From Blasia pusilla (taxonomy: Eukaryota), in NCBI GenBank assembly GCA_050084515.1, contig CM114271.1, positions 4,216,001 through 4,280,000 on the forward strand: DNA of 64,000 nucleotides, given 5' to 3'. Shown here in pieces: positions 1 through 64,000 of this stretch (positions within the stretch are counted from its first letter, which is position 1; every line of letters starts with the position of its first letter). A model generated the notes under the pieces. The model worked only from the letters and a program-made list of their open reading frames with translations, was not told the origin of the DNA and made no database searches. Position numbers and translations under genes: made by a program.

Positions 1-236
1 TTCCAATTATCGTCGTGCTTCGAGGCGATGGACTGATTGCTGAGATTGTGAGATGTCGAATGCAACCTTTCACTTCCAGTTTAATTGCTTCGAATGGAAG
101 AGAAGGGCTGCGAGCTCAATTGCTTATCAGAATGGACAAGAAAGTTTAAACATTACTCCTATCTGAACCGAGTAGTGTACTCTTCCCGAGCGAGGGATTC
201 CACCAGTGATTAAATTATTGTTGATACGGAATGCAG

Positions 237-3200
237 GAGATGCACAATTGGGACCCAAGGTTACTCCCTTGGATCCCTCGACAGTGGGCAGCGACGTCGT
301 GTATGGTATTCAGAGTGGTGTGTATAAGTCAACAGCAATCGGCACTTCGTCCGTCTACAGTCAAATCTATCCCTTTCAGGGTCTACTAAACTACACCTCA
401 GGGATCATCCATCATGTTCGCTTGACTGGTACGCACATGTCCACAGAGCGTAGAACTCTCAGATCATTCTCCTGTGACACTTTAATCGTCCAGAGCTTTT
501 CATGGACACCGTGACTTAAGGGTTTGTCTGCTCATGGGTTTGCTCTGTGGTTTTGGAGATCTTTGTCCAGTCTATACGTACACTTTCTCCTTTGGCTATG
601 TTGAAGTAGGTGGGGCCTTGGAGCGTCTAGTGTGTTCACTGTTCCACCGTTTGTGGCACAAGTTGATTTCGACATATGGGTCTACAGAAGTCAAGGATCT
701 AATGGACTTTATCTTCCTACTTCTCAAAATGTGGTATTTGATCATGTTGCAAGTCGCAAAGACACTCAAGTCCCCCAAGAGATAGTAATGGGTGACGAGA
801 ATCAGTTCAGATGATAAATCAAGTGCTTGTGAACAGTTTAGAGCTTTCTGGTTTAGAATGCCCATCGTGCTTAAGTGAGATCGGTGCAGGACTATCACAT
901 CGAACTGTGGCGAATCGGTCATATTTCCTAGTTTGCTTAGCCTCTCATTCGTCTCAGAGTTGTAGCTGTGGTATGATATTTGATGCTGACGATTGTTTTC
1001 TGACTTCCATTTGTTTGTTCAGGTCTTCTTCCAAGCACAGTATATTACTTTGTGTGCGGAGATAGTTCATTAGGAATCATGAGCGAAGAGGGCTCCTTCC
1101 AAACCCTTCCCCTGCCCAGTCCAGTAAGCTACCCTGCCAGAATTGCTGTGGTGGGAGACCTGGGCTTGACTTACAATTCTAGTTCAACTCTGGACCACGT
1201 AATCCAGAACGATCCATCTATGCTTTTGATGATCGGAGACCTGAGCTACGCCAATCAGTACCTCACCGATGGCACTGGAGCAGCGTCGTGCTATAGCTGC
1301 TCTTTTCCCGACAGTCCTACACGAGAAACCTTCCAGCCTCACTGGGACAATTGGCAGAGGTACGTTTCCATTCAAATGTTGGATTGTTTGAGTTGGAAAA
1401 TTCTCGTTTGCTGTGAACACCTTCTGCCATAACAGTTTTACCAGATTGTCACTCTAGATGGACTTTCAATACCGTGGTTGGTTTGTTTTAGTCGTAAGAG
1501 AACTGAGAAACTCTTGTTTGATATCAATATTAATACTGCTTGCCATAGCCTTTCGACCAGAGTGCCACTCTGGATAGGCTGTCATTTGCTATCGATATTA
1601 TTATTGCTTGCCACAGCCTTCTGACCAGAGTGCCACGCTGGATAGTCTGTCAATTTAATATGATCGGTAGAGGAGGGCATTTCAGGTAAATGCGCGTGAT
1701 TAGAAGTTGGACCGGCCTGTAGTATTTCAAGTCGAATTGTCAGACTTTCATTCAGGGGAATGGTGAGATGAGTTTGTTGACTTGCCAAGATGTTGGGTTG
1801 GCAGGTTCATGGATCCACTGATATCCAAGATACCGATGATGGTGATAGAAGGAAATCATGAAATTGAGCCTCAAGCTAATGGGGTGACTTTTGAAGCTTA
1901 CAAGACACGATTCGCCGTTCCATTGGAAGAGAGTGGATCTGGAACCAGTCTTTATTATTCCTTTGATGCCGGCGGCATCCACTTCATCATGCTTGGAGGC
2001 TACGTGGATTTCAATGAAAATGGTGAGTTCCCTGATTCTAGGAAGACTTTTGGCGATAACCTGTAACTGTTATATTGTCGTCTTAAAGGGGCTTGAACAG
2101 TAGGTTTAGGCGAAGGTAGTCTGTAGCAGGTTTTGCAGGCCAAACCTCACAACTTGAGGAGTATGTTAAGCATCCAGACTCTGGAAATGAGTTATGATAC
2201 ATCGACGTAAGGTCCTAATGTATTGGACTTTTCGAATCAACAGGGGCACAGTATAACTGGCTGTTGAAGGATTTGAAGAAGGTGAACAGGGACGTTACAC
2301 CATGGCTAATTGCTACCTGGCATCCCCCATGGTATAATTCGTACAGCTCACACTACAAGGAAGTAGAGTGTATGCGTCTGCAATTGGAAGAGCTTCTGTA
2401 CAGCTTTAAGGTGGATCTCGTCTTCAGTGGTCATGTAAGCGGCTCTTACGTTCACTCCCCAATCGTCACCCTCAGAGAATGTCTTCATGTTTTGTCACCT
2501 TTTGCCCAATTATAGATGGTTGGTGGTTGGCAAATGGTGTAGAAACCTGTCAAAGATGTTGGAGTCAGTCCTCTGTAGACCTGGTATGTTCTGAGTCAAT
2601 CTTCAAATTGATCTTGTACGGTGGTGTTTTCTTCAACATGGTCCGTTTTAAGAGTTCTGTAGTTCCGCTGTGTAGGGACTTCAGATGTTTTGATTGAGAT
2701 CTCACACTCAAGCACCTCAGACATTGTCTTGCCAAGATGTTGGTGATGCATGTCTCTGTTTGAGCTCCTGGTTTATGGTTCGCAAAGAGTGAGGCCTTTA
2801 CTTGTGGACATGTCCATTGACTGCCAAGATGTGTGGCACTGAACTGAGTGTGTTGGGTGGACTCTCAGGTCCATGCATATGAGCGTATGAATCGAGTGTA
2901 CAACTACTCCCTAAATCACTGTGCACCAGTTTACATAACAGTAGGCGACGGTGGAAACATTGAGAAGGCTAATATACAACATGCAGATGATCCTGATCAC
3001 TGTCCCACTGAACCAAATGCTCCTGAGTTTGGAGGAGTTTGTGCTGAGAATTTTACAAGTGGACCTGCTGCAGGCAATTTTTGCTGGGATGTGCAGCCAG
3101 AGTGGAGCGCATTTCGTGAAAGCAGTTTTGGGCATGGGATTTTAGAGGTATGGTCACCTCCTCCACCTTGAATCACAAGATATGTACCCACCACTGCCAT

Positions 3201-3653
3201 AACTGGATCCAATCTCGAGGTTCACAGAACTGCAAGAATTGATTTCAAACACGATATTTACTTTTGAGGAAGTGATGAGATCCAGTGCTACACACAGCTT
3301 TAATGGGAGCTTCATTGCATGACACTCAAGCGAATCCTCTCTGCGGTCACTGTTCAACACTATACTCAAGGCTCATTATCGAGTCTCAATATCCAATCTA
3401 ACCAGTAGTACTTACTATCTTTGAAGACTTTCCAATTGTGGTGGCTACTTCATATCAAATGATGTCGTGTTCTTGTACACATTTGCAGGTTTTGAACTCA
3501 ACTCATGCCCTCTGGACATGGCATCGCAATCAGGATACATATGGAAGTGATATGGTGGGTGATCAAATCTACATTGTACGACAGCCGGGTCTATGCAGTC
3601 TTTCAAGGCCACGAACACAAAGAAGAAATGGACTGAAGTTTCTGTACCGTTGA
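237..3653 (+). CDS. Purple acid phosphatase (PAP15/PAP23 phytase-like clade), 5'-truncated by the window edge; exons ~237-428, 1023-1359, 1805-2022, 2244-2434, 2869-3147, 3489-3653
   Basis: All five PAP metal-binding motifs appear in order across exons: GDLG, GDLSY, GNHE, HPPWY, GH|VH. Also SGIIHHVRL and WSAFRESSFGHG. GT-AG boundaries read from the sequence join these exons in frame; stop TGA at 3651-3653. Confidence 0.95.
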
Positions 3654-4617
3654 AACATCCTCCAACTTCAGGAAATGGGGAATTTCTTGTGTATCTTACA
3701 AATGGCTTGGGAATCTAACTACCGACTCGATGGCCCTTATCAAAACTGCTGATGAACCTGTTGAAGTGATCAGTCAATCAAAACCTCTTTCTGAGATCAA
3801 AGAGAACTGAACTCACACCTACTTGGCCTCTGAGTCTCGAGTGCTTCATCTGCTTGGAGTTCCCCCAACTAGAAACTTCAAGCAGATGAGTTGTGGCAGG
3901 TTCAAAAAAGCTCCATTCTAAACGAAGTAGAGACTCATGAATCCTTCCTCGGAGAGATCAAGCATGGAATTGGATCGTATTGGTCTTCACAAGTGCATCA
4001 TCTAGGTACATGGATGGTTTTCGGTGGTTGAAAATAGCAGTGTCTTAGAGTCTGCAGATTGATGGAGAGAGAAATGAATGAAACATCGGCATAAACCTTC
4101 GCTTTTCCCATAATCCACCATATCCATATGTATACCTATTTATCTACCTATCGAGAATGAATTCTCATTGTAACAAGAAAACCCATCTTTTTCTCATTTA
4201 ATCGACACTTCCATGCCCATCCTAGATCATCCTATCTTGCTTCAATGAAAGACCTATCTATATGATTACAAGATGTGATTTATAAGGAGTGCTACACCCA
4301 TTCAGGTAAAATTGTGATTGTTGAAATAGCGAAAGACATTCAACATCCGAAGGGGATGTACAAACTTAGAGAGTTTATTACATATGATCAAGCCTTGTCC
4401 TAGAGGACATGAGAGGCTAGGCCACAGTAATCTCATGTTCTCTTGCCGGAGTTACTGGGGCCGCATCACTAGTTCTTGGATTGAATTGATGTGTGCTAAT
4501 TCACCTCACTCTTGAGGTGATGTTTGTACACACTTCCATTTTCAAATGTTGGACTATCTTATACCCATAGTTCACCACGAACATATGATGTTTCTACACT
4601 CTAATTATGGCCCCTTT

Positions 4618-4661
<44 letters not shown>

Positions 4662-4727
4662 CAAGCACCGTCCAACCAGGGCGTGGGGTCTATGGTCGCA
4701 AGGCTACGACAGGCACTACTTAATGAG

Positions 4728-4768
<41 letters not shown>

Positions 4769-5181
4769 GAGTAGAGAGAGAGAGATTGACACTTGGAAGC
4801 TCCGCACAAACACGTTGTTTGGTCAGCACTCACACTATATGAGAGTGTCTCCCTCCTCTCATATGGTACCTTCTTCACTTGCTTCTCTCTCTACACCCAT
4901 CCCAGTCTCAAGCACAATCCAACCAGGGCGCGGGGTCTATGGTCGCAAGGCTACGACAGGCACTACTTAATGAGTACAGTCTCTCTCTCTCTCGTCCAAG
5001 CACCGTCCAACCAGGGCACGGGGTCTATGGTCGCAAGGCTACGACATGCACTACTTAATGAGTACACACTCTCTCTTTCTCTCTCCCGAGTCTCAAGCAC
5101 CGTCCAACCCAGGGCGCAGGGTCTATGGTCGCAAGGCTACGACAAGCACTACTTAATGAGTGCACTCTCTCTCTCTCTCTC
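4618..5181. repeat. Minisatellite: four ~70-bp units, each followed by a (CT)n tract
   Basis: Core CAAGCACCGTCCAACCAGGGCGCGGGGTCTATGGTCGCAAGGCTACGACAGGCACTACTTAATGAGTAC starts at ~4662, 4909, 4997 and 5094, with CT microsatellite between units. Confidence 0.9.
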
Positions 5182-6783
5182 TGCCCATCCACGATGATTC
5201 CACTCACGATTCTACATTGGCAGAGTATGTTGGAAGACTTTTCGTACTAGAATAAGGCTAGTGTTCTTCCACTTCTCGCCAAATTACTAATTTTCCTTAC
5301 AAAAATTAACTTCCTAATGAAGTGTAACGAGAATGAATCTCCTACAACATCTGGTTAAGAATCTTATGAGGCTACTAATTAAAACAAATAGAGAATTGAT
5401 GTTGAAAGATGGAAAAAAAACGGAGAATCATCTTGACAATTTACAATGGGGTGAACGATGAACGAAAATATGATTGCTCGATTATATAATATTCGAGGGA
5501 ATAAAATAAAACCACCCCTTCTCCAAACCTCATTCCAACAAATAAAGGATATTACCATAAAGGGGTCGGCGTGTGTGGGTTTTAATCCATAATAATAGTA
5601 AGTGATTATTTATGGGTTCTAATCATTTTCATCCATTAAGAGCGAAACGTACTCTTGTAGACCGTCGTACTTAAGAAAATCATGCAGCCCAACTCCGAGA
5701 TAATTATTAGAGATGATTAGGTAGGCTCCCATCACTAAGTTTGCACCTTCGAGCTTAATTAGAAATAAATGAGCTCATTTGTTCCGTTTCAACGACACTT
5801 TGACCGACAACAAAGGAAAGCAGTAACATTACTTATATCTAATCTAATAAATAGAATAATGAATAAATGAGAACGAAAATTAAAGAGATGTGCATTAAGA
5901 GATTCTAAATTTAATTTTTTGGAAGAAGGGAACTGAACAAGCTCTTGAAAACGAAAAGATGCACTTCGATACAAAAGCAAACTCTTGAAAAGGGAAGAAG
6001 TAAACTCGAAGTTAGTAAAAGTCACTGGCGCTTCTTTAAACGAAAAAAAAAGGGGAAATTTTTCCATTGGGCAGATCCTGCAACGGGATATAAATGTCAA
6101 ATAAATACATATTATGAGCATCCAATTAATCATTTTTTATTTAATCGTATTTTCAAGTGTCCACTGAATGAAAAATATGTTAGTATGTGATAAAGTTATT
6201 GTGTGTCAAATTTTGGTTGGAATGTTGTTGGGAAACTTGTATCCAACCAAATCCCATGCTAGAATTCTCTCAAGATCCATATGTCTTTCCTTCATGGGGA
6301 AACTTTGTATGTAATTGCATTTGTACATTACACTTTCAAAACTGTTTCTAATTATTTTGAAGTTTTTGGAATTTACAAATAAGTCATTTAATTTATCTTA
6401 TTATTGGAGAGTGACGTTTTTATTTGCTTGGGCAGCAAGAAAATATTTCCCATATTATGGGCAGTAAGAAAAAAATTTGATTTTTGCAGTTCGGGGCGGG
6501 CCACGAGCCCGTCGAATGGGGGCCAATCCAGCCTTGCGCGGCTGCTACGGGCCCCACAACGGGTGCGGGCTATGTCAGCCCGAGTCGACGCGACGGGCTC
6601 AGATGCAGGCCGGGCATGTCCGTGGATTTGTCCGTTTTCGTGCAACCTTGATGATTAGTCCCTTCACTCCCGAGCATGGCATCTCACACTAAATCCACAA
6701 GATATTCCTACATATGCTTACTTGGAAAGTAGTAATCTAGGTGAAAATGAAACTCACAAAGTTGCAGGGTAAGAAATGGTAAA

Positions 6784-7049
6784 TCTATACTATTAAGAGA
6801 GGATGGGTTTACAAAGTACTTATCTATGGTGTTGACACCTGTCTTTTAAGCACTTCTCTCCTATTGACACATGTATTTTTAAAAGAGGGAGTCAAGTTAA
6901 AAGCTAATATAAGAGTACACTTAAGGGAAGGAAGGGAGGGATGGGCCACGAGAGAGGAGGACAAAAGGGCATATTCATGAGACTATACACGATTTTTTTT
7001 CATAAAATTTTCATGTATAGTCTCGTGCATTGCACGGGCAACTCACTAG
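6784..7049 (+). mobile_element. Non-autonomous Helitron
   Basis: 5' end TCTATACTA follows an A; subterminal hairpin CGTGCATTGCACG; 3' CTAG (7046-7049) is followed by T. Confidence 0.7.
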
Positions 7050-10000
7050 TGCGCTAATAATACCCAATCCTACCCATCCTTCACCACTCTTGGATGCGGC
7101 ATTATCTCTTGTTCAACAACCGAAACAACACATTTAAAACCATCCCAATGATTGCAAGTACTTATTAACTGGTGAAAGTGCATAAACATTAAGTTCAAGT
7201 ACCCAAATCTAGACAATTCCTTGCTCAACGAAGATACTCTATCATGTTCGTATCTCGCTATCAACATCATTTATCACACTTGTCTTAAGTACAAGAACTA
7301 ACATTTCTAGTGCCAAATGCTAGAAGAAAACCTAGTTGGTTTTGAAGGGAATAGAACAAATACTTAGAGTGGAAGAATGCTTAACTATCACACCCATTCC
7401 TATGCCAACCCTCTCCCGCAACACTTCCCCCACCGCCCACCTTCAGTCACCATTAAGCAAGCGTCTTTGAAAAAAAGGGAAAAACTTCTTCATATCTTAC
7501 AAACCAAACTTAGTTTAGAATGATAAAAGGAATGAAAAGTGAGGGATAGTAGCAAGGGAAAGGGTGATTTATTGGGACATTTAGTATGTTTGCAAGTCCT
7601 TTTTCCAACTATTTTTGTGAGTTTTTGAAGAATATAAGACTTCGAGATCCATACTTTCAAATCACTTATAAGAAAATCTTAAGTCACTCAGTACTTTATG
7701 AGTCTTTCTGTTTTTTCCTTTTTAGTTATTTACAAGTCCATGTACTTCTTCTTCAAAAGTTTTCGCTTCCTAGTAGCAAAGTAGTGGGAAACGTTTCTCA
7801 AAGCTAGTTGCAAATGAAATAGTGTTCCTCCTTTACACTGTAAATGACCTCAGATTCCATGCATTGAATTTCACACTCACATGAGGGTAAGAAAAAGGTT
7901 TTTACTCCAGGTAAGTGGGGTGATATGTGTAGTAACTTTTCAGAATTACTTGTAAGAAGTAGGGTGGGTTCTCCTCAAAATACACTCATTCTTCTCTCAA
8001 AACTGTCATTGTAATTGATTTCACCATGTTGTCATCATGACTACATTCAACAAGAAAGTTTCTAAATCATTCTTGGGCTTTAGGAAAAGACAATAACTTT
8101 TTTTTCTAAAATGAATGGAAAAGAATATATATATATATCCCATCCTTGTAATCATGTTACTTTCTAAGACTTTCATACGTCAGGAGAAAATGAAAAAGAA
8201 AAAAATAAATTTCAATATAACATAGAAAGCAGTTCACTCTTCTACTTTTTTCACATGCGGGAAAATGAAAAGAAACCCCATATCCCCATATTTTATTAAG
8301 GTGGAAAATAAAAGTCAATCTCCTCTTGCACCACCAACCAAAGCTATCTAAGAGCAAATTAGGATACGAGCTAGGGTTTAAATCTATCCATAGCCCTTCA
8401 CCGAAACGAACTCCCTATTTGTAAACCACCCACTCCACTCTAAGACTCCATTCCATCAACACACTTTACTCTACGTGAGAATTAGATAAATGGTTGGTCA
8501 TAATTTCGCTGGACTATGCTGGAAAATGGGACCACCATAGAGAATTAATAAAAGTAATGGGGAGTTTAGTATGGAGAAAGTGTTGTTAATGGGTTCTTGC
8601 TGAATTAAGTGACAAGATTTGCTCCCATACGTGTACCTAGAAGATATTTTAAGGTAATATTTTAGTATTCCTCAAGACTATTAGCTTTTAGGGTGATTTC
8701 TAAATTTTCCTCGTCCTCTAACCTCGTCAACGGAGAAATCCCGAGTGATGGATGGGACGGATGTAAAAGTGGGGACGGGAAATTTGGAAAACTTGGAAAA
8801 CATGTTTGCACTGAAAAAATTGAGCAGAGGAAACATGATCACCAATTGTGCCTGAATCGTAATCTCTGATTCGGGTTTCCAAAAATCATGGAGAGGGTTG
8901 GAGGAGGACACACAAACCTACTGAACCCTAAACCCAACAATCAACCTCCAGCGATGTGCGCGAACAGGTACCCTACCCAGTTTGCCCAACTGGAAGCTCA
9001 TGGAGCCCTTGAAGAGACCTGCACAGGACGCTCCCCATTACAACAGCCTCTAAGCCACGAGGTTTAGAGGCTTATATGGATGGGCTTCTCCTAATTGTTG
9101 CGCTCTCCTCGTCTCCGTCTTCGCCTTCGTCTGTTTTGCGAACCTCGAAATTAAAAATATTCGCAAGGTCAAAGAACTCGAGAAACGGAGTTGAAATGGG
9201 ACAGAGGTCGCTAGATGGAGGTACAGAGGGCGGCAGAGTACTCCACTCCAATAGGGAGCACGGCCCTTACTTACTTTCCCGAGGTTCTTCGTTGTCCGCT
9301 TTGGAAGCGTCGTGTGCCAGATCCACGTATCCGGATTCCGGACCCCAATTTCCTGCGCGTGATTTCATCCGCAGCTCTAGAGTCTAGACCGGTCAGGCTT
9401 CTCTCCCGCGATCTAGGAGCTGCTGAGTGCTGGCTGGCGTATTAGATGGACTCTTTGAACAAATAAAGTAATGGTATTCTATGCTGCGCCATGCTATGCT
9501 ATGCTTTTCTATTCTATTCTATTCTAACTAATAAAAAAATCAATGACATATTCAACTCTCCTGACAGGTTATTACTTATGCCCACACCGCCAAGATCAAA
9601 GGAACCGCGAGAGCAAAGGAAAGGAGGGGGAGGGGGAGGGAGAGGGAGAGGGAGAGGGGAGGAAGGAATTATCAGGTTTACATTCCCCAACCGGAGGAGT
9701 TGGTTCCGACTTCCAATCCGGCAGCTGACAACACCACGCCATGTTCGTGTTCTGGAGATTAGTAGTAGTCCTCCGTCGGTAGGTTGGAGTGTGTGGGTGG
9801 GGATGGAGATCGACGGGACGCAAGAGCTGCTGCTAAGGGGTCCAAAGTTCCAAACGAGAGGGGGACGAGATGAGTAGGTGAAAGTCTCGGAGTTGACTTC
9901 CAGTCTCTCCTAGAATATCAGGTGAAGGTATGACCACCTTAATTTTGCCTGGGAACCTGGTGACCGAATGAGGACTGTCAGGTCGACTGGGTGTGTGACC

Positions 10001-13000
10001 GAGTTGGTCCTGAATTTCCCTACTCTTTCTCGTCCTTTTTCTGGACGGGCACTCACCAAACAAAACAAAAAGGCCATGGGCATGGGGGATGCAATCCTGA
10101 AATCGATTTGAAAGGTGGGCCCAGGTATGGTGGCAGCGGTGGCTAGCGACAGTTGGAAGCGGTGGCCCTATGAGAAAGGTGCTGCCATTTCCTCCGGATA
10201 TGAATGCCCATGCAGGACCACTTTGGACAACTTTGGAAGGCGGACATGAGAAGGAAGTGGCAAATCTTAGGAGTACATTCCCATTCCAGTACTATAAAGG
10301 GCAGGGTACGGTTGCAGGACTGTGCTGGAGCTGGAGGAGAGTGAATGAGAGAGCTTAATGCGAGATGATGGATGATGGGCTGTACTACAAAGTCATACCC
10401 AAGATCAACAAGATCAAAGAATTCTCTGACAGGCGGCAGTCTGGGGGCTACATTAGGTCACTGCCTAAGCAGAGAATGAGGAAGACGTGAATGAAAGTGA
10501 AGGAAGGAGTCAGTCAGAGAAAGAGAAGGAGGAGGAAGACAAAACGATGGGTTGGACAGAGGATCGAAGCCTTTCTTTTTCACTAGCAGGCAGAAGGGAG
10601 TTACGCGAGAGGTACAGTAGCTGAAAGCGGAGGAATAGGATGGGGAGAGAGGGGTGGGAGGAGCTGAAATTACAACAACAATAACAACAGACAAGGAGTG
10701 GGTACAAAGAAGGGGGAAGTAAGTAGAGTGAGGGAGCACGACAAGAGAGAGTGAGTGGGCCAGGAATGAAGTTTCCCCAAACAGTGAAGCTCACCGGCAG
10801 CGGGAAGTACAAGAGCTGTGTAATCGAGAGCTACTCCCAGAGGAGAAGTAAAGTTGATGTAATCAGAGGGGGGAGTAAGTGCAATCACATGCCAGTAAGG
10901 CAGTGTAACCAGATTTGATCCCAGGATTTGTTGGGCGGTACTAGAGAGCTTTAAATGCTTGGAACGCTCTGTACTGGAATCCGAACCCTGCTAGCCGAGC
11001 TGAGAGCAGATATTAAAAAAAAGGGTGAGCTCCCTTCCCATACCGCAGGTGATGTCTCCCGTTCCCTATCACGGAAGGCACACCGAAGCGGAGCTGATTC
11101 TTCTTCTAACCCAAGATCATAGATACATATCGCACGTGAAAAAGCGCACCGACCTAATTTCGTGGAGTCCTTGGGAACAAGAGGTGGGATCCCCCGTAAC
11201 CATTAGGTGGCGGGTGACCGAAAGAAGGGTACGGTTCTGGGCGTATACTCTCCCTGCTGCGTGTTCCTTCTCGTGCTTCCTTCCGCTGTAGTCGTAGTAG
11301 TAGCTGCAGCAGGGATCGCCCTTTATTGTCCTCATTCTACTGCACAAACAAACCATGAAGAAAGAGGACAACCTAGTAAGGAAATGTACAGTTGGTGAGG
11401 TCGTAAGCCCGAGCGGCCAGTTCCCACCTCCGTCCTTCCCGTGCCCTATGGCTGGCGGGTACCCTCGGAAGTCGGAAGCCTAAGGAATTTTTACGCGGGG
11501 TGTTTCGGGAGCCCGGTTACCCGATCTGTGCCCCGTCGCAGCACAGCTGTCTCTGGAGCATTGGGCGCTTTAAGCGCATGCGAACGACTGATTCTAACGT
11601 CAACTGTTTGGAACTATTTGATGAAAAAGGTGACGCGCAGAGGCATGCGGTGCTCGTACACTGACTGCTTCCCTGCCGAGTGCCAACGGATGACTCCAGA
11701 TGCCACCACGCGAAGCATTTCACGTTATCTGTTTGCGATTTTCCCATCAGCTTCGATTCGCGCTCGGCCCGGAACTGCGATGGCAGCGCCAGTCATGATC
11801 GTCTTTCTCCACCCTCGCATCCCTCGATGGACGCGGCAGCAGCCCTGCCCCGAGTGCTACCGTTCCGATTCGAGCACACAGCGAACGGCGACCTAACCGC
11901 GCGCCCCATCGAGGCCGTGGTTACAATCACGTCCGCCCAGGCCACGGATGTCAATTCGTCGGTCAGAACTCGGGAGGGAGAGGGGACGTACGATAGATAA
12001 CAGGATGCGTGCTTGGCTTCCAAGGATTTTCTCGAGCAGCAAGCAAGGATGAATTAAGTGCAGGGGCGTTTACAGCGAGGAGTTTTGACTCGCTGTTCTC
12101 GTGAGCTATTTTTATTTTCGGATCCGAGTGTAGAAATTCCACCGCTCAACGCGCTACGCGTTTCTCAATCTGAAGGGTAGAGGAGCATCGGACGACGTAT
12201 TCACTGTCGTAGAAACTTCGTCTATCGTCAGTGCAGTGCTACTCATGGTACTCGAACTTTATGAGAGAGCGTTCTCGAAAGGCACAACATGCCTAAAGAT
12301 CTGCAGAGCCGCCATCTAAATATCTACTGCCTGGAGAATTAATGAGGCTTGGCTCACGGCAATTAATGGGAGTGCTTAAACTGGCAACTGCGTTAGGAAA
12401 CGGCTCTGAGTGACACCGCTCTGGAAGGGGTTCGTGGTTGCAGGAAAACAACCCCCACTTGGCAATTACGTCACCAGCCATGTTCTCCGCTTTCGGCCCG
12501 AGCGATACACGGACTATCCACGTCCGGTCCACGATGGAAGGAAGTGGACCTGCTACATTGCGAGGCTGTTGAAAGTGCAGAGAAGCGTTAGCATCGAACT
12601 ACCGCAGTTTTCTTCGAGAATTGCTCGTCGGACGGACCTCGGAGCGTACCTGGTTCATCGGCACAGAGATGTGGGTACTGCACGGGGTTTACAAGCCTTA
12701 GTGGTAATGGTGCGCCCGATTTTACCGTGCTGTTAGATCGACTCCGTACGCAACCGACACAATACACATATCGTGGTTGCGCGGTCGCCGGTTCACATGA
12801 GAGCTAGCACGACACAAGGTAAAGAAACGATGAACTTTCATTGCACTGTTTCGACATTGTAATCATTTCACGGAATCCATCCGAAATACCGAAATTGCAA
12901 GATACAAGCGTTCTACGTCTACAACTTTAACCTACTGCTCACACGGATGGAATGCGGTGGGATGAAGGAAGTCATCCCTTCTATTTATGTTACACCCACT

Positions 13001-13312
13001 CCCGACCTCAAGAGGCTTTTTGGGAAAGCCGTACTATGACAAGCTATACAAATTTACATTGACTTGACTTTCGCCCTTTCCCCTCGCCGTATCGTAGGAT
13101 AGCTGAAACTACTATGAATGGTTTATGTGTTGGGTTTCACATGCTACGGTCCAAAATGCTTCTCTCTTCGCGTCGACAGGCTAATTCCAAGCTCATTTCG
13201 CACTCCCGTGTGCCTTTCTTCGTCAGCCGGTGGTACTAAGTCGAGATCAGGAGCCACATCACAAGGAAGCCCACAAGGAACCCCAAAAGAGAGTAAAATG
13301 TTCTACGGCGTT

Positions 13313-15301
13313 TTATCCTCGAGTTCTCATGATGGTGATCGTACCGTTTCCTTCGGTATGAATTTTTGTAAGAGCCACTACAGACTTTCCCGATAGACCG
13401 CCTGACCCGGCCTGCGGTGCTGGCCGAGAATCCTCGCCAGATTGAGGTCCAGGTCTGGATGGAGGCATTGAAATCCTTTGGTTTATGTCATGCAACGTCA
13501 CGTCGCCCTGAGCTCCACAAGGCTTGAGAAGAGCGAAAGGATAAGCCACCGGAGTGACCGATTTCGGTCTACTGCTTTGCATAGGAACCATTCTCCTCCC
13601 TGTATCCAGTAGCAAGATGTGTAAGATTTCATGGAAAGGAACACAACCAGGCCGTCGGGAAGTCTAATTGGAAACGTTTCGTTCTGAGTAGACAAATTCG
13701 GGTGCATTACCGGGATTAGGAGACCTTGCGAACGGTGTAGATGGACAGTCAAATTCTTGGTGCTGATTGCTGGAGCAGTCTCCTGTGAACAGCCAAGATA
13801 AGCACATGAGTGTGGTATCGGACAGGTCGCGCGAAATGCTTCCAGCTTGGAGGAATCAACCGGATGAACTAAAACTCGGAATTACAATCAAGACACTGGG
13901 TAGCAAGGCAAGTCAGTCAAACTGGCCGTACCAGATTTGTCACTCACAGGGACCGCCAATTTCCTGCGTCACAACAAGATTGGAAAAGTGAGCTGAGATC
14001 GCCACAGCATCTCAAGAGGGTCGGGAAGAAGCTTTCTAGAATATGAAAACTCTCATGTTTGAGATGACCTACGTCGGATCGGAAGCCAGATCACAGGCCA
14101 TTGGCACCTGGTAGTCACCAAAACACCTAGCCATCCACTTCTCAGATGCAGGTTCCAAAGTTTCGTCTACAGCGAATTGCGACTCATCTGCAGTAGACAT
14201 ACATTTGAAATTAGCGACTTATATTCGTGCGCTGATTCCGCCATGCGCACTAGGTGCCAACTACAGTCCTTCAGCTGACACACGAGATTATGCTTTAAAA
14301 TAATTACCGTTTTGCAAGTACCAGAGAGAGCTTGGTGACGTGGGAACAGGATTCTCAAACCTCTCGAATTCCTCGCAAACCGGAATCATCGGCCCACCGC
14401 CAATCTGCGAGCAAAGATCGGTGATCGTTGTAAGTGACTTGCAACTACTTCAAGAAACTAAACCATAGGACGGTAAGCGCAAACCTTACGATTGAGCGAG
14501 AAGTTAAGGGTAAAGCCTCACCCCAAAAGGCGAATCGACCGCAGCTTCGACAGGTGTATTATCACACGTAGTACTGCTCTCTTCTTCCGAACCAGAAAAA
14601 CGCAACATCCGCCGTCTTTTCAATCGGGGACTTCCCTCACGGGGTGAGATGTCGGAGGGTACTTCTTTACTTTCTTCGTACTCCGCCAAGTTTCCTGGAA
14701 ATGCAAAGAACCATCCGATAATATCATATCTCAAGCTGAAAGAGAGGAACTCGTGAAAGAACATCCATCCTCCACTGGAATCTACCATTCATGTTGCACA
14801 TTTGAAAACACGTCGTAACGCCTCCCACCTTTCCTGTAAAATGATGATGGAAGACGACCGGAGTCGACAGTGTCGGTCGTCGGAGTAGTCGCAAACAACG
14901 AGCGGGAATCAGCTTCGCTTTGAGCCAATCCATCCCACAAAGAGCGAGAAATGGCTGCAAAAACAACCCCAGTGTGTAAAATCACCGTATACGTCAGAAG
15001 GAATTATTCCGAGCAAAACCCCAATGAGAAGTACTAGATGAGAATTCAGCAAGCGTCACGTAAGATTATTTGAACTAAATCAAGCGGTAACGATGGAAGT
15101 GCTAGACAGCGAGGGTCACGATAAGTAAGAAACTTCACACGGTAAGGTCAGCAAGACCATTGCAACGACTACATCCGCTACAAAGATCGGAATATCTGTA
15201 TCGTCGACCTATGCGAGAAGTAGCAGCGTTCGCGTACCTAATGGAGATTCAGCATCAAGTTTGTAGGAGTCGTCTTGCCAAAACCAGTCTTTCTCCTCCA
15301 T
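13313..15301 (-). CDS. XRI1: XRI1-family protein (X-ray induced 1-like), multi-exon; approximate exons 15301-15238, ~14955-14830, ~14694-14523, ~14187-14073, 13782-13711, 13599-13313
   Basis: N-terminal MEEKDWFWQ, the KRRRMLRF motif, EKWMARCF, and the family C-terminus YPFALLKPCG...TLHDINQRI...GLSGKSVVALTKIHTEGNGTITIMRTRG-stop. GT-AG junctions are present; internal exon limits are approximate. Confidence 0.85.
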
Positions 15302-18300
15302 CGCAAAGTGATTACTGGCACAATTCGACCCTATAATCCTCAACTATCGACAGCTGAGTCTCTCGCTATGGACGCCACAGAGCCTTTGCCGAAATGGCAG
15401 ATCTGAACTTTCGAAGTTCCGGGAGCTTCACAACTCATGAGAGTCTTGAAACGTCACACCTGACGGAATTCGCGGGAGAGTTGGATGCTGAAGGGGGGGG
15501 GATAGGAGTCTTGGAGACATCCAACAGAACTACAAAAAGCGCGAATTACCCCGGCAGATCGGAATCGGAGGAAACACAAAGGCTCACAAAGGCGTAGCTG
15601 CGAATGCCTTCCCAGGCCTTGAACACGTAATTGCGCAGACGTGGCGGCAAGAACAACAAGATAATTCCCAAAAATTCCTGGTGATCGTCAAGATCAATAG
15701 TGGAAGCTGCAAGAAGAGTGACGGTATGCGTTGGCAAGTGAAACTGAACTGAGCGGACGCAAGCTGTCGATTGGACCCGAGCTATTTCCTAGAATGATGT
15801 TGATAACAATTATCTTGTAGAGGGGATAGAATCCAATGGTCCTAAGTCCCATGGAAGGCTAGACGATTCGATGTCATCAGACCAAGTTAACGAGGCTGGT
15901 TAGATCAGGCTGTAATTGAGAGAGTGTGTAATGTGCAAGGCCTCGGCCCAGGAATTTCTCAGAATTTGAATCTAAATACTGTCTTCTACCTGATAAGGAA
16001 TCCAAGAAACGCTTCCCTCAAAGGATCGCTACTCGAGGTATCCGACGAATCGAAGGAGGCGAATACGAATATCTTGCAATGAGCTAATCCCGTGATCGAG
16101 CATAATCGCAGGTCAAATGACAGACACGGCAGCTTCGTTTAGGCGCGCGTCCACAAAGGCTTCCCACGGCTAAAAAATGTCAGGACATAGAAGAAACATG
16201 TAGAAACCTCGTCCTGTGACCAGAGCTAAATTGAACCCTCAGTCTTGATCGACTACCACAACATGATCGAGCGCCATAGCCAGAATGTCGCCGGAAAGTA
16301 GAGCAGGCGGTGGACATCGATCATACATGAACACTTTCAGCTCTCGTACCCCATTCTCTGGTATCCTTCCTTCCCCGCTCTTCCTCTCTTCCTCTCTCCC
16401 CCAATTCCTAATACCCTGCCCGTCCGTCGTCTTTGACAGCGAGAGATGGGGGGGGGGGGTGGTGGAGGGGAGATGGCGCGGGCGCCGTTTGCATACTTAC
16501 TCTTTACTACGTCCGCAAATAGAAGAATGTGAGAACCGCCACTAAAGTGACTAAACCAACTGGCAGTGCATACGGTAGCTATGAAGCACGTGGCATCGCG
16601 TATTAGTGTGCAGTGTTATGTTTCCGTGTTTCTGTTTTGACTCATCCACCTGCCCGGTGGTGGTGCTTCACATGAACTAAGTCCGTCATGAGCGACTGTT
16701 GAAAGCGGTGTCACGCCTCCAGGCACCACTACAGTTATCCGACTACAGCGAACTCAATTCACACGTGTAATAAGACTGATGTGTCTTGCTCGTCTTCCCG
16801 GATGACTTCGCACCGGACAGATGGGGCGCGATTCTAGTGAAAGAACAAAGATGCATTTCGATAAAAACGAGTGATGGAAAACCCATCGAAAAGGAAGAAG
16901 GGGGCATTCCCCCTAACGACGAAACTCATCAGCAAAGACAATATCAGCAACAACAAGAGAACTATGACTACTACTAGTGGGCCTAGTGAAATGGAAAAAA
17001 AAAGAAAATGAGTACTCTATCCGCAGACGTTTCAAGAAATCTATTATTATTATTTATATTTATATTACGAGCACCGATTATGCAGTCCGACAGCCCTGAA
17101 ATTCCAAACGCAAGACTCGCGATCAACCTCTTTCCGATCATGCTGCTCCTGCTCCTGCTCCTGAATACTCGCTCGACTCTGGAGCCCGATCGTGCCGATC
17201 GAGGTCTGTGTTCAAAAGTTCTGCATCCGGCCGACCTCTGAACTCTTCATTGAATTCACAGCTCCACATCGAGCGTGTCCAGCGCGGAAATTCGTCAGAG
17301 AGACGTTAAAGAAAGACATCAGTTCATAATCTCCCTCGGGGACCCCAAACAACAAAATACAGAAACCACGCTTCACGAGTGACCAGTCACGACCACTGCC
17401 GATAATACGATAGCAACGTATGTCTGGTCGCCCTCTCTACATTCAGCCACGACACCCCTTTTCTTCCCGACCTCCAAATATAGCGTTTCTCCCCCACCCC
17501 ACCCCACCCGTCTCCCCTCCTCACCGCGCACGCACGCCCGCAGGCAGGTACTCCACTATCTCATTGGCCGATGGCTCCTCCACCCGACGCCGTCTCCCGA
17601 ATTCAGGGGTCGTCACCGGAAGACAAGGGCCCCGAAGCGCGAGGCCGGGTTTACCGGCAGACCTGCCCGCCCCGTCACAACGCCGCCTTTGGCAGGATTT
17701 TGTAGCTGGAGCGCACGGAGATGAAACCCTACTGTCTTGGCGAGGTGGGGGCAGAATGACGACGAGGGAGCCCAAGTGAGGGAACAGGCGCTATTCGGAG
17801 AGCTTCTTGATTTCGTAAGGGCCGCGATAAATAATGTACTGCAACGATACAGGTGTATAGAGGACGTGGTGGTACACTTACTGTACTGGATACCGATCAC
17901 CAACGGGAGGTGGTGCCTTGAGCTGTTGAGCGGACGGAATGTCGGCTGCCTCTCACAACTCGTGCCCTGTCGCGTTCGCTTAAGTTGCGACGTTCGCGAG
18001 TCGTGACGGGCGCACAGTTCGAGGCGTCTCGTCTCGTCTCGCTGACTGTCACGGCAGCCTCGAGGAGAGTTGACCTTTCGTCACTGTTTTCCGTAGATGC
18101 AGTAGGTGCCGTCGCGACCTACGCACTGGCAAGGGTCCGTCCGTCCGTCCGTCCGCGACATCGCTCGCTCGCTCGCGGCGGCGCTATCGACAAAGACAGA
18201 TAACGAATAGCACGCGTGAACCGACTAATTGAGGACGGACTGACGGACGACGTCCTCCTCTTCGTGCGTTCTGTCGCTCCACGGTCGTGTTCAATCGTCA

Positions 18301-20209
18301 CAACGACAAGGCTTCGTTCCGGGAGTAATAATGCCCCCCCCCCGCCCAACTCCCTCGGAAACCCTTGTCCCACCCTAGTCTTTCTGGTCCTCTCCGTCTA
18401 CGGTATTCACTTGTTCGGTTATTTACGTATTGGCCTTACTCGAAATAACGTTGAGTTTTTAATATTAGTACCTGCATATATTTCACCAAATAATCAATAT
18501 ATCACAAAAAGAGAAAAAAATTAGAAAATTCTTTTTGCATGAAAGACGAAAAGGATATACATTTTTTCTTGAATGTACACCTATGTTTTAGCAAGGTTGT
18601 TTGAATTTTTGTGGCGGAGTATGACTTGATTACGAACCCGTTTGTGGGTGTTAATAGCATTTTGGTATGGCAAGCTATAGATGGTCACCAAGTTCTTAGG
18701 CTCCTTACTAAGGGACTTGACACCTTCGAACCGGGTGCCAATTTGGCCCAACCCCATCTTTGACGAGAATTTTATTACGATCACTCTTTCTTGCCATTCA
18801 TAGGTCTACGTATCTAGGATTGAGCAACCCTAAAGGCCGCCTCCCAATGCTAGAGCAACCCTTAAGGCCGCCTCCCATGGACACCCTAAAATCTTAGTGT
18901 CCTTGCTAATGTGGGGGTTGTGAGGATTTCCACCCCAAATTGGGCACGGGCACCAAAATCAGTTCAAAGACCACCATAAATTCATATTAGTGTGTAGCCT
19001 CTATCATGCGCGAGAGTGAAAAATACACTAATCATGTTGCGTACAATTTCAAAAAAAAATTCCGTCTAGTTGTCATGTGTCAACCATACATGTGTAGGCA
19101 AATCAATATTATAGATTTCACAACGATGTTAATCGGATTCTCGACTAATCCTTTTGGTATTTGAATTCCGTTCAATATATGCACTATGTCTTATCCACAC
19201 GACCTCGTGGCGACTATGGGAGATGACCCTAAGAGAGTGGGGTTTCTTTTTTTCAATTTAATGTATGAGTGCTAAAAAACAACATGTTGTCTTGTGGACT
19301 CTATCAAACAAATAGATCGCATTTTTCTCAAGTTTTCTTCCATTGTCTTCCATGAAGGTACCTATATTATAATAGGCCATCCTTAATGAACAATGACACA
19401 AAATAGCAAAATGCTTGCAATTTTGTCCATTGATTCATATTTGCTAGGAAGGGAAAATGAATTTGAATGGGAGAAGAAATTGATATTATTAATTAATATT
19501 CATTATTTATGTAATTTATATAATACTTGACGACCCTATGTGTACAATAAGACAAAATAGAAATAAGTTTATAATTTTTTCCTTAATGCATGTTTGAAGG
19601 GAAGGAAAAATGAATTTTCTCGAAGAGTAAAATGATTTCATCATGTATTAATTAATCAATTAATTAGTGTTATTTTTATGGAAGGAATAGAGGGGGAGAA
19701 CTAGGTATTGTTTAAACTTTATCGAAGGGTGGAAGTATTTAGGGGAGTGGGGTTTTATTTAAATTTTAAGTAGTGGATTTATTTAGAAGAGTGGATTTTT
19801 ATTACTATTTTAAGATTTAAGAAATTAAAATATACATTTAAATTTTGAAATAAAATTATGAATTTTTTTTAAAGAATTATTTTAATTCACATTTGATATT
19901 TTGGGAAAGGAAAATGAATTTGAATGGAAAAGGGAAATTATTTCATTCATTAAAATTAACTAATGATATAGTTAGTGGATGTTATTTTGGTGGAAGGAGC
20001 CACCACTCACGAGTGGAAGGGGAAGAATATGTATTATTTAAACTTTTACGGAGAGGTGACATTATTTAGGGGAGTTGTGTACTATTTAGCTTTTAATTAG
20101 GGAGTGGAATTATTTTAAAATTGAAAATTTATGACTCTTTTAAGATTTAAAAAAATGGAAATTATATTTTGAAATGAAATTGTTTCTAAATCGTTAAAAA
20201 AATCATTTT

Positions 20210-20238
20210 TGTGCGCAAGCACGGGCATTCTAACTAGT
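20210..20238 (+). mobile_element. Helitron 3' terminus (5' end not resolved)
   Basis: Hairpin GTGC-GCAA-GCAC, then CTAG and T; same layout as 7023-7050. Confidence 0.55.
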
Positions 20239-22183
20239 TTTCATCTATCGTCATGAATTATGCAAGTCCATTCTTCACTAAATATTTCATGCGCAAATCC
20301 GTTTTTATCTTTAAACATATCATCCATAAGTTTTTTTTTTCACAAAGGATTCATGTCCTCGTATTTTGAGGATTATTTCTTGATCTCTCTATATTGTGTT
20401 GTCGTCCATAATTGCGCGCAATGGAAAAAGTAGAATATTGCACCAATGATTGCTTCCACAAGTGCTTCAAATGTTAGTTGTCAGTATGTGGAACATAAAT
20501 TCTATAACAAATTTCAATTCAACTAAGTATTCTTTTGCAAAATGATGTCATATGACCCTTCTGATGGTCACGAAAACTCTCTATCAAAACTATGGCCCCA
20601 ATGCATCAAGGAGGAAGGAATCCTACACAAAAAATCTTTCTCGCTAAACTAAAATTTTAGTCATCCTCCTCTCTCAGTTTTAGCAAGCCACATAATAATA
20701 TTCCCTCTTTTGAGACTCATCATGAAGATAATCTCCTAAGTCATGGCAATATAGCCCCCCTATTTCAAGCATCATTAACCAAGTCTCTCTTATGTTGGCC
20801 TAGACGACCAAAATTTTGAAACGCTCCATGATCATCAAGAGCATGGCCATTGCATAGGTTTTCAAAGTGCTAAGGAAAGAAGATAGCGCCTCTAGGGAAT
20901 AATAAGACGAAGATAAGATGAAGTGTGGTAGGTATGGAGAGCGCTTAAAGAGAAATAAAGAACTATAGTTGTTCAACATTAAGCAGGAGGACCTAAGCAA
21001 AATCAGATCCATGATTAATTAGGAGACGACAGAGCATATGTTGACACTAATAGTGGATGAAACATAACAAAAATGGGAAGGTTTTAGCAGCTTCAAAAGG
21101 GACTATGATTCAGACTACTGTTGTATACTTATGTGTTGTTGCATGATACTTGTCCACTAAATACACTACATAATATGAATCACAAAAATTAGTGTAAACT
21201 TCCTATACGCACTATGGACGAGTGAAGAATCGATCATGTGTACGCATGCATAAACGTAAGTATAAATCTTGATTAATGTTCAAAATTTTCCAGAAACTTT
21301 TACTGGTAGAGGATTAATTAATTAATAAGATAATAAGTAACAATATGTATTATTTGAACTACATGCACTTGCACTACCGAGTACACATCAATAATATGGG
21401 GAAGAGGAAAAAAAGGATAAGAATTTATGATTAGCGTTTAGTATTAGCACCAATGTTTTGAAATAATTTTTCGTTAACACAAATAATTTGAATATCGCTA
21501 GTTTTGGTGAGGGTCCATTGGGAAACTTTGTTATACCAAAAGGATCTTACACAATTATGGAGTATGGTGGTTTTCTCAACAAACCCCATGCTCATTAACT
21601 TTTATCATGTGGGTTTTTTCTATTTATGTGTATTAAATTTTCTATTAACCTCACGAAGAAGAACCATTTCCACAATTGCAAGCAACAAAATATGGCATTC
21701 CAAGGTTGCATAGTATGGATCATTCATCAAGCTCATTTAGTGGATAATCCAAAACCACAATTTTATATTATCATCAAAGTTTTTAATTAAAGAATGTAAG
21801 ACTTTAGGTAATTGAATTGAGTTTTTAGTATGATATGAATTTCTATGATTACAATTTTTTATGAAATATTTTTTCATACATGAAAATTCCCATTGAACTA
21901 GACATGGGTAGTACAAAACCAACACCCTAAAAGAAGGACACCATTCTAAGAACATTGTTATAAAAACACACCTACTCCATATCAATTGAATTCTTTGCTT
22001 GAGAGGGCTCAACTTTATGGATTAATAAGAAATTGGATCTATTCATCCATCCTATGGATAGAACCCTTATTGCACTAAATAGCACAATACCTATCTACAT
22101 GCTTTATGGCGAAAAACCTTGCGTGGATTTGTTTATCATTTTCTCTTTCTTTACAATGGAGGCCTCTTATGCCAGCTAGGCTT

Positions 22184-22696
22184 TGTCAGGTCTTTTAGGA
22201 TAGATCGGTGAGATCTAGTGGAACGCCTTTGAGTAGTGGAGGACATGCTCAAGAGGTTGAGGATGACCTGATGAGGCCCCGAGAAACCTAAGAGAGCAAG
22301 TTTTCCCTTCGTTTCGGATCATTTGGAGCCATATTGAGGAACATACTATTTTAGGTAAGTACCATTTTGAGTATATGGTCGACTTTCTAATTTTTTTAAG
22401 CGGCCCTTGGTCTCCTACATCAGGTCAAGAGCCAAGGAGGTGACTTGGGAGCATAGGTTACCATGGAGAGAGCTTGAGAGAGGGGAGGGGTATACCTCAA
22501 GGAGAGAGAGTTTGAGAGCTCATTCTCTCTTTATTGAATCTCTTGGCACGAGGCGACGGAGCTATGGTCCCTTGCCTTTTGAGTGTAACCCAAGCCTCTC
22601 ATTAGGAGAGTGGGTTTGGTTTGACATGGAGAGAGACATGTGAGAGTGCACACATTTGAGAGCAATGGTGTTGAGAGAGATTGGATCTTGATTTAC
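22184..22696 (+). repeat. Element 1 repeat B1 (5' terminal, promoter-bearing)
   Basis: Direct repeat of 32301-32835 with substitutions and a ~20-bp indel. TATA-like TATA at 22491 and Inr-like TCATT at 22520. Confidence 0.9.
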
Positions 22697-25600
22697 AAAG
22701 AAAGAATGAGATGAGTGAGAGAGCTTCATGGGGGAGCTCATTGGTCACTCGCTGGTTTTGCAGGTTGGGGATCGTATTCCCCGTTCAGCGGTTCATGGGA
22801 GTGCTCACCGTAGCTGGATCCACTCATTTTTTATGTTTTCTTTGCTGATTTTTTGTTTGTAAGTGTGGCGCGCGGGAGCGCTGCCCAATTTTTGATAGGG
22901 ATTGAGTATGGGGCCGAATTTCCCCATGTCGGTACTCTCGGGAGCACCATGTAGCTTGTTGATTTTTATTTTCACAGGTTTTATAATTTCTTTGGGAGAA
23001 ATCAGCGCGGAAGCGCTGCCAAATTTTGTGTAGGAGAAAGAGACGTTGGGCTTTACGACAATCCCCGTCAGTTTTTACTAGAATGTCCGATTCAAAATAT
23101 TTTTTAATACTGTCACAGATCGTAAAGCTGTGCACGCTGTGCAAAGACAGTGCACAATTTGAAGTTGCGAGCAAAAATTTATGGTCAATCTTGCAGAAAT
23201 GCCATTGCTAGGCAATTTTTAGGGTAAAATTGTTCAAACCCTTAAGCAGCCGCTGCGCCGGCAGCAGCCATCGCCGTCATAGTCACCATCAACGGTCAAC
23301 CATCACCATCAACGGTCCTCTGTCACCGTCAACGGTCTACCCTCCACCGTCCACTGGCGGTCGCCACCGCCGCCTAGCACTGATCATAACCGCGTTCGGC
23401 CGTTGTTCACCCTTGGTTGCTATTGCCGCCATTACGGAGTGGAGGGTCTTCCACAACGACTGTTGATTCTTTGACTTGTGCCACCACCACGTACTTTATT
23501 TTGGCCGCCATTGTCATCGCAATTTCGTCATCAACGTGTGATGGCAAGTGACCTCGGGTTATAGTGTTTGAGTTTTCATTTCATTCTGCTATGTTGTGAT
23601 TGGTTGCTGCTCGAGGACGATCGAGTACCGTGCCGTAACGCCCATAGCTGCAACGCGCCGCCGATTGCCGCGTTGTGCCGCTCGTGGCCGCACCGCACCG
23701 TCTCGATCGCAGAGCCGCTCCTTCACTAAGGAGCACATCGTGTGTATTTTTTATTGAGGAGGGTATGCCATGGAGTGCCGCATCCCATTATCGAGTGACG
23801 TGCCGTTTTGTGCCGCCAGTGCCGCACCGTACCGCGGGATCCGCACCGCATATCGAGGAGGTTTGAGCAGCGTCAATACGAGAGGAGTACGACTTGCTGA
23901 TTGGAGGAGTTGTCTTCAAGACCAAGTTGGGGTTGAAATTTGCAGTTGCCGAGGAGCGACATCGACATTATTATCAGGTTACCCAATCTGGTCTCTTACC
24001 CTACATGTGTGACGGAATTCCGGGTATTAGGAAGTTATTTGGGATATTGGGCTTCATACTAATGTTGAGAGCATTGATGGCATATGGGTTGAGGGGACAT
24101 ATACCTATGTGGGATGTCCAGAGTTGAGGATGGTTTATCGATGAGATTATAGATAATTTGATTTGCCGCACCACGCCACTTGTTGCCGCACAACACACAT
24201 CTCGGTGAGAGAGTGTAGCTTGAGTGCCGCATGTTAGATTGAGTGATTCCGTGATTACTCGTGAGGTTGAGAGTGATCGTGTGAAGGGGGCACGAGGGTC
24301 ATCACGGCATCCTTTTGAGACTTTGAGAGGTGAGGTGGTAGACCGGAGAGTAGCTCTAGAGGGTTTATGCGGAGTGGTGCGAGGTTTCGAGGGTCTCCAC
24401 GTGCGGGACCACCTCGACCTCCTTCTGTGTCATCTTTAGACAAGGAGGAGGGCATAGAGGAGTTGAGTAGTGCTTTGCCACTCACATTGAGTAGTCCTAT
24501 TGCTTGGACGTACAAGATGGACGACTGACGTAGAGGACCGCGTAGGTTCTTAGGTGCAGTAGGCACGATAGAGTTGCAAGACTTCATCGCGGAGTTTAGG
24601 AGTTGGTACGACTCACAACGTGCTAGGAACTCTAGAGAGTTCAACCCGTTATCAGCATGGAATGTATGTTCCAGCATTTAGAGGGGACACCCATGAACGA
24701 TTACCATGAGTTCTCCCACAGATATGCCCAAGAGATTGAGGCATGGCGACTCTACTTTGACCCACACTATGTGTCATGGACGGAGTCGTTCCCAGTTGAG
24801 GAGGAGGAGTTAGGAGACGCTACTTCCTCTTCCACCAATGATGTTCTAGGAGGGTAACTCACATTGGAGCACTTGCACTGTCCATTCTGGTTCGTCCCAC
24901 GTTCCACCCCGTGGTTGAGTTCTTTGCTGAGTTGAGGGCGAGCTACCAGGGGGTACGGACGGAGAAGTTGCGGAGCATCCACGACTTCGAGAGGCGCCCG
25001 GGTGAGAGTAACCTCAATGCCATAGCGGCAATGTGCTCATGTAGCTGCTATATCTAAGCAGCCATCCCAGCCTCACGCCCGACGTCTCCCTCGACGCGTC
25101 TAGGTGGTGGGACTCTACCTCCTCCACAAGCAACTCCACCACCCTGTTAGGCAACTCCAACTCCGCGTTCCCCAATAGGACCACCTGGTGTAGATTGTTG
25201 CTATGGCATGGAGGTTACTCGATGTCAGATCCGTGGCCTTGAAATCATATGGAGCAGCCAAAGATATGGAGGATCTTGGTTTGATGTGTGGGGTTTCCCA
25301 GGTGGAGGCCGCCATAGTTGTGACGCGTGGAGCAGCCGTAGAGTTGGATCCACAGCAAGGGGAAGCCAGGAAACAGACCAGACTTCCTCAATCTTTCACG
25401 TTGTCCGAGGCGATGAGGACCCCATCAATGGGTCCTCATCAGAGTTCTTGAAGAGTTGGTGATGTTATTGGTATGCAGCATAGAGGGCAATGGGAGAAAC
25501 AAGTGCGAAGACTCCTATTGTGGATGCTCAGAAGGAGCATGAGTCGAGTACGATGTTGGGGGCGGCCACAATGGTGTACCGTGCTCTGCTATTTTTTGCT

Positions 25601-26586
25601 TCCGATGTTATGACATTGGGAGGTACGCCCATCGAGGTGTTTCGGCTGGCTGCTATGCTAGGTGAGCGTGGAGTTGGAGTTCTTGCATCACGTTCAGAGG
25701 TGATTGCAGAGGAGGTGATGGACCTGCCCTTGGAGCTTATGCTCAGGCCGTCCACGTTAGATTCATGGTAGGCTACGGCTGCTAGGATGGCGGAGATGCC
25801 CACTAAACCCGCGATAGAGCGTGCCATGGCTTCACCTGGTGTTGTGTAGTTGGATAATCGGGGAGAGGTCTTCGAGTTGGTGAGTCCAGAAGGTAGAGCT
25901 TTTAGTCCGCAACGCGTCTTGTTGGATTCAGGAGCGCAACCCTTGATGTTGGGGAAAGCGTCATTCAGAGGATTGGGTTTGATGAGAGCCAATGTAGAGC
26001 GTTGTCCATTCCGGATATAGACATCCTTGGGTGGAATGAGTACCACCCAGTATATTACCCAATAATAGGTCATGGTGAGGATTCGCCCGGGACATCCTAC
26101 AGATGAGTCCGTGGTGCGAGCCAAGGCGATAGTGACTGATGGAGAGTCCTACGAGGTCTTGGTTGGTGGAGCAGTGTTATACCCGATGGTGTTTTCATTG
26201 GATTACTGGGAGAAGTCAGGGTCCTACAGACCAGGATGGCAGTCAGGTGATGGGCGCCTTAGCTCATTACCCTTTCGATTCAAAGGTGCAGTGATCGAGC
26301 GACGTCTAGGAGAGATGGCGACCTTAGCAGCATTGAGCAGTGCCATCACTTGGCCTAATGATTTGATTGAGGGACATGTCCATACAAAGGATACTACCGT
26401 TCCTAACATTTCTATGGAGAGGAGTGTCATGGTAGTCGCATCAGTCCGTGGAGGAGAGGTGCCGCTTTGGGGCTCGATTGAGGAGCTTCGACGCTTAGCC
26501 ACTAAGCATGTACAGACCGCGTGGAGCGAGATGTTTGCACTAGAGTGTGACGAGTCAGAAGACCCCAAGTAGCTAGGAGTGCCACT

Positions 26587-27590
26587 ATGACCCCTTTGGA
26601 CACCACCCTGATTGTGTGGTGCATCCCAGAGGAGGGTATTCGGGTATTGGATCTCTTTGGAGGGATCAGCACTAGGTTAGTTGTTGTTTTGCAAGCTAGA
26701 GTGCGCGTGCAGCAGTACCTGTATGTGGAGATTGATGATGTTGCGAGGCGCGCTTCCTTTCACCATGTGACGAAATTATGCCTCCGTTTTCCCGACTTAT
26801 TGTCTGCGTCCGCCATTCAGGGTTATGAGAGTTCCCTACCGAGGGACATTTCATTGTTGGAGGCGCAAGACTTTGAGCGGGTAGGGACCATAGACTTGGT
26901 CATTGCTGGTTGGCCATGTCACCGTCAGTTGAGTGTTGGACAGGGTAGCAGATTAGCTGACTCTCGGTCCATGTTGTTTTGGGAGATGATGCGAATCTTG
27001 CGACACTTGCAGGAGCATCAGTCTCGTCCTCCAGCATACATTATGGAGAATGTACCAATTTTGGGCGATTCGAGGTCCCGTGTGGTGACGAGCGCACAGC
27101 AGGTGCGGGCATGGATTGGCTCGGTAGTTTTTTTGGATGCGTCAAGTGTGGGTTCACGAGCGCATCGCCCGTGTGTGTGGTGGACCAACTTGGTGCCACA
27201 TGAGGTGTTACGGAGGGCTTATGCGCGAGTGGGGCTTCCCTCCGAGTTTTTGGTGGATTCTATATTGGATCCGGGCCGTCGATCATTAGCAGTGAGGCAC
27301 GCTGATTGACCGTTGTTGACTGTGGTCATCAGGATTAGCATGCCACGGGCAGCCTTTCCCACATTGGTGAGTTTTCTTGCTTCCTATGCATTCAAGGAGG
27401 CCGGGCCTGGCTTGGTTTGGGATGACTAGGAACAAAGGTTGGTGGAGCCCAACGCCGATGAGCGAGAGCGAGCAATGGGATTCCCTATAGGAGTGATGGC
27501 AGTACTATCACTATCAGAGGCATCACGATGTCATGTATTGGGTCAGGCGATGGACCTAAACTGCTTGACATGGTTTTTCAACTTAGGAGT
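26587..27590 (+). pseudogene. DNMT3-like C5 cytosine methyltransferase domain of element 1
   Basis: Motif I IRVLDLFGGIS; II YVEID; IV DLVIAGWPC; VI YIMENV; VIII LDASSVGSRAHRP..WWTNL; IX ERERAMGFP; X VLGQAMDL. Internal stops at 27307 and ~27427. Confidence 0.9.
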
Positions 27591-29840
27591 AGTTGAGTAG
27601 GGTCGTTTGAGGATGCGACAGATCACAACAGTTGCGTTGGTGAGCCCCGTGCCTACCAAGACGATTAAGGCAGGGGCTGGGGCAAGATCCGAGGAGTCCA
27701 AGGTAGTCTCTCCCGATCACCACGGATGATCGGGAGAGACACCCTTGGACTTCTTGGGATGTTTTGCAGATACGCCAAGAGATGGTAGCCACAACATTGA
27801 GCGTGGTTCCGGGTACTGCACGTGGAGATGAGAGTTCTACTGTCCGAGACGGGGTTGCACCATAGCAACCACCAACACCCGCGCCAAAGAGTCCTACCGA
27901 TGGAGACTTGGGAGCCAGATATGGGCCCTAAGTTGACAAGAGGAGAGCGGCGCCGGATACATCAATTCCTGAGGAGTTATAGGAGCTATTTTGCATTTAG
28001 CATGCAGGATTTGGGTACGTTGAAGGGTCTAGGGATCCCCATTGAGTTGTCGAGTGACACGCCGATCTTCCGATGATCCTACAAATACAGTGATATGGAG
28101 AGGGCTCTGATTCAAACTAGGAGCCAGAACTTGGTTAGAGCAAGACTAGTGAAGATGTCGCATGGAGAGTATGGATCTGCCACTATCATGCCCGCCAAGA
28201 AGGATGTGCATGGCAACTGGACGGATAGGCGGATATGTGGAGATTACCGACCTATCAATTGGCAGACAAAGCCCGATAGGTATGCCATGCCCACCCCTGA
28301 GGAGATCTTTGATATGATTGGGCATGCAAAGGTATTCAATTCATTGGATTTGCAAGCCGGATACCATCAGCTGCCTATCAGATTGGTGGACAGGCAGAAG
28401 ATGGCATCTTGGGGCATTGATTCTCACGAGAAGGATTGTTTGTACCAGTGGCTGTCCTTACCATTCGGGTTAAAGAACGCCCCGGCTGAGTTTCAGAGGA
28501 TCATGGATAGGATCTTGGCATGTCTCGATTTTGCTAGGTGTTATATTGATTACATCGTAGTCTTTAGCATCATGGTTGAGGAGCATGAGGGACATCTAGA
28601 GAAGGTGTTTCGATGATTGCAGTTACATGGGTTGAAGCTACATCCAGGCAAGTGCAAGTTCTTCTACGACCAGATTGAGAACTTGGGTCATACAATATAC
28701 CCAAGGGGCCTTGATGTGCAGCAAATGAAGGTATAGGCTATTTCACGCCCTACAGATGTGAGTCAAGTTTGTGCATTCATGGGATTGGAGAACTTCTATC
28801 GACGGTACGTCAAGGGTTTCAGTTCGATTGCAAAGCCGCTAACCTTGCTGACCAAGGTGGATCAGGAGTGGCATTGGGGGGATGAGCACGAGAGAGCATT
28901 TCAGCTGCTCAAGGATAGATTGATGTCCGCGTCCATATTGAGGAGACCGATCAGGGGGCTTCCTTTCCAGTTGCATACCGTTTGGAGCATGTTGGGGCTT
29001 GGAGCCGTGCTCACCCAACATGACGATGATGGTAGAGAGTTCGTGATGGCTTATGCTAGTCGCTCGAACAACGCTGCAGAGGCAAAGTATAGCTTGTATG
29101 AGGGTGACTGCTTGGCTGCGGCATGGGATGTTGCATATTTTAGGTGTTATTTATTCGGCAACCCCTTTACCATCATTACTGATCATCAGCCACTTAAGTG
29201 GTTGATGGAGTTCGACAAGCTTACAGGGAAGCTTGCGAGGTGGGCTCTTATGTTGCATGAGTATGACTTCCAGGTGGTGCATAGACCTGGGACGCTCAAC
29301 CAGGATGCATAAGGTTTGAGCCGTAACCCATATGGGAGTCAGCGAGATGCGACTGGAGCTCGTTGGCATGGTGAGAGTGATGAGGAGTTGGTGCCAAGAT
29401 GGCACGCATCAGCTTATTTCGGCTTGTTGGCTATGGGGCGCCAGATTGCTGAGACTTCAATGGCAAGGTTTGATGGAGAGTCCTTAGATCCAAAGGCCGG
29501 TGAGGAGACAACTGGTGGCCGAGACATTCACGACTATGGAGTGTTCTTGGAGTATATGCGTACTGGTAGCGTCGCGAGCATAGTGGGTACTAGAGAGCGG
29601 GATCGGATCCTATAGCAAGCCAGACGGTTCCGGTGGGAGGGGACACATGTGTTGTGATTTTGGGAGGATGGTAGAGTGCGTGTGGTGCCTCATCCTTCGC
29701 AGAGAGCACGTTTATTGCGTCATGCCTACGAGGAGTTGGGTCATTTTGGAGTGAAGCGAATGTACAGCTTGCTCCATATACAGTATTGGTGGCGAGGCAT
29801 GCAGACTGACGTTCAACAATTTATTGCCCAATGCATGGTG

Positions 29841-30866
29841 TGTCGCAACCCTAATAACCAAACAACACCAAATAGGCGCCAAGAGGAACATCAAAACTCA
29901 AGGGGACTCACGTTGCGATGTTTGCGCTTTGGAGAGGCGTTTGGAAAGGTCTCTTGGAAAAGTCCAAGAGATGAAACGCGGAACAGATTTGTATGTTTCA
30001 TGCGTTAGTGGTCGCGACCAGGAATACTAGACCAAACGCGAGCCAAGACTTGAGATGAGTTGAGTCTTGGAAGGTTGGTTGCCAAAGAGGTAAGAACCAG
30101 TTTTGGAACACGACTAGCAATTGGGGAATTTGACTGTATTTTGGACCATAACGTTTATCCCCAAGATGAGTTGGGGACAAATAAGGGCGCGTTAGAAAGC
30201 TTATCTTGAGAAGCTTCCAATGCACTAAAGATCTTAGCAAACGCTTAAGTATGGATTGAGATATTGGCCACAAATGATTGTATGAGCAATCGGGTTGAGG
30301 GCCAATTGGAGAGGCCCGGGTGTCTTTCCCTAAATATAGGGAACCCCAGAGATCCCCAGATTACTAGTAAAGGAGGATTCTCTCCAAGATGGCTTGGAAC
30401 ACGAATCCCCACTTTGAGCACCAAACGCCAAACTCCATCACCCCACGGGATGGAGTTTGGCGTTGGAACTCGAAACCCAAACCTAATCCAAGGGAGTGGA
30501 CTTTGTACGCCACCCTTGGATTCCAGCCCGAGATTCACTTTGTGCAAGTGTTGGTTTGGGACTCATTGGATGTCCATCGGATAGTTTGAACCGCCAGGCC
30601 CGAAACGCCGTTTGAAGTTCCTGAACCGACCAGAAAGTCTATCCCAAGTCTTTCGAAACTTGCCCGTGTTGTAAACCGCAAAACTAGGAAGGTTGAGCTT
30701 GATGAGAGACCAAGACGAGAACTCGGAAAGTTAGCTTGCTGATTGATCCAAGACCCGACTAACCAGAGTGCATGTTTGGATGCAGATCAACGTTGAGAGT
30801 AAGACCTACTGAACGCACGCTTCCGCAACAACAAGATTAACGTTCAAGGAGAGTAGGCGCACGACA
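29841..30866. mobile_element. Solo LTR of another family nested in element 1 integrase
   Basis: TGTCG...CGACA termini with 5-bp TSD TGGTG (29836-29840 and 30867-30871). Removing it restores QCMV|CDRVRASFN, matching element 2. Confidence 0.9.
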
Positions 30867-32172
30867 TGGTGTGTGATCGAGTCCGAGCATCGTTCAATTC
30901 TCCGACTCCACAGTTGCATTCACTTCCAATCATGGATTTAGGTTAAAGATGTTGTTTGGATTTTGCAAGACCTTTGCCTTTGACGGAGCGCTATAGTCGT
31001 TATGTGTTGGTGATGGTCGAGCACTTCTCGAAGTGGATAGAGTTGGTTGCATTGCCTCACAAAGCGAGTGAGAGAATAACGTATGCCTTCCTAGATCGAG
31101 TGTTGAGTCATTATAATACACAAGCTAAGGTGTTGAAAGACCAGGGTATAGAGTTTCGCGGGGAGTTTCAGGCCTTGTGTGATCAGGCGTTGATCGGCCA
31201 CCGCACTACTTCGCGAGATCATCCTGAGGCGGATGGACTAGCGGAGAAAGCGATGGTGACAAGAGGATTACGCAAGTATGGCTTGCAAAGAGGTCACCTA
31301 GGAGATTGGGAACTCCAGTTGCCGTGGTTGGCGATGGAATACAGATTCAGCAAGTAGGCATCCTTAGCGTCTTTCCCATCGTACTTCCTTTTCTATGGCC
31401 GAGAGCCAGATTTACTTGCGGCCATTCGTCAAGATGTTGGTCAGGTGTTGAACCTTCATGATCATGATGTATGGATGCGAGCATGTTCTCAAAGGACTGA
31501 GTTGTTTCGAAGAGTGATGCCCATGGCGTTTGAGAAGTTGGCGATTGCACAACATCGGGATACGTTGAGCAATGCGAATATTTGAGGAGGTGATTATCGA
31601 TCTACTATCCGGAGGTTTCATCAGGGAGACTATGTCTACTTGCAGCAGACGGCACCCACGATGTTGGATGTGATTGTAGGGCGTACCATCTTGAGAGTGC
31701 GTGAGGTTTTGCCATCAAGTATTCTCTTATTGGAGGGACGCGATGGTATGGTTTGGAAGGACCATATGAGTAATTGTGCGTCGTGTCACCTTCGGAACAT
31801 TGACGGTACAGTTGATCCGAGTTTAGCAGTAGTTCCTGCAGGCTTGCAATGTATGTTGTGTGGTTATGCCCGTGGTGCAGCCACTATGCTAGTCTGTGAT
31901 GGATGTTTGAGAGGATGGTATATGGCATGCTTGACGCCACCTCTCACTAGGGTTCTTCAGGAACGATGGATGTGTCCCAGATGTACATAGAGTAGGTAGT
32001 TCTACAATCCAACTTGTGTCTGTGACATGGATGATAAGAAGGTGACTAACAATGGGGCCACATGAGCACCCGGCCTTCTTGCTCTTAGCATCCGAGAGAT
32101 GTATGTCATGGTAGGTAAGGATAGATGGCTATCTGGAGTTAGAGGGATCTAACCACCAACTAGGGGGGCGAT

Positions 32173-32961
32173 TGGAGATATTTTTGTACTTCTTGTTTCG
32201 TTGTTTGGATGCCATGAGTTAGCATGGGATCGTGTGTGTTTGTATGTGTGTTCGGTGACAACGATGTATATTGTGTAGGGATGTATATGCGCACGACAAT
32301 TGTCACGTCTTTTAGGATAGATCGGAGAGATCTAGAAGAGCGCCTTTGTGAGTAGTGGAGGATATGCTCAAGAGGTCAAGGATGACCTGCTGAGGCCCTG
32401 GGAAACCTGCTCTCTCAGGTTTCCCAGGGTCTCTCTTAGGTTCCCCTTCATTTCGGCTCATTTGGAGCCATATTGAGGAACTTGCTATTTTAGGTAAATA
32501 CCATTTTGAGTATATGGTCAACTTTCTACTTTTGTTAAATGGCCCTTGATCTCCTACATCAGGTTAAGAGCCAAGGAGGTGACTTGGGAGCATAGGTTAC
32601 TATGGAGAGAGCTTGGGAGAGGGGAGGGGTATACCTTAAGGAGAGAGAGCTTGAGAGCTCATTCTCTCGTTGTTGAACCTCTTGGCACAAGGTGGCGGAG
32701 CTATGGTCTTTTTCCTTGTGAGTGTAACCCAAGCCTCTCATTAGGAGAGTGGGTTTGGTTTGACATGGAGAGAGATATGTGAGAGTGCACACATTTGAGA
32801 GCGATGGTGTAGAGAGAGATTGGATCTTGATTTACTGGAGATATTTTGGTACTTCTTGTCTTGTTGTTTGGATGCCATGAGTTAGCATGGGATCGTGCGT
32901 GTTTTTGTGTGTGTTCGGTGACAGCGTTGTATATTGTGTAGCGATGTGTATGCGCACGAGA
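32173..32961 (+). repeat. Element 1 3' terminus A1-AT-B2-A2, preceded by PPT AGGGGGG (32162-32168)
   Basis: A1 (32173-32298) and A2 (32836-32961) are 126-bp direct repeats flanking B2; junction CGACA-AT-TGTCA at 32294-32305. Confidence 0.92.
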
Positions 32962-34184
32962 GCTTCATCACTCACATCCACCTCTCCAAACGGAGTGCAA
33001 TGGATTTATTTATGCGCATCTCTAAAGTCTTCTAGGGTTTTGAGTTATCTCGGCTTTCACCCAAGGAGGATATAAGATTTTTTGGTGTTGGTTACTTATA
33101 GACCATTCATCACCAAAATTTATGTGCCCTTATTGAGCCAACTACACTCCGTCAACCCCACCAACTTCTCCAATTCTCTGAAGGCAGAGCAATAATGGCA
33201 CTATTTTTGCATGTCTCCAAAGTTATCTAGGGTGGAGGCTCACAGAGGCTTCACTCAAGGTTCTGCGATGCTGGTTAAGATTATTTCCTTCTTACTCCAC
33301 GCTACCGAGCCACATAGACTCCATCTGCCATACCAACTTCTTGGAACGGAGAGTACTAATGGCACTATTTCTCAACATCTCCAAAGTTATCAAGAGTCCA
33401 AGGTTTTCCTAAGGAAAGTACTATTTGGGGATACTTGTTCATACAAGAAAATCACTTCTGCTAATGGGATAAAGTTGGGGAAAATAATTTTTAGGATGGT
33501 GTGGGATTTAATGGATGTCACATCTAAGTAGCCGATAGGTAGGGATCTATCCTGACGATGACATAGAGAGCCGGCGTCCACGGACTATCTTGAATGTAAC
33601 TTCGTCTTGAGGTGTTGAATGGGGTTGAGGATAGTTCCGTTGTGTCAGAAACGTCGTTTCTAACAACTTTTCTGTTTGGGTCTTTCACAGTTGAGTGACT
33701 TACTAAAGAAGTCACCCGAATATATGTGCGCGCAGGTTACCAAGAGGATTTCTATTTTTAGGGGAAGAGCCTTTTGGCTCTTCTCACACCTATATATGGG
33801 AGAGGGATGGTTTTCCCAAGCCATCTTTCTCATGTTGGGCCATTGGAGCATCTCTCTTGTTCGTGTGTGAGAAAGAACCAGGGTGCTAGCGTCCGGATTC
33901 CTTAATAGTACAAGATGGACGAGGCTCGATATGCCAATGTAGATTGAGGAGTGGAGTTTTAGACTAGATGTGCCATTTTTACTCTTATTTTTGTTGTATG
34001 ATCTCGATGTACATGCATGAGTTGATTTTTGTTCATGTGTGGATCTATCCGTATGTTGGGGAAGATTGGTGTTGTATGGTGTAGATGTGACCAGCGATAT
34101 GTATGCACACAACATGGATATAAGAATTTTTTTTAATGAAAATTCTATATTCTTATTGCATAATACCTTTTTTGGTCAAATTCC

Positions 34185-34537
34185 CATGGTTGCATAGAAA
34201 TGGAGATGTCCATAGACTTGCCCTTTTTGGTACCCTGGTGGCCTACGTGGGCTCGAGATGAGGGAACGGGGTGCAGCCTTAGATTAAGGGAGGCAGGCAG
34301 GATACGGCCCGCCCTATGCAGGCCTATTGCGGGCCAATGCGGGCCTAGAGCGGGTCAGGTGGGCTACAAAAAGGGCGACTAGTTCTTAGACTAGGTGCGG
34401 GCTAGTTGAGCCTAGGTGTACATTGCGGGCGGGGCAGGCTTGAGTGCGGGCCGTGGGTACCCACGCCCGTATGAATACGTCCGTCCTAAGAACAGACATA
34501 AGTCCGCAGACACGCATTTTGTTTGTGAGAAACCTTA
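34185..34537. mobile_element. hAT-type MITE
   Basis: CATGGTTGCA ... degenerate GAAACCTTA ends; 8-bp TSD CAAATTCC (34177-34184 and 34538-34545). Confidence 0.8.
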
Positions 34538-34572
34538 CAAATTCCTCTCCTCTTGATACATGACAGTTTCAG

Positions 34573-34750
34573 CAAGGTTGTATATAGAAAAAGTCCATAT
34601 CCACAGACATGTCCATGTTCATGGACTTAAGGTCCGTCCTATAGAAGGACTTGTCTATGTGGGCCCCATATCCCCTTTATTTCTCATCCCTCCTCTTGCC
34701 TTTGTGATCCGAACTTTCTTGTCTCTCCTCCTCCCACCTCCACTCCAAGG
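34573..34750. mobile_element. Truncated copy of the same hAT MITE family
   Basis: Starts CAAGGTTGTA; body resembles the reverse complement of 58400-58644; no second end seen. Confidence 0.6.
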
Positions 34751-35417
34751 GAAATGAGTTTTCTAATGGTCATCTATTGATTCCTATCCTTAAACACCAC
34801 ATTCTTGACGGCTCCAAGGCTACCTAGGAGCATTTAGGATGATAGGAATTTCACCCATGGAAATATATAACATAATTAGAGGATTGAGTTCTTCTTAAAA
34901 AATTTGGTGGCATGACATGTGGATAGATATGGAGATTTTTTTAAAGTGATCCCATAATAATATGAGTTTTTTTAATTCCATTCAATTTGAGTCATGTCTA
35001 ATGATTTGAATTCTTAATTTAGTTATGCATGTATTGCGCATATATGCACCTTAATGGTGCCTATTAATAATAAATATCCATATCTTTGGACTAAATATGG
35101 AAACATTTACCTTTCGTATTTTGGTTCTACATCAACCCTTGTGCCTATTCATCCTCTGGTTTTCTAACCACAGGTTGAGTTAGTTAACCCCAACCCCTCT
35201 TTAGGATTCTCCTTTGAAACAAGAATAAAATTTTCATTTTCTCCTTGCTAACAAGCAAGAGACTGTAGCTCTATGGGCAACTCCTCCCCTGCTAAACAAC
35301 TAGTTGTGTGTTTGAATCAGGCTCAAATACTCCAAATTTCCCAAGTGCTTCTCCCTACTTTACTCGACTCTCACCCCCATGACCTAACCCGAGGATGAAT
35401 AGGCACAAGGACATCAA

Positions 35418-35604
35418 CTAGTGTAAGCTCGTGCAATGCACAGGTTTGAATCACCTCCCATAATTAATCCTTAAGTGCCATTGTAAGTCAATTTTGAGCA
35501 ATCCTATTGGCTCAAAAGATAAATGATCCTATTGGCTAAAAGTGCAAAGAGGAGAAGAGTTTGCAAAATGAAAGGGTACTCTCCAATAATAATATACACT
35601 AGGA
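35418..35604 (-). mobile_element. Non-autonomous Helitron (approximate)
   Basis: The minus strand ends with hairpin GTGCATTGCAC and CTAG followed by T; possible 5' TC near 35604. Confidence 0.55.
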
Positions 35605-38449
35605 TATATGTTAACTAGTGCACTGAAAATGCCTCCACTCTTACTTGTGTCATGCAAATTAGCGAGATGTAGTAGCATGTCATTCACACAAATTTAAGTT
35701 TTTAAGATGATAAACATCTATCTACTCACTTAAAAAAATTGATTTCATTTCAAAAATATTTCAACTCTAGAAAAGGAAAGAAATACCCCATCATTATATT
35801 ATGAAGTTTTATTTATAACATTACTTCTTGATTAATTCACCTAATTTATTTCAATCTACCTAATCTAGTTTCATCACGTGCTCCATTCACAAATAGCTTC
35901 ATATAACGCAATGATTCCCCTTATTTTCTTTCCACAAGAGATGATTTGACACCTCTTTTTTTTAAATAGCTTCACTTCTTTTAGAATAAACTTCCCTCAC
36001 ACATTAACACCACTTTCCTTAATTAATAGTATAGATTATAACTAATTTATCTCTTTTGGGCATAGAATAGTATCATCAAGAAGAAAAAATCACTAAAATC
36101 CTCCCATAAACATTTTCAAACTTTCTCCCTCCACGGTGTACATTAAATGGACATAAGTGAACTCAATAAATATGGGAGGTTATGATATCGATACCTTTTT
36201 TTATCCATAAAAGTTCATCAAAATCATTGAAACAAAGTGATAAATGTTACTCATATTCATAAGACTTTGTGTTGCATATAAAGGTAGCATTAGTGAGTGA
36301 TCTCTATGAATTATTAGGAGATATATTATTGTAGTCATTCCTTCAAAGTTTTTATAAATTTGAGAGTGGAATGTGCACAAATGAGTATGATCATACCTTA
36401 AGAAATAATGAACAAAATGGAGAAAAAAATCATGATATTAAAAATATGGTCATGGTAAATTTTTAGTGATGGTGTTTCTATGTAAGCATTATTATGCCAT
36501 TAAGGTTTTGGCTATGATTCTACCATATATTCCATATTGATGTCAAAATAGAAAATCATATGCATTACAAAAAAGTGTGCTCTTAGTGTACACAAATTTT
36601 GACCAAGAAAACCTAATAAGAAGTGTCAAAGCACAAAGGAACTAACACATGTATAATCTACGGTCAAGCAAGAACTTGTTTAGAAAGTGACAAGTAGCAA
36701 AAATATAAGAATTTGCTTACAAGATCGAGCTCTTTCCTTGTTCCAATTTCTTTTGTGGCTAATATCTAGAATCAATTTTTTAACAAGTAAAAATACATCC
36801 TTGGAAAGGTATTTAGAAATGTTATAATGCACCTCAACAATTTTGAAAGTATATCTAGACAATTTACAAAGAAGTAATTTCTTAGCTCTAGATCTAAACA
36901 TCTCATAAATACATGAAGGGAAGGGAAAAGTTCCAAGTGGCTACCGATCATCTTTTGGGTAATTTCTTAATGTGATTTCTACACTATGATATTAGGGTGC
37001 ATAAGTAGTAAAAAATAATTACCATGGGAAGTTTAATATGAAAGAAGAAGTGGAGAGACTTGGAGTGAGGAAGAGATAAATTTCTTAAGGGAAGGTGGAT
37101 GACTTTTTCTTCTCTAAGTGAGGAGGTAGAGAATTTGGGAACCTTGTTTTCCTCAATTAAGGAAGGATGATAGTTTCCAAAATGAGGAGGATGAATTGGG
37201 GGTTTTCTTATTCCCAAAACTAATAGGTGGAAAGGATGAATTTCCAAATGAAGGAGGGGGCCATGGAGTGAACTTTCAAAATGTGCAATAAAGGAAAAAG
37301 TGCATTGAAATTTTCTCAAAATGAGCATAAGAATTTGTTATGTTTAATTTGTGCAATGCATGAGCGCAATAAATCTTTTCTTTATTCAATAGACTTCCCT
37401 CTTAAATATGAAGCACTAAAGAGACAAGAAAAACCATACAAAAAAAAGCCACAAATATTTTCCAATAACCAAGAAGGGGAAACTATCAAACATAAAATAG
37501 AGAATGAGAATATCCCACAAGAAAAAATAGACAATGCATGAATTATTTAATACTATTAATAATTTGTGTGCAATGTATGAGAGTCATATTAACATGTACC
37601 AAATTCTTATCATGTTAGATAGTTTTCCAATCCACATTTTTTTTTCATAGAAAAAAGCCATTTAAACAATACGATGAACTCTTTGAAAGACCGGATGCAT
37701 CAACATTCCATCATGAGGCTTCACTTAGTTTAGAATATTATTTCCATGATAAGCTCTATTATTTTAATTCTAAATTAGATGAGTATTGTTCCATTCATAC
37801 TTAGCCACATGCAACCTAGTGATTTCCTTATTTACTTTCCATAAGAGATGATATGATACTTCATATTTGCCTCTTGAAAATAGCTACAATTCTCTTCGAA
37901 TTGACTTTCCTCACATAAACCCTCTTCCCATTGTCCCTTACTCAATTAATAATATAAAGGCTATACTATATTTTACATGACTTAAAAGAAGGATGGCAAG
38001 TGTTCAAGGTGGAATATGTCCACTACTAAATCTTGATATGTTAAGACTACAAGAATACTCATCAACTTTCTTATGTCATCCACTAGGCATCCCTCTCATC
38101 AATGTTAAAGTTTGAGTGTGATAACTATCTTTCCATTTTTTTAAAATTCCCCTTTTCTATTCTCATAAAATGATTCCAATTATGAATATTCCAACTTTAT
38201 GCTAGGCAAGAATATCTCATCTTTCAGATTTATGACTTGCAAGGTGTATCCCTAATGGCATTCCTTCATCCTCGCGTGCTTCACTTTGCCAAGCATACCA
38301 ACTTAGCTAATTGGATGTCATCCAAGTTGGCATGTATCCATTGTATGAGTTAGTGGTTGATATTGTGGATACTGGATCCTTCACATCCTCCACTACTAGT
38401 ATATTCTTTGAATTTGGGCGGAAGAAATTGTGATGTTCCTCTAAATCTC

Positions 38450-39032
38450 TGTCGTGCGAATCCACATCGTCATACAACATACATCGCTGACATACCATAC
38501 TCACATACATACATAACATAGACGAGAGCATCCACAAACACAAGTGTACCACAACTGAAATCCGTGAAAGACCTACTGTCATAAAACACGTATAGAATCA
38601 CATACAATCGAGCCAAACCCACTCCACGATGGGAGAATCTAGGTCGAAGCTTGCAGGAGACACCATAGCCAAGAGCTCTACTCACTACCAAGGCTTACTC
38701 CCAACACAACAGGCTCAACTCAAAGAACTGACTGTTCTTTGAGTGCACTCCACCTTATATCCTCCAACCTAAGAGTGGGCCCTACTGGAGAAGTCACCCT
38801 CAACTGAGTAACCCCCAACCCTATGTATGAAATTGCATCTCTACCTAGACACTGCGGCCCTACATAAGGTATGGCCTCTACTAGCACACTATACTCTACG
38901 ACATAATCCGTATGGTCATGACAGCTGTCGTGCGAATCCACATCGTCATACAACATACATCGCTGACATACCATACTCACATACATACATAACATAGACG
39001 AGAGCATCCAGAAACACAAGTGTACCACAACT
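38450..39032 (-). repeat. Element 2 3' terminus A1-GC-B2-A2, preceded by PPT (plus-strand C-run 39033-39039)
   Basis: 107-bp A repeats flank a 368-bp B; junction TGACA-GC-TGTCG at 38919-38930. Confidence 0.95.
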
Positions 39033-39203
39033 CCCCCCCTAACTAGCGGTTAGGTCCCTCTAACTCCCAGGTAGCCTTATACATCTACTACATGCTATAA
39101 ACCTTCTTCGGTGCACGAATCAGAAGGCCGGGTGCTAGGTTGCCCCATCGTTAGTCGCACATCTATAATCCATATCATGCAAAGATCAAGTCATCTACCT
39201 CTC

Positions 39204-42200
39204 CTAAGTACATCGAGGACAAACCCACCTTCCTGTAGGAACAACATCCATACGTGGAGTCAAACACATCATGTGCCAACCCCTAGAACACCGATCACAC
39301 ACCAACATACGGGCTGCGTTACCAGCAGACCCACACAACATGCACCTCAAGCTAGCACGTTTCATGGCTAAGCTTGGGTCAACAGTACCATCCACATTTG
39401 GAAGATGAGATGGCGCACAATTACGCACATGGTCCTTCCAAAAAACTCCATCACGATCCTCCAACATTAGAACTCCAGAAGCTAACACCTCGCGCACTCG
39501 TAAAATAGTACGGCCTGCCGTCACATCCAACATTGTCGGTGCAGTCTGCTGCAAATAGACATAGTCCCCCACATGGAACCTATGAATCGATGGTCGATAA
39601 CCTCCACCCCGAATGGTTGCATACCGCAACGTATCCCTCTGTTGAGCAATTGCAAGATTCTCATAGGCTGTTGGCATAACTCTCCGAAAGAGCTCTGCCC
39701 GCTGAGAACACACTCTCATCCACATCTCTGGGTCATCAAGGTTCACCACCTCACTAGACTCCGACAATTGATCTTTGGCAAGTCTGGATCTCGGCCGTAT
39801 AACAGAAAATAAGGTGAGAAGGAAGCCAAGGATGCTTGGCAACTGAACCTATACCCCATGGCTAACCATGGCAACTGAATATCCCAGTCTCCAAGATGCC
39901 CCTTTTGTAGGCCATACTTGCGCAATGCCTTCTTCACCGTCTGAACCACACGCTCAGCCAAACCATCCGCCTCTGGATGATCTCGAGACGTGGTCCGATG
40001 ATCAATCAACGCCTTGTCACACAAGACCTGAAACTCACCCTAAAACTCTGTACCCTGGTCGGTCAACACTTCATCTGGTGCACCAAAATGACTAAGCACT
40101 CTATCAAGAAACGCATACGCCGTTCCCTCACTTGCCTTGTCAGGTAACGCCACCAACTCAATCCACTTGGAGAAGTGCTCCACCATCACCAACACATATC
40201 GATGATGTCGTACAGTCAACGGTAACGGTCCCGCAAAGTCCACACTCCAATGGTAATCCAACCCCATAATAGGCAAGGGGTGTAACTGTGGTGTAGGGGC
40301 ATTGAATGATGCCCTCACCCGGTCACAAACCATACAACGTGACACCAACTGCTGGACCTGAGTATGCATGCCACGCCACCAATACTGACCAAGGAGTAAG
40401 CTATACGTACACTTTAACCCAAAATATCCCAACTCCTCATGGGCATGTCGCACAATCCGCTCTCTCTGAGCCAAATGCGGCACTACTCGTACTCTACCAT
40501 CCTCCCACACACGGAGAATATGTGTTCCCTCCAATCGATACCTCTTAGCACGTTGAAGAACACGGTCTCGCTCCTTGGCACTCACTATGCCTGGCACCCT
40601 ACTGGTCCGTGGGAACTCCAATACCAACGCATCATGATGAATATCACGCTGATCCGTACCACCATCTCCAACCTTAGGATCTGAAGGCTGGCCATCTCCC
40701 CTCTGACTAGAGTAAGATATCATGTGGTTCTCCATACTAGAGTCCACCCCTAACCAACATAAAAAGGTGGATGCATGCCAACCTGGCACCATCTCCTCAT
40801 CAACCTCGCCATGCCATCTAGCCCCAGTTGTATCCTCTTGGCTAGTACATGGGTTCCTACTCAACCCATCAAAGATCAAGGTTGGCAACTCCGTTCTATG
40901 TACCACCCGGAAGTCATACTCCTGTAAGATAAGAGCCCACCGTGCAAGCTTCCCTGTAAGCTTGTCAGACTCCATCAATCACTTGAGTGGCTGATGATCA
41001 GTAACAAGGGTAAACTGTGTGCCAAACAAGTAACACCTAAAGTGTGCCACAACCCACACTACAGCCAAGCACTCTCCCTCATATGAACTATAACGCGACT
41101 CTGCTGCATTATTCGAACGACTTGCATATGCCACCACAAACTCCATGTGCTCATCATCATGTTGTGTCAACACCGCTCCAAGTCCCAACCTACTCCAATC
41201 AGTGTGTAACTGAAATGGGCGCCCTCTAATAGGTCTCCTCAAGATAGGCGCCGCCACCAACTGGGCCTTAAGCTCCACAAAAGCTCTCTCCTGATCATCT
41301 CCCCATTGCCACTCTTGATCTGATTTCAGCAATTGGTTCAAAGGCTTTGCCATAGCACTAAATCCCTTCACATACCTCCGATAGTAGTTCGCCAATCCCA
41401 TGAATGCTCGAACTCTACTCACATCTACCGGACGTAGAATAAGTGCAATAGCCTCCACCTTTGCTTGCTGAACTCCCAAACCACCTGGATAGATCACATG
41501 ACCCAAGTACTCAACATCCTCATGGAAGAACTTACACTTTCCTGGATGCAAACGTAGACCATGAGCTTTCAACCGCTCAAACATCATCTGCAAATGTATC
41601 TGATGCTCCTCCATCGTGTTACTGAACACCAAGATATCATCAATGTAACATCGAACAAAATCCAACCCTGCTAGGATCCTGTCCATCACTCTCTGAAACT
41701 CAGCAGGTGCATTCTTCAACCCAAAGGGTAAGAATTTCCATTGGTACAAACAATCCTTGCCATGAGAGTTGACACCCCAAAATGCTGTCTTGGCCTTGTC
41801 ACTCTCCCGAATCGGAAATTGATGGTATCCTGCCCGAAGATCCAAAGTACTAAAAATCTTTGCCTGTCCCACCACATCAAAGATCTCCTCAGGTGTAGGC
41901 ATGGCATACCTATCGACCTTGGTTTGCCGATTGATAGGACGGTAATCTCCACACATCCGCCTATCCGTGTAGTTGCCATGCATATCCTTTTTAGCAGGCA
42001 TGACAGTGGCTGATGCATACTCTCCATGCGACAAATCCACTAATCTAGCCTCCAAAAGGTCCAACGTCCTACTCTGAATCAGGTCCCTCTCCCTATCACT
42101 ATATCGGTAGGGACGACGGAAGATTGGCGTATCACTAGCCAAATCAATCCGTATACCGGGTCCAACCAGAGAACCCAACTCCTTCATGCTAAAGGCAAAA

Positions 42201-45200
42201 CAACTCCTATAAGCATGTAGGAACTGTGTCAAGCGTCGTTTCTCACCTCCCGTAAGCTTGGGCCCAAGTAATGGCTCCCAAGTCTCCTCCACTGACACAC
42301 TAGAGGGAGAGGACGATGCCATTAGCTGCTACGCAACCCCCTCACAAGATGGTACACCCTTAGCTACACCATCATCTGAGCAAATAACTCCTCCACCAGC
42401 ATGAGCAACCAACTCCACATGCCCAGCCATTACATCCCATTTACTCCAAGGATGCAAAATACTACTCTCCTCGCCCCCAGCCGATGCCTCTACCGTCCCG
42501 GTAGCCATCGAGCTCATTACAAGGGGTGGAAGATCCACATACATAGTCTGAAGTCAACGCTGCTCGGCCATACCAAGACTCAAAATCCAAGTCAAACAAT
42601 TCAGGTCCATGGCCTGACCCAACACATAACGTCGTGAAGCCTCAGAAATGGAAGCAACCGTTGTCACACCAGTAGCAAATCCCATCGCACGCTCTCTCTT
42701 ATAAGCATTAGGCTCCACCAACTGTCGCACATGAGAATCCCATACAAGCCCAGGACCACCTTCCCTATATGCATGTGACGAGGGAAAACTCACAAATGTG
42801 GGTAGTGCCATCCTAGGCTGGCCCACACGGTTCACCACTGCCATGGGTGACCGATCAATAACCCTCACCACCTGAGAAAGTCGCCCAGTATCCAAGATAC
42901 TATCCACTGTAAGGGAAGGTATCGCTGCACTGCATTATATGCTCGACGTAGAACCTCCCTAGGCAACAAGTTTGTCCACCACAAGCATGGACGATGTGCA
43001 CGCGAGCCAACTCGCGCTGCATCTAACAACACCGCTGGTCCAATCCAAGACCGCATCTCATGAACACTCGCCATCATCCGGGTCCGAGTGTCACCCAACA
43101 ATGGAACATTCTCCAGAATGTAAGCTAAAGCACGTGCCTGATGAACCTGAAGATGTCGTAACACCCGTAACATCTCCCAAAACAATCGAGACCTAGGGTC
43201 GTGTAATCCCTCACCACGACCAGCACGTGTATGACACTGACATGGCCATCCCGCAATCACCAAATCCACAGGACCAACCCTCTCAAGGTCCTGCGCCCCC
43301 AACAATGCAATGTGTGACGGCAAAGCACGCTGGTACCCACGAATAGCTGATGGCGGCAACAACTCAGGATATCTCCGCATCAACTGACCAATATTTCGGG
43401 ATGAGACTCTCTGGGCCGTCTCATCTCGCTCCACATACACGTATCTCCGCACAGGAATACCGACTTACAACACTGCAACCAAACCAGTGCTAATCCCACC
43501 CAAGAGATCTAACACACAAATGCCCTCCACCGGATACTGCCATACAATGGGTGTAGTATCCAAAGGGATAATCCAACTGGACCAGAAGTAGGAGTCCGCC
43601 GTGGGGCCTCCTCTTCCTCGTGAGGTATAACAGCCTCACACCAAGCCTCTTGCACTAGGCGATCAGCCTCCTGCCGTAGTGCACCGCCTGAACTCCAAAG
43701 TGGCACATCCAACGATGAGGATGCCACTGCTGCAAAAATAGTGACCTCCTCTACCTCCTCATGCGCAGGAGAATCCATAGCATAAACATTACCCTCCAAA
43801 AAGTCTCCTGGCCAAGTGACTACTCCACTAAAACCAACCACAGATGCTAACACTGTTGGGGAAGACCCTCTTGGTCAAGCCCCATAAATAAATCTCACAG
43901 GAACTTGGCTCATACGTCCATCCCCGCACTGCCAACCAAGTCTATAAGACGTTGTCTCGGTCCAGTAATCCATCCAAAAACCCATCGGGTACAATATTAC
44001 TCCTCCAACTAGTACATCATACGACTCGGCTGATGTGACTACCGCAGATACTCCCAACCGGGAGCTATCAGTCGCATGATCTGGTCTCAACTATACAGAA
44101 AACTTCTCTCGTGTCATGAATTGAGACCTATCGTTGGCTCCTCCAAGTGATGTTTGAATCTGGAATGGGCAAGGCTCAAGCTCTGACCTCCGAATACCCA
44201 AACCAATACATGCCGCCTTTCCCAACATCAAAGGTTGGGCACCAGAGTCTAACAAGACTCTATCTGGTCTATACACATATCCTGTAGGACTCACCAATCA
44301 GAATATCCCACTCCGGTTGTCCAACATACATACACCAGGTGTAAGCCTCTCACGATCAATGGCTGGCCGGGCGGGTAATGCATCCATCTTCGCCGTTGCT
44401 GCCTGCCAAGTAGCATTGGTACTCAATGCTACACTTGACATAGAGGGTCTCTCCACCGCAAAACCCTCATCCACCTCAACACGTGTAGCAGTAACACCCC
44501 CACGTTCACACAACGTGGCTGCTAGCTGAAATACAGGAGCTAAGTCAACTCCTAAAGCCATCAACTCCGTGGCCGAAAAAAATGGGGATCCCAACACTGA
44601 AGTTTCCATCCGCAATACTGCACTAGATGCTGCATCCGTGTCTACTACACGCGATGTAGATGCCTCAGTCCCCACTGTCGGCTCAATAGGTTGCGTAGGA
44701 ACCATGGATGGAGTCCTAAGCACCTCAGACAATAAGAATGACTGGGGAAGCCTAGCCTGCCTCCCAGCCTCACCCCTTTGTGGGTCCAACTCCACAGTAG
44801 CACCACGTGGCTGTGATGCTCGAGTGGATCCTCTCGTAACTGCAGCTGATGCCTCAACCTGTGCTGCACTTGCCATATAAGAGAAATCATCCCCTCCATA
44901 AGAGGTGGAAGCCCCTGCTCCCGAACCTGATCTATGTTGGATCCCAGCCATAGTAGCCAACTCGCTCCAATCTGCTCAATCTGGCGACCATAGATGACTC
45001 TGTCGTAGTGGTAGGGGTAGCCACCGTAGGCTCTCCAACCACTGGTCCACCTCTACCACCCCTACCACCTCTACCACCTCGGCCTCTCGGAGCTACTCCA
45101 CCACGGCCGCGGCCTGATCTCAACTCTGGATGAAGATCAAAGCAACGCTCTCGAGGATGACCTGGTCTCCCGCAATGATCACACTGAGTTGGGGCCGACT

Positions 45201-46400
45201 GAGGCCCATCCTCCAAAGTCCGTCTCCCATCCTCTTGGGACAAAACTTCCTAACATGATCACCTCCACATGTCTAACATGACTGTCCTTGCTGCGGGGCA
45301 GCAAATGAAGGAAATGGTCTCTGCGCAAGTGTCCCTCTAGGACCTGACTGAGGTCGTGTGTACCCCCCACGACTCCCACTACTACTACCACCACCACTAC
45401 TACGAGACTATGAGGTGGGCTGCTGAACACGAGAAGTAGTAGTTGTATCCCTACTGAATGCGGATGTCACCACTCTCTCCTTCACCATGTTAAGCTCAAT
45501 CTTCTCAGATAGAGCAAACACATGGGTCAATGTGGGTGAATCATCACTCATAAGAGTAGCATCACGTACCCTGCGGCGCAACTCTCTGTCCAAGATCCCA
45601 TACCAAAACAAGACTGCCTGAGCCTCAGTCACACCCTCGGTAACTAAAATCAAGCGTCGCATATGAGTGTATGCCTCACGAAGACTCTCACTAGTCTTTC
45701 GCTCAAATTCTTGAAGACTCCTCAACTTCTCTGTCTTCACTCCCTGATAGTTCTTCTTCAACCTCTTGAAGAACTCTGCAACCGGGCTAAACGACGGTGG
45801 GGCACTAGTACCTCCACTAGTACCTCCATGGGTACCTCCACTGGTACTCCCAATCCGGCTCGTACTCGTACTACCCAACGTCAGGCTAGCTGGCATAGTA
45901 GGAGCACTACTACCAATACCACCATGGGTGATAGACACATAGCCTGGAGACCAATATTGTCTCCACGCCTAAATCTCAGCAACATGGTCCTTCCTAAACT
46001 CATGGTAATCATCCATGGGTGGTCCCTCCAAGTGCTGAAACAACCCCTTCCAAGCCAAGAAGGATGTAAACAACGTGGCGTTCCGCAACATCTGCATATC
46101 ACACCGCGTATCAAACTCCTGCATGAAGTCCTCCAACTCAATGGTGCCCATTGCACCCGAGTATTGTCGTGGGCCCTTCATGGCCCCATATATCTCATCC
46201 ATGTCCCAAATCAATGGAGCTGCAACACTCGATAACAACGTAGAAGACTCGGTGTTTGGAACACCCTCGTCCTCCTCTTCATCAACGGTCGGAAGTGGAA
46301 AAGGTAGCCGATACCTAAATCCACTCCGTGTGAAACCACCACTGTCCGCACCACGGTCCCCAACCAGACCACCCGACAGCTCCGTGATGACCAATGCCAA
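39204..46400 (-). pseudogene. Element 2 gag-pol polyprotein: gag (CCHC knuckle, RGG tract), PR, DNMT, RT, RH, IN, PHD
   Basis: CDHCGRPGHPRERC; VLLDSGAQPL; RT YIDD intact; RH LHTDWS..SYEGECLA..TDHQPL; IN WSVDFAGP/LTDQGTEF/GLAERV; PHD C4HC3. Adjacent ORF pieces are mostly in one frame, separated by point stops and a few frameshifts. Confidence 0.93.
42560..43560 (-). pseudogene. DNMT3-like C5 cytosine methyltransferase domain of element 2
   Basis: ICVLDLLGGISTGL..YVERD..PVDLVIAGWPCQ..SRLFWEMLRVL..YILENV..LLDAARVGSRAHRP..WWTNL..RERAMGF..VLGQAMDL, with one stop and a frameshift. Confidence 0.92.
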
Positions 46401-47915
46401 TGCCGCACCACCACCAAATTACCACCACTAAGTAACCAAGTGACGTCGATGTCGCTATACTATTCTAGCTCTACTAGCTATGGGTGTAGGCAACCTAACC
46501 TCTCATCACCACATGAAGCCTCCCACGGTCTACTGGTCATCACTCCAGCCTCACTACCGGTAGCACATAGGAGTAACACTACTCTGGAAATCAGCGTCAA
46601 CCCTAACAATGGGCGTGCAAGCAAGAAGCAACGATGGAGGGGATCCAAACACAGGAAGTCCAACGACAACCCTCCAATTGCAAATGGAAATCAAGATAAC
46701 ACAATCCACAAACGTGGCGCCCCCTGAACCCACAAAACCCACCACACAATTCTAACGCAATAGTTACTCCGCCGCGGGTCGATGACGTGCTAGTCGAACT
46801 CGCAGCACCTGAAAATATCACTTGCATGGAGAGGCTACACCGTACTATACGCTAGAGGTACATCAACCAAAAACCTGAGATGCATAAAGCGCCTAACATA
46901 TCTTCGAACAGCACCAAATGAGCTACAATAGTGTGTACACTGGCATAGTTAAGAACTCAGCAGCTAAGCGTCCTCTAGGCACAATAGCCCAAAGATGGAT
47001 GACCAGTTATGCAACACTCAAATCATAAATCCTGCAAAAATTGCCTAACGCCCAAGCAAGCAAGCTTGCTTGCTTGCTCCTTGCTCCTTACTCCGCCTCT
47101 CACGCCCACTCGCCCCGACCTACCACGAGTTGCATCGAAGCCTCAAAACGCCGAGAAATGCTCGAGACATGCCCCTATCGCCACGCTTGCCATGCTTCGC
47201 TATGGAGATAGGCCCAACCAGGGCGCCCCCAATGGGATAGGCGTCTCCAAAAATGAACGAGTCACCAACCAACCAGCCCCTCCGATCCGCTGTCCACCAT
47301 AGCTAGACCTTGAGCTAGTCCGCAAAATTTTGATCAGCAATTACTTCACAAATCCTTGACCAAAATTGAATCTATTTTGACCAAAATTCAATTGGCCACC
47401 ATAGCTATCTCTCCACAAAAAATCAGCTACAACGGAGCTCTGTACTCCGAGCTAAAAATCAGACAAACTTGCTGTCCATACACCTCCAGAATCGCAAATT
47501 CGACAGCGCTTCAGCCCAGTTTCATGCACGCAGAAATCCGCAACGCTCCACACACTCGATCAAATAGCTTCACATGAGATCACAATACAAGTAGCAACAA
47601 GAACCTCTCACCCGATCTGGATGAACTTCAACAGAGCTTCCGCACTCCACGCTCTCCTCATCAGAAAACCGTCCAACACGAACCAGAATCTTCAATCCTT
47701 GATAACTTCCAACTCCCTTGACGAAATCCAGCGATCTAAAGCACGTTGTAAAGCTCTCAGCAAGGCGCTTCTTTCCCAACCAACCAGGCACCAGATTCAC
47801 ACCTCCAACATAGGCCACAAGCCACGAACATTCACGGCCGAGTACACAATCAACCCTAACCAGATCCTACTGATCCACTATCGAAGCTACCATCGATCTA
47901 TTCTAGTTCTTTGAG

Positions 47916-48283
47916 TGAAATTCGTGAAAGACCTACTGTCATAAACCACGTATAGAATCACATACAATCAAGCCAAACCCACTCCACGATGGGAGAATCT
48001 AGGTCGAAGCTTGCGGGAAACACCATAGCCAAGAGCTCTACTCACTACCAAGGCTAACTCCCAACACAACAGGCTCAACTCAAAGAACTGACTGTTCTTT
48101 GAGTGCACTCCACCTTATATCCTCCTACCTAAGAGCGGGCCCTATTGGAGAAGTCACCCTCAACTGAATAACCCCCAACCCTATGTATGAAATCGCATCT
48201 CTACCTAGACACTGCGGCCCTACATAAGGTATGGCCTCTACTAGCACACTATACTCTACGACATAATCCGTATGGTCATGACA
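47916..48283 (-). repeat. Element 2 repeat B1 (5' terminal, promoter-bearing)
   Basis: Copy of 38556-38923; minus-strand ATATAA at 48120-48115 and Inr TCAGTT with +1 at ~48089. Confidence 0.93.
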
Positions 48284-49083
48284 TCTCTAAAAACCATTGT
48301 ATGTTCCTTTGGGTGCGTCGCCTTACGATCATCTCTTATCACTTCTTATAACTTTATTGGCTTCTTCTATTCATTCAACTAATTAAATAACATAATCACT
48401 TCTCGAGCTTGATTCCTTATTCTTATCATATTGTATCTATGATCTAACCCTTAAGAAACATAAAGTAAACAAAATACTGGCATGACATTATGTAATTAGA
48501 TTGATGTCTACTACCATCCCTCCCAAGGTATTTAGGATGCCCAAACATACCATAAACCTTGCAAACTCAATCGATTTTCTTTCCTTAAGATATAACATTA
48601 TACCACATGATTCCTTTTTTTTAAAAAGAAAATCTCGATTGTCTTAGAAAATTCTTTCCTAACTTAAATATTGCTTTCTCCCTTCCAACTCGCATCCCCT
48701 CTCATCAATTAATAATATAGATTGAGAAACAAGAGAGAAACAAGAGTAGGAAGATTAAACCTCCTAAGAGCAACATTCCTTGCTGTTAGAACACAACTCC
48801 AAAACTTATTTCTTAGGTATCTTACAGAGTAAAGCGAACAAAATAATAATTAAAAGTGAAATTATGGACATTATTCTACCAATCAATGTGAAATTCATGA
48901 TTTTGAATAGGAATGAAAGACCTCTCCTATCCTTCACGACAATGTATAAATTGCACTAAAGAAATCTAAGTTCCATTAATGTGTGGAGTATTTTATTTTT
49001 GCACAATGGAGGAAAAGATATTGTATTAAAACAGAATGGCTATCAATTGATAATATTAATAAGAAAAAAAAGCAGAGTGGATA

Positions 49084-49249
49084 CTAGTAAGGACTCATGT
49101 CATGCACGGATCCCTATTTATCAATAATTTGCATTAATATGCCACTCTCCTTATCTATATGACCCCAAAAGTATTTTTTGAGGGAATAGTGCTACGTGTC
49201 AAATAGAGGAGCAACTAGAAAAAATTTCCTCCTCCAATCAATATGTAGA
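49084..49249 (-). mobile_element. Degenerate non-autonomous Helitron
   Basis: The minus strand has a degenerate GTGCATGACATG hairpin then CTAG+T; 5' end approximate. Confidence 0.4.
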
Positions 49250-51541
49250 TGGATGTGGAGTATGTAATACTTCATATCACAAAACAAATTTTATTTGTCT
49301 TGAGATGGAAGAGATATGCATAATGGTAATACTACTAATAATAATATTAAAAAATCTATGCTAGCGAGCTTATCAATGCATGGTGCTTGTTTGTAGTACT
49401 CATGTGGAGCTTGAAGAATGAGGACGTGAAGGGAAATAAGTTAGGAAAACGTCGATTCGAGATCCATATGCGAAAAAAGGAAAAGAAAAGAAAAGAAACA
49501 GTGGTGAAGAAAATGTGATATGGAAACTTCAAATTATAATTCACATATTTTATAAAGTAAATTCTCCACATCCCCAATCCAGAATGTAATATAAATAGAA
49601 ATAAAATAATTATTTCTGAATTATTGAAAATATCCGGGCAGCAATTACCCTCACCATTTCCTTGGATTTTCCTCTGCATAGTCATCGAGTTAAACAAACG
49701 ACAGTCTTCATCCCTCTGGAGTCCATAAGCAAGTCAAAGTTCACTTCATAAAACTCACTTTACTCTGAAGTAAGATGTTCTTACTCAGACTTCCGCTCCT
49801 TTCCCAACCACATACAACCGATGAGGAAATTCTCATACTGGATGTGGCACAATCAATCGTGATTTCACTACAATCCATGACTCATGACTAACGGACACTC
49901 TCCGGATGGACGGTGGGGTTTGTGACAAGACATACATTTCTGTCTAACTAATCAAAGGTAAGTGTAATGAGAATGTGTTTATCCACACAATAGTCATGGT
50001 TGCCACTCAAATGTTGTTTATAAATAATTTTTAGTTTATTCCAATATTCTATTATTAGATTTTGTAACAAAATGCTAACCCAACTTACGCGCTCCTCCCC
50101 CCCACCTTTCTTTTTGAGTACTATTATTTTCAGATGTCATTAAATAAATCTATATCTATTATTATTATTTTTCTTTCCAATCCCTTTATCATCTATCACT
50201 TACCGTGCATGGCTCTCATGGATCCAACACATCTATGTGCCCTTTTTCTTTCCATCCAACATCTATAACGAGGAAAGAAAATTTATAAGAATTTTTTTTC
50301 ACGAGATATTCATATTTTCTAACGTGGACTTCCATGATAAAAAGACATTTAAAATGAATATTATATTTATGCAAGAAATTTTATATAGATTTCTCAAATT
50401 TTGTATACCTTCCTCCTTCTTCAACTCTATAAATCTATTTTTTTATATTTAGATTATGGCAAGAGATAATAATCATTGGAAAATTATTTAGAGAATAAAT
50501 CAAAAAAGAATTTTCATGTATCCCTTGATAATTTACTTAAATAGGAAAATACAAGCAATGCAAGAGAATTTCATGATATTTTATTTAGTAATTTCCTTTA
50601 ATTCTATTTTCCTCTTAGAACCCACATTTTAATTAATTAATTCATGAACATTTTATCGCAAATTGATATACAGACTAAGGAGTTCAACGATATAGTTTGA
50701 TTCACTTTGACCAAGTAATTTTGCTTTAATGAAATTAGAGTCATAGATATCCTCTAACAAAATCACACAGTCATAAAATATTTTACAGGAAATATAGGGG
50801 GATGATGATAGTTATTATTCGTAATAATAATAATAATAATAATAATACTAATAATTATTATTACTATTATGCATATTAAATCAAAGACTGTTTAGATTCA
50901 AATTTTTGTTCGACCCACATCAAAATTCAATTTATGAGGTTGGCATGTTTGAAAAAGTTATCCACTAATAATAAGTAAATTTAACACTTTCTTAAATTCA
51001 TTTTCATATATTCAAAAATCAATTCATTGAAGTTTTTGAGGCCTCTCAACTCTTTCTTTGGTCGTCGTAGCTAGATTTTTGTTATCTGTTTATTATTTCA
51101 AATTTTTGCTTCATCATTTTTTATATCTCAATACCACACCCATTGCATTTCTCTTTGATTTACTTTGATCATAGAAGTAAAAAGAAAAATGAATTTCAAT
51201 GGTGAATATATATTTTTAATTTTATGGCAAAAATAATAAAGGTACGTTAGTCCAAATTAAAAATACTCTAGAATAATTAGAATCTATAGTATCACTGAAG
51301 GAAGGGATTACTTATATAAAAAAAACATATTTGAAAAATTTAAGTGAAAGTACACAACTTCCACTTTATAATAAAAATAACCTTAATGGTGGATAAGGAA
51401 GATGAAAACCAACCCAAGCTAGGAAGGATGCAAAATAATAATGACAGGTGAAATGAAAAGAGAAAAAGAGAAGACCAAGAAACAACCCAACAAGCTCGGA
51501 TTTCTTGAAAGAAATCCGATACAAACACTACTTATTGATCA

Positions 51542-51859
51542 CATGATTGCAAAAAATTGGAAAAGTCCATTCTTACGATGGACATGCACGGAAAAGTCAA
51601 GACATGTCCATGGACATGCACTGCAAGAGGTGGGGCCCACACTTATAGTTTATAATGGAAGGCAGGGGAAATTGGGCAATAAGGCGGGAGGGAGTGGAGA
51701 TGGAGGGAAGAAGAAACAAGAAAGTATGAATAATGAAGGCAAGTAGGGAGAATGAGAAAGAAGGGGAAAGTAGGATCCACATGGACAAGTACCTTCATAG
51801 GATTGATGTAAGTCCATGGACATATCCTCGGACACGAAATTTGTCCACATGCAACCTTG
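51542..51859. mobile_element. hAT-type MITE
   Basis: CATGATTGCA ... TGCAACCTTG; TSD ATTGATCA/GTTGATCA (1 mismatch); body similar to 58329-58644. Confidence 0.8.
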
Positions 51860-54079
51860 GTTGATCAGATATGAATGGAGGGTGAGATGTATGAAGACTA
51901 ATGCATGTCCATGTGTAATGCTATCAAGATACATTTTTTATAATAATTATTGACAATGCAATTAGGAAGGGGTAGGTTGATGATTTTGAAGGAATAGTGG
52001 ATGCATATTTTGAGGAAAATATCAAAAGACACATGAAAGTGCCCAAAAAACTCCATTGCAAAAGGGATAAAATCATTAGTTGTATCTTGCATTGCACAAC
52101 TTAACTCCTTGATTCTTGTTGTTGCTTTGACCGCAAATCCTATTATCTATAGAACTTGCGACACAAAGTCAGAATATGTAGGATTTTGGACCATTCCATC
52201 ACCCAATAAATGAAAGCTAAACATGACCTAATCAACTCATTGATGAGAGGTTGCTTATGTTTTTTTTTTACGATAGAACATGTTGTTGCTATGGCCCAAC
52301 TATGCATTTTGAAGCACGAGCCATTGATATTATTGTCTCTTTGATCACATCATGAATCGTTTTTTGTTATCCTTTATGTACATCTTAGAGAATGTGGATA
52401 TCTTTACCATCAGTAGGCTCCCCACATACACCATAAGGTATACTTAAAAAATAGGGAAGAGGAAGTCCAATTGGCATCTGCAATGTTGTTAGGAATATAC
52501 TTTGTAGAGATTCTTTATTGGTTTTATTTAACCTATGATGAGTATTAAGTTTTTGTGGCATTAATTGAGGTTCTTAAGAATCACCAAGATGGAGATGAGA
52601 AAGGGGAAAGAATCTTAACCTCTTTTCATTACAATTTTAAATCAATTTTGAAAGTTCCTCATGAAAAATAAACATACTCATCTAAAAATGGCTATAGGCA
52701 GGGATAAAAAAATCATTTGGTATTTTTTTAATTAATCCAAAATATTTGAAGGATAAAAAGTCATGAATTAAAAGAAAGGAACAAATCATGCTAAAATCAA
52801 GAATGTACTAGGATTCAAGATCGCAAGTGGACAAAGTGTGTGTCTACGGACATATCCAAGTCGGTGGATTGACTTCCATCCTATTAAACGACTTGTTTGT
52901 ATGTGACCCATGATGGTCATCCATTTGCCCCTCCTTGCGCCCCCAACTCGCCCTTGTGTCTTGCGTTTGCATGTTTCTTGCTCACCCCATCCCCACTCCC
53001 TCCCCTCTTGTTTCCGTGCCCCAACTCCTACCATGAGCAATAAGTCCAAACCCCATCTCTTGCAATCCATATTTTCCCATGAGACATGCATAAAGGAGAA
53101 AATAAAAATTAGAAAGAAACGAAATGATCCAAGGATTCAAATTACATAAAAAAGGAAAAATACCACATAAATTAATTAAAAAATGCAAAAAAACTTTATG
53201 ATGAAGAGGGATTACATTAGTTACATCTCCCATAGCCTCAATTTGTCTTGAAAGCCCATTGGCTTAAAGCCTATACTACAACATGGTTATTTAAAGAAAG
53301 GTTGTAGGAGGGTTATGGGAGGTCCCTATCTCATTTTATAGTCCACAATTGTCACCTTGAATGAGAACCCAAAGAAGATGGCTATTCACTCCCTATAGTG
53401 TCGTCATACTTTTTGGTCTATAATAGCCAAGATCATTCATTGGAAAGATACTTGAATTTGAAGGGGTGGAAGAGTTTGTTCTTCAGGTATATGAAAAAAG
53501 ATAATTGATGAAAGAGAATAAGATCCGCATTTCTATGCTACATGAGGAGAAAATGAATTGAAAAAGGTTTTTTCTTGGATCATAATGACACATTGTAAAA
53601 ATTGAATGCTATTATGAGTTTTTTTTTCATGAAATATGAAAGTATCCCTATCGTTCCCTTGCTTGAAAGAAATTTCCCAACATTAAAGCTTTTACTATAG
53701 AAATGACAACTGATTACTTTATTCCACTAATCACCAATGTCAAAGGATATAGATTTGTACAACTTAAGTTCTCATTCTTTAAGAGAAAGTGTACCATTAT
53801 TTTTTTTATTTTTTTTGAATGCATCTTTGATTCTACAATTTATGGATTGAGACCGCCGCAATGTGAGATTGACCTTGATTTCTCTTCACAAAATTGACAT
53901 CTCTATGGAGTTACATAGTTATGTGGGGAGAGATAGAAAAAGGGATTGGTGCAATCAATTGGGGGATAAAACTTCATGCTTGAAGACTTTTATGTAGCTA
54001 AAATCCATGTGAAACTTTGCATAAGCTCTTCTCAACTAGTCCTTGATTATATGGTAGTATACCTTCAATCATGATCCAC

Positions 54080-54653
54080 CAAGGTTGCACACAAATAAGT
54101 TATGTGTTTGCAGACTTATGTTTGTCCCTAGGACACACATTCCCGTGTGAACTAGGATTCTTGTAGGCCTTACCTGGGCCTGCCCTCCCCACAACATAGA
54201 TCAGAGTTTGGCCAACATACATTCAGTATACCGACTTATTGCATGCTCTTGCCACTTATTTTGTAGCTTACACCAAGCCTACGCCTTACATGTAGAGGTA
54301 TGCATTAAGCCCACGCGTGGCCCATATTAGCCTGTGGTAGGTCTGCACAGGGCCAACTCTGGGGATCAGGACCAACAGTTGGCCTACGTAGGGTGCTGCA
54401 GGCCTACCATAGTCCAGCAGGATCCTACATAGACCATAGTCAAAGCAAGTTGGATTCAGTCCAAGCGAGGGCTCATAGCCGGCACACCGGTTCGATCGTG
54501 GTCACCTCCTTTAATTTGAGCTTGCATCCGTTCCTACATCCCAAGCGTGCGAGGGCGATTGAGAAAGCAAAACAACTTGGGTGGAGGATCTATTGGGCAT
54601 GTATGTGGAATGTCTGTCAATGGGATGAACAAATATGTTTCCATGCAACCTTG
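54080..54653. mobile_element. hAT-type MITE
   Basis: Perfect TIR CAAGGTTGCA/TGCAACCTTG; 8-bp TSD TGATCCAC. Confidence 0.88.
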
Positions 54654-56568
54654 TGATCCACTCTTACTTTGAATTTTGGATCATTCATATACAAAAAATT
54701 CTATGTAGAAGTCATCATAGGGCTCCTAACTCTAACCAATGATCCTATAAAAAGAGATGGTAGTCAACATTTTATGATCCCAATAAAACTCCTTTTCAAA
54801 TAACACAATTAAGACATTGAGTTTGTACTCTCAACCTCATGGTGTTCGGATACCACTATCGAGACCACCATAGTTAGATATGTATAAAGTTTATTTTCAA
54901 TTAAATCAAAGGAATCCATCTATGAACATTATGAAGTGGATTCATAATTATAATTTGTAGACCAATCAAATAAGTTAAATAAGGTTATGAAATTAGAGAC
55001 CTAAATTTGAGAAGGATCATAAACTAGCTCTATAAGTTTAATGGCCCAAGAATCTTGTATGAAAAATCAATGGAAAATCCTAAGAAGAATAAAAAGAACT
55101 TTTTTGTGAAAGTAGGTAATATTTTTTAATGAGTAAATTTTGACGTCTCAATGATCAAAATTAATAGAACTAACTCGTATTTTGGTGTTGGACAATGGAT
55201 TGAACTAGAGGGATCCTCTCTAGACCTCCAGAGAGGCTCCATATGTTTTCATCGTCCTTGGTCCTTGTTTATATGTCCTCTCCTTCTTGACCATACGCTC
55301 TGTTTATATAGGAATGGAGAGCATTGGAGGAGGTTCGATCAATTCCCCCCTCTTTTACCCTAGCCCATCACTATGTCGTCTTGAAATTATTCCATCTCTC
55401 CTTCCCTCTCCTATTCAATTTTTTTTCTTTTGAAACCCTCCACTTTTGAAGAGGCATCTTTTTCTTTCTACCCCTCCCCTTATTGAACATTAAAAAATAC
55501 TACTTGCAAAACCCTCCATTTTTCTCTTTTCCTCCCATATTGAAAATTAATTGATTTACTCATATAATAAAATAGAACACTTGAATTATTTTTTTAATGG
55601 ATTCCTCCCTCGTTGAAATTTAAGGAAAATTTATCCTCTCCTACATGAAATTCCATCTTATCTCCTCCTCTTTTACACTGAAGGTAATACACTTTTAATA
55701 GAATCCTTCCCAATTGAAAATTAATATCTTTCACTCTTCGTCTCCCATATTGAAAAAGGAACCATCAGGAAAAACTATACGGTTAAGTCCTCCCTTATTA
55801 AAACAAAGATTTCTTTCTTTCCACTTTTTGTTTTTCTCTCCCCATCCTTTAAGAAAAATCAACAACTTCTTGATGAATTAGTTTTGAATTCTAGTATAGT
55901 TGGCTTGAGAAGAAATTTTAATATGATGAATGCTTAGAAAAACAACACCTCATAATGAATTAAGTCTAAAGCATAATACACATGACATTAGAATAAAGTT
56001 TAACACTTGACAAAGGGTAATATAAAATTTTATGCTAAACTTTGTTCTAAGCTAAAGTGTTACCCAGAAGGGTAACGCTTTGTCATATGGTAAAGGGTAA
56101 GCCAAGACAATAAGATAAAATTTAACATAAATAAAAAAGATGCATGGCATTCGTAGAATATTTTTTTTATCACTACTAACTTTGAGAATAATGTTGATAA
56201 GACTAGTTATGTAATCGTGATTTATATGTCTACAAATCAAGAAAAGTGCTACAATAGAAGTTGGGAAGTTATGAATCTTCCTCGTATGTAGTATTGCATT
56301 CTTCTTATGTAAGTAATTGTAAAACTCTTAAGAATTATTTTTGGGGGTTGTGAAAGAATTTTTTTACTTAATATTACAATGTATCAAAATTCATTGTCAC
56401 AAGAGTTAAAGACAAGGATTTTGCATAAGGACTTGTGCACACAAATCTCAAAATAAACATGATTTTCATGCCTATAATTTCATGTAGTCATCTTATATTT
56501 CTTTATTTTTGTAACCTTAAAATATGTATGTAGTGTATTAGGTTGGAAAAATGAGGTTAGGTCATAGA

Positions 56569-56721
56569 CAAGATTGCACGGAAACAAACAAGTCCGGACA
56601 TGCCGCTTGGGTACGCGCGGCCCGCATGGACATGTCCGTCCCTAGGAGGGACATACGTCCACAAGCATGGACATGTTCGCGGACACGGAAAAAGCACGGA
56701 CTTTGTCCATGTGCAACCTTG
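56569..56721. mobile_element. hAT-type MITE (153 bp)
   Basis: CAAGATTGCA ... TGCAACCTTG; 8-bp TSD GTCATAGA. Confidence 0.88.
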
Positions 56722-58328
56722 GTCATAGAGTAGTGGAGAAAATCCGAGCTCAACTAGAAGACTTTGGATTAGGTAGAAACTCTTGGAAGTTGAGAAGGAG
56801 CCTCATGAAACCATAATCAAAACATGACTTGGAAAATGACTTAGAAGCAAGAAAATCCTGGAGATTTCAACGAAACCCGAAGAAAGAACGAGGTTGGGAG
56901 AGGCTTAGCTTTCATAACCTAATCACACTATGTCTTGCAAGAACAAGCAAGGCTTATTTTAGAGCTTTTGGAGTAGTCGAGTTGGAATGTGTCTTCCAAA
57001 AATGACAGGCTAAACCTCTAAGTTTCATAAAATCTTAATTTGAACATGACACATGAGTTTTAGTTTGGAGTAGGTCATGGGATTTTTTGTTTTTTAGAAA
57101 ATTTATGGTATTTTTTTTATATGAGCTCGGTTTTTTCTAAAACAAAGGTGGTTGACCTTGGTTTAGTTTGGTTGGTGAGTTTTGAAATTTGAGGTAAAAC
57201 TCTACTCTAAACTTTGGTGTCCAATTCACTTTCTAATTGTAAAATATTTATCCCTTTTATTTCCTAGAAAATTGAAAATCCAAATACCCTATTTTCAGAA
57301 AATTTTCTTCTCGTAAATGTCTTTTTTGTAACGGCCAATTTCCGTCCTTATTCAAATATGTATCACCCAATTCTAACTCCTTCCCTCTACCTTACAAGCC
57401 AATACTATCTCCTCCCTTATAGATACCTCTCGAATAGTACCTATACACAAGATTCTAGATGGATCCTTGACATGAGTTGAACTTTGCCATCCCTCCCTTT
57501 GAGTTGGGAGGCAAGGACAATGCCCACTTTACAACACTTGGAGCTCTAAAGCCTTAAAGCATTCCAAAGGGGCTCTAAGATGTAGAAGTGAAACTTAGAG
57601 ATCAAGATGACAAGTCATGAAATAACACAATTGATTCACCTTCTACTTGAGGAGAAATGTATCAATCTGAATTAACATTCAATTCAAGTATATGGCATTT
57701 TCCACAAAACTAAACATTTTGCAAACATGTCCTCATAGTCAATTACAACTTTTTCCAAGTCAATCCTCAGATATATACCTAGATATTCAATGCTGAATCT
57801 ATTCGAAGACTTACTTTTTAATAGTTTTTGAATTAAGAATGCTCTCTCATATATGGTAGTGATAACATATTAGACACTTGCAACATTAGCCAAAACAAGC
57901 AAGTTTGAAAATATATATTGTAAATATAGACTTGAGCTTACTGTTATCCACAAAACCCTGAAGTCACAATCTTTCCACACACTGGTAGCTATTAACTTGA
58001 AGGAGTGGAATGCTTGCTTGGCAACATCAAGATATATGCTAGATGGTTGGAAATGCGCCTTTAACGGTAGCTCACTTCTCAAATTTCTATATAATTATTC
58101 CAAATCTTTACTTCCCAAAATATTTAATCCTATTTTTCGAGAAGGCATGGCAAGGGGTTTATTGTACCAATAAGATTGTTATCCTTAAATGATGTTGCAA
58201 GGTTGAATAAATATTTTTAACATGTCTCTTTTTATATAATAGAGTAGGTACCAAATGCATGCATGTGCGGTCCCTCAACAGCTATATGCTATGAAACTTA
58301 TTATTCCTAATCTTAGATTGCAAACGTC

Positions 58329-58644
58329 CATGGTTGCACAAAAATGGACAAGTTTTTCTGAGAGACAGACAACATGGACAAGTTTCAAAAGATGGGGCCC
58401 ACACTTATAATTCATGATGGAGGGCAAAGCAAGGGTGGACGGGGCAATAAGCGGGGGAGGGAGTGGAGGTGGGAGGAGGAAGAAACAAGAAAGTGCGGAT
58501 CATAAAAGCAAGTGTGGGGGATGAGAAAGAAGGGAGAGATGGGGCCCATATGGACAAGTCCTTCAGACTCCTTCTATAGGACGGACGTAAGTCCACGGAC
58601 ACAAACATGTCTACGAACACGGACTTTGTACATATGCAACCTTG
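58329..58644. mobile_element. hAT-type MITE
   Basis: CATGGTTGCA ... TGCAACCTTG; 8-bp TSD CAAACGTC. Confidence 0.88.
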
Positions 58645-58749
58645 CAAACGTCTAAGATACCCATCAAGATGTCCAAATTCTAGTGGAATATGATAAGTTG
58701 TGTCATAGAATATGAAATTTTAAATGCATTCAAATAATGAGTTTCCATA

Positions 58750-59900
58750 GCAAAATTTCACGGTAATAGAAGAAAACTCAAAATTAATAAAGCTACAAAT
58801 AGTCCTAACAACCACAATCTTGCATCAAAAGATCTTGCTTAAAATTGCAACTATGGAAAGAATATCAGCCAAGTATAAATGAGAGATCGTTTAGAAAGAT
58901 CTTAACTTGATATATAAATTTGCAACATTCCTATCATCTTTTGAAGAGGCAATATCCTTGAGGTATATCAACAAAGATTTACATAAAGTAGATACAACTT
59001 GCTAATTCAATAATCATTGTATCTTATGATATCTCCTTATAATTGGTCGAAAGTCATTTAACTCTCAAAGATGCTACGATACTTGAATAACTTCTTATTT
59101 AAAGACTTTTTGAACTAACATGCTAAACATTGAGAATAGAGTCTACTTATGTGGAAGTTGATTTATAATCAAATGCTTTCGCAATTGTTAAAGCTCCAAC
59201 ATTAATCGTCTATGTAACACATTGTATTCAAAGGATTAAAAAAAAAAACATGTTGCTTTAATTTTTGAAGATATCCTAGTCTTGCTCCCTACCATTGTAG
59301 AGACACCATCAAAACCAAAATCTACCGTTCTAGAATAATTTAGCCATCCACTTTTGATGAATTTCATTGATATATCAATGATAACATTAGTGCATGTAGA
59401 TTCAGAACGGAGCATTCTTAGAAAGCAAGAATGTATTTGACCCTCCTCTATGAATGTTGTCAACTCAACCAAATGTCCAAGTACTGATATATCAATGAAT
59501 TTGTCAACACGAGTTTTGAAGAGCAAAGAAGCTTGAATCTAGCAAGAGTCTTTTTCCACAAAATATGGCTAATGAAGAAATTCATTTTACTACAACTCTT
59601 CTTATCTTGATAAAGGTCTATGATAATAGGTGTATTCACTTAAAACATCAACATACAAAGATCCTTGAATTTCGAGAAAGGCATGGCCTCCTTTGCGAGG
59701 AAGTATGCACACCTAAATATAGTGAGAAGAGCTACATAACAAGTTTGATTAGATGCAATAATGGCCTTAGCCATAGATTGTTTTTGCTCCCAAGAGAGCT
59801 TAATGTGCTATATGGCCTTTGTACGATCGGTAAATGCCAAAACCTTACAATTGATAAAAGCATTTCTAGCAAAGACACTTTTGACATTACAATGGATCTG
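58750..59900 (-). pseudogene. Degenerate hAT-like transposase remnant
   Basis: ORF 59236-59526 has VDKFIDIS and GFDGVSTMVG, resembling hAT (ZNF862-like) D-E-S-T-D and DGAxxMxG motifs; heavily disrupted, limits approximate. Confidence 0.55.
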
Positions 59901-59984
59901 TGAATTTCACTCTATGTACAGCAGCGCGCGGAGGTAGCGCCCAACCGCCGCTGAGAACCAGACCTGGCGGATCCTCAGTGGGTT

Positions 59985-61890
59985 TTGCTGTGCAGAGCGC
60001 CGCCCCTAGGTTTTGGCGGAAACACGGCGGCAAGAAGCAAGTCAAGCTCGCCCGGACCTAGGAAAAGGCCCAACCAGGGAGCAAGACCTAGTAGGCCAGC
60101 GGATCTACCGGTCGTGTCTGAGGCTCGCCGCTCTTTTCAGTGTGGGCAGCTGGGACACTTCGCCAAAGAGTGTCCCCATGCCACAATGTTCTTCGCGGAT
60201 GCAGAGCCGCCAACTCAACCGAGAATGGCGAGTGAGGGGACCAGGCTAGCCGCGAGAGCCGCTGACGTGAGCAGAGGTAAGCCCAAAGTCCTTGAAACTT
60301 CGAATCGTTATTTGCCTTGGGTGCGTGTTTTCATTAAGGGTGAAGCCATGTATTTCTTGTAAGATACTGGCCCGAACAAGAACATTCTAAATCGTTCAGT
60401 TAGTGCCAAGTTGGGTCTTAGTGTCACCAAGATAGTGTAGCCCATGACAGTTCGATTCGCCCAAGGGTCAACCCAAGTAGATCACAAGTGTTTGTCTGTT
60501 CCGTTGAAAATTGGAAACATGGAACGCAGATATGGCTTTTTGCTTATGGACTTGCCTCAATTGTTTCTTGGAATTCTATCGTAGAATTGGTTGCGAGAGT
60601 TTGAAGCCATAGTGAACGTGTATGAAGGTTATCTAGCCGTGTTTGACAAGTTCAGACATTGGGAAAAGGTTCCCTTGCTACACCCACCCAAACCCGGCGA
60701 AGACACTCAGCTATTAGCTCTTCGGTTCAGCGAAGCACGGGTGGCGCATCAATCCTATTCAGCTGGACAGTTTGACAAACTGCTCAAAACCTCGGACGAG
60801 GCGTGGGCAGTTCTGATGTTGCACACCTCCATGGAACCTGAAACCAGAAGATGCACCGATCCACAAACAGATGCAAGACTTGTTAGACGAGTACTCGAGT
60901 ACTCAGACATCATGTTGAGTGCACTTCCCGCTGAACTACCACCCCCATGTGCACTCGATCATAAAATCGACATACAACCAGACGCAAATATCCCCAGCAT
61001 GGGGCGGGGTTGGCGTTTGACATGCACGGAGATGGAAGAGTTGAAGACATAACTCATTGAACTCCTGAATAAGAACCATATTCCCCCAAGCATGTCGCCT
61101 TACGCCGTGCCAATCATGTTTGTCGCCAAGAAGGACGAGACTCTTCGAATGTGCGGAGATTACCGAGCCCTCAACAAAGTCACCGTTAAAAACAAATATC
61201 CCCTCCCGCTGATGGACGAGACCTTGGATCGGCTCGCCACGGGGAGAATCTTTACCAAACTCGATCTCAGATCTGGTTATCACCAGATCCGAATCGCTGA
61301 AGGCGATGAGTTCAAAACCGTGATTAGAACACGCTGTGGACTTTACGAGTACGTGGTGCTGCCATTTACTTTGACAAATGCTCCCGCCACATTCTGCACG
61401 CTCATGAATGATTTATTTCGTGACTTGTTAGATGTTTGCGTGATTGTTTACATGGATGATATTATCGTGTTCTCCCCTACTTGGGAGCAACACTTGGTCA
61501 ACGTCAAAGAGGTTTTGAAATGCCTTAGGCGTGAGAAATTGTACGTCAAAGAAGAGCAAATGCTCCTTCGTCCAGCAAAGTGTGGTGTTTCTGGAGTGTT
61601 TGATACACCAGGACGGCGTTCACCCGAACCACGCCAAGGTCTTGGCTCTGGTCGAATGGCCGAGACCCAACAACCTCGCTGAGTTGCGAGTGTTTGGCGA
61701 CATATTTTCGGAAACATGTGCATATGTTTGCCAAGGTTTCCGGTCCGCTCCATGAGTTAACCAGGAAGAATGCAGCGTTTCATTGGGAACCCAAACAGGA
61801 ACAAGTGTTTATGTCATTGAAACAGATCTGAGCACCAAGCATATGTTGGCGCTACCCAAACTCGGTGAACCGTTTGAGATTCACACGGAT
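59985..61890 (+). pseudogene. Truncated Ty3/gypsy gag-pol fragment of a third, conventional (chromovirus-like) family
   Basis: Knuckle QCGQLGHFAKEC; protease L*DTG (~60360); [40 protein letters not shown]; ends at RNase H EIHTD. No DNMT between PR and RT. Confidence 0.88.
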
Positions 61891-62669
61891 GGGGGGCTGG
61901 TATTCTGGCAGGAGAGAGTAAGAGAGGAGAGGAAGAGAGGAGAGTCTCTCTTAAAAAAAAAAGGGCCAAATCCTTACACTCTCTTCAAAACTTTCATCAA
62001 TTTTTTAGGTTTATCCCCTACTTCAAATGCAAGAAATCTTTTAAAGAGAGTAAGAAGTGCACCACTTTGGGGGAAAAAGTAACCACATTTTTTCAGACCA
62101 AGATGTGAAGATGGAAATATTATCGTCAACAATTAGTCATGAAAGTGCAAGAGTGTTTTGCTTCTCCCTCTTGCTAGAGAGACCAATCTCCCATCATCAA
62201 CGAATTTATAGGTGGAATTTGGGTATTTTAGGGAAAAACAAGGAAAGTAAAAGTAAAAGTAAAGATGATTTGTGGCAACATACTGGACCAAATTATGATA
62301 GGTCGCCAACTCAGATGAGTTGGCATTTCTTCGCAGAGTGCAAATAGTTGCTTCTTCTTCCCCTGGAATGGAAGAATGTTTCTTCCACTCTGCCAAACGG
62401 CTCTACCACTCGCCCCTGAAAGCCTCACTAGATTTCGGATTAAGTTACCAATTCTCGAGCAAAGCTTCATAAGGGTCTTTCTCAATGTCGGGGACTTTTC
62501 CCTCCCTCGAAGCACAGATCCATGAAATATCCTAGGGGCATATTTTAGACCTTTTCTCATATGAGTTAGTGGCCTATACTCTGACGGGTTGGACGGACAT
62601 TTGTTCAGAAACCTCTGTTCGTAACAGCTGGCGGCCCTCAATAGCACTCCTCCACAGGCTTCCTCTAAA

Positions 62670-63585
62670 CATGCAACCCGTCGGAAATCGACATGTTGCG
62701 ACTACTTTCAATCGTTCGGACCTGGAAACAATAAAAGAACAGGGCTCAGAAGGAAACCTCCAGTGGCTGCCTGCAGACAAGCAACCCATCGGAAACCGAC
62801 GTGTTGCAATTGCAAGCAATCGTTTGGACCTGCAACCAGCCACTAATCCGGACCGTGGAGAATGTTGGATTCTGAGAGGTTGCATGACAGGAAAAGGATT
62901 CATGAGGGTTAAACTGCTATGCAGACCTATCATGTTCAATAAAGTTTTTACGCATGACATAAACTAGGTGCGAAAAAAGTTATAGAGGGAAGGATCCCAA
63001 AACTTCACAATAGTCAGTTTAGACATGCAACTTATCCAAATTCGACTGGTTGAATCACATCAAGAAATAAAAAGGTTGAAAAGGTTTCACAAGCTGCACT
63101 GAAAAATGCAACCTATCCGAATCCGACGGGTTGTAGGACACGTCAAGATAAGTTGTGTCTATCTTCCTGTCGCAAATATCGCAAGACCCAAGAATTTCTA
63201 CATACATCTTCAATCATCAACTTCCATTCTCGGCTTGCAACCCGTCAGAATCCGGCAGGTTGGAAGATGGAAAAAAATGACAATCTAAAGGAGACACCAA
63301 AACGCGGACCTTTCAAGTCAATCAGAATCAGTTTGCAACTTCTTGTAATTCGACATGTCGCAAACTTAGTTTCTCGTTTGCAACCCGTCGGGTTGCAAAC
63401 CTTGTCCAATGTAACTTGTCGGAATCTGAGAAATTCCAAACTCGGTCCATGGTCCCTCATTTGCAACCCGTCGGAAACCAACAGGTTGCAAATTGGGGCT
63501 ATGGTTCGCAACCACATCGTAATCCGACGGTCTGCACAATTTTTCTCTGGTTTGCAACCCATCGAAATCCGACGGGTTGCAAAAT
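62670..63585. repeat. Array of about 11 imperfect ~29-bp palindromes (consensus TGCAACCCGTCGGAATCCGACGGGTTGCA)
   Basis: Copies near 62672, 62781, 63026, 63107, 63235, 63332, 63378, 63410, 63461, 63507 and 63552, with irregular spacing. Confidence 0.8.
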
Positions 63586-64000
63586 AAACAACATCGAGTA
63601 GATAGATGAACACAATCCAATTATACATTGTGTATCAAATATCCTTCCAAGATACACATTTTTTTTTGGATGTATGGATACATTTTTAATGTACTGCGGT
63701 CTTCTCTATTGTCAAATGACCCCATCAAGGTTATAACCCTTCTTACATACTAGCTCATTCATGGTTCTTTATCGTTTGGCCATACCTACAAATAGAAGAG
63801 GTACAATGTGGATAAAAGGTATTCACAAGTAATTAGATCAAAATCTAGAAGAGCCTTTTATGGTTTACAGATGTCAATAGAGTGGAGAAATCATAATCAC
63901 TCGAGGTAATTTGATCTCCCTGCAAGAGGATCTTACAAAAATCTTCCCAAGAACATCAAATTAGAACTAACCTTAGGGCATAACTATTCCACATAACACA

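What the first reader, a model, noticed from the sequence alone, without database searches (positions are those of the whole stretch)
22184..32961. A second, diverged family has the same split-repeat layout and a 4-bp TSD
Seen: B1 22184-22696, PPT, A1 32173-32298, AT, B2 32301-32835, A2 32836-32961, with TSD GCTT. Its B has no obvious similarity to element 2's B beyond the TGTCA start, and the proteins are clearly diverged. Two independent insertions with the same layout argue against a one-off rearrangement and for a heritable lineage trait. A 4-bp TSD is also atypical, since plant gypsy elements mostly make 5-bp TSDs.
Basis: partly seen in the sequence, partly recalled or inferred. Interest (0 to 1): 0.88.

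Follow-up and report, generated by a model that had tools for sequence, protein, structure and literature searches.

The report
Gypsy retrotransposon with split terminal repeats
This is a gypsy-type jumping gene that carries its own DNA methyltransferase and has its end repeats in a shifted order (B...A-B-A), a layout already noted once in a green alga but never explained, and which here looks like a joined-end DNA copy reopened by the element's own integrase.

Summary
Window 22184-32961 (+) reads B1 - internal - G-run - A1 - AT - B2 - A2, with termini TGTC...GA(C>G)A and GCTT on both flanks. It is a decayed Ty3/gypsy element encoding a Dnmt3-like methyltransferase, RT, RNase H, a DDE integrase and a PHD finger. 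It has no tyrosine recombinase.

A diverged second element (38450-48283, minus strand) has the same layout. So do JGI metagenome loci: L022 and L026 in full, and L021, L041 and L066 for the 3' block. Flanks match as a 4-bp duplication in 8 of 9 elements with both ends.

The G-rich tract abuts A1. A self-priming-type primer site abuts B1. The B2|A2 joint equals U5 end plus U3 start. Reverse transcription therefore defines A-NN-B as the LTR. The integrase ends (B start, A end) sit inside that LTR as the palindrome GACA-NN-TGTC.

The most likely mechanism, which is inferred, is that an end-joined (two-LTR) cDNA is opened by integrase at this palindrome. Two of eight B2|A2 joints carry primer remnants, which supports end joining.

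The layout itself was already noted for KnitGypsy-Dnmt3 of Klebsormidium nitens (PMC5890265, Fig. 4c legend). I file this as a new member of a known kind, with new anatomical detail.

The parts
22180..22183 (.). element 1: left copy of the 4-bp target-site duplication (GCTT)
   Evidence: identical to 32962-32965
22184..22696 (+). element 1: B1. It starts TGTCAGG (left integrase end). It holds the TATA-like box at 22490-22493 and the predicted RNA 5' end at 22519-22532. In the reverse-transcription sense it is the 3' part of U3 plus R-U5.
   Evidence: 91.2% to B2
22519..22532 (+). element 1: 14-nt stretch, 29 nt after the TATA-like box, complementary (13 of 14) to 22697-22710. This is the predicted self-primer, i.e. 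the RNA 5' end.
   Evidence: sequence; fold pairs it with 22697-22710 in both the MFE and centroid structures; chance about 8e-5
22697..22710 (+). element 1: predicted primer-binding site directly after B1. It has no TGG start, so it is not of the tRNA 3'-end type.
26551..27306 (+). element 1: Dnmt3-like C5 cytosine methyltransferase domain (frame broken elsewhere)
   Evidence: Pfam DNA_methylase 6.8e-10; a profile of relatives matches DNMT3A/3B/3C chains best, 8e-19
28077..29309 (+). element 1: reverse transcriptase and RNase H (two open stretches)
   Evidence: Pfam RVT_1 3.3e-15, RT_RNaseH 6.4e-31
29658..31354 (+). element 1: integrase. The H2C2 zinc domain is at 29658-30005 and the rve core at 30947-31354. 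It is interrupted by the 1026-bp insertion 29841-30866.
   Evidence: Pfam Integrase_H2C2 2.6e-16, rve 2.2e-10; insertion
31586..31987 (+). element 1: C-terminal PHD finger
   Evidence: Pfam PHD 4.7e-8
32163..32172 (+). element 1: polypurine-type tract (GGGGGG then CGAT) abutting A1. The DNA similarity to element 2 ends here.
32173..32298 (+). element 1: A1, the 5' part of U3 in the reverse-transcription sense. It ends ...GCGCACGACA, the right integrase end sequence.
32299..32300 (+). element 1: AT, the centre of the palindrome GACA-AT-TGTC formed by the A1 end and the B2 start
32301..32835 (+). element 1: B2
32836..32961 (+). element 1: A2. The B2|A2 joint equals the B1 end fused to the A1 start. 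The end of A2 is the right integrase end (CGAGA, one change from CGACA).
32962..32965 (.). element 1: right copy of the 4-bp duplication (GCTT)
38450..48283 (-). Element 2 (comparison element, younger), all on the minus strand.
- B1 48283-47917
- TATA 48119-48115
- primer-like 11-mer 48088-48078
- primer-binding site 47916-47906
- G-run 39039-39033
- A1 39030-38926
- GC 38925-38924
- B2 38923-38557
- A2 38554-38450
- duplication TCTC (+) at 38446-38449 and 48284-48287

Best explanation
This is a decayed copy of a Ty3/gypsy-type LTR retrotransposon of the Dnmt3-carrying lineage. Its order is gag, Dnmt3-like methyltransferase, RT, RNase H, DDE integrase, PHD finger.

In this lineage the ends used by reverse transcription and the ends used by integrase are out of register.
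- The primer landmarks define A-NN-B as the LTR. The G-rich plus-strand primer tract abuts A1, and a Tf1-like self-priming site abuts B1.
- The integrase ends are the start of B (TGTCRTG) and the end of A (CAYGACA). Inside that LTR they lie head to head as the palindrome GACA-NN-TGTC, like a retroviral LTR-LTR circle junction.

Most likely course (inferred):
1. RNA starts about 30 nt after a TATA box inside B1.
2. Its first 11-14 nt fold back on the primer site.
3. Ordinary reverse transcription gives A-NN-B / internal / A-NN-B.
4. The two cDNA ends are joined (B end to A start), as in a two-LTR circle.
5. Integrase opens one palindrome and inserts the molecule with a 4-bp duplication.

The inserted copy is therefore the circular permutation B - internal - A-NN-B - A. 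It still holds everything needed for the next round.

After insertion, recombination between A1 and A2 can delete B2 and leave a dead B - internal - A copy.
For: Shown:
- The layout and a 4-bp duplication are present in 8 of 9 elements with both ends.
- A DDE integrase is present and no tyrosine recombinase was found among 100 ORFs of 70 aa or more from both elements.
- A G-run directly precedes A1 in all 8 PPT|A1 contexts listed.
- The B2|A2 joint equals B1 end plus A1 start.
- Exactly 2 nt separate GACA and TGTC in 8 of 8 A|B joints: GC four times, AT three times, AC once.
- The A-end motif CGCACGACA is shared by the two diverged families.
- A-pair and B-pair divergence are equal in 4 of 4 complete elements (Fisher p 0.26-1.0). 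Both pairs therefore appear to be made afresh at each insertion.

Self-priming design:
- In element 2 and most of the 18 metagenome 5' ends aligned with it, a TATA box is followed at +32 by an 11-mer that is the exact complement of the 11 nt right after B. In some copies the motif is deleted or mutated.
- Element 1 has a different 14-mer, 13 of 14 complementary, at +29.
- Chance is about 9e-5 and 8e-5 respectively.
- Folds pair the two partners in both the MFE and centroid structures.

End joining:
- 2 of 8 distinct B2|A2 joints carry primer remnants.
- L025/L033 has 10 nt of the primer-site sequence between B end and A start.
- L026 has a filler plus the last 4 nt before A1.
- The same remnants are reported at Tf1 cDNA ends and at ligated HIV circles (PMC11042837, passages).

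Other support:
- Integrases cleave palindromic LTR-LTR junctions (PMC1905944 and PMC1180852, titles and starts of abstracts from the listing only).
- L066 (A-B-A) and L023 (single A) share the same flanks, which shows deletion after insertion.
- Stranded RNA reads cover both families in one direction, the sense direction if the library is of the usual kind.
Against: - No circle or joined-end cDNA was observed.
- Cleavage of this palindrome by this integrase is untested.
- A circle cut at either of its two palindromes should also give the other isomer, B-A-NN-B-internal-A. None of 19 metagenome 5' ends (16 distinct flanks) nor the two window elements shows it, whereas 6 loci (L006, L021, L022, L026, L041, L066) have A1-NN-B2 at the 3' end, L006 being cut after B2. 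Faster loss through recombination between the longer B copies could explain this, but that is not shown.
- The predicted transcription starts (22519; 48088) are not among the read-start clusters listed. The listed clusters lie elsewhere: molecules begin at 32362 (B position 62, element 1) and at 38762 (B position 162, element 2), which is upstream of the predicted start. Five more clusters were not listed.
- The poly(A) site, and so the extent of R, is unknown.
- Both window copies are broken, so nothing here shows current activity of these two copies.
Confidence: 0.5

Rival explanations
1. DIRS-like templated end repair without end joining. The genomic RNA would run from inside B1 into A2. 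The internal A1-NN-B2 would serve only as a template from which the missing outer parts of B1 and A2 are copied back. A linear B...A cDNA would result, and integrase would insert it by its true ends.
For: - The repeat order is the one seen in PAT/Ngaro-type tyrosine-recombinase elements, A-coding-B-A-B (PMC5890265 legend; PMC7192593 and PMC4157794 passages).
- Only one isomer is seen: none of 19 metagenome 5' ends shows the other. A linear, directional pathway predicts this.
- A is rich in TGTA motifs, which could place the poly(A) site beyond B2 (sequence; my reading).
Against: - The conserved G-run abuts A1, and a primer site with a matching self-primer abuts B1. These are the ordinary LTR-element primers and give A...B ends, not B...A ends.
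- No priming site lies next to the end of A2 or the start of B.
- Primer-site and G-tract remnants inside 2 of 8 B2|A2 joints are expected from joined cDNA ends, not from copying a template.
- The equal A-pair and B-pair divergence needs most of A2 to be re-copied each round.
Confidence: 0.2
2. Unit-length copies (B-internal-A) are the primary integration product. They would come from one-LTR circles or from both palindromes of a linear cDNA being cut. On this view the A-B-A copies are a minority by-product, for instance from two-LTR circles, and happen to be the only ones able to replicate.
For: - Twelve of the metagenome loci with a 3' end have a single A followed by flank: L020, L023, L032, L039, L042, L043, L044, L051, L056, L057, L063 and L071. 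Six have A-NN-B.
- Of the four single-A copies with both ends, three (L023, L056, L057) keep a perfect 4-bp duplication and L043 keeps 3 of 4.
Against: - L023 (single A) and L066 (A-B-A) are the same insertion with the same flanks. At least this single-A copy arose by deletion after insertion.
- L056 and L071 are one locus.
- The data cannot separate the two origins for the rest.
Confidence: 0.15
3. An ordinary LTR element that suffered a one-off rearrangement, a nested or solo-LTR neighbour, or an assembly artefact. On this view the flank matches are chance.
For: Both window copies are decayed, with many stops and frameshifts and a 1026-bp insertion in element 1.
Against: - The same order, the same joints and different 4-bp duplications recur in two diverged families in the window and in independent metagenome assemblies.
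- Eight of 9 elements have perfect 4-bp flank matches.
- The same layout is in print for Klebsormidium nitens.
Confidence: 0.02

Closest known systems
KnitGypsy-Dnmt3 of Klebsormidium nitens (de Mendoza et al. 2018, PMC5890265; I read section 9 and the figure legends)
   Same: - It is a gypsy-type Pol polyprotein with an inserted Dnmt3-like methyltransferase.
- The Fig. [quoted passage not shown]
   Different: - The host here is most likely a bryophyte. The closest named homologues are from Marchantia polymorpha, Calypogeia fissa and Sphagnum, at 66-78% identity over the methyltransferase piece.
- Two families diverged from each other are present.
- The text I could read says nothing about a target duplication, the palindromic A|B joint, the primer sites or a mechanism. 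The supplementary files could not be opened and may hold more.
PAT/Ngaro-type elements of the DIRS order, including SymbioDIRS-Dnmt3
   Same: The split direct repeats have the same order: one repeat part at the 5' end, then the other part, then both again at the 3' end. Some also carry a methyltransferase.
   Different: - Those elements encode a tyrosine recombinase. They are thought to insert from a circle by site-specific recombination, with the element flanked by a fixed trinucleotide taken from the element and the target site (PMC7192593 passages).
- Here there is a DDE integrase, TG...CA-type ends and a 4-bp duplication of arbitrary sequence.
- The RT is gypsy-type.
Tf1/sushi group and the plant Tcn1 clade of Ty3/gypsy elements (self-priming)
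   Same: - The first 11 nt or so of the predicted RNA are complementary to the site right after U5.
- Primer-site and polypurine remnants at cDNA ends are known for Tf1 (PMC11042837 passages).
- Self-priming is predicted for the plant Tcn1 clade (PMC6317226 passages).
   Different: - Those elements have ordinary LTRs with the integrase ends at the LTR tips, and a chromodomain (PMC6317226 treats them as chromoviruses).
- Here the integrase ends lie 105-126 bp inside the LTR and the C-terminal module is a PHD finger.
- I did not test whether this lineage belongs to that clade.
Integrase cleavage of the palindromic LTR-LTR junction of retroviral two-LTR circles (PMC1180852, PMC1905944; titles and starts of abstracts from the listing only)
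   Same: Two integrase end sequences lie head to head as a palindrome that the integrase can cut internally, giving integration-competent ends.
   Different: - In retroviruses the palindrome arises only by ligation and lies between two LTRs, and the route is a side path.
- Here the palindrome is a templated part of every LTR, and the ligation-type joint is the other one (B2|A2).

Membership tests
Ty3/gypsy (Metaviridae-type) LTR retrotransposon | Pol order RT - RNase H - integrase, with a DDE (rve) integrase | tested here: met
   RVT_1, RT_RNaseH, Integrase_H2C2 and rve occur in that order in both elements.
Ty3/gypsy (Metaviridae-type) LTR retrotransposon | Two identical long terminal repeats, one at each end, with the integrase ends (TG...CA) at the LTR tips | tested here: not met
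   The 5' end has B only and the 3' end has A-NN-B-A. The TG...CA-type ends are the start of B and the end of A. The element works like an LTR element, but its integrated form is permuted.
Ty3/gypsy (Metaviridae-type) LTR retrotransposon | Polypurine tract before the 3' repeat and a primer-binding site after the 5' repeat | tested here: met
   A G-run abuts A1. An 11-14-nt site abutting B1 is complementary to a stretch about 30 nt after a TATA box. Use as primers is inferred and not shown.
Ty3/gypsy (Metaviridae-type) LTR retrotransposon | Short target-site duplication | tested here: met
   A 4-bp duplication is present in 8 of 9 elements with both ends.
Gypsy-Dnmt3 lineage (KnitGypsy-Dnmt3) | Dnmt3-like C5 methyltransferase domain inside Pol | tested here: met
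   Pfam DNA_methylase matches in both elements, upstream of RT. The best solved relatives are DNMT3A/3B/3C. Motifs FGGI, PC and ENV are visible in the alignment.
Gypsy-Dnmt3 lineage (KnitGypsy-Dnmt3) | Repeat order as in DIRS elements (A-coding-B-A-B) | tested here: met
Gypsy-Dnmt3 lineage (KnitGypsy-Dnmt3) | Common descent with the Klebsormidium elements (phylogeny of RT or Dnmt3 domain) | not testable with these tools
   No Klebsormidium sequence could be fetched. No named Klebsormidium protein was among the 58 hits.
DIRS order (PAT/Ngaro type) | Tyrosine recombinase instead of a DDE integrase | tested here: not met
   No Phage_integrase match among 100 ORFs of 70 aa or more on both strands of both elements, at E up to 0.001.
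DIRS order (PAT/Ngaro type) | Split direct repeats | tested here: met
DIRS order (PAT/Ngaro type) | Insertion by site-specific recombination at a fixed, species-specific trinucleotide, with no staggered-cut duplication of arbitrary target sequence | tested here: not met
   A 4-bp duplication with nine different sequences, where the flanking trinucleotide of DIRS-1 is a fixed, species-specific one. The defining feature is taken from PMC7192593 passages.
Tf1/sushi - Tcn1 self-priming clade | RNA 5' end complementary to the primer site; no tRNA-type site | tested here: inconclusive
   The complementarity is present in both families with different sequences. The RNA 5' end itself was not mapped: the predicted starts are not among the listed read-start clusters.
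Tf1/sushi - Tcn1 self-priming clade | Phylogenetic position of RT/integrase; chromodomain | not tested
   No reference sequences were at hand. The C-terminal module here is a PHD finger.

The most novel reading that the evidence does not exclude
A whole lineage of integrase-bearing LTR retrotransposons, shared by charophyte algae and bryophytes, would integrate as a rule from an end-joined (circular or tandem-LTR) cDNA. Its integrase would open a templated, circle-junction-like palindrome that sits inside the LTR. That would make the old 'circle as integration precursor' route the normal life cycle of a eukaryotic retroelement. It would also be a convergent, integrase-based answer to the split repeats of tyrosine-recombinase elements.
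Probability: 0.35. Interest if true: 0.8.

Novelty: new member of a known kind. Interest (0 to 1): 0.55.

Why it matters
Split direct repeats have been treated as the mark of tyrosine-recombinase retrotransposons. A gypsy lineage that has them together with a DDE integrase and a clean target duplication shows that the layout does not depend on the recombinase.

The anatomy found here turns a figure-legend remark into a model that can be tested:
- primer sites that define A-NN-B as the LTR;
- integrase ends abutted as a palindrome inside it;
- a second joint that looks like ligated cDNA ends, sometimes with primer remnants.

There are also practical consequences. Standard LTR finders will mis-bound or miss such elements. 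LTR-divergence dating has to use the B pair and the A pair. The single-A derivatives will look like repeat-less gypsy fragments.

The element also carries a Dnmt3-like enzyme and a PHD finger, so it is of interest for how transposons deal with host chromatin in early land plants.

Tried and rejected
- No whole genome is held for this window, so no genome-wide census of copies was possible.
- Sequencing runs: no RNA holder was listed among the indexed runs. Raw RNA runs of the same species label were laid instead.
- Logan contigs of X1 and X2 were too short over the repeats to show copy structures or an empty site. The listed skips, such as 32165-32170 to 32836-32838, only reflect A1/A2 and B1/B2 being interchangeable.
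- Rfam (gathering threshold) and ARAGORN found nothing in the window.
- Distant Dnmt-gypsy loci L072 and L073 (45-46% identity) showed no terminal repeats, probably because the contigs are cut. They say nothing either way.
- A scan of viral contigs with the methyltransferase profile gave only six weak matches (32-40% identity over part of the query) on long viral contigs. I did not examine them further.
- Earlier findings of this scan held nothing on this genome or these sequences.
- I considered reading B alone as the LTR, since it also ends in CA. I rejected it because the duplication lies beyond A2 and the G-run lies before A1, not before B2.
- I considered reading B-A as an ordinary LTR with A deleted from the 5' copy. 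I rejected it because the same 'deletion' would have to recur in every element.
- Literature searches for a gypsy or integrase element with split repeats found only PMC5890265 and a 2026 preprint that mentions streptophyte Gypsy-DNMT3 in passing. Subscription journals and supplementary files were not searchable.

Full report
**Observation.**
- B1 22184-22696 and B2 32301-32835 share 468 of 513 aligned bases (91.2%, 22 gap columns).
- A1 32173-32298 and A2 32836-32961 share 115 of 126 (91.3%).
- A1 is followed by AT and then B2. B2 runs straight into A2. A run of six G lies 4 nt before A1. GCTT flanks both ends.
- The element starts TGTCA. It ends CGAGA where A1 has CGACA, so the ends are TGTC...GACA with one later change.

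**What it encodes.** On the + strand the open stretches match, in order: C5 DNA methylase (26551-27306), RVT_1, RT RNase H, Integrase_H2C2, rve and PHD.
- A profile of the methyltransferase and its relatives matches DNMT3A/3B/3C chains best (8e-19), ahead of plant DRM2.
- None of 100 ORFs of 70 aa or more from both strands of this element and of element 2 matches a tyrosine recombinase.
- The copy is dead. It has many stops and frameshifts and a 1026-bp foreign insertion inside the integrase.

**Recurrence.** A self-comparison of the window shows a second element on the minus strand, 38450-48283.
- Its coding DNA is 66-72% identical to element 1 and its repeat order is the same: B1 48283-47917, A1 39030-38926, GC, B2 38923-38557, A2 38554-38450. 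The flanks read GAGA on its own strand.
- It is younger: B copies share 356 of 367 bases and A copies 104 of 105.
- The closest named relatives of its methyltransferase are Marchantia polymorpha, Calypogeia fissa and Sphagnum proteins. The host is therefore probably a bryophyte.
- A scan of JGI metagenome contigs with a methyltransferase alignment gave 80 loci.
- Among them, L022 and L026 are complete elements with the same order. L021, L041 and L066 show the 3' block A-NN-B-A. L006 shows A-NN-B up to the contig end.
- With the ends fixed at TGTC...GACA, the four bases outside are identical on both sides in 8 of 9 elements with both ends. The duplications are GCTT, GAGA, AAGG, TCTC, TGTG, CACA, TTCA and TACA; L043 has 3 of 4.
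- The layout and the 4-bp duplication are therefore real and heritable.

**Two sets of landmarks.** Reverse-transcription landmarks and integrase landmarks do not coincide.
- The G-run and about 30 conserved bases before it stop exactly at A1 in both families and in all the loci listed.
- The B2|A2 joint is the last base of B1 fused to the first bases of A1.
- In the reverse-transcription sense the LTR is therefore A-NN-B, and B2|A2 is a U5-end to U3-start joint.
- The integrase landmarks (the duplication and the short inverted repeat TGTCRTG / CAYGACA) are the start of B and the end of A.
- The last nine bases of A, CGCACGACA, are the same in the two diverged families.
- Inside A-NN-B these two ends abut as GACA-NN-TGTC. 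Exactly two bases lie between them in 8 of 8 joints: GC in el.2, L006, L021 and L022; AT in el.1, L026 and L066; AC in L041. In L022 the palindrome is 16 nt long.

**Primer site.** Directly after B there is no TGG-type tRNA site.
- In element 2 and most of the 18 metagenome 5' ends, a box GTATAAAG (GATATAAGG in element 2) is followed by CTCAAAGAAC, a 3-5-nt loop and GTTCTTTGAGT. In some copies (such as L007, L026 and L057) the motif is partly deleted.
- GTTCTTTGAGT starts 31-32 nt after the first T of the box. It is the exact complement of the 11 nt that follow the end of B.
- Element 1 has a different sequence with the same design: a box at 22490-22493, CTCATTCTCTCTTT at 22519-22532 (29 nt later) and AAAGAAAGAATGAG at 22697-22710, with 13 of 14 complementary.
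- Chance expectation is about 9e-5 and 8e-5.
- Folding the predicted leaders pairs the two partners in both the minimum-energy and centroid structures (z -2.7 and -3.7). The start point of each folded leader was my choice.
- This is the design of Tf1-type self-priming. It has been predicted in plants for the Tcn1 clade (PMC6317226, passages).

**The B2|A2 joint is not always clean.** Six of eight distinct joints are exact (el.1, el.2, L021, L022, L041, L066).
- L026 has a 17-nt filler plus CGAG, the last four bases before A1.
- L025/L033 has ten bases of the primer-site sequence and a few more between the end of B and the start of A.
- Full primer-site copies at the 3' end, and at least the last four polypurine bases at the 5' end, are what Tf1 cDNA carries. 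Ligated HIV circles retain both as well (PMC11042837, passages).
- The A|B palindrome, in contrast, never varies in length.
- In each of the four complete elements the A pair and the B pair are equally diverged (Fisher p 0.26-1.0). Both pairs were therefore probably identical when inserted.

**RNA.** Two raw RNA runs of the same species label were laid on 21600-41500.
- Both families are covered on one strand only. In bin 22264-22927 the depth is 34 and 45.7 against 1.9 and 1.3. In bin 38864-39527 it is 131 and 174 against 6.9 and 1.3. This is the sense strand if the library is of the usual kind.
- 28 reads of X22 run from the end of B into the leader that follows B1 of element 2.
- The listed start clusters do not include the predicted starts. 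Molecules begin at 32362 (5 beside depth 13, and 17 beside depth 30) and at 38762 (20 beside depth 100). Both lie in a motif TGGAGGATAT.
- For element 2 that position is an RNA 3' end 34 nt upstream of the predicted start.
- I cannot explain these two clusters. Five more clusters were not listed.

**Decay.** Twelve loci have a single A followed by flank.
- Three of the four with both ends keep a perfect 4-bp duplication.
- L023 (single A) and L066 (A-B-A) have the same flanks and are the same insertion. A1 x A2 recombination therefore removes B2 after insertion.
- Whether some single-A copies are primary products cannot be told.

**Mechanism.** The best reading is as follows.
1. Ordinary self-primed reverse transcription gives A-NN-B / internal / A-NN-B.
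2. The cDNA ends are joined.
3. Integrase opens one palindrome and inserts the permuted molecule.

Steps shown: the anatomy, the duplication, the primer remnants in the joint, and the deletion derivative. Steps inferred: the RNA ends, the self-priming, the joining and the cut.

The main difficulty is that a circle has two palindromes, and the other isomer (B-A-NN-B-internal-A) was never seen. None of 19 metagenome 5' ends (16 distinct flanks) shows it, against 6 loci with A1-NN-B2. Faster collapse of that isomer through its closely spaced B copies, or a directional pathway, would be needed to explain this.

The chief rival is a DIRS-like templated repair of linear ends. It explains the single isomer but not the primer landmarks or the remnants.

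**Known or new.** The Fig. 4c legend of PMC5890265 already says that KnitGypsy-Dnmt3 of Klebsormidium nitens has the repeat structure of a DIRS element with gypsy domains. A 2026 preprint speaks of streptophyte Gypsy-DNMT3.
- My searches found no description of the duplication, the palindrome, the primer sites or a mechanism, and no account of such elements in bryophytes.
- Supplementary files and subscription journals were out of reach.
- I therefore file it as a new member of a known kind, with new anatomical detail and a testable model.

Noticed in passing
window 29841-30866: A 1026-bp insertion sits inside the integrase gene of element 1. Its ends are TGTCGC... and ...GGCGCACGACA, the same end motifs as the Dnmt-gypsy elements. 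It is flanked by TGGTG on both sides (29836-29840 and 30867-30871), which is 5 bp rather than 4. Its interior matches nothing else in the window or in the 80 loci. It holds a strong hairpin at about 30420-30466. It could be a solo B-A unit or a non-autonomous element moved by a related integrase. RNA reads match only 30362-30427, with unlike sequence on both sides.
   Followed up: partly
window 39676-40684 (element 2, minus strand): RNA reads skip 1007 nt here: 13 reads from 9 starts in X22 and 21 from 13 starts in X23. The skipped part begins TA and ends TG on the + strand, so this is not a standard intron on either strand. The skip removes most of the integrase. It probably reflects transcribed internally deleted copies of the family.
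   Followed up: no
window 32362 and 38762: RNA molecules begin in clusters at these two places, both inside a motif TGGAGGATAT. For element 1 this is an RNA 5' end at B position 62. For element 2 it is an RNA 3' end at B position 162, 3 nt before its TATA box. These are unexplained. They could reflect a cleavage site, a second start or a poly(A) site.
   Followed up: no
window 59955-64000: Another retroelement on the + strand, with a CCHC zinc knuckle (59955-60359) and RVT_1 (61053-61679). Its RT is 34% identical to that of element 2. It runs off the end of the window.
   Followed up: partly
L025 (and L033, same locus) 12476-13372: An aberrant copy. It is collinear with the L022 element up to about 6.6 kb. 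Inverted pieces of B (140-246) and of the interior (2635-3099) follow, then B 187-339, the primer-site sequence and A. It is still flanked by a 4-bp duplication (CACA). It looks like a rearranged cDNA that was nevertheless inserted by integrase.
   Followed up: partly
window 31586-31987 and 39207-39848: Both elements end their Pol with a PHD finger, where many plant gypsy elements have a chromodomain. Together with the Dnmt3-like domain this gives the element two chromatin-related modules.
   Followed up: no
window 22264-22927 and 32224-32887 (B repeats): Summed word depth of Logan contigs of run X1 over B is about 161,000-187,000, against 2.6-115 in the non-repeat bins 34216-38199. Unique flanks match X1 contigs without a difference. 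The tool warns that this is no copy number, but the family is clearly very abundant in that run.
   Followed up: no
window 1517-1661, 4903-5182, 19729-19814: Short tandem arrays with units of 68, 88-98 and 44 bp and 2-3 copies each, lying in the AT-rich stretches between the elements. ORFs in the GC-rich stretch 9800-18100 had no Pfam match.
   Followed up: no

Follow-up and report, generated by a model that had tools for sequence, protein, structure and literature searches.

The window analyzed here, a stretch of 64 kb in total, is plant-like, with an AT-rich background (30-39% G+C) and G+C-rich transposon bodies. It hosts two LTR retrotransposons arranged head to head, element 1 on the plus strand (22183-32959) and element 2 on the minus strand (48286-38449). 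Both belong to Ty3/gypsy and show the gypsy domain order on Pfam level, with RVT_1, RNase H, Integrase_H2C2, rve, and a PHD finger; in addition, both contain a C5 cytosine methyltransferase (DNMT) domain. Their coding parts share 66-72% nucleotide identity, and the elements therefore represent different families. Beyond these two, no further DNMT copies were found within the window. A third, distant gypsy-like reverse transcriptase (RT) lies at 60963-61890 (plus strand), with 28-34% identity to the RT of element 2 and no DNMT match nearby. Another G+C-rich block (47-53%), holding short open frames only and possibly representing another decayed repeat, covers 10000-18000. An exon-like open frame at 1004-1432 (plus strand) is probably part of a host gene; its GDLG...GDLSYA strings presumably reflect a resemblance to purple acid phosphatases.

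Element 1 is bounded by a 5' LTR (repeat A, copy 1) of 514 nt at 22183-22696 and a 3' LTR (copy 2) at 32300-32835, differing at 46 of 514 aligned bases (K2P 0.096). The LTR pair of element 2 (5' LTR at 47916-48286, 3' LTR at 38556-38926, minus strand) is less diverged, with 12 mismatches over 371 nt (K2P 0.033). The 3' LTR, but not the 5' LTR, is flanked on both sides by another direct repeat, B (108-124 nt), resulting in the layout A - coding - B - A - B in both elements. The two B copies of element 1 (124 nt, 92% identical) lie directly upstream (32173-32296) and directly downstream (32836-32959) of its 3' LTR, and those of element 2 (38925-39032 and 38449-38556, minus strand; 108 nt, 99% identical) differ at a single one of 108 positions. 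This arrangement corresponds to a DIRS-like layout, here found in elements with a DDE integrase. A by-eye search for target-site duplications revealed TTTAGAG on both flanks of element 2, offset by 1 and 3 nt from the repeat ends, and nothing convincing for element 1; likewise, no clear tRNA-type primer binding site was found by eye adjoining either 5' LTR.

The coding part of element 1 (plus strand) starts with a broken gag-like region (24349-25033), recognized by tblastn pieces with 37-62% identity to the gag region of element 2. It is followed by an aspartic protease region (25877-26281; motif LLDSGAQ, assigned from the alignment) with 58-60% amino acid identity to element 2 and by a poorly conserved linker (26315-26569; 32% amino acid identity). 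The DNMT domain occupies 26578-27597 in a single frame, interrupted by in-frame stops at 27307 and 27427. Downstream, a second linker (27598-27902) has no usable similarity to element 2, the blastn alignment ending at 27578 and restarting at 27902, with tblastn giving weak, out-of-frame pieces only. RT and RNase H (27903-29198; RVT_1, RT_RNaseH) are 70.6% identical to element 2 on amino acid level and carry three in-frame stops. The N-terminal part of the integrase with its zinc-binding region (29202-29870; 57% amino acid identity) is separated from the integrase core (30866-31414; rve 2.2e-10, 74-76% amino acid identity) by an insert of ~1 kb (29844-30864), absent from element 2 and having the 10-bp sequence CATGGTGTGT as a direct repeat on either side (29834 and 30865). 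The insert ends in a sequence (GGCGCACGAC) similar to that at the end of repeat B. The integrase C-terminal region (31442-31987; 68.7% identity to element 2) finally includes a PHD finger after the integrase (31850-31987; PF00628, 4.7e-8).

Element 2 (minus strand) follows the same plan, with a gag-like region at 45660-46349 defined by the tblastn pieces common to element 1, and an aspartic protease region at 43890-44297 defined by alignment to element 1. In its open reading frame (ORF) 44932-45249, a CX2CX4HX4C knuckle-like string can be read. The DNMT domain (42563-43581; PF00145 at 4e-9, alignment to element 1, and motifs) precedes RT and RNase H, which lie within an open frame of 449 amino acids (40982-42286; RVT_1 1.7e-33, RT_RNaseH_2 2.2e-31). 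The integrase with zinc-binding domain and core (39779-40978; Integrase_H2C2 2.6e-13, rve 2.5e-11) is followed by the C-terminal region (39207-39752), the PHD finger (1e-10) being located at 39207-39398.

A preliminary description of the window had placed a DNMT domain at a matching protease-DNMT-RT position in both elements, with the catalytic PC and ENV motifs retained. Domain search and motif inspection confirm this, with limits revised from 26587-27590 to 26578-27597 in element 1 and from 43560-42560 to 43581-42563 in element 2. Out of 15 ORFs scanned, PF00145 was matched in two, namely ORF 26551-27309 of element 1 (E 6.8e-10, 39.3 bits) and ORF 42865-43464 of element 2 (E 4e-9, 36.8 bits; cut-off 22 in both cases); the remaining ORFs yielded RVT_1, RNase H, integrase, PHD, or nothing. 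In both elements, the domain is part of the Pol reading frame, the LTR element as a whole following the gypsy order protease-RT-RNase H-integrase; it stands downstream of the protease (LLDSGAQ; 25877-26281 and 44297-43890) and upstream of RT (from 27903 and from 42286, respectively). The catalytic PC is found in GWPCH of element 1 (codons 26914-26922) and GWPCQ of element 2, and the ENV motif in MENV (27046-27054) and LENV (43113-43105). Along 26578-27597 the motifs follow the linear order I, IV, VI, VIII, IX, X and are not rearranged as in DRM enzymes.

Among the 33 solved structures matched by the element 1 ORF at E <= 0.01, 29 were DNMT3A/B/C and four DRM2. A profile built from element 1 and 39 homologues likewise ranked DNMT3A (4e-26), DNMT3C (1.6e-23), and DNMT3B (2.6e-23) before tobacco DRM (7.8e-14), M.HhaI (4e-9), and DNMT2 (6e-6), while DNMT1 was absent from its matches to solved structures. 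By sequence, the domain is closer to DNMT3 than to the other C5 methyltransferase families represented among solved structures. An AlphaFold2 model of the element 1 domain, read through with X at the stops, reached a mean pLDDT of 91.9 and a pTM of 0.91, being uncertain only in the catalytic loop (117-124). Foldseek placed the catalytic domains of DNMT3A/B/C on top (E ~1e-18; target TM ~0.80), and we are confident that the predicted structure is a DNMT3A-like methyltransferase fold. The domain is not a chance resemblance because profile match (4e-26 to DNMT3A), model quality (pLDDT 91.9), and fold comparison (1.3e-18 to DNMT3A) all support it. Mammalian DNMT3A/3B/3C, the best match in sequence and fold, share its motif order and short target-recognition region, but identity amounts to only ~20-24%, and the window domain lacks PWWP and ADD and is embedded in a retrotransposon polyprotein.

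The preliminary description had further proposed that the domain was under purifying selection in the active ancestors of both families, a claim to be judged by dN/dS relative to RT. Codon alignments of element 1 versus element 2 were built from in-frame tblastn pieces and evaluated according to Nei-Gojobori, with a cross-check by Biopython NG86 and maximum likelihood (ML). Seeding by protein similarity favors low pN, yet blastn aligns the same 995 nt of the domain unbroken. For DNMT (329 codons; pS 0.69, pN 0.236, dN 0.284), omega was 0.15 by NG86 (bootstrap 0.08-0.22) and 0.11 by ML, values that are rough, coming from one pair with saturated dS. The corresponding values were pN 0.167, dN 0.189, and omega 0.13 and 0.11 for RT-RNase H (429 codons), pN 0.128, dN 0.141, and omega 0.06-0.07 for the integrase core (180 codons), and pN 0.258 with omega 0.17-0.19 and 0.09 for the protease (128 codons). 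The integrase N-terminus (208 codons) showed a pN of 0.232, gag (165 codons) of 0.36, and the protease-DNMT linker (84 codons) of 0.44. Synonymous sites are saturated throughout (pS 0.65-0.78; YN00 gave no estimate for any domain), and more weight is therefore put on a frame-shift control and on the contrast with the linkers. Read in frame, the DNMT columns gave a pN/pS of 0.34, compared with 0.89 and 1.61 for the same columns shifted by one and two bases, and mismatches per codon position amounted to 0.317, 0.187, and 0.541. The stretch between DNMT and RT (27598-27902; 42562-42287) retains no detectable nucleotide similarity between the elements, while the DNMT protein is 61% identical.

LTR distances put the decay after insertion at approximately 0.048 + 0.017 = 0.065 substitutions per site for every class. 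Subtracting this value from dN leaves ~0.22 for DNMT, 0.12 for RT-RNase H, 0.08 for the integrase core, 0.25 for the protease, and 0.21 for the integrase N-terminus. DNMT evolves faster than RT-RNase H and the integrase core (dN 0.284 versus 0.189 and 0.141), and on these estimates its constraint appears similar to that of protease and integrase N-terminus and weaker than that of RT and integrase core. Neutral divergence relative to RT and integrase was not observed (in-frame pN/pS 0.34). With an omega of ~0.11-0.15 next to 0.11-0.13 for RT-RNase H, together with the frame control and the linkers, the proposed purifying selection is well supported. The same holds for the related claim that the domain is functional cargo rather than a passenger, provided that "functional" is taken to mean selected, as judged from substitution patterns.

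Comparison of the element 1 domain with 1.84 billion representatives returned 1548 clusters at a threshold of E <= 1e-3, of which 150 remain at E <= 1e-30; many of the matched clusters are polyproteins of 1000-3400 residues. The nearest named proteins, with 55-61% identity to element 1, are recorded as "hypothetical proteins" of Marchantia polymorpha, Calypogeia fissa, and Sphagnum troendelagicum. Within 147 homologues, the catalytic Cys is conserved to 100%, the following Gln to 92%, Glu and Asn of ENV to 99% and 95%, the motif I Gly to 99%, and both Arg of HRxR to 98%. A FastTree phylogeny was calculated from 149 DNMT domains, comprising these 147 homologues, each covering 250 or more of the 340 query positions, and both window copies; 30 of 177 homologues fell below 250 and were excluded. 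Elements 1 and 2 fall into a clade of 20 together with bryophyte proteins (support 100). The nearest neighbor of element 2 is a Sphagnum protein (76% over 254 columns) and that of element 1 a Calypogeia protein (61%). The two copies are not sisters in this tree; therefore, the families separated long ago with both keeping the domain, which strengthens the reading of selection.

Polyprotein architectures of 388 fetched proteins were scored using the protease, DNMT, RT, integrase, and PHD segments of the window itself as probes. DNMT preceded RT in 36 proteins and followed it in 125; 153 had DNMT without RT, and 74 gave no DNMT match. All 16 named Marchantia proteins with landmarks had DNMT after the protease and/or before RT, and the Sphagnum, Calypogeia, and Closterium proteins with landmarks showed protease-DNMT and/or DNMT-RT. 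These liverwort and moss polyproteins, known by database names only and unannotated, resemble the window elements in domain order, in DNMT identity (55-61% to element 1, up to 76% to element 2), and by sharing the fully supported clade. The named chlorophyte proteins (Haematococcus lacustris, Chromochloris zofingiensis, and Cymbomonas tetramitiformis) showed RT-DNMT-integrase-PHD or DNMT-integrase-PHD. Such green-algal Gypsy polyproteins are related to the window elements in DNMT (30-40% identity, E down to 1e-54), RT (~40-50%), and the PHD finger after the integrase, but carry DNMT behind RNase H (RT - RNase H - DNMT - integrase - PHD), whereas in the window it stands before RT. In the unrooted DNMT tree, all 25 protease-DNMT-RT rows fall on one side and 69 of 70 RT-DNMT-integrase rows on the opposite side, the deepest branch having a support of only 50; the single exception is a Marchantia protein (pr-dn-in2) mis-scored by the architecture rule. 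RT similarity (44-53%) extends the lineage to Klebsormidium, Chara, and Closterium, with many members having a PHD finger. Three Klebsormidium proteins (RT similarity 44-51%) start at RT and contain no DNMT, and the homologue searches yielded no DNMT-bearing Klebsormidium protein.

The nearest solved relatives of the PHD finger are those of MLL3, CHD4, DPF2/3, ATXR5, KDM5A/B PHD1, PHF21A, BAZ2A/B, and UHRF1. Most of these fingers read the unmodified histone H3 tail (many of them unmodified H3K4), the cue recognized in animal DNMT3 by the ADD domain. By analogy, the finger may serve a targeting to silent chromatin.

Both window copies carry lesions. In the DNMT domain of element 1, these include in-frame stops at 27307-27309 (TGA, CGG in element 2) and 27427-27429 (TAG, CAT in element 2), a PCH instead of the PCQ whose Gln occurs in 92% of 143 homologues, and the replacement of two conserved Gly by Arg in and just past motif I. 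In element 2, the frame of the domain is interrupted by a stop at 43465-43467 and shifts near 42886-42907. The alignment has 51 columns with a conservation of at least 85% across the 147 homologues, and of these element 1 keeps 40 (11 lost) and element 2 keeps 47 (4 lost). The second Arg of motif VIII is changed to Cys in both copies (HRPC; 27172-27174 in element 1, 42987-42985 in element 2; codons TGT and TGC), while HRxR is kept in all 19 close relatives. The shared Cys reflects either parallel decay of the CpG type or a change common to recent parents. Owing to this Arg-to-Cys change, activity may have been absent from the window copies and possibly already from their direct parents. An intact Gly-rich SAM-binding loop of motif I and an intact Arg-x-Arg of motif VIII are found in the relatives and no longer in the present copies; these lesions fit decay because the relatives keep the motifs. 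Judged by their sequences, both window copies are dead, neither being an intact enzyme now.

Elements of this kind are already known, and the window elements are new, fossil members. KnitGypsy-Dnmt3 of Klebsormidium nitens was described as a Gypsy element with DNMT3 in its Pol ORF, conserved key residues, a Ka/Ks < 0.2, and the DIRS-like repeat order A - coding - B - A - B (PMC5890265). KnitGypsy-Dnmt3 agrees with the window elements in its type (LTR Gypsy), in the DNMT3-type domain that lies un-rearranged in Pol, in its conserved key residues, in purifying selection (Ka/Ks < 0.2 versus ~0.11-0.15), and in repeat layout. It differs in that the nearest relatives of the window elements are from liverworts and mosses and the window copies are dead; the likeness concerns the published description. 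SymbioDIRS-Dnmt3 of Symbiodinium likewise has a DNMT3-type domain in a Pol polyprotein, with two domain orders coexisting, but is a DIRS element with a tyrosine recombinase instead of a DDE integrase and resides in a dinoflagellate host (PMC5890265). In 2018, such elements were described for one charophyte alga and dinoflagellates, the set of 96 genomes of that study being without Marchantia. Later papers, as far as their accessible text goes, mention "streptophytes (Gypsy-DNMT3)" solely as a citation of PMC5890265, and a PHD finger is known from a green-algal Gypsy element, Gypsy-7a_cRei (PMC9940879). DNMT-bearing Gypsy elements of liverworts or mosses were not described in the full-text literature searched, with most subscription journals outside its coverage, nor in the accessible parts of PMC11982613, PMC6453930, PMC5784723, PMC12344493, PMC9940879, PMC6673714, and two preprints. 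Land-plant transposon-encoded de novo methyltransferases were equally without description in the literature searched.

Taken together, both elements are very probably old, inactivated insertions of two diverged families within one Ty3/gypsy lineage of the order gag - protease - DNMT3-like methyltransferase - RT - RNase H - integrase - PHD finger, in which the methyltransferase was a selected, working part of Pol. The domain would have been translated as part of Pol and would have carried out de novo C5 methylation of the newly made cDNA or the new insertion of the element. We infer this activity because of the DNMT3 fold, the intact motif set in relatives, and the place beside RT. The same role was proposed for retrotransposon DNMT3 domains by de Mendoza et al. 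in 2018 (PMC5890265). After insertion, both copies would have decayed, largely by C-to-T and G-to-A changes, with neither now encoding an enzyme. The benefit to the element could lie in evading recognition as foreign DNA, in shielding it from deamination, in influencing local chromatin, or in self-limitation, and the 2018 authors likewise leave the benefit open (PMC5890265).

Retention of the domain for a non-catalytic role, as a structural spacer or nucleic-acid-binding module and thus a pseudo-enzyme, is unlikely. Selection on sequence is silent on chemistry, and the Klebsormidium domain produced no methylation in yeast, a result called inconclusive by its authors (PMC5890265). However, the residues serving only catalysis or SAM binding are the most conserved of all in the 147 homologues (Cys 100%, Glu 99%). 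The missing second Arg of motif VIII in both window copies could be taken as a sign of lost chemistry, but R-to-C changes at CGY-type codons (TGT, TGC) fit decay after insertion.

Even less probable is an activity of the domain on RNA, i.e., the element transcript or a tRNA primer, in place of DNA. DNMT2 demonstrates that the fold is able to methylate RNA, a tRNA-type primer binding site is not recognizable beside the 5' LTR, and RNA methylation was raised by de Mendoza et al. for a LINE-borne DNMT (PMC5890265). Yet the DNMT3 match is far better than that to DNMT2 (4e-26 versus 6e-6), and SymbioDIRS DNMT3 domains methylate DNA, two of them having conferred de novo CG methylation in the yeast assay (PMC5890265).

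An origin as a passenger is hardly credible and was rejected; under this reading, the domain would be either a piece of host DNMT3 that was captured and then carried along neutrally, or part of a chimera formed by nested insertion or misassembly. The pseudogene state of both copies and the somewhat lower conservation of DNMT relative to RT and integrase core speak for it. However, the pN/pS of 0.34, the codon-position pattern, and the frame-shift control reveal in-frame constraint. The domain also keeps its frame and position in two families between which the unconstrained linkers can no longer be aligned, and its position recurs in polyproteins from liverworts, moss, and Closterium.

Plants silence transposons mainly by cytosine methylation; therefore, a transposon with its own de novo methyltransferase poses a paradox. 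The window and its database relatives indicate that this kind of element lived in bryophyte genomes, with related elements of another domain order being common in green algae. Tentatively, they could all belong to an ancient, green-lineage-wide Ty3/gypsy clade with its own chromatin toolkit, consisting of a DNMT3-type writer and a PHD finger after the integrase. The writer would have moved within the polyprotein between a streptophyte branch (protease-DNMT-RT; Closterium, liverworts, Sphagnum, and the window) and a chlorophyte branch (RNase H-DNMT-integrase), and the lineage would have lasted into land plants. Marchantia is a genetic model, and the bryophyte relatives offer tractable hosts for studying how the enzyme serves the element. 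The bryophyte hosts, the streptophyte/chlorophyte split in domain order, and the combination of writer and reader in one polyprotein are worth following.

The CpG observed/expected ratio is 0.34-0.44 in the AT-rich stretches 34000-38300 and 48400-60000 and higher inside the elements (0.63-0.76). At third codon positions of the coding strand, C accounts for only 12% in element 2 and 18% in element 1, compared with 35-36% for G and 27-34% for T, and the excess of G over C recurs in the LTRs (skew 0.27-0.29). A C-poor sense strand is a curious property of an element encoding a cytosine methyltransferase.

Follow-up and report, generated by a model that had tools for sequence, protein, structure and literature searches.

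Split direct repeats in a Ty3/gypsy element of the Gypsy-DNMT3 lineage, and a probable integrase cut inside its LTR

The window, the whole 64,000-nucleotide stretch of DNA analysed here, carries at 38450-48283 a retrotransposon (element 1) whose minus strand reads TSD-B-PBS-gag/PR-DNMT3-RT-RNaseH-IN-PHD-PPT-A-GC-B-A-TSD. The TSD is TCTC on the plus strand (GAGA on the element strand) at 48284-48287 on the 5' side and matches the TCTC read directly at 38446-38449 on the 3' side. The unit between these two copies is the asymmetric one, B-internal-A-xy-B-A (xy being a two-base spacer), as the initial annotation had proposed. All element 1 features are on the minus strand, apart from one strandless palindrome. 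The sole 5' repeat, B1 (47916-48283, 368 nt), starts with TGTCATGACC, ends with TTTCA, and contains a U3 part with a TATA-like box followed by R and U5. The box is TATAAG in the printed sequence (48114-48119), a putative promoter element, and its last base lies 25 nt, by spacing in the printed sequence, upstream of AGTTCTTTGAG (48079-48089), which is predicted to open the transcript with its 11 nt and to serve as self-primer. The primer-binding site CTCAAAGAACT (47905-47915) follows immediately 3' of B1.

Downstream, two neighbouring frames form the gag region (45408-46418; weak Retrotrans_gag match, E 0.016), and the next frame (44932-45249) has a CCHC zinc knuckle, CxxCxxxGHxxxxC, spotted by eye in the translation. 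Pfam zf-CCHC matched in a metagenome relative, L019, only and not in element 1; in L019, a single 957-aa frame combines gag with zf-CCHC and a weakly matching aspartyl protease. The pol region includes a DNMT3-like C5 cytosine methyltransferase, now in two frames (42554-43464; PF00145, E 4e-9), with DNMT3A and DNMT3B as its closest solved relatives. Reverse transcriptase and RNase H (40979-42328; RVT_1, RT_RNaseH_2, RT_RNaseH) are followed by the integrase (39743-40978), with an H2C2 zinc domain and an rve core (PF17921, PF00665), and by an integrase C-terminal region (39204-39848) with a PHD finger at its end (PF00628, E 1e-10). The integrase contains an in-frame stop at 40040-40042, and adjacent same-frame ORFs place a second stop between integrase and RNase H.

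At the 3' end, the polypurine tract TTAGGGGGGGA, read from the sequence at 39032-39042, adjoins A1, with a G-rich tract (39033-39039) at the border. Relatives keep the tract as CTAGGGGGG(C/T)GAG, and its border with A is conserved. A1 (GTTGTGG...CGCACGACA; 38926 to 39031 or 39032) is identical to A2 at 106 of 107 positions. It is separated by the two bases GC (38924-38925) from B2 (38556 or 38557 to 38923), which matches B1 in 356 of 368 aligned columns. The border of A1 and B2 contains a perfect 10-bp palindrome, GACA-GC-TGTC (38920-38929), the proposed integrase cleavage site. A2 (38450 to 38555 or 38556) ends in CGACA, and the joint of B2 and A2 reads TTTCA-G-TTGTGG; since one base cannot be assigned at the borders of A with B and with the polypurine tract, A is 106 or 107 nt long.

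The DDE integrase that the initial annotation had recognised was found by Pfam as H2C2 plus rve, and the tyrosine recombinase that it had reported missing did not appear either: Phage_integrase gave no match in the element 1 frames of three scans (10, 4 and 10 frames, one of them scanned twice) or in two long frames of L019. The RNase H is of the gypsy type (PF17917/PF17919), and the RT is closest to Ty3, its homologue in L019 matching the Ty3 Gag-Pol polyprotein 7q5b with E 3e-86. The best named matches in the RT search were to Calypogeia fissa (83%) and Marchantia (62%), and one Klebsormidium nitens protein shares 51% identity with the window RT. Element 1 is a liverwort-type member of the streptophyte Gypsy-DNMT3 lineage of Ty3/gypsy, degraded by stops and frameshifts in pol.

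The kind represented by KnitGypsy-Dnmt3 of Klebsormidium nitens is named "streptophytes (Gypsy-DNMT3)" in a 2026 preprint (10.64898/2026.05.21.726589). Like element 1, KnitGypsy-Dnmt3 combines a DNMT3-type methyltransferase within a Gypsy pol with DIRS-like repeats, whereas it is algal and the host of element 1 is liverwort-like by protein matches. The initial annotation knew of no such layout in DDE elements. However, the Fig. 4c legend of de Mendoza et al. 2018 (PMC5890265) already describes the repeats of the Klebsormidium Gypsy-Dnmt3 as "the same as that of a DIRS retrotransposon". The layout was noted once before, in an alga and without explanation: TSDs, primer-binding site, polypurine tract, palindrome, short form and mechanism are absent from the main text of PMC5890265. 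"PHD" has 0 occurrences there, and the PHD finger has perhaps gone unreported.

A second, diverged element occupies 22184-32961 on the plus strand, with proteins 57-70% identical to those of element 1 and the order B1, internal region, PPT, A1, AT, B2, A2. Between TSD copies GCTT at 22180-22183 and 32962-32965 lie B1 (22184-22696; TGTCAGG...GATTTAC), a putative primer-binding site AAAGAAAGAATGAG (22697-22710), and a degraded internal region (22711-32159) in which tblastn, PF00145 and PF00628 recovered gag, DNMT, RT, RNase H, IN and PHD in the gene order of element 1, with about 950 nt of additional sequence in IN (29873-30821). Then follow the polypurine tract CTAGGGGGGCGAT (32160-32172), A1 (32173-32298; 115 of 127 identical to A2), the strandless palindrome GACA-AT-TGTC (32295-32304), B2 (32301-32835) and A2 (32836-32961), which ends in CGAGA and so differs from CGACA by a single base.

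Among 80 related metagenome loci, 36 were informative in having an A repeat 3' of RT, and ten of these, representing seven distinct places, show the order A-xy-B(-A). The repeats of element 1 lie where they had first been annotated, and their layout recurs in element 2 and in seven metagenome places. The commonest arrangement in the metagenome loci is a short form, B-internal-A, found in 17 places. Ordinary symmetric B-A LTRs at both ends, named beforehand as the pattern most copies should show if the layout had been misread, occur in 0 of the element and metagenome copies compared. Perfect 4-bp TSDs surround 11 of the 13 copies with both ends assessable (long form 5/5, rearranged long form 1/1, short form 5/7), the TSD being imperfect or absent in the other two short forms. 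Integrated copies start with TGTC (B), end with GACA (A) and carry 4-bp TSDs, the exceptions being the CGAGA end of element 2 and the two copies just mentioned. On the B-B pair, the initial annotation was right that it lacks a TSD and wrong that it lacks a terminal CA, as B has TG at its start and CA at its end. Within each of five elements, the two A copies have diverged about as far as the two B copies, as expected if one insertion event produced them.

It is barely conceivable that assembly across repeats created the short forms or even the order A-xy-B-A. The metagenome contigs presumably come from short reads, A and B repeats loop in assembly graphs, and the DNA contigs matching the element 1 stretch are short, with no listed piece spanning it. 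Against this, the repeats of element 2 follow the same order although each pair is only 87-91% alike, a degree of divergence that rules out duplication by any assembler. Loci assembled independently two or three times also had the identical form each time in 5/5 places (long, L032/33 and L038/39/40; short, L006/15, L007/54 and L066/67); TSDs flank all five long forms, and the short forms are not younger than the long ones, so their A copies would be equally distinguishable. The split-repeat layout is confirmed as a property of the lineage, more than chance, an assembly artefact or a single oddity.

The predicted self-primer in B1 of element 1 is complementary at 11/11 positions to the 11 nt after B1, and likewise in L007, L023 and L029; the element 1 11-mer also follows B1 in these three and in L039, L040, L046, L071, L072 and others. 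The subfamily of L026 and L032/L033 carries two compensatory changes, with the site TTCGAAG... and the primer ...CTTCGAA versus CTCAAAG and CTTTGAG. In element 2, the pair is unrelated to that of element 1, yet the site is complementary at 12/13 positions to CTCATTCTCTCTT in B, which by our own count on the printed sequence lies 28 nt past a TATAC. This pairing with B and the compensatory changes argue for self-primed reverse transcription as in Tf1, whose self-primer is 11 nt long as well. They show that minus-strand synthesis would be primed by the 11 nt with which the transcript itself is predicted to begin, about 25-30 nt downstream of the TATA box in B. Neumann et al. 2019 (PMC6317226) report self-priming for Tf1/Sushi and for plant Tcn1. 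Like element 1, Tf1/sushi and Tcn1 have no tRNA-type primer-binding site, and their transcript 5' end is complementary to the sequence directly after U5; unlike it, they possess two ordinary LTRs and a chromodomain, where element 1 has a PHD finger instead.

The RNA signal extends from A1 through xy into the first part of B2 and is lost before A2. In two stranded runs, sense-strand depth was 122-190 in the A1 bin, 46-66 in the B2 bin, inside which it drops, and 0.4-1.2 in the bin of A2 and flank, the RNA coming mostly from other copies, as among the reads mapped to element 1 just 79 of 4465 and 51 of 4402 were at least 99% alike. Weak read pile-ups stand at 38697 and 38762, one of them upstream of the predicted transcript start.

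These data bear on replication in the manner of DIRS and Ngaro with a DDE enzyme, by which a transcript lacking the outer portions of B1 and of A2 would be copied into full-length single-stranded cDNA, bridged by the A1-xy-B2 joint into a circle B-internal-A-xy-B-A-xy whose rebuilt joint the integrase would open. The layout was termed DIRS-like by de Mendoza et al., and the order equals the A1-[ORFs]-B1A2B2 given for Ngaro in PMC8547959, split direct repeats being shared by Ngaro, PAT-like and DIRS elements. Such replication would yield the long form alone, and the other permutation, B-A-xy-B-internal-A, was indeed seen in 0/23 places with an intact B1 start. However, we consider it unlikely: A2 is hardly transcribed by comparison with A1, the 17 short-form places are not predicted, and the covarying self-primer site after B1 and the polypurine tract before A1 are those of ordinary two-jump LTR reverse transcription. 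The joint of B2 and A2 has the canonical sequence in 5/10 places, and it contains a copy of the 11-nt primer-binding site with about 5 nt of polypurine tract in L013/L049 and 4 nt of polypurine tract with a 17-nt filler in L046. These remnants better fit joined double-stranded cDNA ends, and we take the variants to resemble aberrant 2-LTR circle joints. The DIRS, Ngaro and PAT-like elements encode a tyrosine recombinase, whereas element 1 has the H2C2 plus rve integrase, no tyrosine recombinase found, and 4-bp TSDs. The former are not known to make a TSD.

The reading we favour is that element 1, a Ty3/gypsy copy of the Gypsy-DNMT3 lineage, probably arose when integrase cut the palindrome GACA-xy-TGTC inside the LTR of end-joined or circular cDNA; every step after transcription is one that we infer. 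With a self-priming site after B1, a polypurine tract before A and RNA ending in the 3' B, an LTR of the form A-xy-B is expected, and the standard model of reverse transcription would give the linear cDNA [A-xy-B]-internal-[A-xy-B]. Both integrated ends, TGTC and GACA, adjoin as the palindrome inside this LTR. The 10-bp palindrome is intact in elements 1 and 2, L023, L046, L053 and L059, with xy being GC or AT in 7/9 places, and when LTRs of the element 1 and element 2 types are compared, conservation is highest in a block that runs from the last 45 or so nt of A through the palindrome to nt 7 of B. The usual cut of integrase 3' of CA, made here on both strands of the palindrome, would leave two recessed ends, each with CA-3'OH and a 5' overhang of 2 nt, for concerted joining to the target. 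To yield the full replicative form, B-internal-A-xy-B-A, the cDNA termini (B end and A start) would first be joined through a 2-LTR circle, a head-to-tail concatemer or an end-to-end template jump of RT, and the product would then be opened at the 5' LTR palindrome, the joint of B2 and A2 representing the terminus-to-terminus joint. The distinct integration strategy proposed in the initial annotation is plausible and takes concrete form as such an internal cut, although it too is something we infer.

The short form may arise from cutting both palindromes of linear cDNA or the single one of a 1-LTR circle, and without a 3' R it should be inactive from the moment of insertion. Random opening of 2-LTR circles at either palindrome should produce B-A-xy-B-internal-A about as often as the long form; the count of 0/23 for that permutation points either to an asymmetric precursor or site choice or to rapid decay through recombination of the close B repeats. 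Short forms could also stem from A1xA2 recombination instead of integration. A possible, less probable reading extends this: circles are opened randomly, the long form alone integrates, unequal A1/A2 recombination or slippage later shortens it, and the missing permutation is lost likewise, and faster, through its two close B repeats. It explains the 0/23 without enzyme asymmetry, and the short-form TSDs fit it as well as direct integration. Long and short forms are intermixed in the RT tree, with somewhat longer median terminal branches for the short (0.070 versus 0.051), but this difference does not reach significance (Mann-Whitney p = 0.28, n = 9 and 17). Long forms whose repeat pairs have fallen to about 87-91% identity also survive, which argues that A1xA2 loss is not fast, and no solo unit of B joined to A, the product of B1xB2 recombination, was found in 711,915 bases of loci plus window, a sample chosen around RT genes.

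An internal palindrome cut has biochemical precedent, as in PFV (Delelis 2005, PMC1180852) and HIV-1 (Delelis 2007, PMC1905944) the DDE integrase cleaves a palindromic CA...TG LTR-LTR junction internally into two 3'-processed ends. The retroviral palindrome arises only after end ligation and its role is debated, whereas in elements of the element 1 type it would be present in every RT-made LTR. There, integration ends appear to derive solely from the built-in LTR palindrome. The spacer between CA and TG is 2 nt, versus 4 nt at the retroviral 2-LTR junction. In the circle junctions of IS3, IS30 and IS911 and in Ginger (rve-type), abutted inverted ends with a 2-3 bp spacer are an active DDE substrate, with TG...CA-type termini and short TSDs. 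These systems are DNA only, whereas the junction of element 1 would pass through RNA and be copied by RT.

This likeness invites the reading that B-internal-A (TGTC...GACA) moves as DNA, with integrase as a cut-and-paste or copy-out transposase and A-xy-B as its circle junction. The inverted termini are short, the TSDs measure 4 bp and the ends abut across a 2-bp spacer, all of which resembles those systems, and the short form is the commonest. We regard such movement as highly improbable, as gag, PR, RT, RNase H, the polypurine tract and the covarying self-primer and binding site are retained and serve reverse transcription only, sense RNA runs across the whole element, and the xy-B-A tail, primer remnants included, is accounted for by cDNA end-joining.

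Element 1 lies at 38450-48283 on the minus strand and reads, in its own direction, as target-site duplication (TSD) GAGA, B1, internal region, G-rich PPT, A1, GC, B2, A2 and TSD GAGA, where A and B are split direct repeats present in two copies each. B1 (48283->47916, -) has the sequence TGTCATGACC...TTTCA and A1 (39031->38926, -) the sequence GTTGTGG...CGCACGACA. The two B copies are identical in 356 of 368 aligned columns and the two A copies in 106 of 107, with a single base unassignable at the B|A and PPT|A borders. These repeats are located where the initial annotation had placed them; its remark that the B-B pair has no terminal CA was mistaken, for B starts with TG and finishes with CA. 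Element 2 (22184-32961, +) shows the order TSD GCTT, B1, internal region, PPT, A1, AT, B2, A2, TSD GCTT. Its gene order is that of element 1, its proteins are 57-70% identical, and it is an older member of the same lineage but of a different family. Its repeat pairs are merely 87-91% alike, so the layout is not an assembly duplication. The element 2 integrase is interrupted by about 950 nt of extra sequence (29873-30821).

The coding content is that of a Ty3/gypsy element. Pfam matches in element 1 include RVT_1, two gypsy-type RNase H families (RT_RNaseH_2 and RT_RNaseH), Integrase_H2C2, rve and a C-terminal PHD, with a C5 DNA methylase (PF00145) between gag/PR and RT; methylase and PHD finger are likewise present in element 2. 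A more intact relative, metagenome locus L019, has a single 957-aa frame upstream of RT with gag, a zinc knuckle and a weak match to aspartyl protease, and its RT-RH-IN frame has its closest solved counterpart in 7q5b, the Ty3 Gag-Pol polyprotein (E 3e-86); the order PR-RT-RNase H-IN and an RT nearest the Ty3 type are thereby those of Ty3/gypsy elements. The best solved relatives of the methylase frame are DNMT3A, DNMT3B and DNMT3C, and two marks of Gypsy-DNMT3 elements, a DNMT3-type C5 methyltransferase within Gypsy pol and a DIRS-like repeat order, are present. No Phage_integrase match was found in the longer element 1 frames on both strands or in two L019 frames, and the rve integrase is there, in line with the initial annotation, which saw no tyrosine recombinase. 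Judged by its reading frames, element 1 is a dead copy, because in-frame stops lie between RNase H and IN and again within IN, and because the domains further upstream occupy different frames. The best named RT hits of the window element are in the liverwort Calypogeia fissa (83%), Marchantia (62%), Closterium (~45-50%) and Klebsormidium nitens (51%); the last is KFL_015370020, a possible member of the KnitGypsy-Dnmt3 elements of that alga. A liverwort is the probable host.

The PHD finger (PF00628) closes the integrase in both elements, at 39204-39344 (-) in element 1 and at 31586-31990 (+) in element 2; chromoviruses have a chromodomain at that position. It might guide target choice via histone marks, and the pairing of DNMT3 domain and PHD finger with an integrase is of interest for the dealings of transposons with host chromatin. 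The word "PHD" is absent from the main text of both de Mendoza et al. 2018 (PMC5890265) and Neumann et al. 2019 (PMC6317226).

An RT-frame scan of metagenome contigs gave 183 relatives, the best 80 of which were kept as 80 distinct loci (L001-L080; best segment 49-86% identical) and searched with the A and B sequences of the window plus three loci. A or B was matched in 47 of the 80 and absent in 33, which were excluded from the counts: in 31 of them the sequence after RT is shorter than 2.5 kb, and L062 and L069 (3.1-3.5 kb after RT) showed neither an A/B match nor a PPT-like motif. L056, whose contig finishes within A, was also excluded. Among these best 80 of 183 relatives, an A repeat lies 3' of RT at 36 loci. 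It continues as A-xy-B(-A), with xy a 2-nt spacer, at 10 of the 36 (7 distinct places) and in rearranged versions of this order at 5 (3 places); at 20 (17 places) A is followed directly by unrelated flank, and one locus stops inside A. The layout B-internal-A-xy-B-A, hereafter the long form, is thus that of the 2 window elements and 7 metagenome places. The start of B1 is intact at 23 places (21 metagenome, 2 window); each of them has only B at the 5' end, with unrelated flank upstream, and the 3' end of copies is A-xy-B-A or A alone. None of the window elements and metagenome loci has an equal repeat unit at both ends, and in this they depart from the two equal LTRs of Ty3/gypsy elements. Likewise, no solo B|A unit occurs in the 711,915 bases of loci plus window, a sample centred on RT genes.

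Perfect 4-bp TSDs flank 11 of the 13 copies with both ends. Among long forms these are TCTC (element 1, forward strand), GCTT (element 2), AAGG (L023), CATA (L039/40) and TCTC (L046), and the rearranged long form of L013 has CACA. Among copies ending in A alone, they are perfect in 5 of 7 (L007 TGTT, L012 ATTA, L015 TACA, L026 TGTG, L072 TACA), with 3 of 4 bases matching in L044 and none found for L067. Every integrated copy starts with TGTC, the B start, and finishes with GACA, the A end, so that these elements have the TG...CA ends and a TSD within the 4-6 bp made by the DDE integrase of Ty3/gypsy elements. A nested insertion, or a solo LTR lying beside an element, is ruled out as a source of the layout by the recurrence of the order with TSDs around the entire unit.

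The signals for reverse transcription point to different borders. In element 1, the 11 nt after B1 (CTCAAAGAACT), which form the PBS, match exactly the reverse complement of AGTTCTTTGAG, a word within B that lies 25 nt downstream of TATAAG. The same PBS/primer pair is present in relatives, and the subfamily of L026 and L032/L033 carries two compensatory changes, its PBS reading TTCGAAG... and its internal word ...CTTCGAA. The pair in element 2, AAAGAAAGAATGAG versus CTCATTCTCTCTT, is unrelated and complementary at 12 of 13 positions, its primer word lying 28 nt after TATAC as counted by eye on the sequence. Tf1/sushi and plant Tcn1 elements are self-primed, as a passage of Neumann et al. 2019 (PMC6317226) describes, and the elements here bear the same signature: the predicted transcript 5' end is complementary to a PBS directly 3' of U5. 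Since the self-primer PBS directly follows B1, the B end is fixed as the U5|PBS border. On the other side, a conserved tract CTAGGGGGG(C/T)GAG adjoins A1 in relatives, so that the PBS stands beside U5 and the PPT beside U3 as in Ty3/gypsy elements. From their positions in the sequence, PBS and PPT would define an LTR A-xy-B, permuted relative to the integrated ends. A hairpin in B, CTCAAAGAAC...GTTCTTTGAG, has an upstream arm that repeats the PBS sequence and was considered as a second primer site; the idea was dropped, as the arm lacks covariation in L026/L032.

The family is transcribed in the sense direction in two stranded RNA runs with the same species label. Depth across the two runs falls from 122-190 in the A1 bin to 46-66 in the B2 bin and 0.4-1.2 in the bin of A2 plus flank, which indicates that transcripts pass A1 and xy into B2 and terminate there, leaving A2 outside the RNA. 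Few reads (79 of 4465 and 51 of 4402) are at least 99% alike, so other copies are the source of the RNA. The pile-ups are small, 5-14 molecules, with no exact start or poly(A) site mapped from reads, and reads within B are unassignable because B1 and B2 are 97% alike. Apparent B1/B2 joints among DNA contigs were rejected as placement ambiguity between B copies; these contigs are short, with no listed piece spanning the stretch. RNA reads also skip 1007 nt, with 9 other letters instead, at 39676-40684 (13 and 21 reads) and 96 nt across the PPT and part of A1 at 38981-39078 (7 and 6 reads); on the element strand the skips are not bounded by GT..AG, and they look like transcribed deletion derivatives, not introns. 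At 39034-39035, many RNA and DNA reads matching the internal side of the PPT run into an A of element 2 type, not of element 1 type, which means that expressed subfamilies mix internal regions and A repeats.

By the textbook rule for LTR retroelements, integrase acts on both ends of linear cDNA and two equal LTRs result. The equal-LTR part is broken at every copy examined, and the anatomy implies that the cDNA-end part is broken too. Under the two-jump model, the LTR would extend from after the PPT to before the PBS, and the linear cDNA would be (A-xy-B)-internal-(A-xy-B). The integrated ends would then stand back to back inside the LTR as a palindrome, GACA-xy-TGTC, in which xy takes the form GC at 5 places and AT and AC at 2 each. 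Between the two diverged families, conservation of the LTR is highest over a block made up of the 3'-most ~45 nt of A, the palindrome and the initial 7 nt of B. An ordinary integrase cut 3' of CA on both palindrome strands would leave two recessed CA-3'OH ends with 2-nt overhangs. Examples of integrase cleaving an internal palindrome come from in vitro work and from foamy virus; the biological role of this activity is disputed. According to two reports (PMC1180852, PMC1905944), retroviral integrases are able to cut a palindromic 2-LTR junction in this way.

The B2|A2 joint of the long form bears on how such a cDNA could be processed, as it joins the B end, the right terminus defined by RT, to the A start, the left terminus defined by RT. 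The joint is TTTCA-G-TTGTGG at 5 of 10 places (element 1, L032/33, L038-40, L047, L059), TTTTCA-A-TTGTGG at 2 of 10 (L023, L070) and GATTTAC|TGGAGAT in element 2. In L046, the B end is followed by a 17-nt filler, CGAG (the last PPT bases) and A, and in L013/L049 by an 11-nt PBS copy, GCTAG (close to the PPT end) and A. 2-LTR circle junctions mostly have one precise joint and now and then primer remnants. Furthermore, A-pair divergence is about equal to B-pair divergence in each of 5 elements, as expected from a single event. The long form may therefore be read as cDNA whose termini were joined, by circle formation, concatenation or an end-to-end template jump, and which was afterwards cut open at the 5' LTR palindrome. 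On balance we favour, as the core mechanism, an RT-made LTR A-xy-B with integrase cutting its internal palindrome. Random opening of a 2-LTR circle would yield B-A-xy-B-internal-A as frequently as the long form, but this permutation was found at 0 of the 23 places with an intact B1 start. Possibly the precursor is asymmetric, for example through plus-strand-only end-to-end jumps or a 5' LTR that alone is fully double-stranded; quick loss through the two close B repeats and an incomplete model are possible explanations as well.

Two of the rearranged long-type copies, L013:11338-12236 (the same place as L049) and L070:3318-3603, follow an internal deletion or inversion. In both, the leftover B piece begins some 10 nt or less from the predicted start of transcription, and in L013 it is followed by the 11-nt PBS copy, ~5 nt of PPT and A. 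Aberrant strand transfer may have left these rearrangements.

The short form, B-internal-A, has no terminal repeat and was seen at 17 places versus 7 for the long form (L006/L015, L007/L054, L008, L009, L012, L016, L022, L026, L027, L043, L044, L051, L058, L060, L063, L066/L067 and L072). It could arise if linear cDNA were cut at its two palindromes or a 1-LTR circle at its single one, and, having no 3' R, would be dead. Recombination between A1 and A2 of a long form could account for it just as well as direct integration. Short and long forms are interspersed in the RT tree, and the terminal-branch medians (0.070 for short, 0.051 for long) do not differ significantly (p = 0.28). Assembly collapse is an unlikely source of the forms, because places assembled two to three times gave the same form in 5 of 5 cases and because short forms are not younger than long ones.

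A wider proposal, to which we give slightly less than even credence, is that in a whole DDE-integrase LTR lineage, from streptophyte algae to liverworts, the att ends have moved inside the RT-made LTR as a palindrome, that linear-cDNA ends are never integrated, and that an integrase cut at the palindrome of circular or end-joined cDNA is obligatory. The circle junction as integration substrate is an old idea, abandoned for retroviruses; if the proposal is true, this lineage would be a natural and obligatory version of it. The origin of split direct repeats would then be explained, LTR elements would be linked mechanistically to DIRS/Ngaro and to IS-type circle-junction transposition, and most new insertions, being short-form copies, would be inactive from the outset like 5'-truncated LINEs. 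If the palindrome cut itself holds, the elements would provide a tractable natural system for integrase cleavage of an internal palindrome and a concrete model for the origin of split direct repeats that may extend to Ngaro and PAT. For annotation, LTR finders would call B the LTR and overlook A2 and the TSD, and the short form may escape them because it lacks a terminal repeat.

Ngaro, PAT and DIRS elements are not known to make a TSD on insertion, whereas 11 of 13 copies here have 4-bp TSDs; they also use a tyrosine recombinase instead of rve, whereas the window lineage has an rve integrase and no tyrosine recombinase was found in the frames scanned. The window elements match their A1-[ORFs]-B1A2B2 order, as outlined in part of PMC8547959. 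The initial annotation knew of no such layout in DDE elements, but it is already in print: the Fig. 4c legend of de Mendoza et al. 2018 (PMC5890265) gives Klebsormidium Gypsy-Dnmt3 a DIRS repeat structure with Gypsy domains. The repeat order noted in the initial annotation holds, and its interpretation as a distinct replication and integration strategy is supported in part. The main text of de Mendoza et al. 2018 has no TSD, PBS, PPT or mechanism, and its supplements may hold more repeat detail; a 2026 preprint (10.64898/2026.05.21.726589) mentions "streptophytes (Gypsy-DNMT3)" in passing. Among the papers listed for split direct repeats and integrase, titles and abstracts yielded no DDE element, and broader searches no precedent beyond de Mendoza et al. 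2018. New from the window are liverwort-type members of the Gypsy-DNMT3 kind; the analysis contributes the TSDs, the self-primer and the palindrome inside the LTR, together with the short form and an account of the B|A joint, none of which was found in the searched literature. By its domains and repeat order, element 1 is of a known kind, Gypsy-DNMT3, and its unexplored integration pathway is probably non-canonical.

Other repeats are present in the window. A third reverse transcriptase at 60585-61890 (+) (RVT_1, E 1.5e-28), 34% identical to that of element 1, belongs to another retroelement near the window end, and upstream of it lies a 105-nt direct repeat pair (51686-51790 and 58455-58559, 79% alike). 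At 4660-5183, a unit of ~91 nt occurs four times at spacings of 247, 88 and 98 nt, each copy closing in a (TC)n run.

Follow-up and report, generated by a model that had tools for sequence, protein, structure and literature searches.

Two related retroelements, E1 and E2, lie in opposite orientation in the window (the whole stretch of 64,000 nt that we analysed), and their integrated form, judged from its sequence, is circularly permuted relative to the customary LTR-internal-LTR arrangement. Our best reading, to which we assign a probability of roughly 60%, is that such elements integrate from an end-joined intermediate of the 2-LTR-circle type, which would be cut at a palindrome. Repeat finding revealed both elements, which are ≈ 71–79% alike over matching stretches, and their boundaries were read base by base (Table 1). 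In the sense direction both have the order TG-B-PBS-internal-PPT-A-NN-B/A-CA, where A and B are repeats, NN is a 2-bp spacer and the slash marks a direct junction, and each is flanked by a 4-bp target-site duplication (TSD). B begins with TGTC and A finishes with GACA in E1 and E2, with the one exception that the final CA of A2 in E1 reads GA. No further fragment of A or B was found elsewhere in the window.

Table 1. Coordinates of E1 and E2 in the window, followed by the related loci grouped by structure
Feature	Position	Strand	Remarks
E1, whole element	22184-32961	+	boundaries read base by base
E1 left TSD GCTT	22180..22183	.	abuts TG directly
E1 repeat B1, 513 nt	22184..22696	+	starts TGTCAGG
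E1 self-primer site within B1	22519-22532	+	TATACC ≈ 28 nt upstream
E1 primer-binding site AAAGAAAGAATGAG	22697..22710	+	13/14 complementary to 22519-22532
E1 pol region	26551..31990	+	degraded, broken by stops; Pfam
E1 DNMT	26551-27309	+	Pfam
E1 RT	28077-28616	+	Pfam
E1 RNaseH	28737-29312	+	Pfam
E1 integrase H2C2	29658-30008	+	Pfam
E1 rve	30947-31357	+	Pfam
E1 PHD	31586-31990	+	Pfam
E1 polypurine tract, G6	32163..32168	+	4 nt before A1
E1 internal repeat A1, 126 nt	32173..32298	+	ends CGACA
E1 palindrome GACA-AT-TGTC = GACAATTGTC	32295..32304	.	spacer AT 32299-32300
E1 repeat B2, 535 nt	32301..32835	+	87.3% identical to B1
E1 terminal repeat A2	32836..32961	+	91.9% identical to A1; terminal CA reads GA
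E1 right TSD GCTT	32962..32965	.	same 4 bp as left side
E2, whole element	38450-48283	-	boundaries read base by base
E2 TSD TCTC, right side in sense orientation	38446..38449	.	identical to 48284-48287
E2 terminal repeat A2, 107 nt	38450..38556	-	sense 3' end ...CGACA = right terminus; 99.1% identical to A1
E2 repeat B2, 367 nt	38557..38923	-	TATA box, R, U5; RNA 3' ends inside B2
E2 B2 predicted transcript start/self-primer site	38718-38729	-	complementarity to PBS
E2 palindrome GACA-GC-TGTC = GACAGCTGTC	38920..38929	.	GACA 38920-23, GC 38924-25, TGTC 38926-29
E2 internal repeat A1	38926..39032	-	5' part of U3 of cDNA LTR
E2 polypurine tract, G7 on sense strand	39033..39039	-	directly 5' of A1
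E2 pol region	39204..43464	-	broken by stops; Pfam
E2 PHD finger	39204-39848	-	Pfam
E2 integrase H2C2+rve	40040-40978	-	Pfam
E2 RT-RNaseH	40979-42328	-	Pfam
E2 DNMT	42865-43464	-	Pfam
E2 primer-binding site ACTCAAAGAACT (sense)	47905..47916	-	12/12 complementary to B positions 195-206
E2 repeat B1	47917..48283	-	sense 5' end TGTCATG = left terminus; 97.0% identical to B2
E2 TSD TCTC, left side	48284..48287	.	same as 38446..38449
Full 3' form, other 17 elements			L003, L006, L015, L020, L022, L023, L032, L035, L042, L045, L046, L049, L051, L063, L066, L076, L077
Contig ends inside B2, 2 elements			L011, L048
Stop at A, then unrelated DNA (B-internal-A), 13 elements			L016, L026, L027, L031, L034, L043, L047, L050, L052, L053, L065, L067, L069
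Perfect 4-bp TSD			E1, E2, L003, L016, L032, L047, L049, L063
TSD missing			L066, L031, L069

The sense-strand ORFs of E1 and E2 contain, in this order, DNA_methylase, RVT_1, RNase H, Integrase_H2C2, rve and a C-terminal PHD finger (Pfam). Intact relatives have the same domains plus a zf-CCHC gag and an aspartic protease, and a D..D-35-E motif can be recognised in the family consensus. That RT is followed in pol by RNase H and then by an integrase whose core is of the DDE (rve) type and which has an H2C2 zinc finger is typical of Ty3/gypsy elements. So are the TG..CA termini (TGTC...GACA) with a short TSD (4 bp, the usual range being 4–6 bp) and the position of the PBS next to U5 and of the polypurine tract next to U3. 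The identical LTRs that Ty3/gypsy elements carry at both integrated ends are absent; the cDNA that we deduce would be LTR-internal-LTR. From the features of the DIRS order, we found the split direct repeats A1-internal-B1-A2-B2, but not the lack of TSDs and not the tyrosine recombinase that replaces the DDE integrase. Phage_integrase (PF00589) was absent from the ORFs that we scanned, namely 21 on the sense strand of E1 and E2 (100 aa or longer) and 63 from both strands of the related full elements L003 and L020 (80 aa or longer). Members of the IS3 family have a DDE transposase only and do without reverse transcription, whereas E1 and E2 have RT, RNase H, PBS and PPT. E1 and E2 are members of a streptophyte clade of Ty3/gypsy-type retrotransposons, the domain order of which is gag-PR-DNMT-RT-RNaseH-DDE integrase-PHD. 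Since the nearest named proteins are from Marchantia polymorpha (75–84% identity to the RT-RNaseH of E2), E1 and E2 belong to a land-plant (liverwort-like) branch; remoter homologues occur in Closterium, Klebsormidium (43–51% identity to the E2 RT-RNaseH), Chara, Calypogeia and Haematococcus.

The initial annotation had noted that the two outer ends of each element meet internally as GACA-NN-TGTC with exactly 2 bp between them, and that these 2 bp are missing at the outer termini. Both observations were confirmed. The junctions of E1 and E2 are perfect 10-bp palindromes that sit precisely on the boundary from repeat A to repeat B. At the outer ends, which lack the NN spacer, a perfect 4-bp TSD directly abuts TG and CA (GCTT/TGTCAGG ... 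CGAGA/GCTT in E1; TCTC/TGTCGTG ... CATGACA/TCTC on the plus strand in E2). To compare these junctions with those of relatives, we used 80 related metagenome loci (36–86% identity) from an RT-RNaseH profile search, which were analysed by self-comparison and motif searches; all counts below refer to distinct elements, obvious duplicates having been merged. The context CACGACA-NN-TGTCATG with its 2-bp spacer was seen again in 20 more distinct elements on metagenome contigs. Because of this recurrence, and because the chance of finding a palindrome of 10 bp at one given position is ≈ 1e-3, the palindrome is not due to chance. Spacer length was constant, 2 bp in 22/22 elements (E1, E2 and the 20 from metagenomes). 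Spacer sequence was GC in 10 elements, AC in 5, AT in 4 and GT in 3; the 10-bp palindrome thus holds for E1 and E2 but not as a rule for all copies, AC and GT spacers being non-palindromic. This spectrum would fit an ancestral GC within CAGCTG that decayed by C>T and G>A transitions at CHG sites. The junction layout is genuine and characterises the family.

A and B can be named from their position relative to the priming sites. A run of G ends 0 to 4 nt before A1 (6–7 G in E1 and E2, 6–9 G in every related locus); in place and form it is a classic polypurine tract. At the other end of the internal region, the 12 nt that directly follow B1 find their complement within B (12/12 in E2, 11/12 in E1). 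The complementarity was at least 11/12 in 7/10 elements, and the other three, which are more decayed, reached 9–10/12 at the homologous site. As a control, none of the 400 12-mers from the following 400 nt reached 11/12. There are three PBS types, AAAGAAAGAATG, ACTCAAAGAACT and TCTAGAAAAACT, each of which matches its own B; that is, PBS and B covary. A TATA box lies ≈ 30 nt upstream of the PBS-complementary site in B. The complementarity between PBS and B is the signature of a predicted self-priming of the Tf1 type. A tRNA-type PBS was also considered and was rejected: no TGG abuts B1, and ARAGORN found no tRNA gene in the window. The placement of PBS, PPT and TATA box therefore identifies B as promoter, R and U5, A as the 5' part of U3, and A-NN-B as the LTR of the cDNA. 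The premise of the initial annotation, that PBS/PPT priming yields a linear A-NN-B-internal-A-NN-B, thereby gains sequence support from the G-run at A1 and the self-complementary PBS after B1.

We propose the following cycle. The RNA would start in B1 and end in B2, and reverse transcription would be self-primed as in Tf1, the first ≈ 12 nt of the RNA pairing with the PBS. PBS and PPT would yield the linear cDNA A-NN-B-internal-A-NN-B, the ends of which would not be the integrase ends. Joining of both cDNA ends would create B/A, a junction of the 2-LTR-circle type. The DDE integrase would act on the palindrome GACA-NN-TGTC in the PBS-side LTR and cut on the 3' side of each CA; the resulting CA-3'OH ends would carry 5' overhangs of 2 nt, as retroviral ends do after normal processing, and the element would be inserted with a 4-bp stagger. 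The NN would be missing at the outer termini because the 2-nt overhangs are lost. The integrated TG/CA ends are accordingly proposed to be the two halves of the internal palindrome, which would serve as the att site. The internal A-NN-B, copied via RNA, would seed both LTRs of the next cycle. As a conjecture, the A-NN-B LTR might itself descend from the junction of an ancestral circle.

The B/A junctions, located at 32835/32836 in E1 and 38556/38557 in E2 in agreement with the initial annotation, have edges that coincide with those of PBS and PPT, which identifies B/A as a junction of joined ends (U5 end plus U3 start). To our knowledge, the joining of both ends of a finished linear cDNA is the only way to obtain such boundaries. 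Among the B/A junctions, 13/20 consist of exactly the U5 end plus the U3 start; six carry indels exactly at the join (+1, -1, -2 at an AT microhomology, -3, -3 and +6) and one more has a substitution. No indels were seen at A-NN-B junctions (0/22), at B1/PBS junctions (0/12) or, G-run length apart, at PPT/A1 junctions (0/30). The restriction of scars to B/A fits a junction that is formed anew in each cycle. In the DNA contigs of run X1, in which the family is very abundant, one contig contained a B/A with a 33-nt deletion plus T. The joined form may be a covalently closed circle, which host end joining would produce; alternatively, reverse transcriptase may bridge the two ends.

A closed 2-LTR circle would contain two identical palindromes, and the alternative product B/A-NN-B-internal-A is therefore predicted about half the time, that is, about as often as the form observed. 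It was absent. None of 23 5' ends had A-NN in front of the PBS-side B, and the count was 11:0 against the alternative among elements with repeats 79–97% identical, in which assembly can separate the two forms. Although dead on arrival, alternative copies should persist like other insertions; that none was seen argues for a polar process. Host end joining into a symmetric circle does not predict polarity, whereas the single permutation argues for a polar process such as a reverse-transcriptase jump. By this route the plus strand, finishing last at the U5 end, would jump onto the completed U3 end; the jump would bridge the ends and extend the right side only. The cutting of an end-joined circle, as envisaged initially, is thus supported as regards the joined-ends B/A and the TG/CA ends with 4-bp TSD on the permuted form, but not as regards a circle that is cut freely. 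Overall, the integration model of the initial annotation appears largely right, but would need a polar step. Since the junctions of the proposed circle all occur also in integrated copies, sequencing reads cannot reveal the circle.

The full 3' structure A-NN-B/A was present in 19 elements, including E1 and E2, with RT identity down to ≈ 40%. In two others the contig ends inside B2, and L039 reads A-NN-B/flank; it is otherwise rearranged and is not explained by our model. An assembly artefact is excluded for E1, the repeats of which are 8–13% diverged, and by the recurrence of the layout in many contigs. No extra copies of A or B were present in the flanks of the 80 loci. The TSD was perfect in 8 of the 15 elements with both ends resolved, matched at 3/4 positions in 4 and was lacking in 3. 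The remaining class, B-internal-A, comprises 13/33 distinct elements with a readable 3' end, and includes two copies with perfect TSDs, L016 (TACA) and L047 (TTTT). B-internal-A copies may have arisen by action of integrase on linear or 1-LTR forms, by A1×A2 recombination, or by short-read assembly collapse of near-identical A copies.

The frequency of B-internal-A and its perfect TSDs raise the question of whether this is the primary product. On a linear cDNA or a 1-LTR circle, the integrase would then cut at both internal att half-sites; the full form would be a rarer by-product, made by this enzyme on longer joined or concatenated cDNA, and would be dominant among copies since it alone is replication-competent. 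We consider this reading as a whole unlikely. The copies are independent insertions, so replication competence gives no enrichment among them, and recombination or assembly collapse would account for B-internal-A equally well. Moreover, the joined-ends form would still be required for the replicating lineage; the proportions would differ from those of the end-joined reading, and the mechanism would be the same.

To analyse transcription, reads of two runs carrying the same species label, X22 and X23, were mapped at a likeness of at least 90%. Family RNA was on the sense strand, first mates being almost all plus, as expected for minus-strand RNA in stranded libraries. RNA depth in the bin 38639-38977 was 77 (X22) and 110 (X23); in the bin 38300-38638 it was 1.5 (X22) and 2.9 (X23). 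It follows from this drop that transcripts end inside B2 and that a few percent at most cross B2/A2. As B/A is not in the bulk RNA, it must be remade at the DNA level. Read peaks indicative of transcript begin or end at 38697, 38762 and 48153 were weak and ambiguous between B1 and B2, and the 'begin' peaks at 38697 and 38762 were partly inconsistent with the predicted transcript start, for which the expected position is 48089 in a B of the E2 type. We infer that transcription starts in B1 and ends in B2, and we infer the start and poly(A) sites likewise. RNA joints at 48250>38602, 38981>39078 and 39676>40684 were also seen; they represent few reads or variant copies.

These measurements bear on a DIRS/Ngaro-like cycle, in which B/A would be inherited via a read-through RNA ending in A2, templated bridging on the internal repeats, not a join of free ends, would close a circular cDNA and the integrase would open it. 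The layout is formally that of the split direct repeats of DIRS-order elements, and the legends of Fig. 1e and Fig. 4c in PMC5890265 describe the KnitGypsy-Dnmt3 repeats in this way. Against such inheritance stand the depth of 1.5–2.9 over B2/A2, compared with 77–190 in adjoining RNA, the exact match of the B/A edges to those of PPT and PBS, and the indels private to B/A in 6/20 elements, of which templated junctions have none. Furthermore, TSDs are present and a tyrosine recombinase was not found in the ORFs scanned (E1, E2, L003 and L020). We therefore give this cycle little credence. Finally, an ordinary LTR retrotransposon whose LTR is B alone, with copies of A that have no part in integration and stem from post-integration duplication, nested insertion or misassembly, is highly improbable: B starts with TG and the B1/B2 pair is what LTR-finding logic would choose, but B has no terminal CA and no TSD surrounds B1..B2, the PPT precedes A and not B, perfect TSDs lie at the B1 start and A2 end in 8/15 elements, the layout recurs in the 19 distinct elements over the range of RT identity given above, and the divergence of the E1 repeats excludes assembly collapse. 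In practice, LTR finders will treat B1/B2 as the LTR pair, overlook the TSD and set the element ends 107–180 bp away from their true positions.

Joined-end circles of retroviruses and LTR retrotransposons are taught as by-products. Contrary to this view, the anatomy of the genomic copies implies that the joined-end junction is a required step. We see even odds for a more general statement: that throughout this DDE-integrase clade the sites recognised by integrase have shifted away from the tips of the LTR into an internal palindrome, so that end-joined cDNA became obligatory and productive, the join being polar and probably a third template jump of reverse transcriptase. In that reading the clade would comprise liverwort-like genomes, Klebsormidium, Closterium, Chara and many soil- or moss-associated metagenome contigs. 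If true, a 'junction' pathway like that of insertion sequences would be within the capacity of retroviral-type integrases in eukaryotes, and the convergence of a DDE element on the repeat layout of tyrosine-recombinase retroelements would be explained. The idea is directly testable, since the family is high-copy and transcribed in its source and the nearest named relatives are in the genetic model M. polymorpha.

The Ngaro/PAT/VIPER elements of the DIRS order have the layout A1-internal-B1-A2-B2, and a circular intermediate has been proposed for them; they encode a tyrosine recombinase and make no TSD. E1 and E2 share the terminal layout of split direct repeats with Ngaro and PAT, but have a DDE integrase, TG..CA ends and a 4-bp TSD. 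They also differ in having two junction types unlike each other, the templated palindrome (A-NN-B) and the untemplated join (B/A). In the bacterial insertion sequences IS3/IS911, IS30, IS21 and IS256, the ends abut with a 2–3-bp spacer, and the DDE enzyme cuts and inserts this circle or tandem junction. The abutting ends of E1 and E2 with their 2-bp spacer bear a mechanistic resemblance only: the insertion sequences are DNA transposons with a transient junction and a spacer derived from the donor flank, whereas in E1 and E2 the junction is permanently inside the LTR, is copied through RNA and has a spacer of constant length.

Among LTR retrotransposons, the account in PMC6317226 that we rely on places self-priming in Tf1/Sushi and in the plant Tcn1 clade. 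As in those elements, in which the first ≈ 11 nt of the transcript match the PBS at U5, the stretch that follows U5 in E1 and E2 is the complement of the predicted transcript 5' end; copies of Tf1/sushi and Tcn1 are ordinary LTR-internal-LTR, however, and E1 and E2 have a PHD finger instead of a chromodomain. A possibly related case is Chlamydomonas Gypsy-7a_cRei, which has a PHD finger; according to the legend of Fig. 6A in PMC9940879, it is drawn with 'LTR subparts', and its left LTR is without the last 8 bp of the right one. The layout itself has been in print since 2018: de Mendoza et al. (PMC5890265) state in their Fig. 4c legend that the repeats of KnitGypsy-Dnmt3 from Klebsormidium nitens follow the DIRS arrangement while its domains are Gypsy-like. 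Its Ty3/gypsy pol is combined with a C5 DNA methyltransferase, as in E1 and E2. The mechanism is not given there; Section 9 of that paper mentions no PBS/PPT, att site, TSD or mechanism, and its supplements may add detail. A search of open-access full text returned no mechanism for this layout in a DDE element. What is new, within the reach of these searches, are the proposed att palindrome, the PBS predicted to be self-priming, the TSD, the scars at B/A and the absence of the alternative product.

Cleavage of palindromic LTR-LTR junctions by integrase has been described for foamy virus (PFV) and HIV-1 (PMC1180852, PMC1905944, PMC4372172). The likeness to the pathway proposed here is that a retroviral-type integrase cuts a CA...TG palindrome in circular DNA and so regenerates integration-competent ends. 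In retroviruses it is the joined ends that form the palindrome, and this pathway is a minor or disputed one. The joined ends B/A of E1 and E2, by contrast, are non-palindromic and uncut, the proposed cut site lying 107–180 bp away inside U3, and in elements of this type the end-joined route appears to be obligatory.

Among the related copies, only L039, a metagenome locus, has a right end resembling that predicted for the linear cDNA of E1 and E2, the two Ty3/gypsy-type copies in the window. There (L039 13012–13560), PPT-A-GT-B is followed directly at the end of B by unrelated DNA, and the second A repeat (A2) is missing. The locus also lacks B1, and 5 kb upstream it carries a piece of A in inverted orientation; it may just be rearranged. 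A second related locus, L031, possibly retains the 2-nt spacer at its right end (13186–13246), together with a 6-bp imperfect duplication (TCTAGC/TCCAGC). Both this end and the AGC flanks of L031 and L042 (see the table) could reflect either chance or variable processing of overhangs.

A distant relative, L080 (1–7347; 37% RT identity), has junction motifs unlike those of the E1/E2 family. The first 99 nt of its contig are identical with the last 99 nt, and it contains a pair of 66-nt repeats (100% identical) 413 nt apart. Possibly, L080 is an element that was assembled as a circle and whose split repeats are laid out in a similar way.

An RNA joint between 48250 and 38602 links, in sense orientation, position ≈ 322 of B with position ≈ 34 of B. 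It was found in one read of X22 and five reads of X23, two RNA runs carrying the species label of the window source. This joint looks like a truncated U5-to-U3 junction without A, and it may stem from a rearranged copy or from a template-switch artefact.

Features of E1, E2, related loci and other repeats in the window (window positions unless a locus is named)
Feature	Position	Strand	Remark
C5 cytosine DNA methyltransferase domain, E1	26551–27309	+	upstream of RT
C5 cytosine DNA methyltransferase domain, E2	42865–43464	-	upstream of RT
PHD finger, integrase C-terminus, E1	31586–31990	+	
PHD finger, integrase C-terminus, E2	39204–39848	-	
Flank ahead of TGTC ending in AGC	L031 4127–4160; L042 4396–4430		like internal junction
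Third retroelement, unrelated to E1/E2	~58455–64000	+	continues past window end
zf-CCHC gag of third retroelement	59955–60362	+	
RVT_1 of third retroelement	61053–61682	+	
105-nt repeat pair	51686–51790; 58455–58559		79% identical
~91-nt unit, four copies	4660–5183		(TC)n run at end of each; 82–93% identity to reference copy

Two CHG sites lie within CAGCTG of the proposed att palindrome at the internal A/B boundary. The spacer variants AC, GT and AT look as if they had arisen from GC by deamination. Conceivably, methylation of the palindrome affects cutting by the integrase.

The PHD finger is kept in most relatives of E1 and E2 and may serve as a chromatin-reading targeting module. In chromoviruses, the C-terminus of the integrase carries a chromodomain, whereas in E1 and E2 the PHD finger occupies that position.

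Follow-up and report, generated by a model that had tools for sequence, protein, structure and literature searches.

Plants fight transposons mainly by cytosine methylation, and the question why a transposon should itself bring along this weapon dates from 2018. The printed hosts of retrotransposons with a cytosine methyltransferase (DNMT) are algae only, namely, one dinoflagellate and one charophyte alga. In de Mendoza et al. 2018 (PMC5890265) SymbioDIRS-Dnmt3 is the sole retrotransposon DNMT class with demonstrated de novo CG methylation, in yeast, and the single printed test of a gypsy-DNMT3 enzyme, that of Klebsormidium in yeast, gave no methylation, a result judged inconclusive by the authors (PMC5890265). 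In the printed tree the Klebsormidium elements form a divergent Dnmt3-related clade, and the acquisition was placed “in the K. nitens lineage” in the same paper (PMC5890265). Our literature searches turned up no publication in which a land plant is given as the host of a DNMT-carrying retrotransposon.

The window, that is, the whole 64-kb stretch of Blasia pusilla DNA analysed here, contains two elements with such a domain. The DNMT stretch of element 2 is very probably a decayed domain of a Ty3/gypsy-type family in which a DNMT3-type C5 methyltransferase is a regular and selected coding part, and this family would be of the KnitGypsy-Dnmt3 kind in a land plant.

Organization of the Elements

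Element 2 has the order A, Gag, zinc knuckle, protease, DNMT, in-frame UAG, RT, RNase H, integrase, PHD finger, B, A, B (Table 1) and lies between the copies of a 4-bp target-site duplication GAGA (48284-48287 and 38446-38449) read from the sequence. According to the RVT_1, RT_RNaseH(_2), Integrase_H2C2, and rve matches it is assigned to the Ty3/gypsy type. The Pfam scan of 10 ORF pieces gave matches for 4 (DNMT, RT/RNase H, integrase, and PHD) and none for 6. Neither the Gag/zinc-knuckle piece nor the protease piece of element 2 itself had a Pfam match, while Asp_protease_2 / gag-asp_proteas is found upstream of the DNMT in relatives P0183 and P0024. The integrase core extends into the ORF 39743-40039, and in the ORF 39204-39848 the same type of scan gave no chromodomain match, PHD-type models alone being matched.

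The plain LTR reading of the repeats was rejected, since the 5′ end consists of A alone and the 3′ A is trailed by a second B. The DIRS type was rejected due to the presence of a DDE integrase and of 4-bp target duplications in 3 of the 4 complete copies examined, which together with their TG...CA ends indicate an integrase-type insertion. The A-coding-B-A-B arrangement is also seen in the related loci L056 and L073, and B-A-B is seen in L015 and L036, where the 5′ ends were outside the locus or undetected. No usual tRNA-complementary primer-binding site was found directly 3′ of repeat A1 in element 2, and Rfam gave 0 matches on the 64-kb window. A flanking purple acid phosphatase gene, all named matches of which are from embryophytes, shows that the host is a land plant.

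Element 1 is older and belongs to a lineage that has diverged from element 2, with 66–72% nucleotide identity between the two in self-BLAST, and in both elements the DNMT is at the identical position, between protease and RT, and in the same frame.

Table 1. Positions of the features of elements 1 and 2 in the window.
Feature	Position	Strand	Remarks
Element 2, whole	38450-48283	-	9,834 bp; termini TGTCA...CGACA; repeats by self-BLAST, ends from sequence
Repeat A1	47916-48283	-	5′ end of element 2; 96.8% identity with A2
Gag region, element 2	45171-46202	-	tblastn colinear with P0161 and P0162 (ORF1 proteins of Marchantia), residues 1-334
CCHC zinc knuckle, element 2	ORF 44932-45249	-	Downstream of Gag region; pattern seen in translation
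Aspartic protease region, element 2	43875-44297	-	Active-site motif LLDSGAQ in translation
DNMT3-type C5 cytosine methyltransferase domain, element 2	42557-43566	-	PF00145, tblastn, motifs
Motif I	43512-43480	-	LDLLGGISTGL
Motif IV	43251-43234	-	GWPCQC
Motif VI	43113-43102	-	ENVP
Motif VIII	43008-42970	-	GSRAHRPCLWWTN
Motif IX	42697-42677	-	RERAMGF
Motif X	42622-42599	-	LGQAMDLN
Native ORF1 stop with context, element 2	42323-42331	-	UAG CAG CUA; RT downstream, same frame
Reverse transcriptase + RNase H, element 2	40979-42328	-	RVT_1 E 1.7e-33, RT_RNaseH_2 E 2.2e-31
Integrase (H2C2 zinc domain + DDE core), element 2	39743-40978	-	Integrase_H2C2 E 2.6e-13, rve E 2.5e-11
PHD finger, C-terminal end of Pol, element 2	39210-39344	-	PF00628 E 1e-10, residues 169-213 of ORF 39204-39848
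Repeat B1	38925-39032	-	G-rich purine run immediately before B1; 2 bases between B1 and A2
Repeat A2	38556-38926	-	Self-BLAST
Repeat B2	38450-38556	-	3′ end of element 2; 1/108 positions different from B1
Element 1	22184-32961	+	Gene order as element 2; target duplication GCTT
Element 1 repeats	A1 22184-22696, B1 32173-32296, A2 32300-32835, B2 32836-32961	+	A-coding-B-A-B
DNMT domain, element 1	26596-27597	+	Single frame, two stops

The Methyltransferase Domain

A 199-aa piece of element 2 (42865-43464) was matched by PF00145 with E 4e-9 and 36.8 bits versus a cut-off of 22, and the DNMT of element 1, with its two stops read as X, was matched with E 1.1e-9 and 38.7 bits versus the same cut-off. 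In tblastn with P0207, the closest intact relative, the domain of element 2 spans 43566-42557 of the minus strand with 81–83% amino acid identity. The stretch from 42934 down to 40040 is a single frame, the sole breaks in which are the stops 42554-42556, 42329-42331, and 40976-40978. Pfam, tblastn, and frame thus bear out the preliminary description, where a retrotransposon-encoded DNMT between protease and RT had been recognized from the letters and a PF00145 match had been suggested as a check.

The motifs I, IV, VI, VIII, IX, and X follow each other in this unpermuted order in element 2, so that the complete motif set claimed earlier was located, yet this copy is catalytically damaged. It has an in-frame stop at 43465-43467 downstream of motif I, a frameshift at about 42920-42934 in the target-recognition region, another frame change at about 43566 at the N-terminal edge, the stop 42554-42556, and in motif VIII a Cys instead of the Arg kept by 147 of 151 relatives. 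This replacement, which concerns the second Arg of motif VIII, is present in the DNMT of both window copies, and in element 1 His also replaces the Gln that relatives have beside the catalytic Cys. Both window copies are dead.

Regarding the class of the enzyme, the single-sequence search of solved structures gave DNMT3A with 3e-10, DNMT3C/3B with about 1e-7, DRM2 with 1e-3, and bacterial enzymes with 0.01 or weaker. The family profile gave DNMT3A with 9e-28, 3C with 2e-25, and 3B with 5e-25, followed at lower ranks by tobacco DRM (3e-15), DRM2 (4e-12), M.HhaI (9e-9), and DNMT2 (5e-6); among its 57 matches to solved structures there was no DNMT1 or CMT chain. The AlphaFold model of P0207 had a pLDDT of 91.5, and the Foldseek matches listed for it, to rank 49, were all DNMT3A/B/C with E of about 1e-18 and a target TM of 0.80–0.85 for the catalytic-domain chains. 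The homodimer prediction for P0207 had a score of 0.00 versus a mark of 0.32, which counts neither in favour of binding nor against it. DNMT3A/B/C are thus ranked first by sequence, profile, and predicted fold, before DRM and bacterial enzymes, which together with the normal motif order favours the earlier assignment to a DNMT3-like enzyme that is not permuted as DRM.

It is very improbable that the domain is instead a DRM-type (permuted) or bacterial-type methyltransferase. Such a reading could be based on the family consensus past the motif IV catalytic Cys, CQxxSxAG, which we take to be closer to bacterial or DNMT1 enzymes than to the DNMT3 form of motif IV, but it is opposed by the motif order, by the profile values of DRM2 and M.HhaI compared with DNMT3A, and by the Foldseek matches listed. 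Both the DRM type and the bacterial type were rejected; the motif order lacks the DRM permutation (VI-X before I-V).

Relatives and Selection

The search of 1.84 billion representatives resulted in 1539 matches with E<=1e-3, 599 with E<=1e-10, and 148 with E<=1e-30, and because of these counts the DNMT match is beyond chance. The named relatives are from liverworts, Sphagnum, Closterium, and Scenedesmus, and relatives labelled “hypothetical proteins” are present in the public protein data for Marchantia, Riccia, Calypogeia, and Sphagnum; in Marchantia polymorpha the annotated ORF1 relatives look intact. The extension to land plants proposed in the preliminary description is therefore sustained as to the host, while the surprise is smaller, since bryophyte relatives were already in public protein sets. 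No Klebsormidium sequence was present among the 30 clusters looked up or among the named matches. One relative, P0224, on a 2.4-kb contig, bears a bacterial MAG label.

Element 2 is colinear in tblastn with the Marchantia ORF1 proteins from Gag through the DNMT end. Some relatives have the zinc knuckle, protease, and DNMT in a single ORF, relative P0014 has the order zinc knuckle-DNMT-RT-RNase H-integrase, and in a second clade of relatives the DNMT adjoins the integrase directly upstream of it. Among the related metagenome loci of at least 9 kb none of 33 had a plus-strand ORF of more than 449 aa, and all were decayed, so that these loci were used for the repeats, the stop codon, and dN/dS alone.

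The catalytic residues are kept in nearly all of the 151 full-length domains (motif IV Cys in 149/150, ENV Glu in 151/151, and the two motif VIII Arg in 148/151 and 147/151). Between elements 1 and 2 the dN/dS was 0.16 for DNMT, 0.14 for RT-RNase H, and 0.16 for Gag-protease at a saturated dS (1.4–2.8), and pairs at dS 0.6–1.0 had median dN/dS values of 0.22 (n=66), 0.16 (n=37), and 0.29 (n=35), all obtained with codon alignments anchored on protein similarity and with loci picked by their DNMT. The DNMT dN/dS of about 0.16–0.22 overall is similar to that of RT; it was 0.57–0.67 in recently diverged copies, where decay after insertion is expected, yet the estimate is weakened by this. These values suggest that the family carries a DNMT under purifying selection though both copies in the window are dead.

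The End of ORF1

The TAG at 42331-42329 coincides with the C-termini of P0158, P0161, P0162, and P0166. At the corresponding place of 46 related loci the codon is TAG in 32, TAA in 13, and GAG in 1, and the codons after it are CAA in 46/46, CCC in 44/46, and ATG in 45/46, with the frame kept in 45/46. This TAG is the conserved native end of ORF1 and not a result of decay, and therefore the DNMT belongs to Gag-protease-DNMT and not to Pol proper. The preliminary description was correct in that the C-terminal part of the domain is in the RT frame; this codon, counted there among the point stops, is to be taken out of them, and the placement of the DNMT inside the pol region gives way to a placement in ORF1.

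The type I leaky stop of plant viruses is given as UAG CAR YYA in the consulted portion of PMC11166343. This form is matched by the UAG CAG CUA with which ORF1 of element 2 ends, RT continuing in the same frame, while the 46 related loci with CAA CCC agree with CAR YYA, as stated there, at 5 of 6 positions (PMC11166343). The conserved ATG at the third codon past the stop would be compatible with re-initiation as well.

Transcription

In 3 RNA runs that bear the same species label, small shares in air-metagenome runs being left out, the interval 38.3–48.28 kb was covered about 10–190x, with zero coverage of the flanks and with a depth of 44–73x in the DNMT bins. In more than 90% of the RNA reads the first mate is on the plus strand, which is the sense strand of the element, given the usual library type. 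Only 51–79 of about 4,400–4,750 reads were at least 99% alike to element 2, so the source of the RNA is other copies of the family. Neither the RNA depth nor the summed DNA word depth of the DNMT bins departs in order of magnitude from that of the remaining element. The family is alive: relatives of the element are numerous in this land plant and give rise to transcripts.

These depths also bear on the view that the domain is a chance capture or an adjacent host DNMT3 pseudogene outside the element, which is hardly credible. Nothing but the brokenness of the element 2 copy speaks in its favour, and it is refuted by the position and frame shared by two diverged elements, by the 148 cluster representatives with E<=1e-30, many of which are long polyproteins, by the RT-like dN/dS, and by the depth of the DNMT bins. 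The presence of the domain in both diverged window elements and its RT-like dN/dS (0.16 versus 0.14 for RT-RNase H between them) are also what sets aside the sporadic capture that the preliminary description had considered.

Possible Role of the Enzyme

Since the DNMT closes ORF1 and a leaky-type stop comes right after it, its expected yield would equal that of Gag, whereas RT and integrase would arise solely upon readthrough of the UAG. The protease may then free the DNMT inside the particle. The enzyme might methylate the new double-stranded cDNA before or at integration, a step to which somewhat less than an even chance is given, and the new copy would in this case arrive already bearing the methylation mark of the host. 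The window copies themselves are no longer capable of any of these steps.

It is possible, though doubtful as a whole, that DNMT3-gypsy elements, instead of being peculiar to a single alga, represent an old and still transcribed green-plant lineage of two clades with the DNMT at different places of the polyprotein, and that in bryophytes including the laboratory model Marchantia the DNMT is made in Gag amounts from an ORF1 before a leaky stop and methylates the element's own cDNA.

An explanation that we consider unlikely is that the DNMT is active but acts on host chromatin and not on the element's own cDNA, i.e., on the target site, on neighbouring DNA, or for self-dampening, with the chromatin picked by the integrase PHD finger. 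Such a finger (PF00628, E 1e-10) ends Pol and is also present in the distant relatives P0008, P0022, and P0196, and insertion-site chromatin effects and self-limitation are among the options of the authors in the accessible text of PMC5890265; however, in this clade the DNMT sits with Gag in ORF1, away from the integrase that it adjoins in the other clade. Improbable is a role other than DNA methylation, such as RNA methylation or nucleic-acid binding in the particle. Although no DNA methylation came from the Klebsormidium enzyme in yeast and RNA methylation was raised for LINE-borne enzymes in the same source (PMC5890265, in part), 147–151 of 151 relatives retain each of the catalytic residues (the motif IV Cys, the Glu of ENV, and the two Arg of motif VIII), the DNA enzymes DNMT3A/B/C are matched in fold and in the shortness of the target-recognition region, and DNMT2 reached only 5e-6 versus 9e-28 in the profile search.

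The place in ORF1 before a leaky-type stop offers a concrete testable prediction on dosage and packaging. Due to an abundant, transcribed land-plant family and to the ORF1 relatives of Marchantia polymorpha, the question why transposons carry a DNMT can now be taken up in organisms for which genetic and methylome tools are well developed. If the lineage is old and the cDNA is premarked, transposon-borne enzymes could supplement the plant's own DNMT3 system or could have exchanged genes with it.

Comparison with Known Systems

The catalytic domain of host DNMT3A/3B/3C is the best match of the element DNMT by sequence, profile, and fold, with a normal motif order and a target-recognition region that is short in both. 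The identity, however, is just about 20–22%, the element chain is without PWWP or ADD, and it is part of a Gag-protease polyprotein without introns. Another known group is the chromoviruses, that is, gypsy elements whose integrase ends in a chromodomain; in both cases a chromatin-reader module occupies the integrase C-terminus, a PHD finger here versus a chromodomain there.

The likeness to KnitGypsy-Dnmt3 of Klebsormidium nitens, judged from its description in the consulted text (PMC5890265), includes the gypsy type, a non-permuted DNMT3-related domain within a polyprotein, “A-coding region-B-A-B” repeats together with gypsy domains as in the window elements, and purifying selection, with a printed DNMT Ka/Ks <0.2 there and 0.16–0.22 in the window family. 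The host here is a land plant and not an alga, and in contrast to the single-lineage acquisition described in that text the relatives here are named from liverworts, Sphagnum, Closterium, and Scenedesmus (PMC5890265). In SymbioDIRS-Dnmt3 of Symbiodinium (PMC5890265) Pol likewise includes a DNMT3-type domain, and the repeats follow the A-coding-B-A-B scheme. It uses a tyrosine recombinase, in contrast to the DDE integrase of the window elements, which end in TG...CA and are flanked by 4-bp target duplications. In summary, this is a further case of a known kind of element, here in a land plant; its DNMT stands at the end of ORF1 before a conserved UAG, and its integrase ends in a PHD finger.

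Organization and State of the Two Elements

The DNMT3-like methyltransferase that the preliminary description claimed between the protease and the RT of element 2 is indeed there and was correctly identified; the element belongs, as a land-plant member, to the Gypsy-DNMT3 kind already known, and the present copy is dead. The coding part runs in the order Gag, CCHC zinc knuckle, aspartic protease, methyltransferase, RT, RNase H, integrase, and PHD finger, the last of which stands at the integrase end instead of a chromodomain and is also present in the other clade of the family. Pfam gave no match in 6 of 10 ORF pieces, Gag and protease included.

Positions of the elements and evidence for the domains of element 2
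Feature	Position	Strand	Evidence
Element 1	22184 to 32961	+	
Element 2	48283 to 38450	-	
Aspartic protease of element 2			LLDSGAQ motif
RT of element 2			RVT_1 E 1.7e-33
RNase H of element 2			E 2.2e-31
Integrase of element 2			H2C2 E 2.6e-13; rve E 2.5e-11
PHD finger of element 2			PF00628 E 1e-10

The methyltransferase domain of element 2 occupies 43566-42557, as first proposed, and matches PF00145 (E 4e-9, 36.8 bits vs a cut-off of 22; E 1.1e-9 in element 1). The complete motif set was recovered, with motifs I, IV, VI, VIII, IX, and X all located in normal order. In element 2 one stop lies behind motif I and another immediately follows the domain; the target-recognition region is frameshifted, the frame also changes at the N-terminal edge, and Cys replaces the second Arg of motif VIII, which is kept in 147 of 151 relatives. 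Element 1 is dead as well, its domain containing two stops, the same Arg to Cys replacement, and a His adjoining the catalytic Cys.

At the DNA level the two elements are only 66-72% identical (71.6% over 1953 nt, 71.5% over 1316 nt, and 66.2% over 995 nt in the methyltransferase region) and thus belong to two old lineages rather than stemming from one insertion. About 1 kb of the integrase region of element 1 (29822-30865, +) has no counterpart in element 2, where the homologous flanks are contiguous at 40347/40333; this segment is probably a nested insertion. The G+C content is about 50% in both elements vs 30-38% in the flanks. Elsewhere in the window, 9000-18000 is likewise rich in G+C (44-53%) and contains numerous low-complexity ORFs, overlapping and in both orientations, and 4500-5200 (+) holds imperfect tandem repeats (about 90-190 nt) that include long (CT/AG)-like tracts translating as SLSLSL. 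A third, unrelated Ty3/gypsy-like piece at 60000-62100 (+) comprises zinc knuckle, protease, and RT, with no methyltransferase seen in it; the RT of the related protein P0014 matches 61059-61583 at 39%.

Class of the Enzyme

In the structure search the open 252-aa piece of element 1 matched DNMT3A at 3e-10 and DNMT3C/3B near 1e-7, with DRM2 (1e-3) and bacterial enzymes (0.01 or weaker) further down. A profile built from 37 family members gave the same ranking at the top (DNMT3A 9e-28, DNMT3C 2e-25, DNMT3B 5e-25), with lower matches to tobacco DRM (3e-15), DRM2 (4e-12), M.HhaI (9e-9), and DNMT2 (5e-6); DNMT1 or chromomethylase chains were not found among its 57 matches in solved structures. The AlphaFold model of P0207, the closest intact relative (81-83% identical to element 2), reached a pLDDT of 91.5, and among the Foldseek matches listed, to rank 49, all were DNMT3A/B/C with E about 1e-18 and target TM of 0.80-0.85 for catalytic-domain chains. 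This ranking and the predicted fold bear out the initial assignment and, together with the tree of Klebsormidium elements printed in PMC5890265, place METHYLTRANSFERASE in the DNMT3 type.

Distribution and Selection

A total of 1539 among 1.84 billion cluster representatives matched at E<=1e-3, of which 148 also passed E<=1e-30; many of the matches are polyproteins of 1000-3400 aa enclosing the domain. Pfam analysis of six polyproteins revealed two layouts: zinc knuckle-DNMT-RT-RNase H-integrase (P0014), as in the window, and RT-RNase H-DNMT-integrase-PHD (P0008), an order also followed by P0017 and P0022 as far as their Pfam matches reach (P0017 has none for integrase or PHD, and the DNMT of P0022 was matched by HMMER at 635-961, not by Pfam). 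Across all collected proteins the DNMT precedes RT in 20 and lies downstream of RT or immediately before the integrase in 82, while 231 are DNMT-only fragments or ORF1s.

The midpoint-rooted FastTree of 151 full-length domains and element 2, from which 169 of 320 proteins lacking a full-length domain were left out, contains two clades matching the two layouts (support 0.90 and 0.95) with the single exception of P0206. Both window copies fall inside a clade of 15 (support 1.0) together with Marchantia and Calypogeia sequences. Named relatives among 51 long proteins are Marchantia polymorpha (16), Calypogeia fissa, Sphagnum troendelagicum, and Sphagnum fallax (one each); among the 120 listed of 171 they are C. 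fissa (four), M. polymorpha (two), M. paleacea, Riccia sorocarpa, and S. troendelagicum (one each); and 30 clusters looked up included Closterium sp. (P0024) and Scenedesmus sp. (P0025, P0157). Another close relative, P0224, comes from a 2.4-kb contig with a bacterial MAG label (Candidatus Obscuribacterales), which is probably mis-binned and of plant or algal origin.

The domain is a selected part of the element. The catalytic Cys is kept in 149 of 150 domains, the Glu of ENV in 151 of 151, and the motif VIII Arg pair in 148 and 147 of 151. The preliminary description had proposed dN/dS as a check, and between the window elements the Nei-Gojobori ratio, at saturated dS (1.4-2.8), is 0.16 for DNMT vs 0.14 for RT-RNase H, and 0.16 for Gag-protease. 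In a wider comparison that added 80 related loci, chosen by DNMT, to the window copies, with nonindependent pairs in alignments anchored on protein matches, the medians at dS 0.6-1.0 were 0.22 (n=66), 0.16 (n=37), and 0.29 (n=35) for DNMT, RT-RNase H, and Gag-protease, respectively. At dS <0.6 the bin medians rose to 0.57-0.67, 0.34-0.56, and 0.31-0.81 (the last being 0.54-0.81 without the lowest bin of 5-15 pairs), as would be expected if most of these differences arose after insertion.

The Conserved Stop of ORF1

The methyltransferase had been placed in the pol region, in one frame with RT apart from point stops. It does lie between protease and RT, and from the C-terminal part of the domain through the spacer and RT to the integrase only stops interrupt a single frame; however, the TAG at 42331-42329 is the exact end point of the independent ORF1 proteins P0158 (...EGVA), P0161 (...QCVA), P0162 (...EQVS), and P0166 (...EEVS). 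In 46 related loci spanning the site the codon is TAG in 32, TAA in 13, and GAG in one, the codons after it are CAA (46/46), CCC (44/46), and ATG (45/46), and the frame is kept across 26 codons in 45. The conserved stop thus makes the methyltransferase the last domain of a Gag-protease-DNMT ORF1, and RT-RNase H-integrase-PHD is made only if the stop is passed.

The sequence in element 2, UAG CAG CUA, agrees at every position with the type I leaky-stop motif, given as UAG CAR YYA in PMC11166343, and readthrough is favored here as the probable means of passage. Alternatively, translation may be re-initiated at the ATG conserved after the stop.

Host and Transcription

The land-plant origin assumed at the outset is borne out by a flanking purple acid phosphatase gene with introns (PAP15/23 type, 1000-3700, +): the largest exon has 182 protein matches at E<=1e-5, and among the 120 listed all organism-named ones are land plants, the best being Calypogeia fissa (71%) and Sphagnum troendelagicum (73%). 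This exon had no near-identical match in the protein set searched.

Three RNA runs with the same species label as the best DNA run were mapped at 90% likeness to 37001-50000. The reads cover exactly element 2 (38.3-48.28 kb) at about 10-190x, including 44-73x over the DNMT bins (42643-43510), with zero in the flanks. The first mate lies on the plus strand in >90% of reads, which, given a usual stranded library, indicates RNA of the minus strand, the sense strand of the element. Only 51-79 of about 4,400-4,750 mapped reads per run are at least 99% alike, so the transcripts stem from other family copies. In the same runs (X22-X24) 13-26 reads each bridge a 1007-nt gap between 39676 and 40684, carry nine extra letters at the junction, and point to transcribed deletion derivatives of the family without part of the integrase.

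The summed word depth in contigs of the best DNA run, which is not a copy number, was 1.7e4-1.35e5 in the element vs 0-15 in the flanks, and 3-4e4 in the two bins wholly within the DNMT; it indicates a highly repetitive family in which copies with the DNMT part are not uncommon.

Possible Role and Relation to Known Elements

Beyond the established layout, selection, transcription, and integrase-type insertion, a course of events may be proposed in which ORF1 would yield the DNMT in Gag amounts, the protease would release it inside the particle, and the enzyme would methylate new cDNA before or at integration. Such self-methylation is put forward tentatively as the likeliest of the readings; action on host chromatin or self-limitation appears rather unlikely, and a role without DNA methylation improbable. 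For DIRS-type elements cDNA methylation was proposed by the authors of the 2018 paper (PMC5890265), where de novo CG methylation is demonstrated solely for DIRS-type enzymes, while the Klebsormidium gypsy enzyme gave no methylation in yeast, a result these authors called inconclusive.

The terms used in later literature, with reference to the 2018 paper, are "streptophytes (Gypsy-DNMT3)" or "streptophytes" (PMC12344493, bioRxiv 10.64898/2026.05.21.726589, PMC11982613, PMC8616336), and the relevant passages of these works and of PMC5890265 name no land plant. A literature search found no report of retrotransposons with a DNMT from liverworts, mosses, or any other land plant, though supplements or figures may hold such sequences. 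The interest of the present elements lies in a range of bryophytes that includes a model species, in the evidence for an abundant, transcribed family, and in the placement of the enzyme in ORF1 before a leaky-type stop, which makes its role concretely testable.

Instead of plain LTRs both window elements have repeats in the order A-coding-B-A-B, as do the related metagenome loci L056 and L073, and B-A-B was found in L015 and L036. The termini are TGTCA...CGACA, and 4-bp target duplications (GCTT, GAGA, CATA) flank three of four complete copies, the fourth (L056) having a damaged 5' end. A G-rich purine run stands directly before B1, not A2 (window 38925-39045 and 32160-32300; L056, L073), and B1 and A2 are separated by two bases varying among copies (GC, AT, AC, TC); neither feature fits the usual LTR replication scheme. 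According to the legends of Figs 1 and 4 in PMC5890265, KnitGypsy-Dnmt3 of Klebsormidium combines DIRS-like repeats with gypsy-like domains, and A-coding-B-A-B is printed for SymbioDIRS-Dnmt3 of Symbiodinium; the window elements share this latter order but possess a DDE integrase and target duplications.
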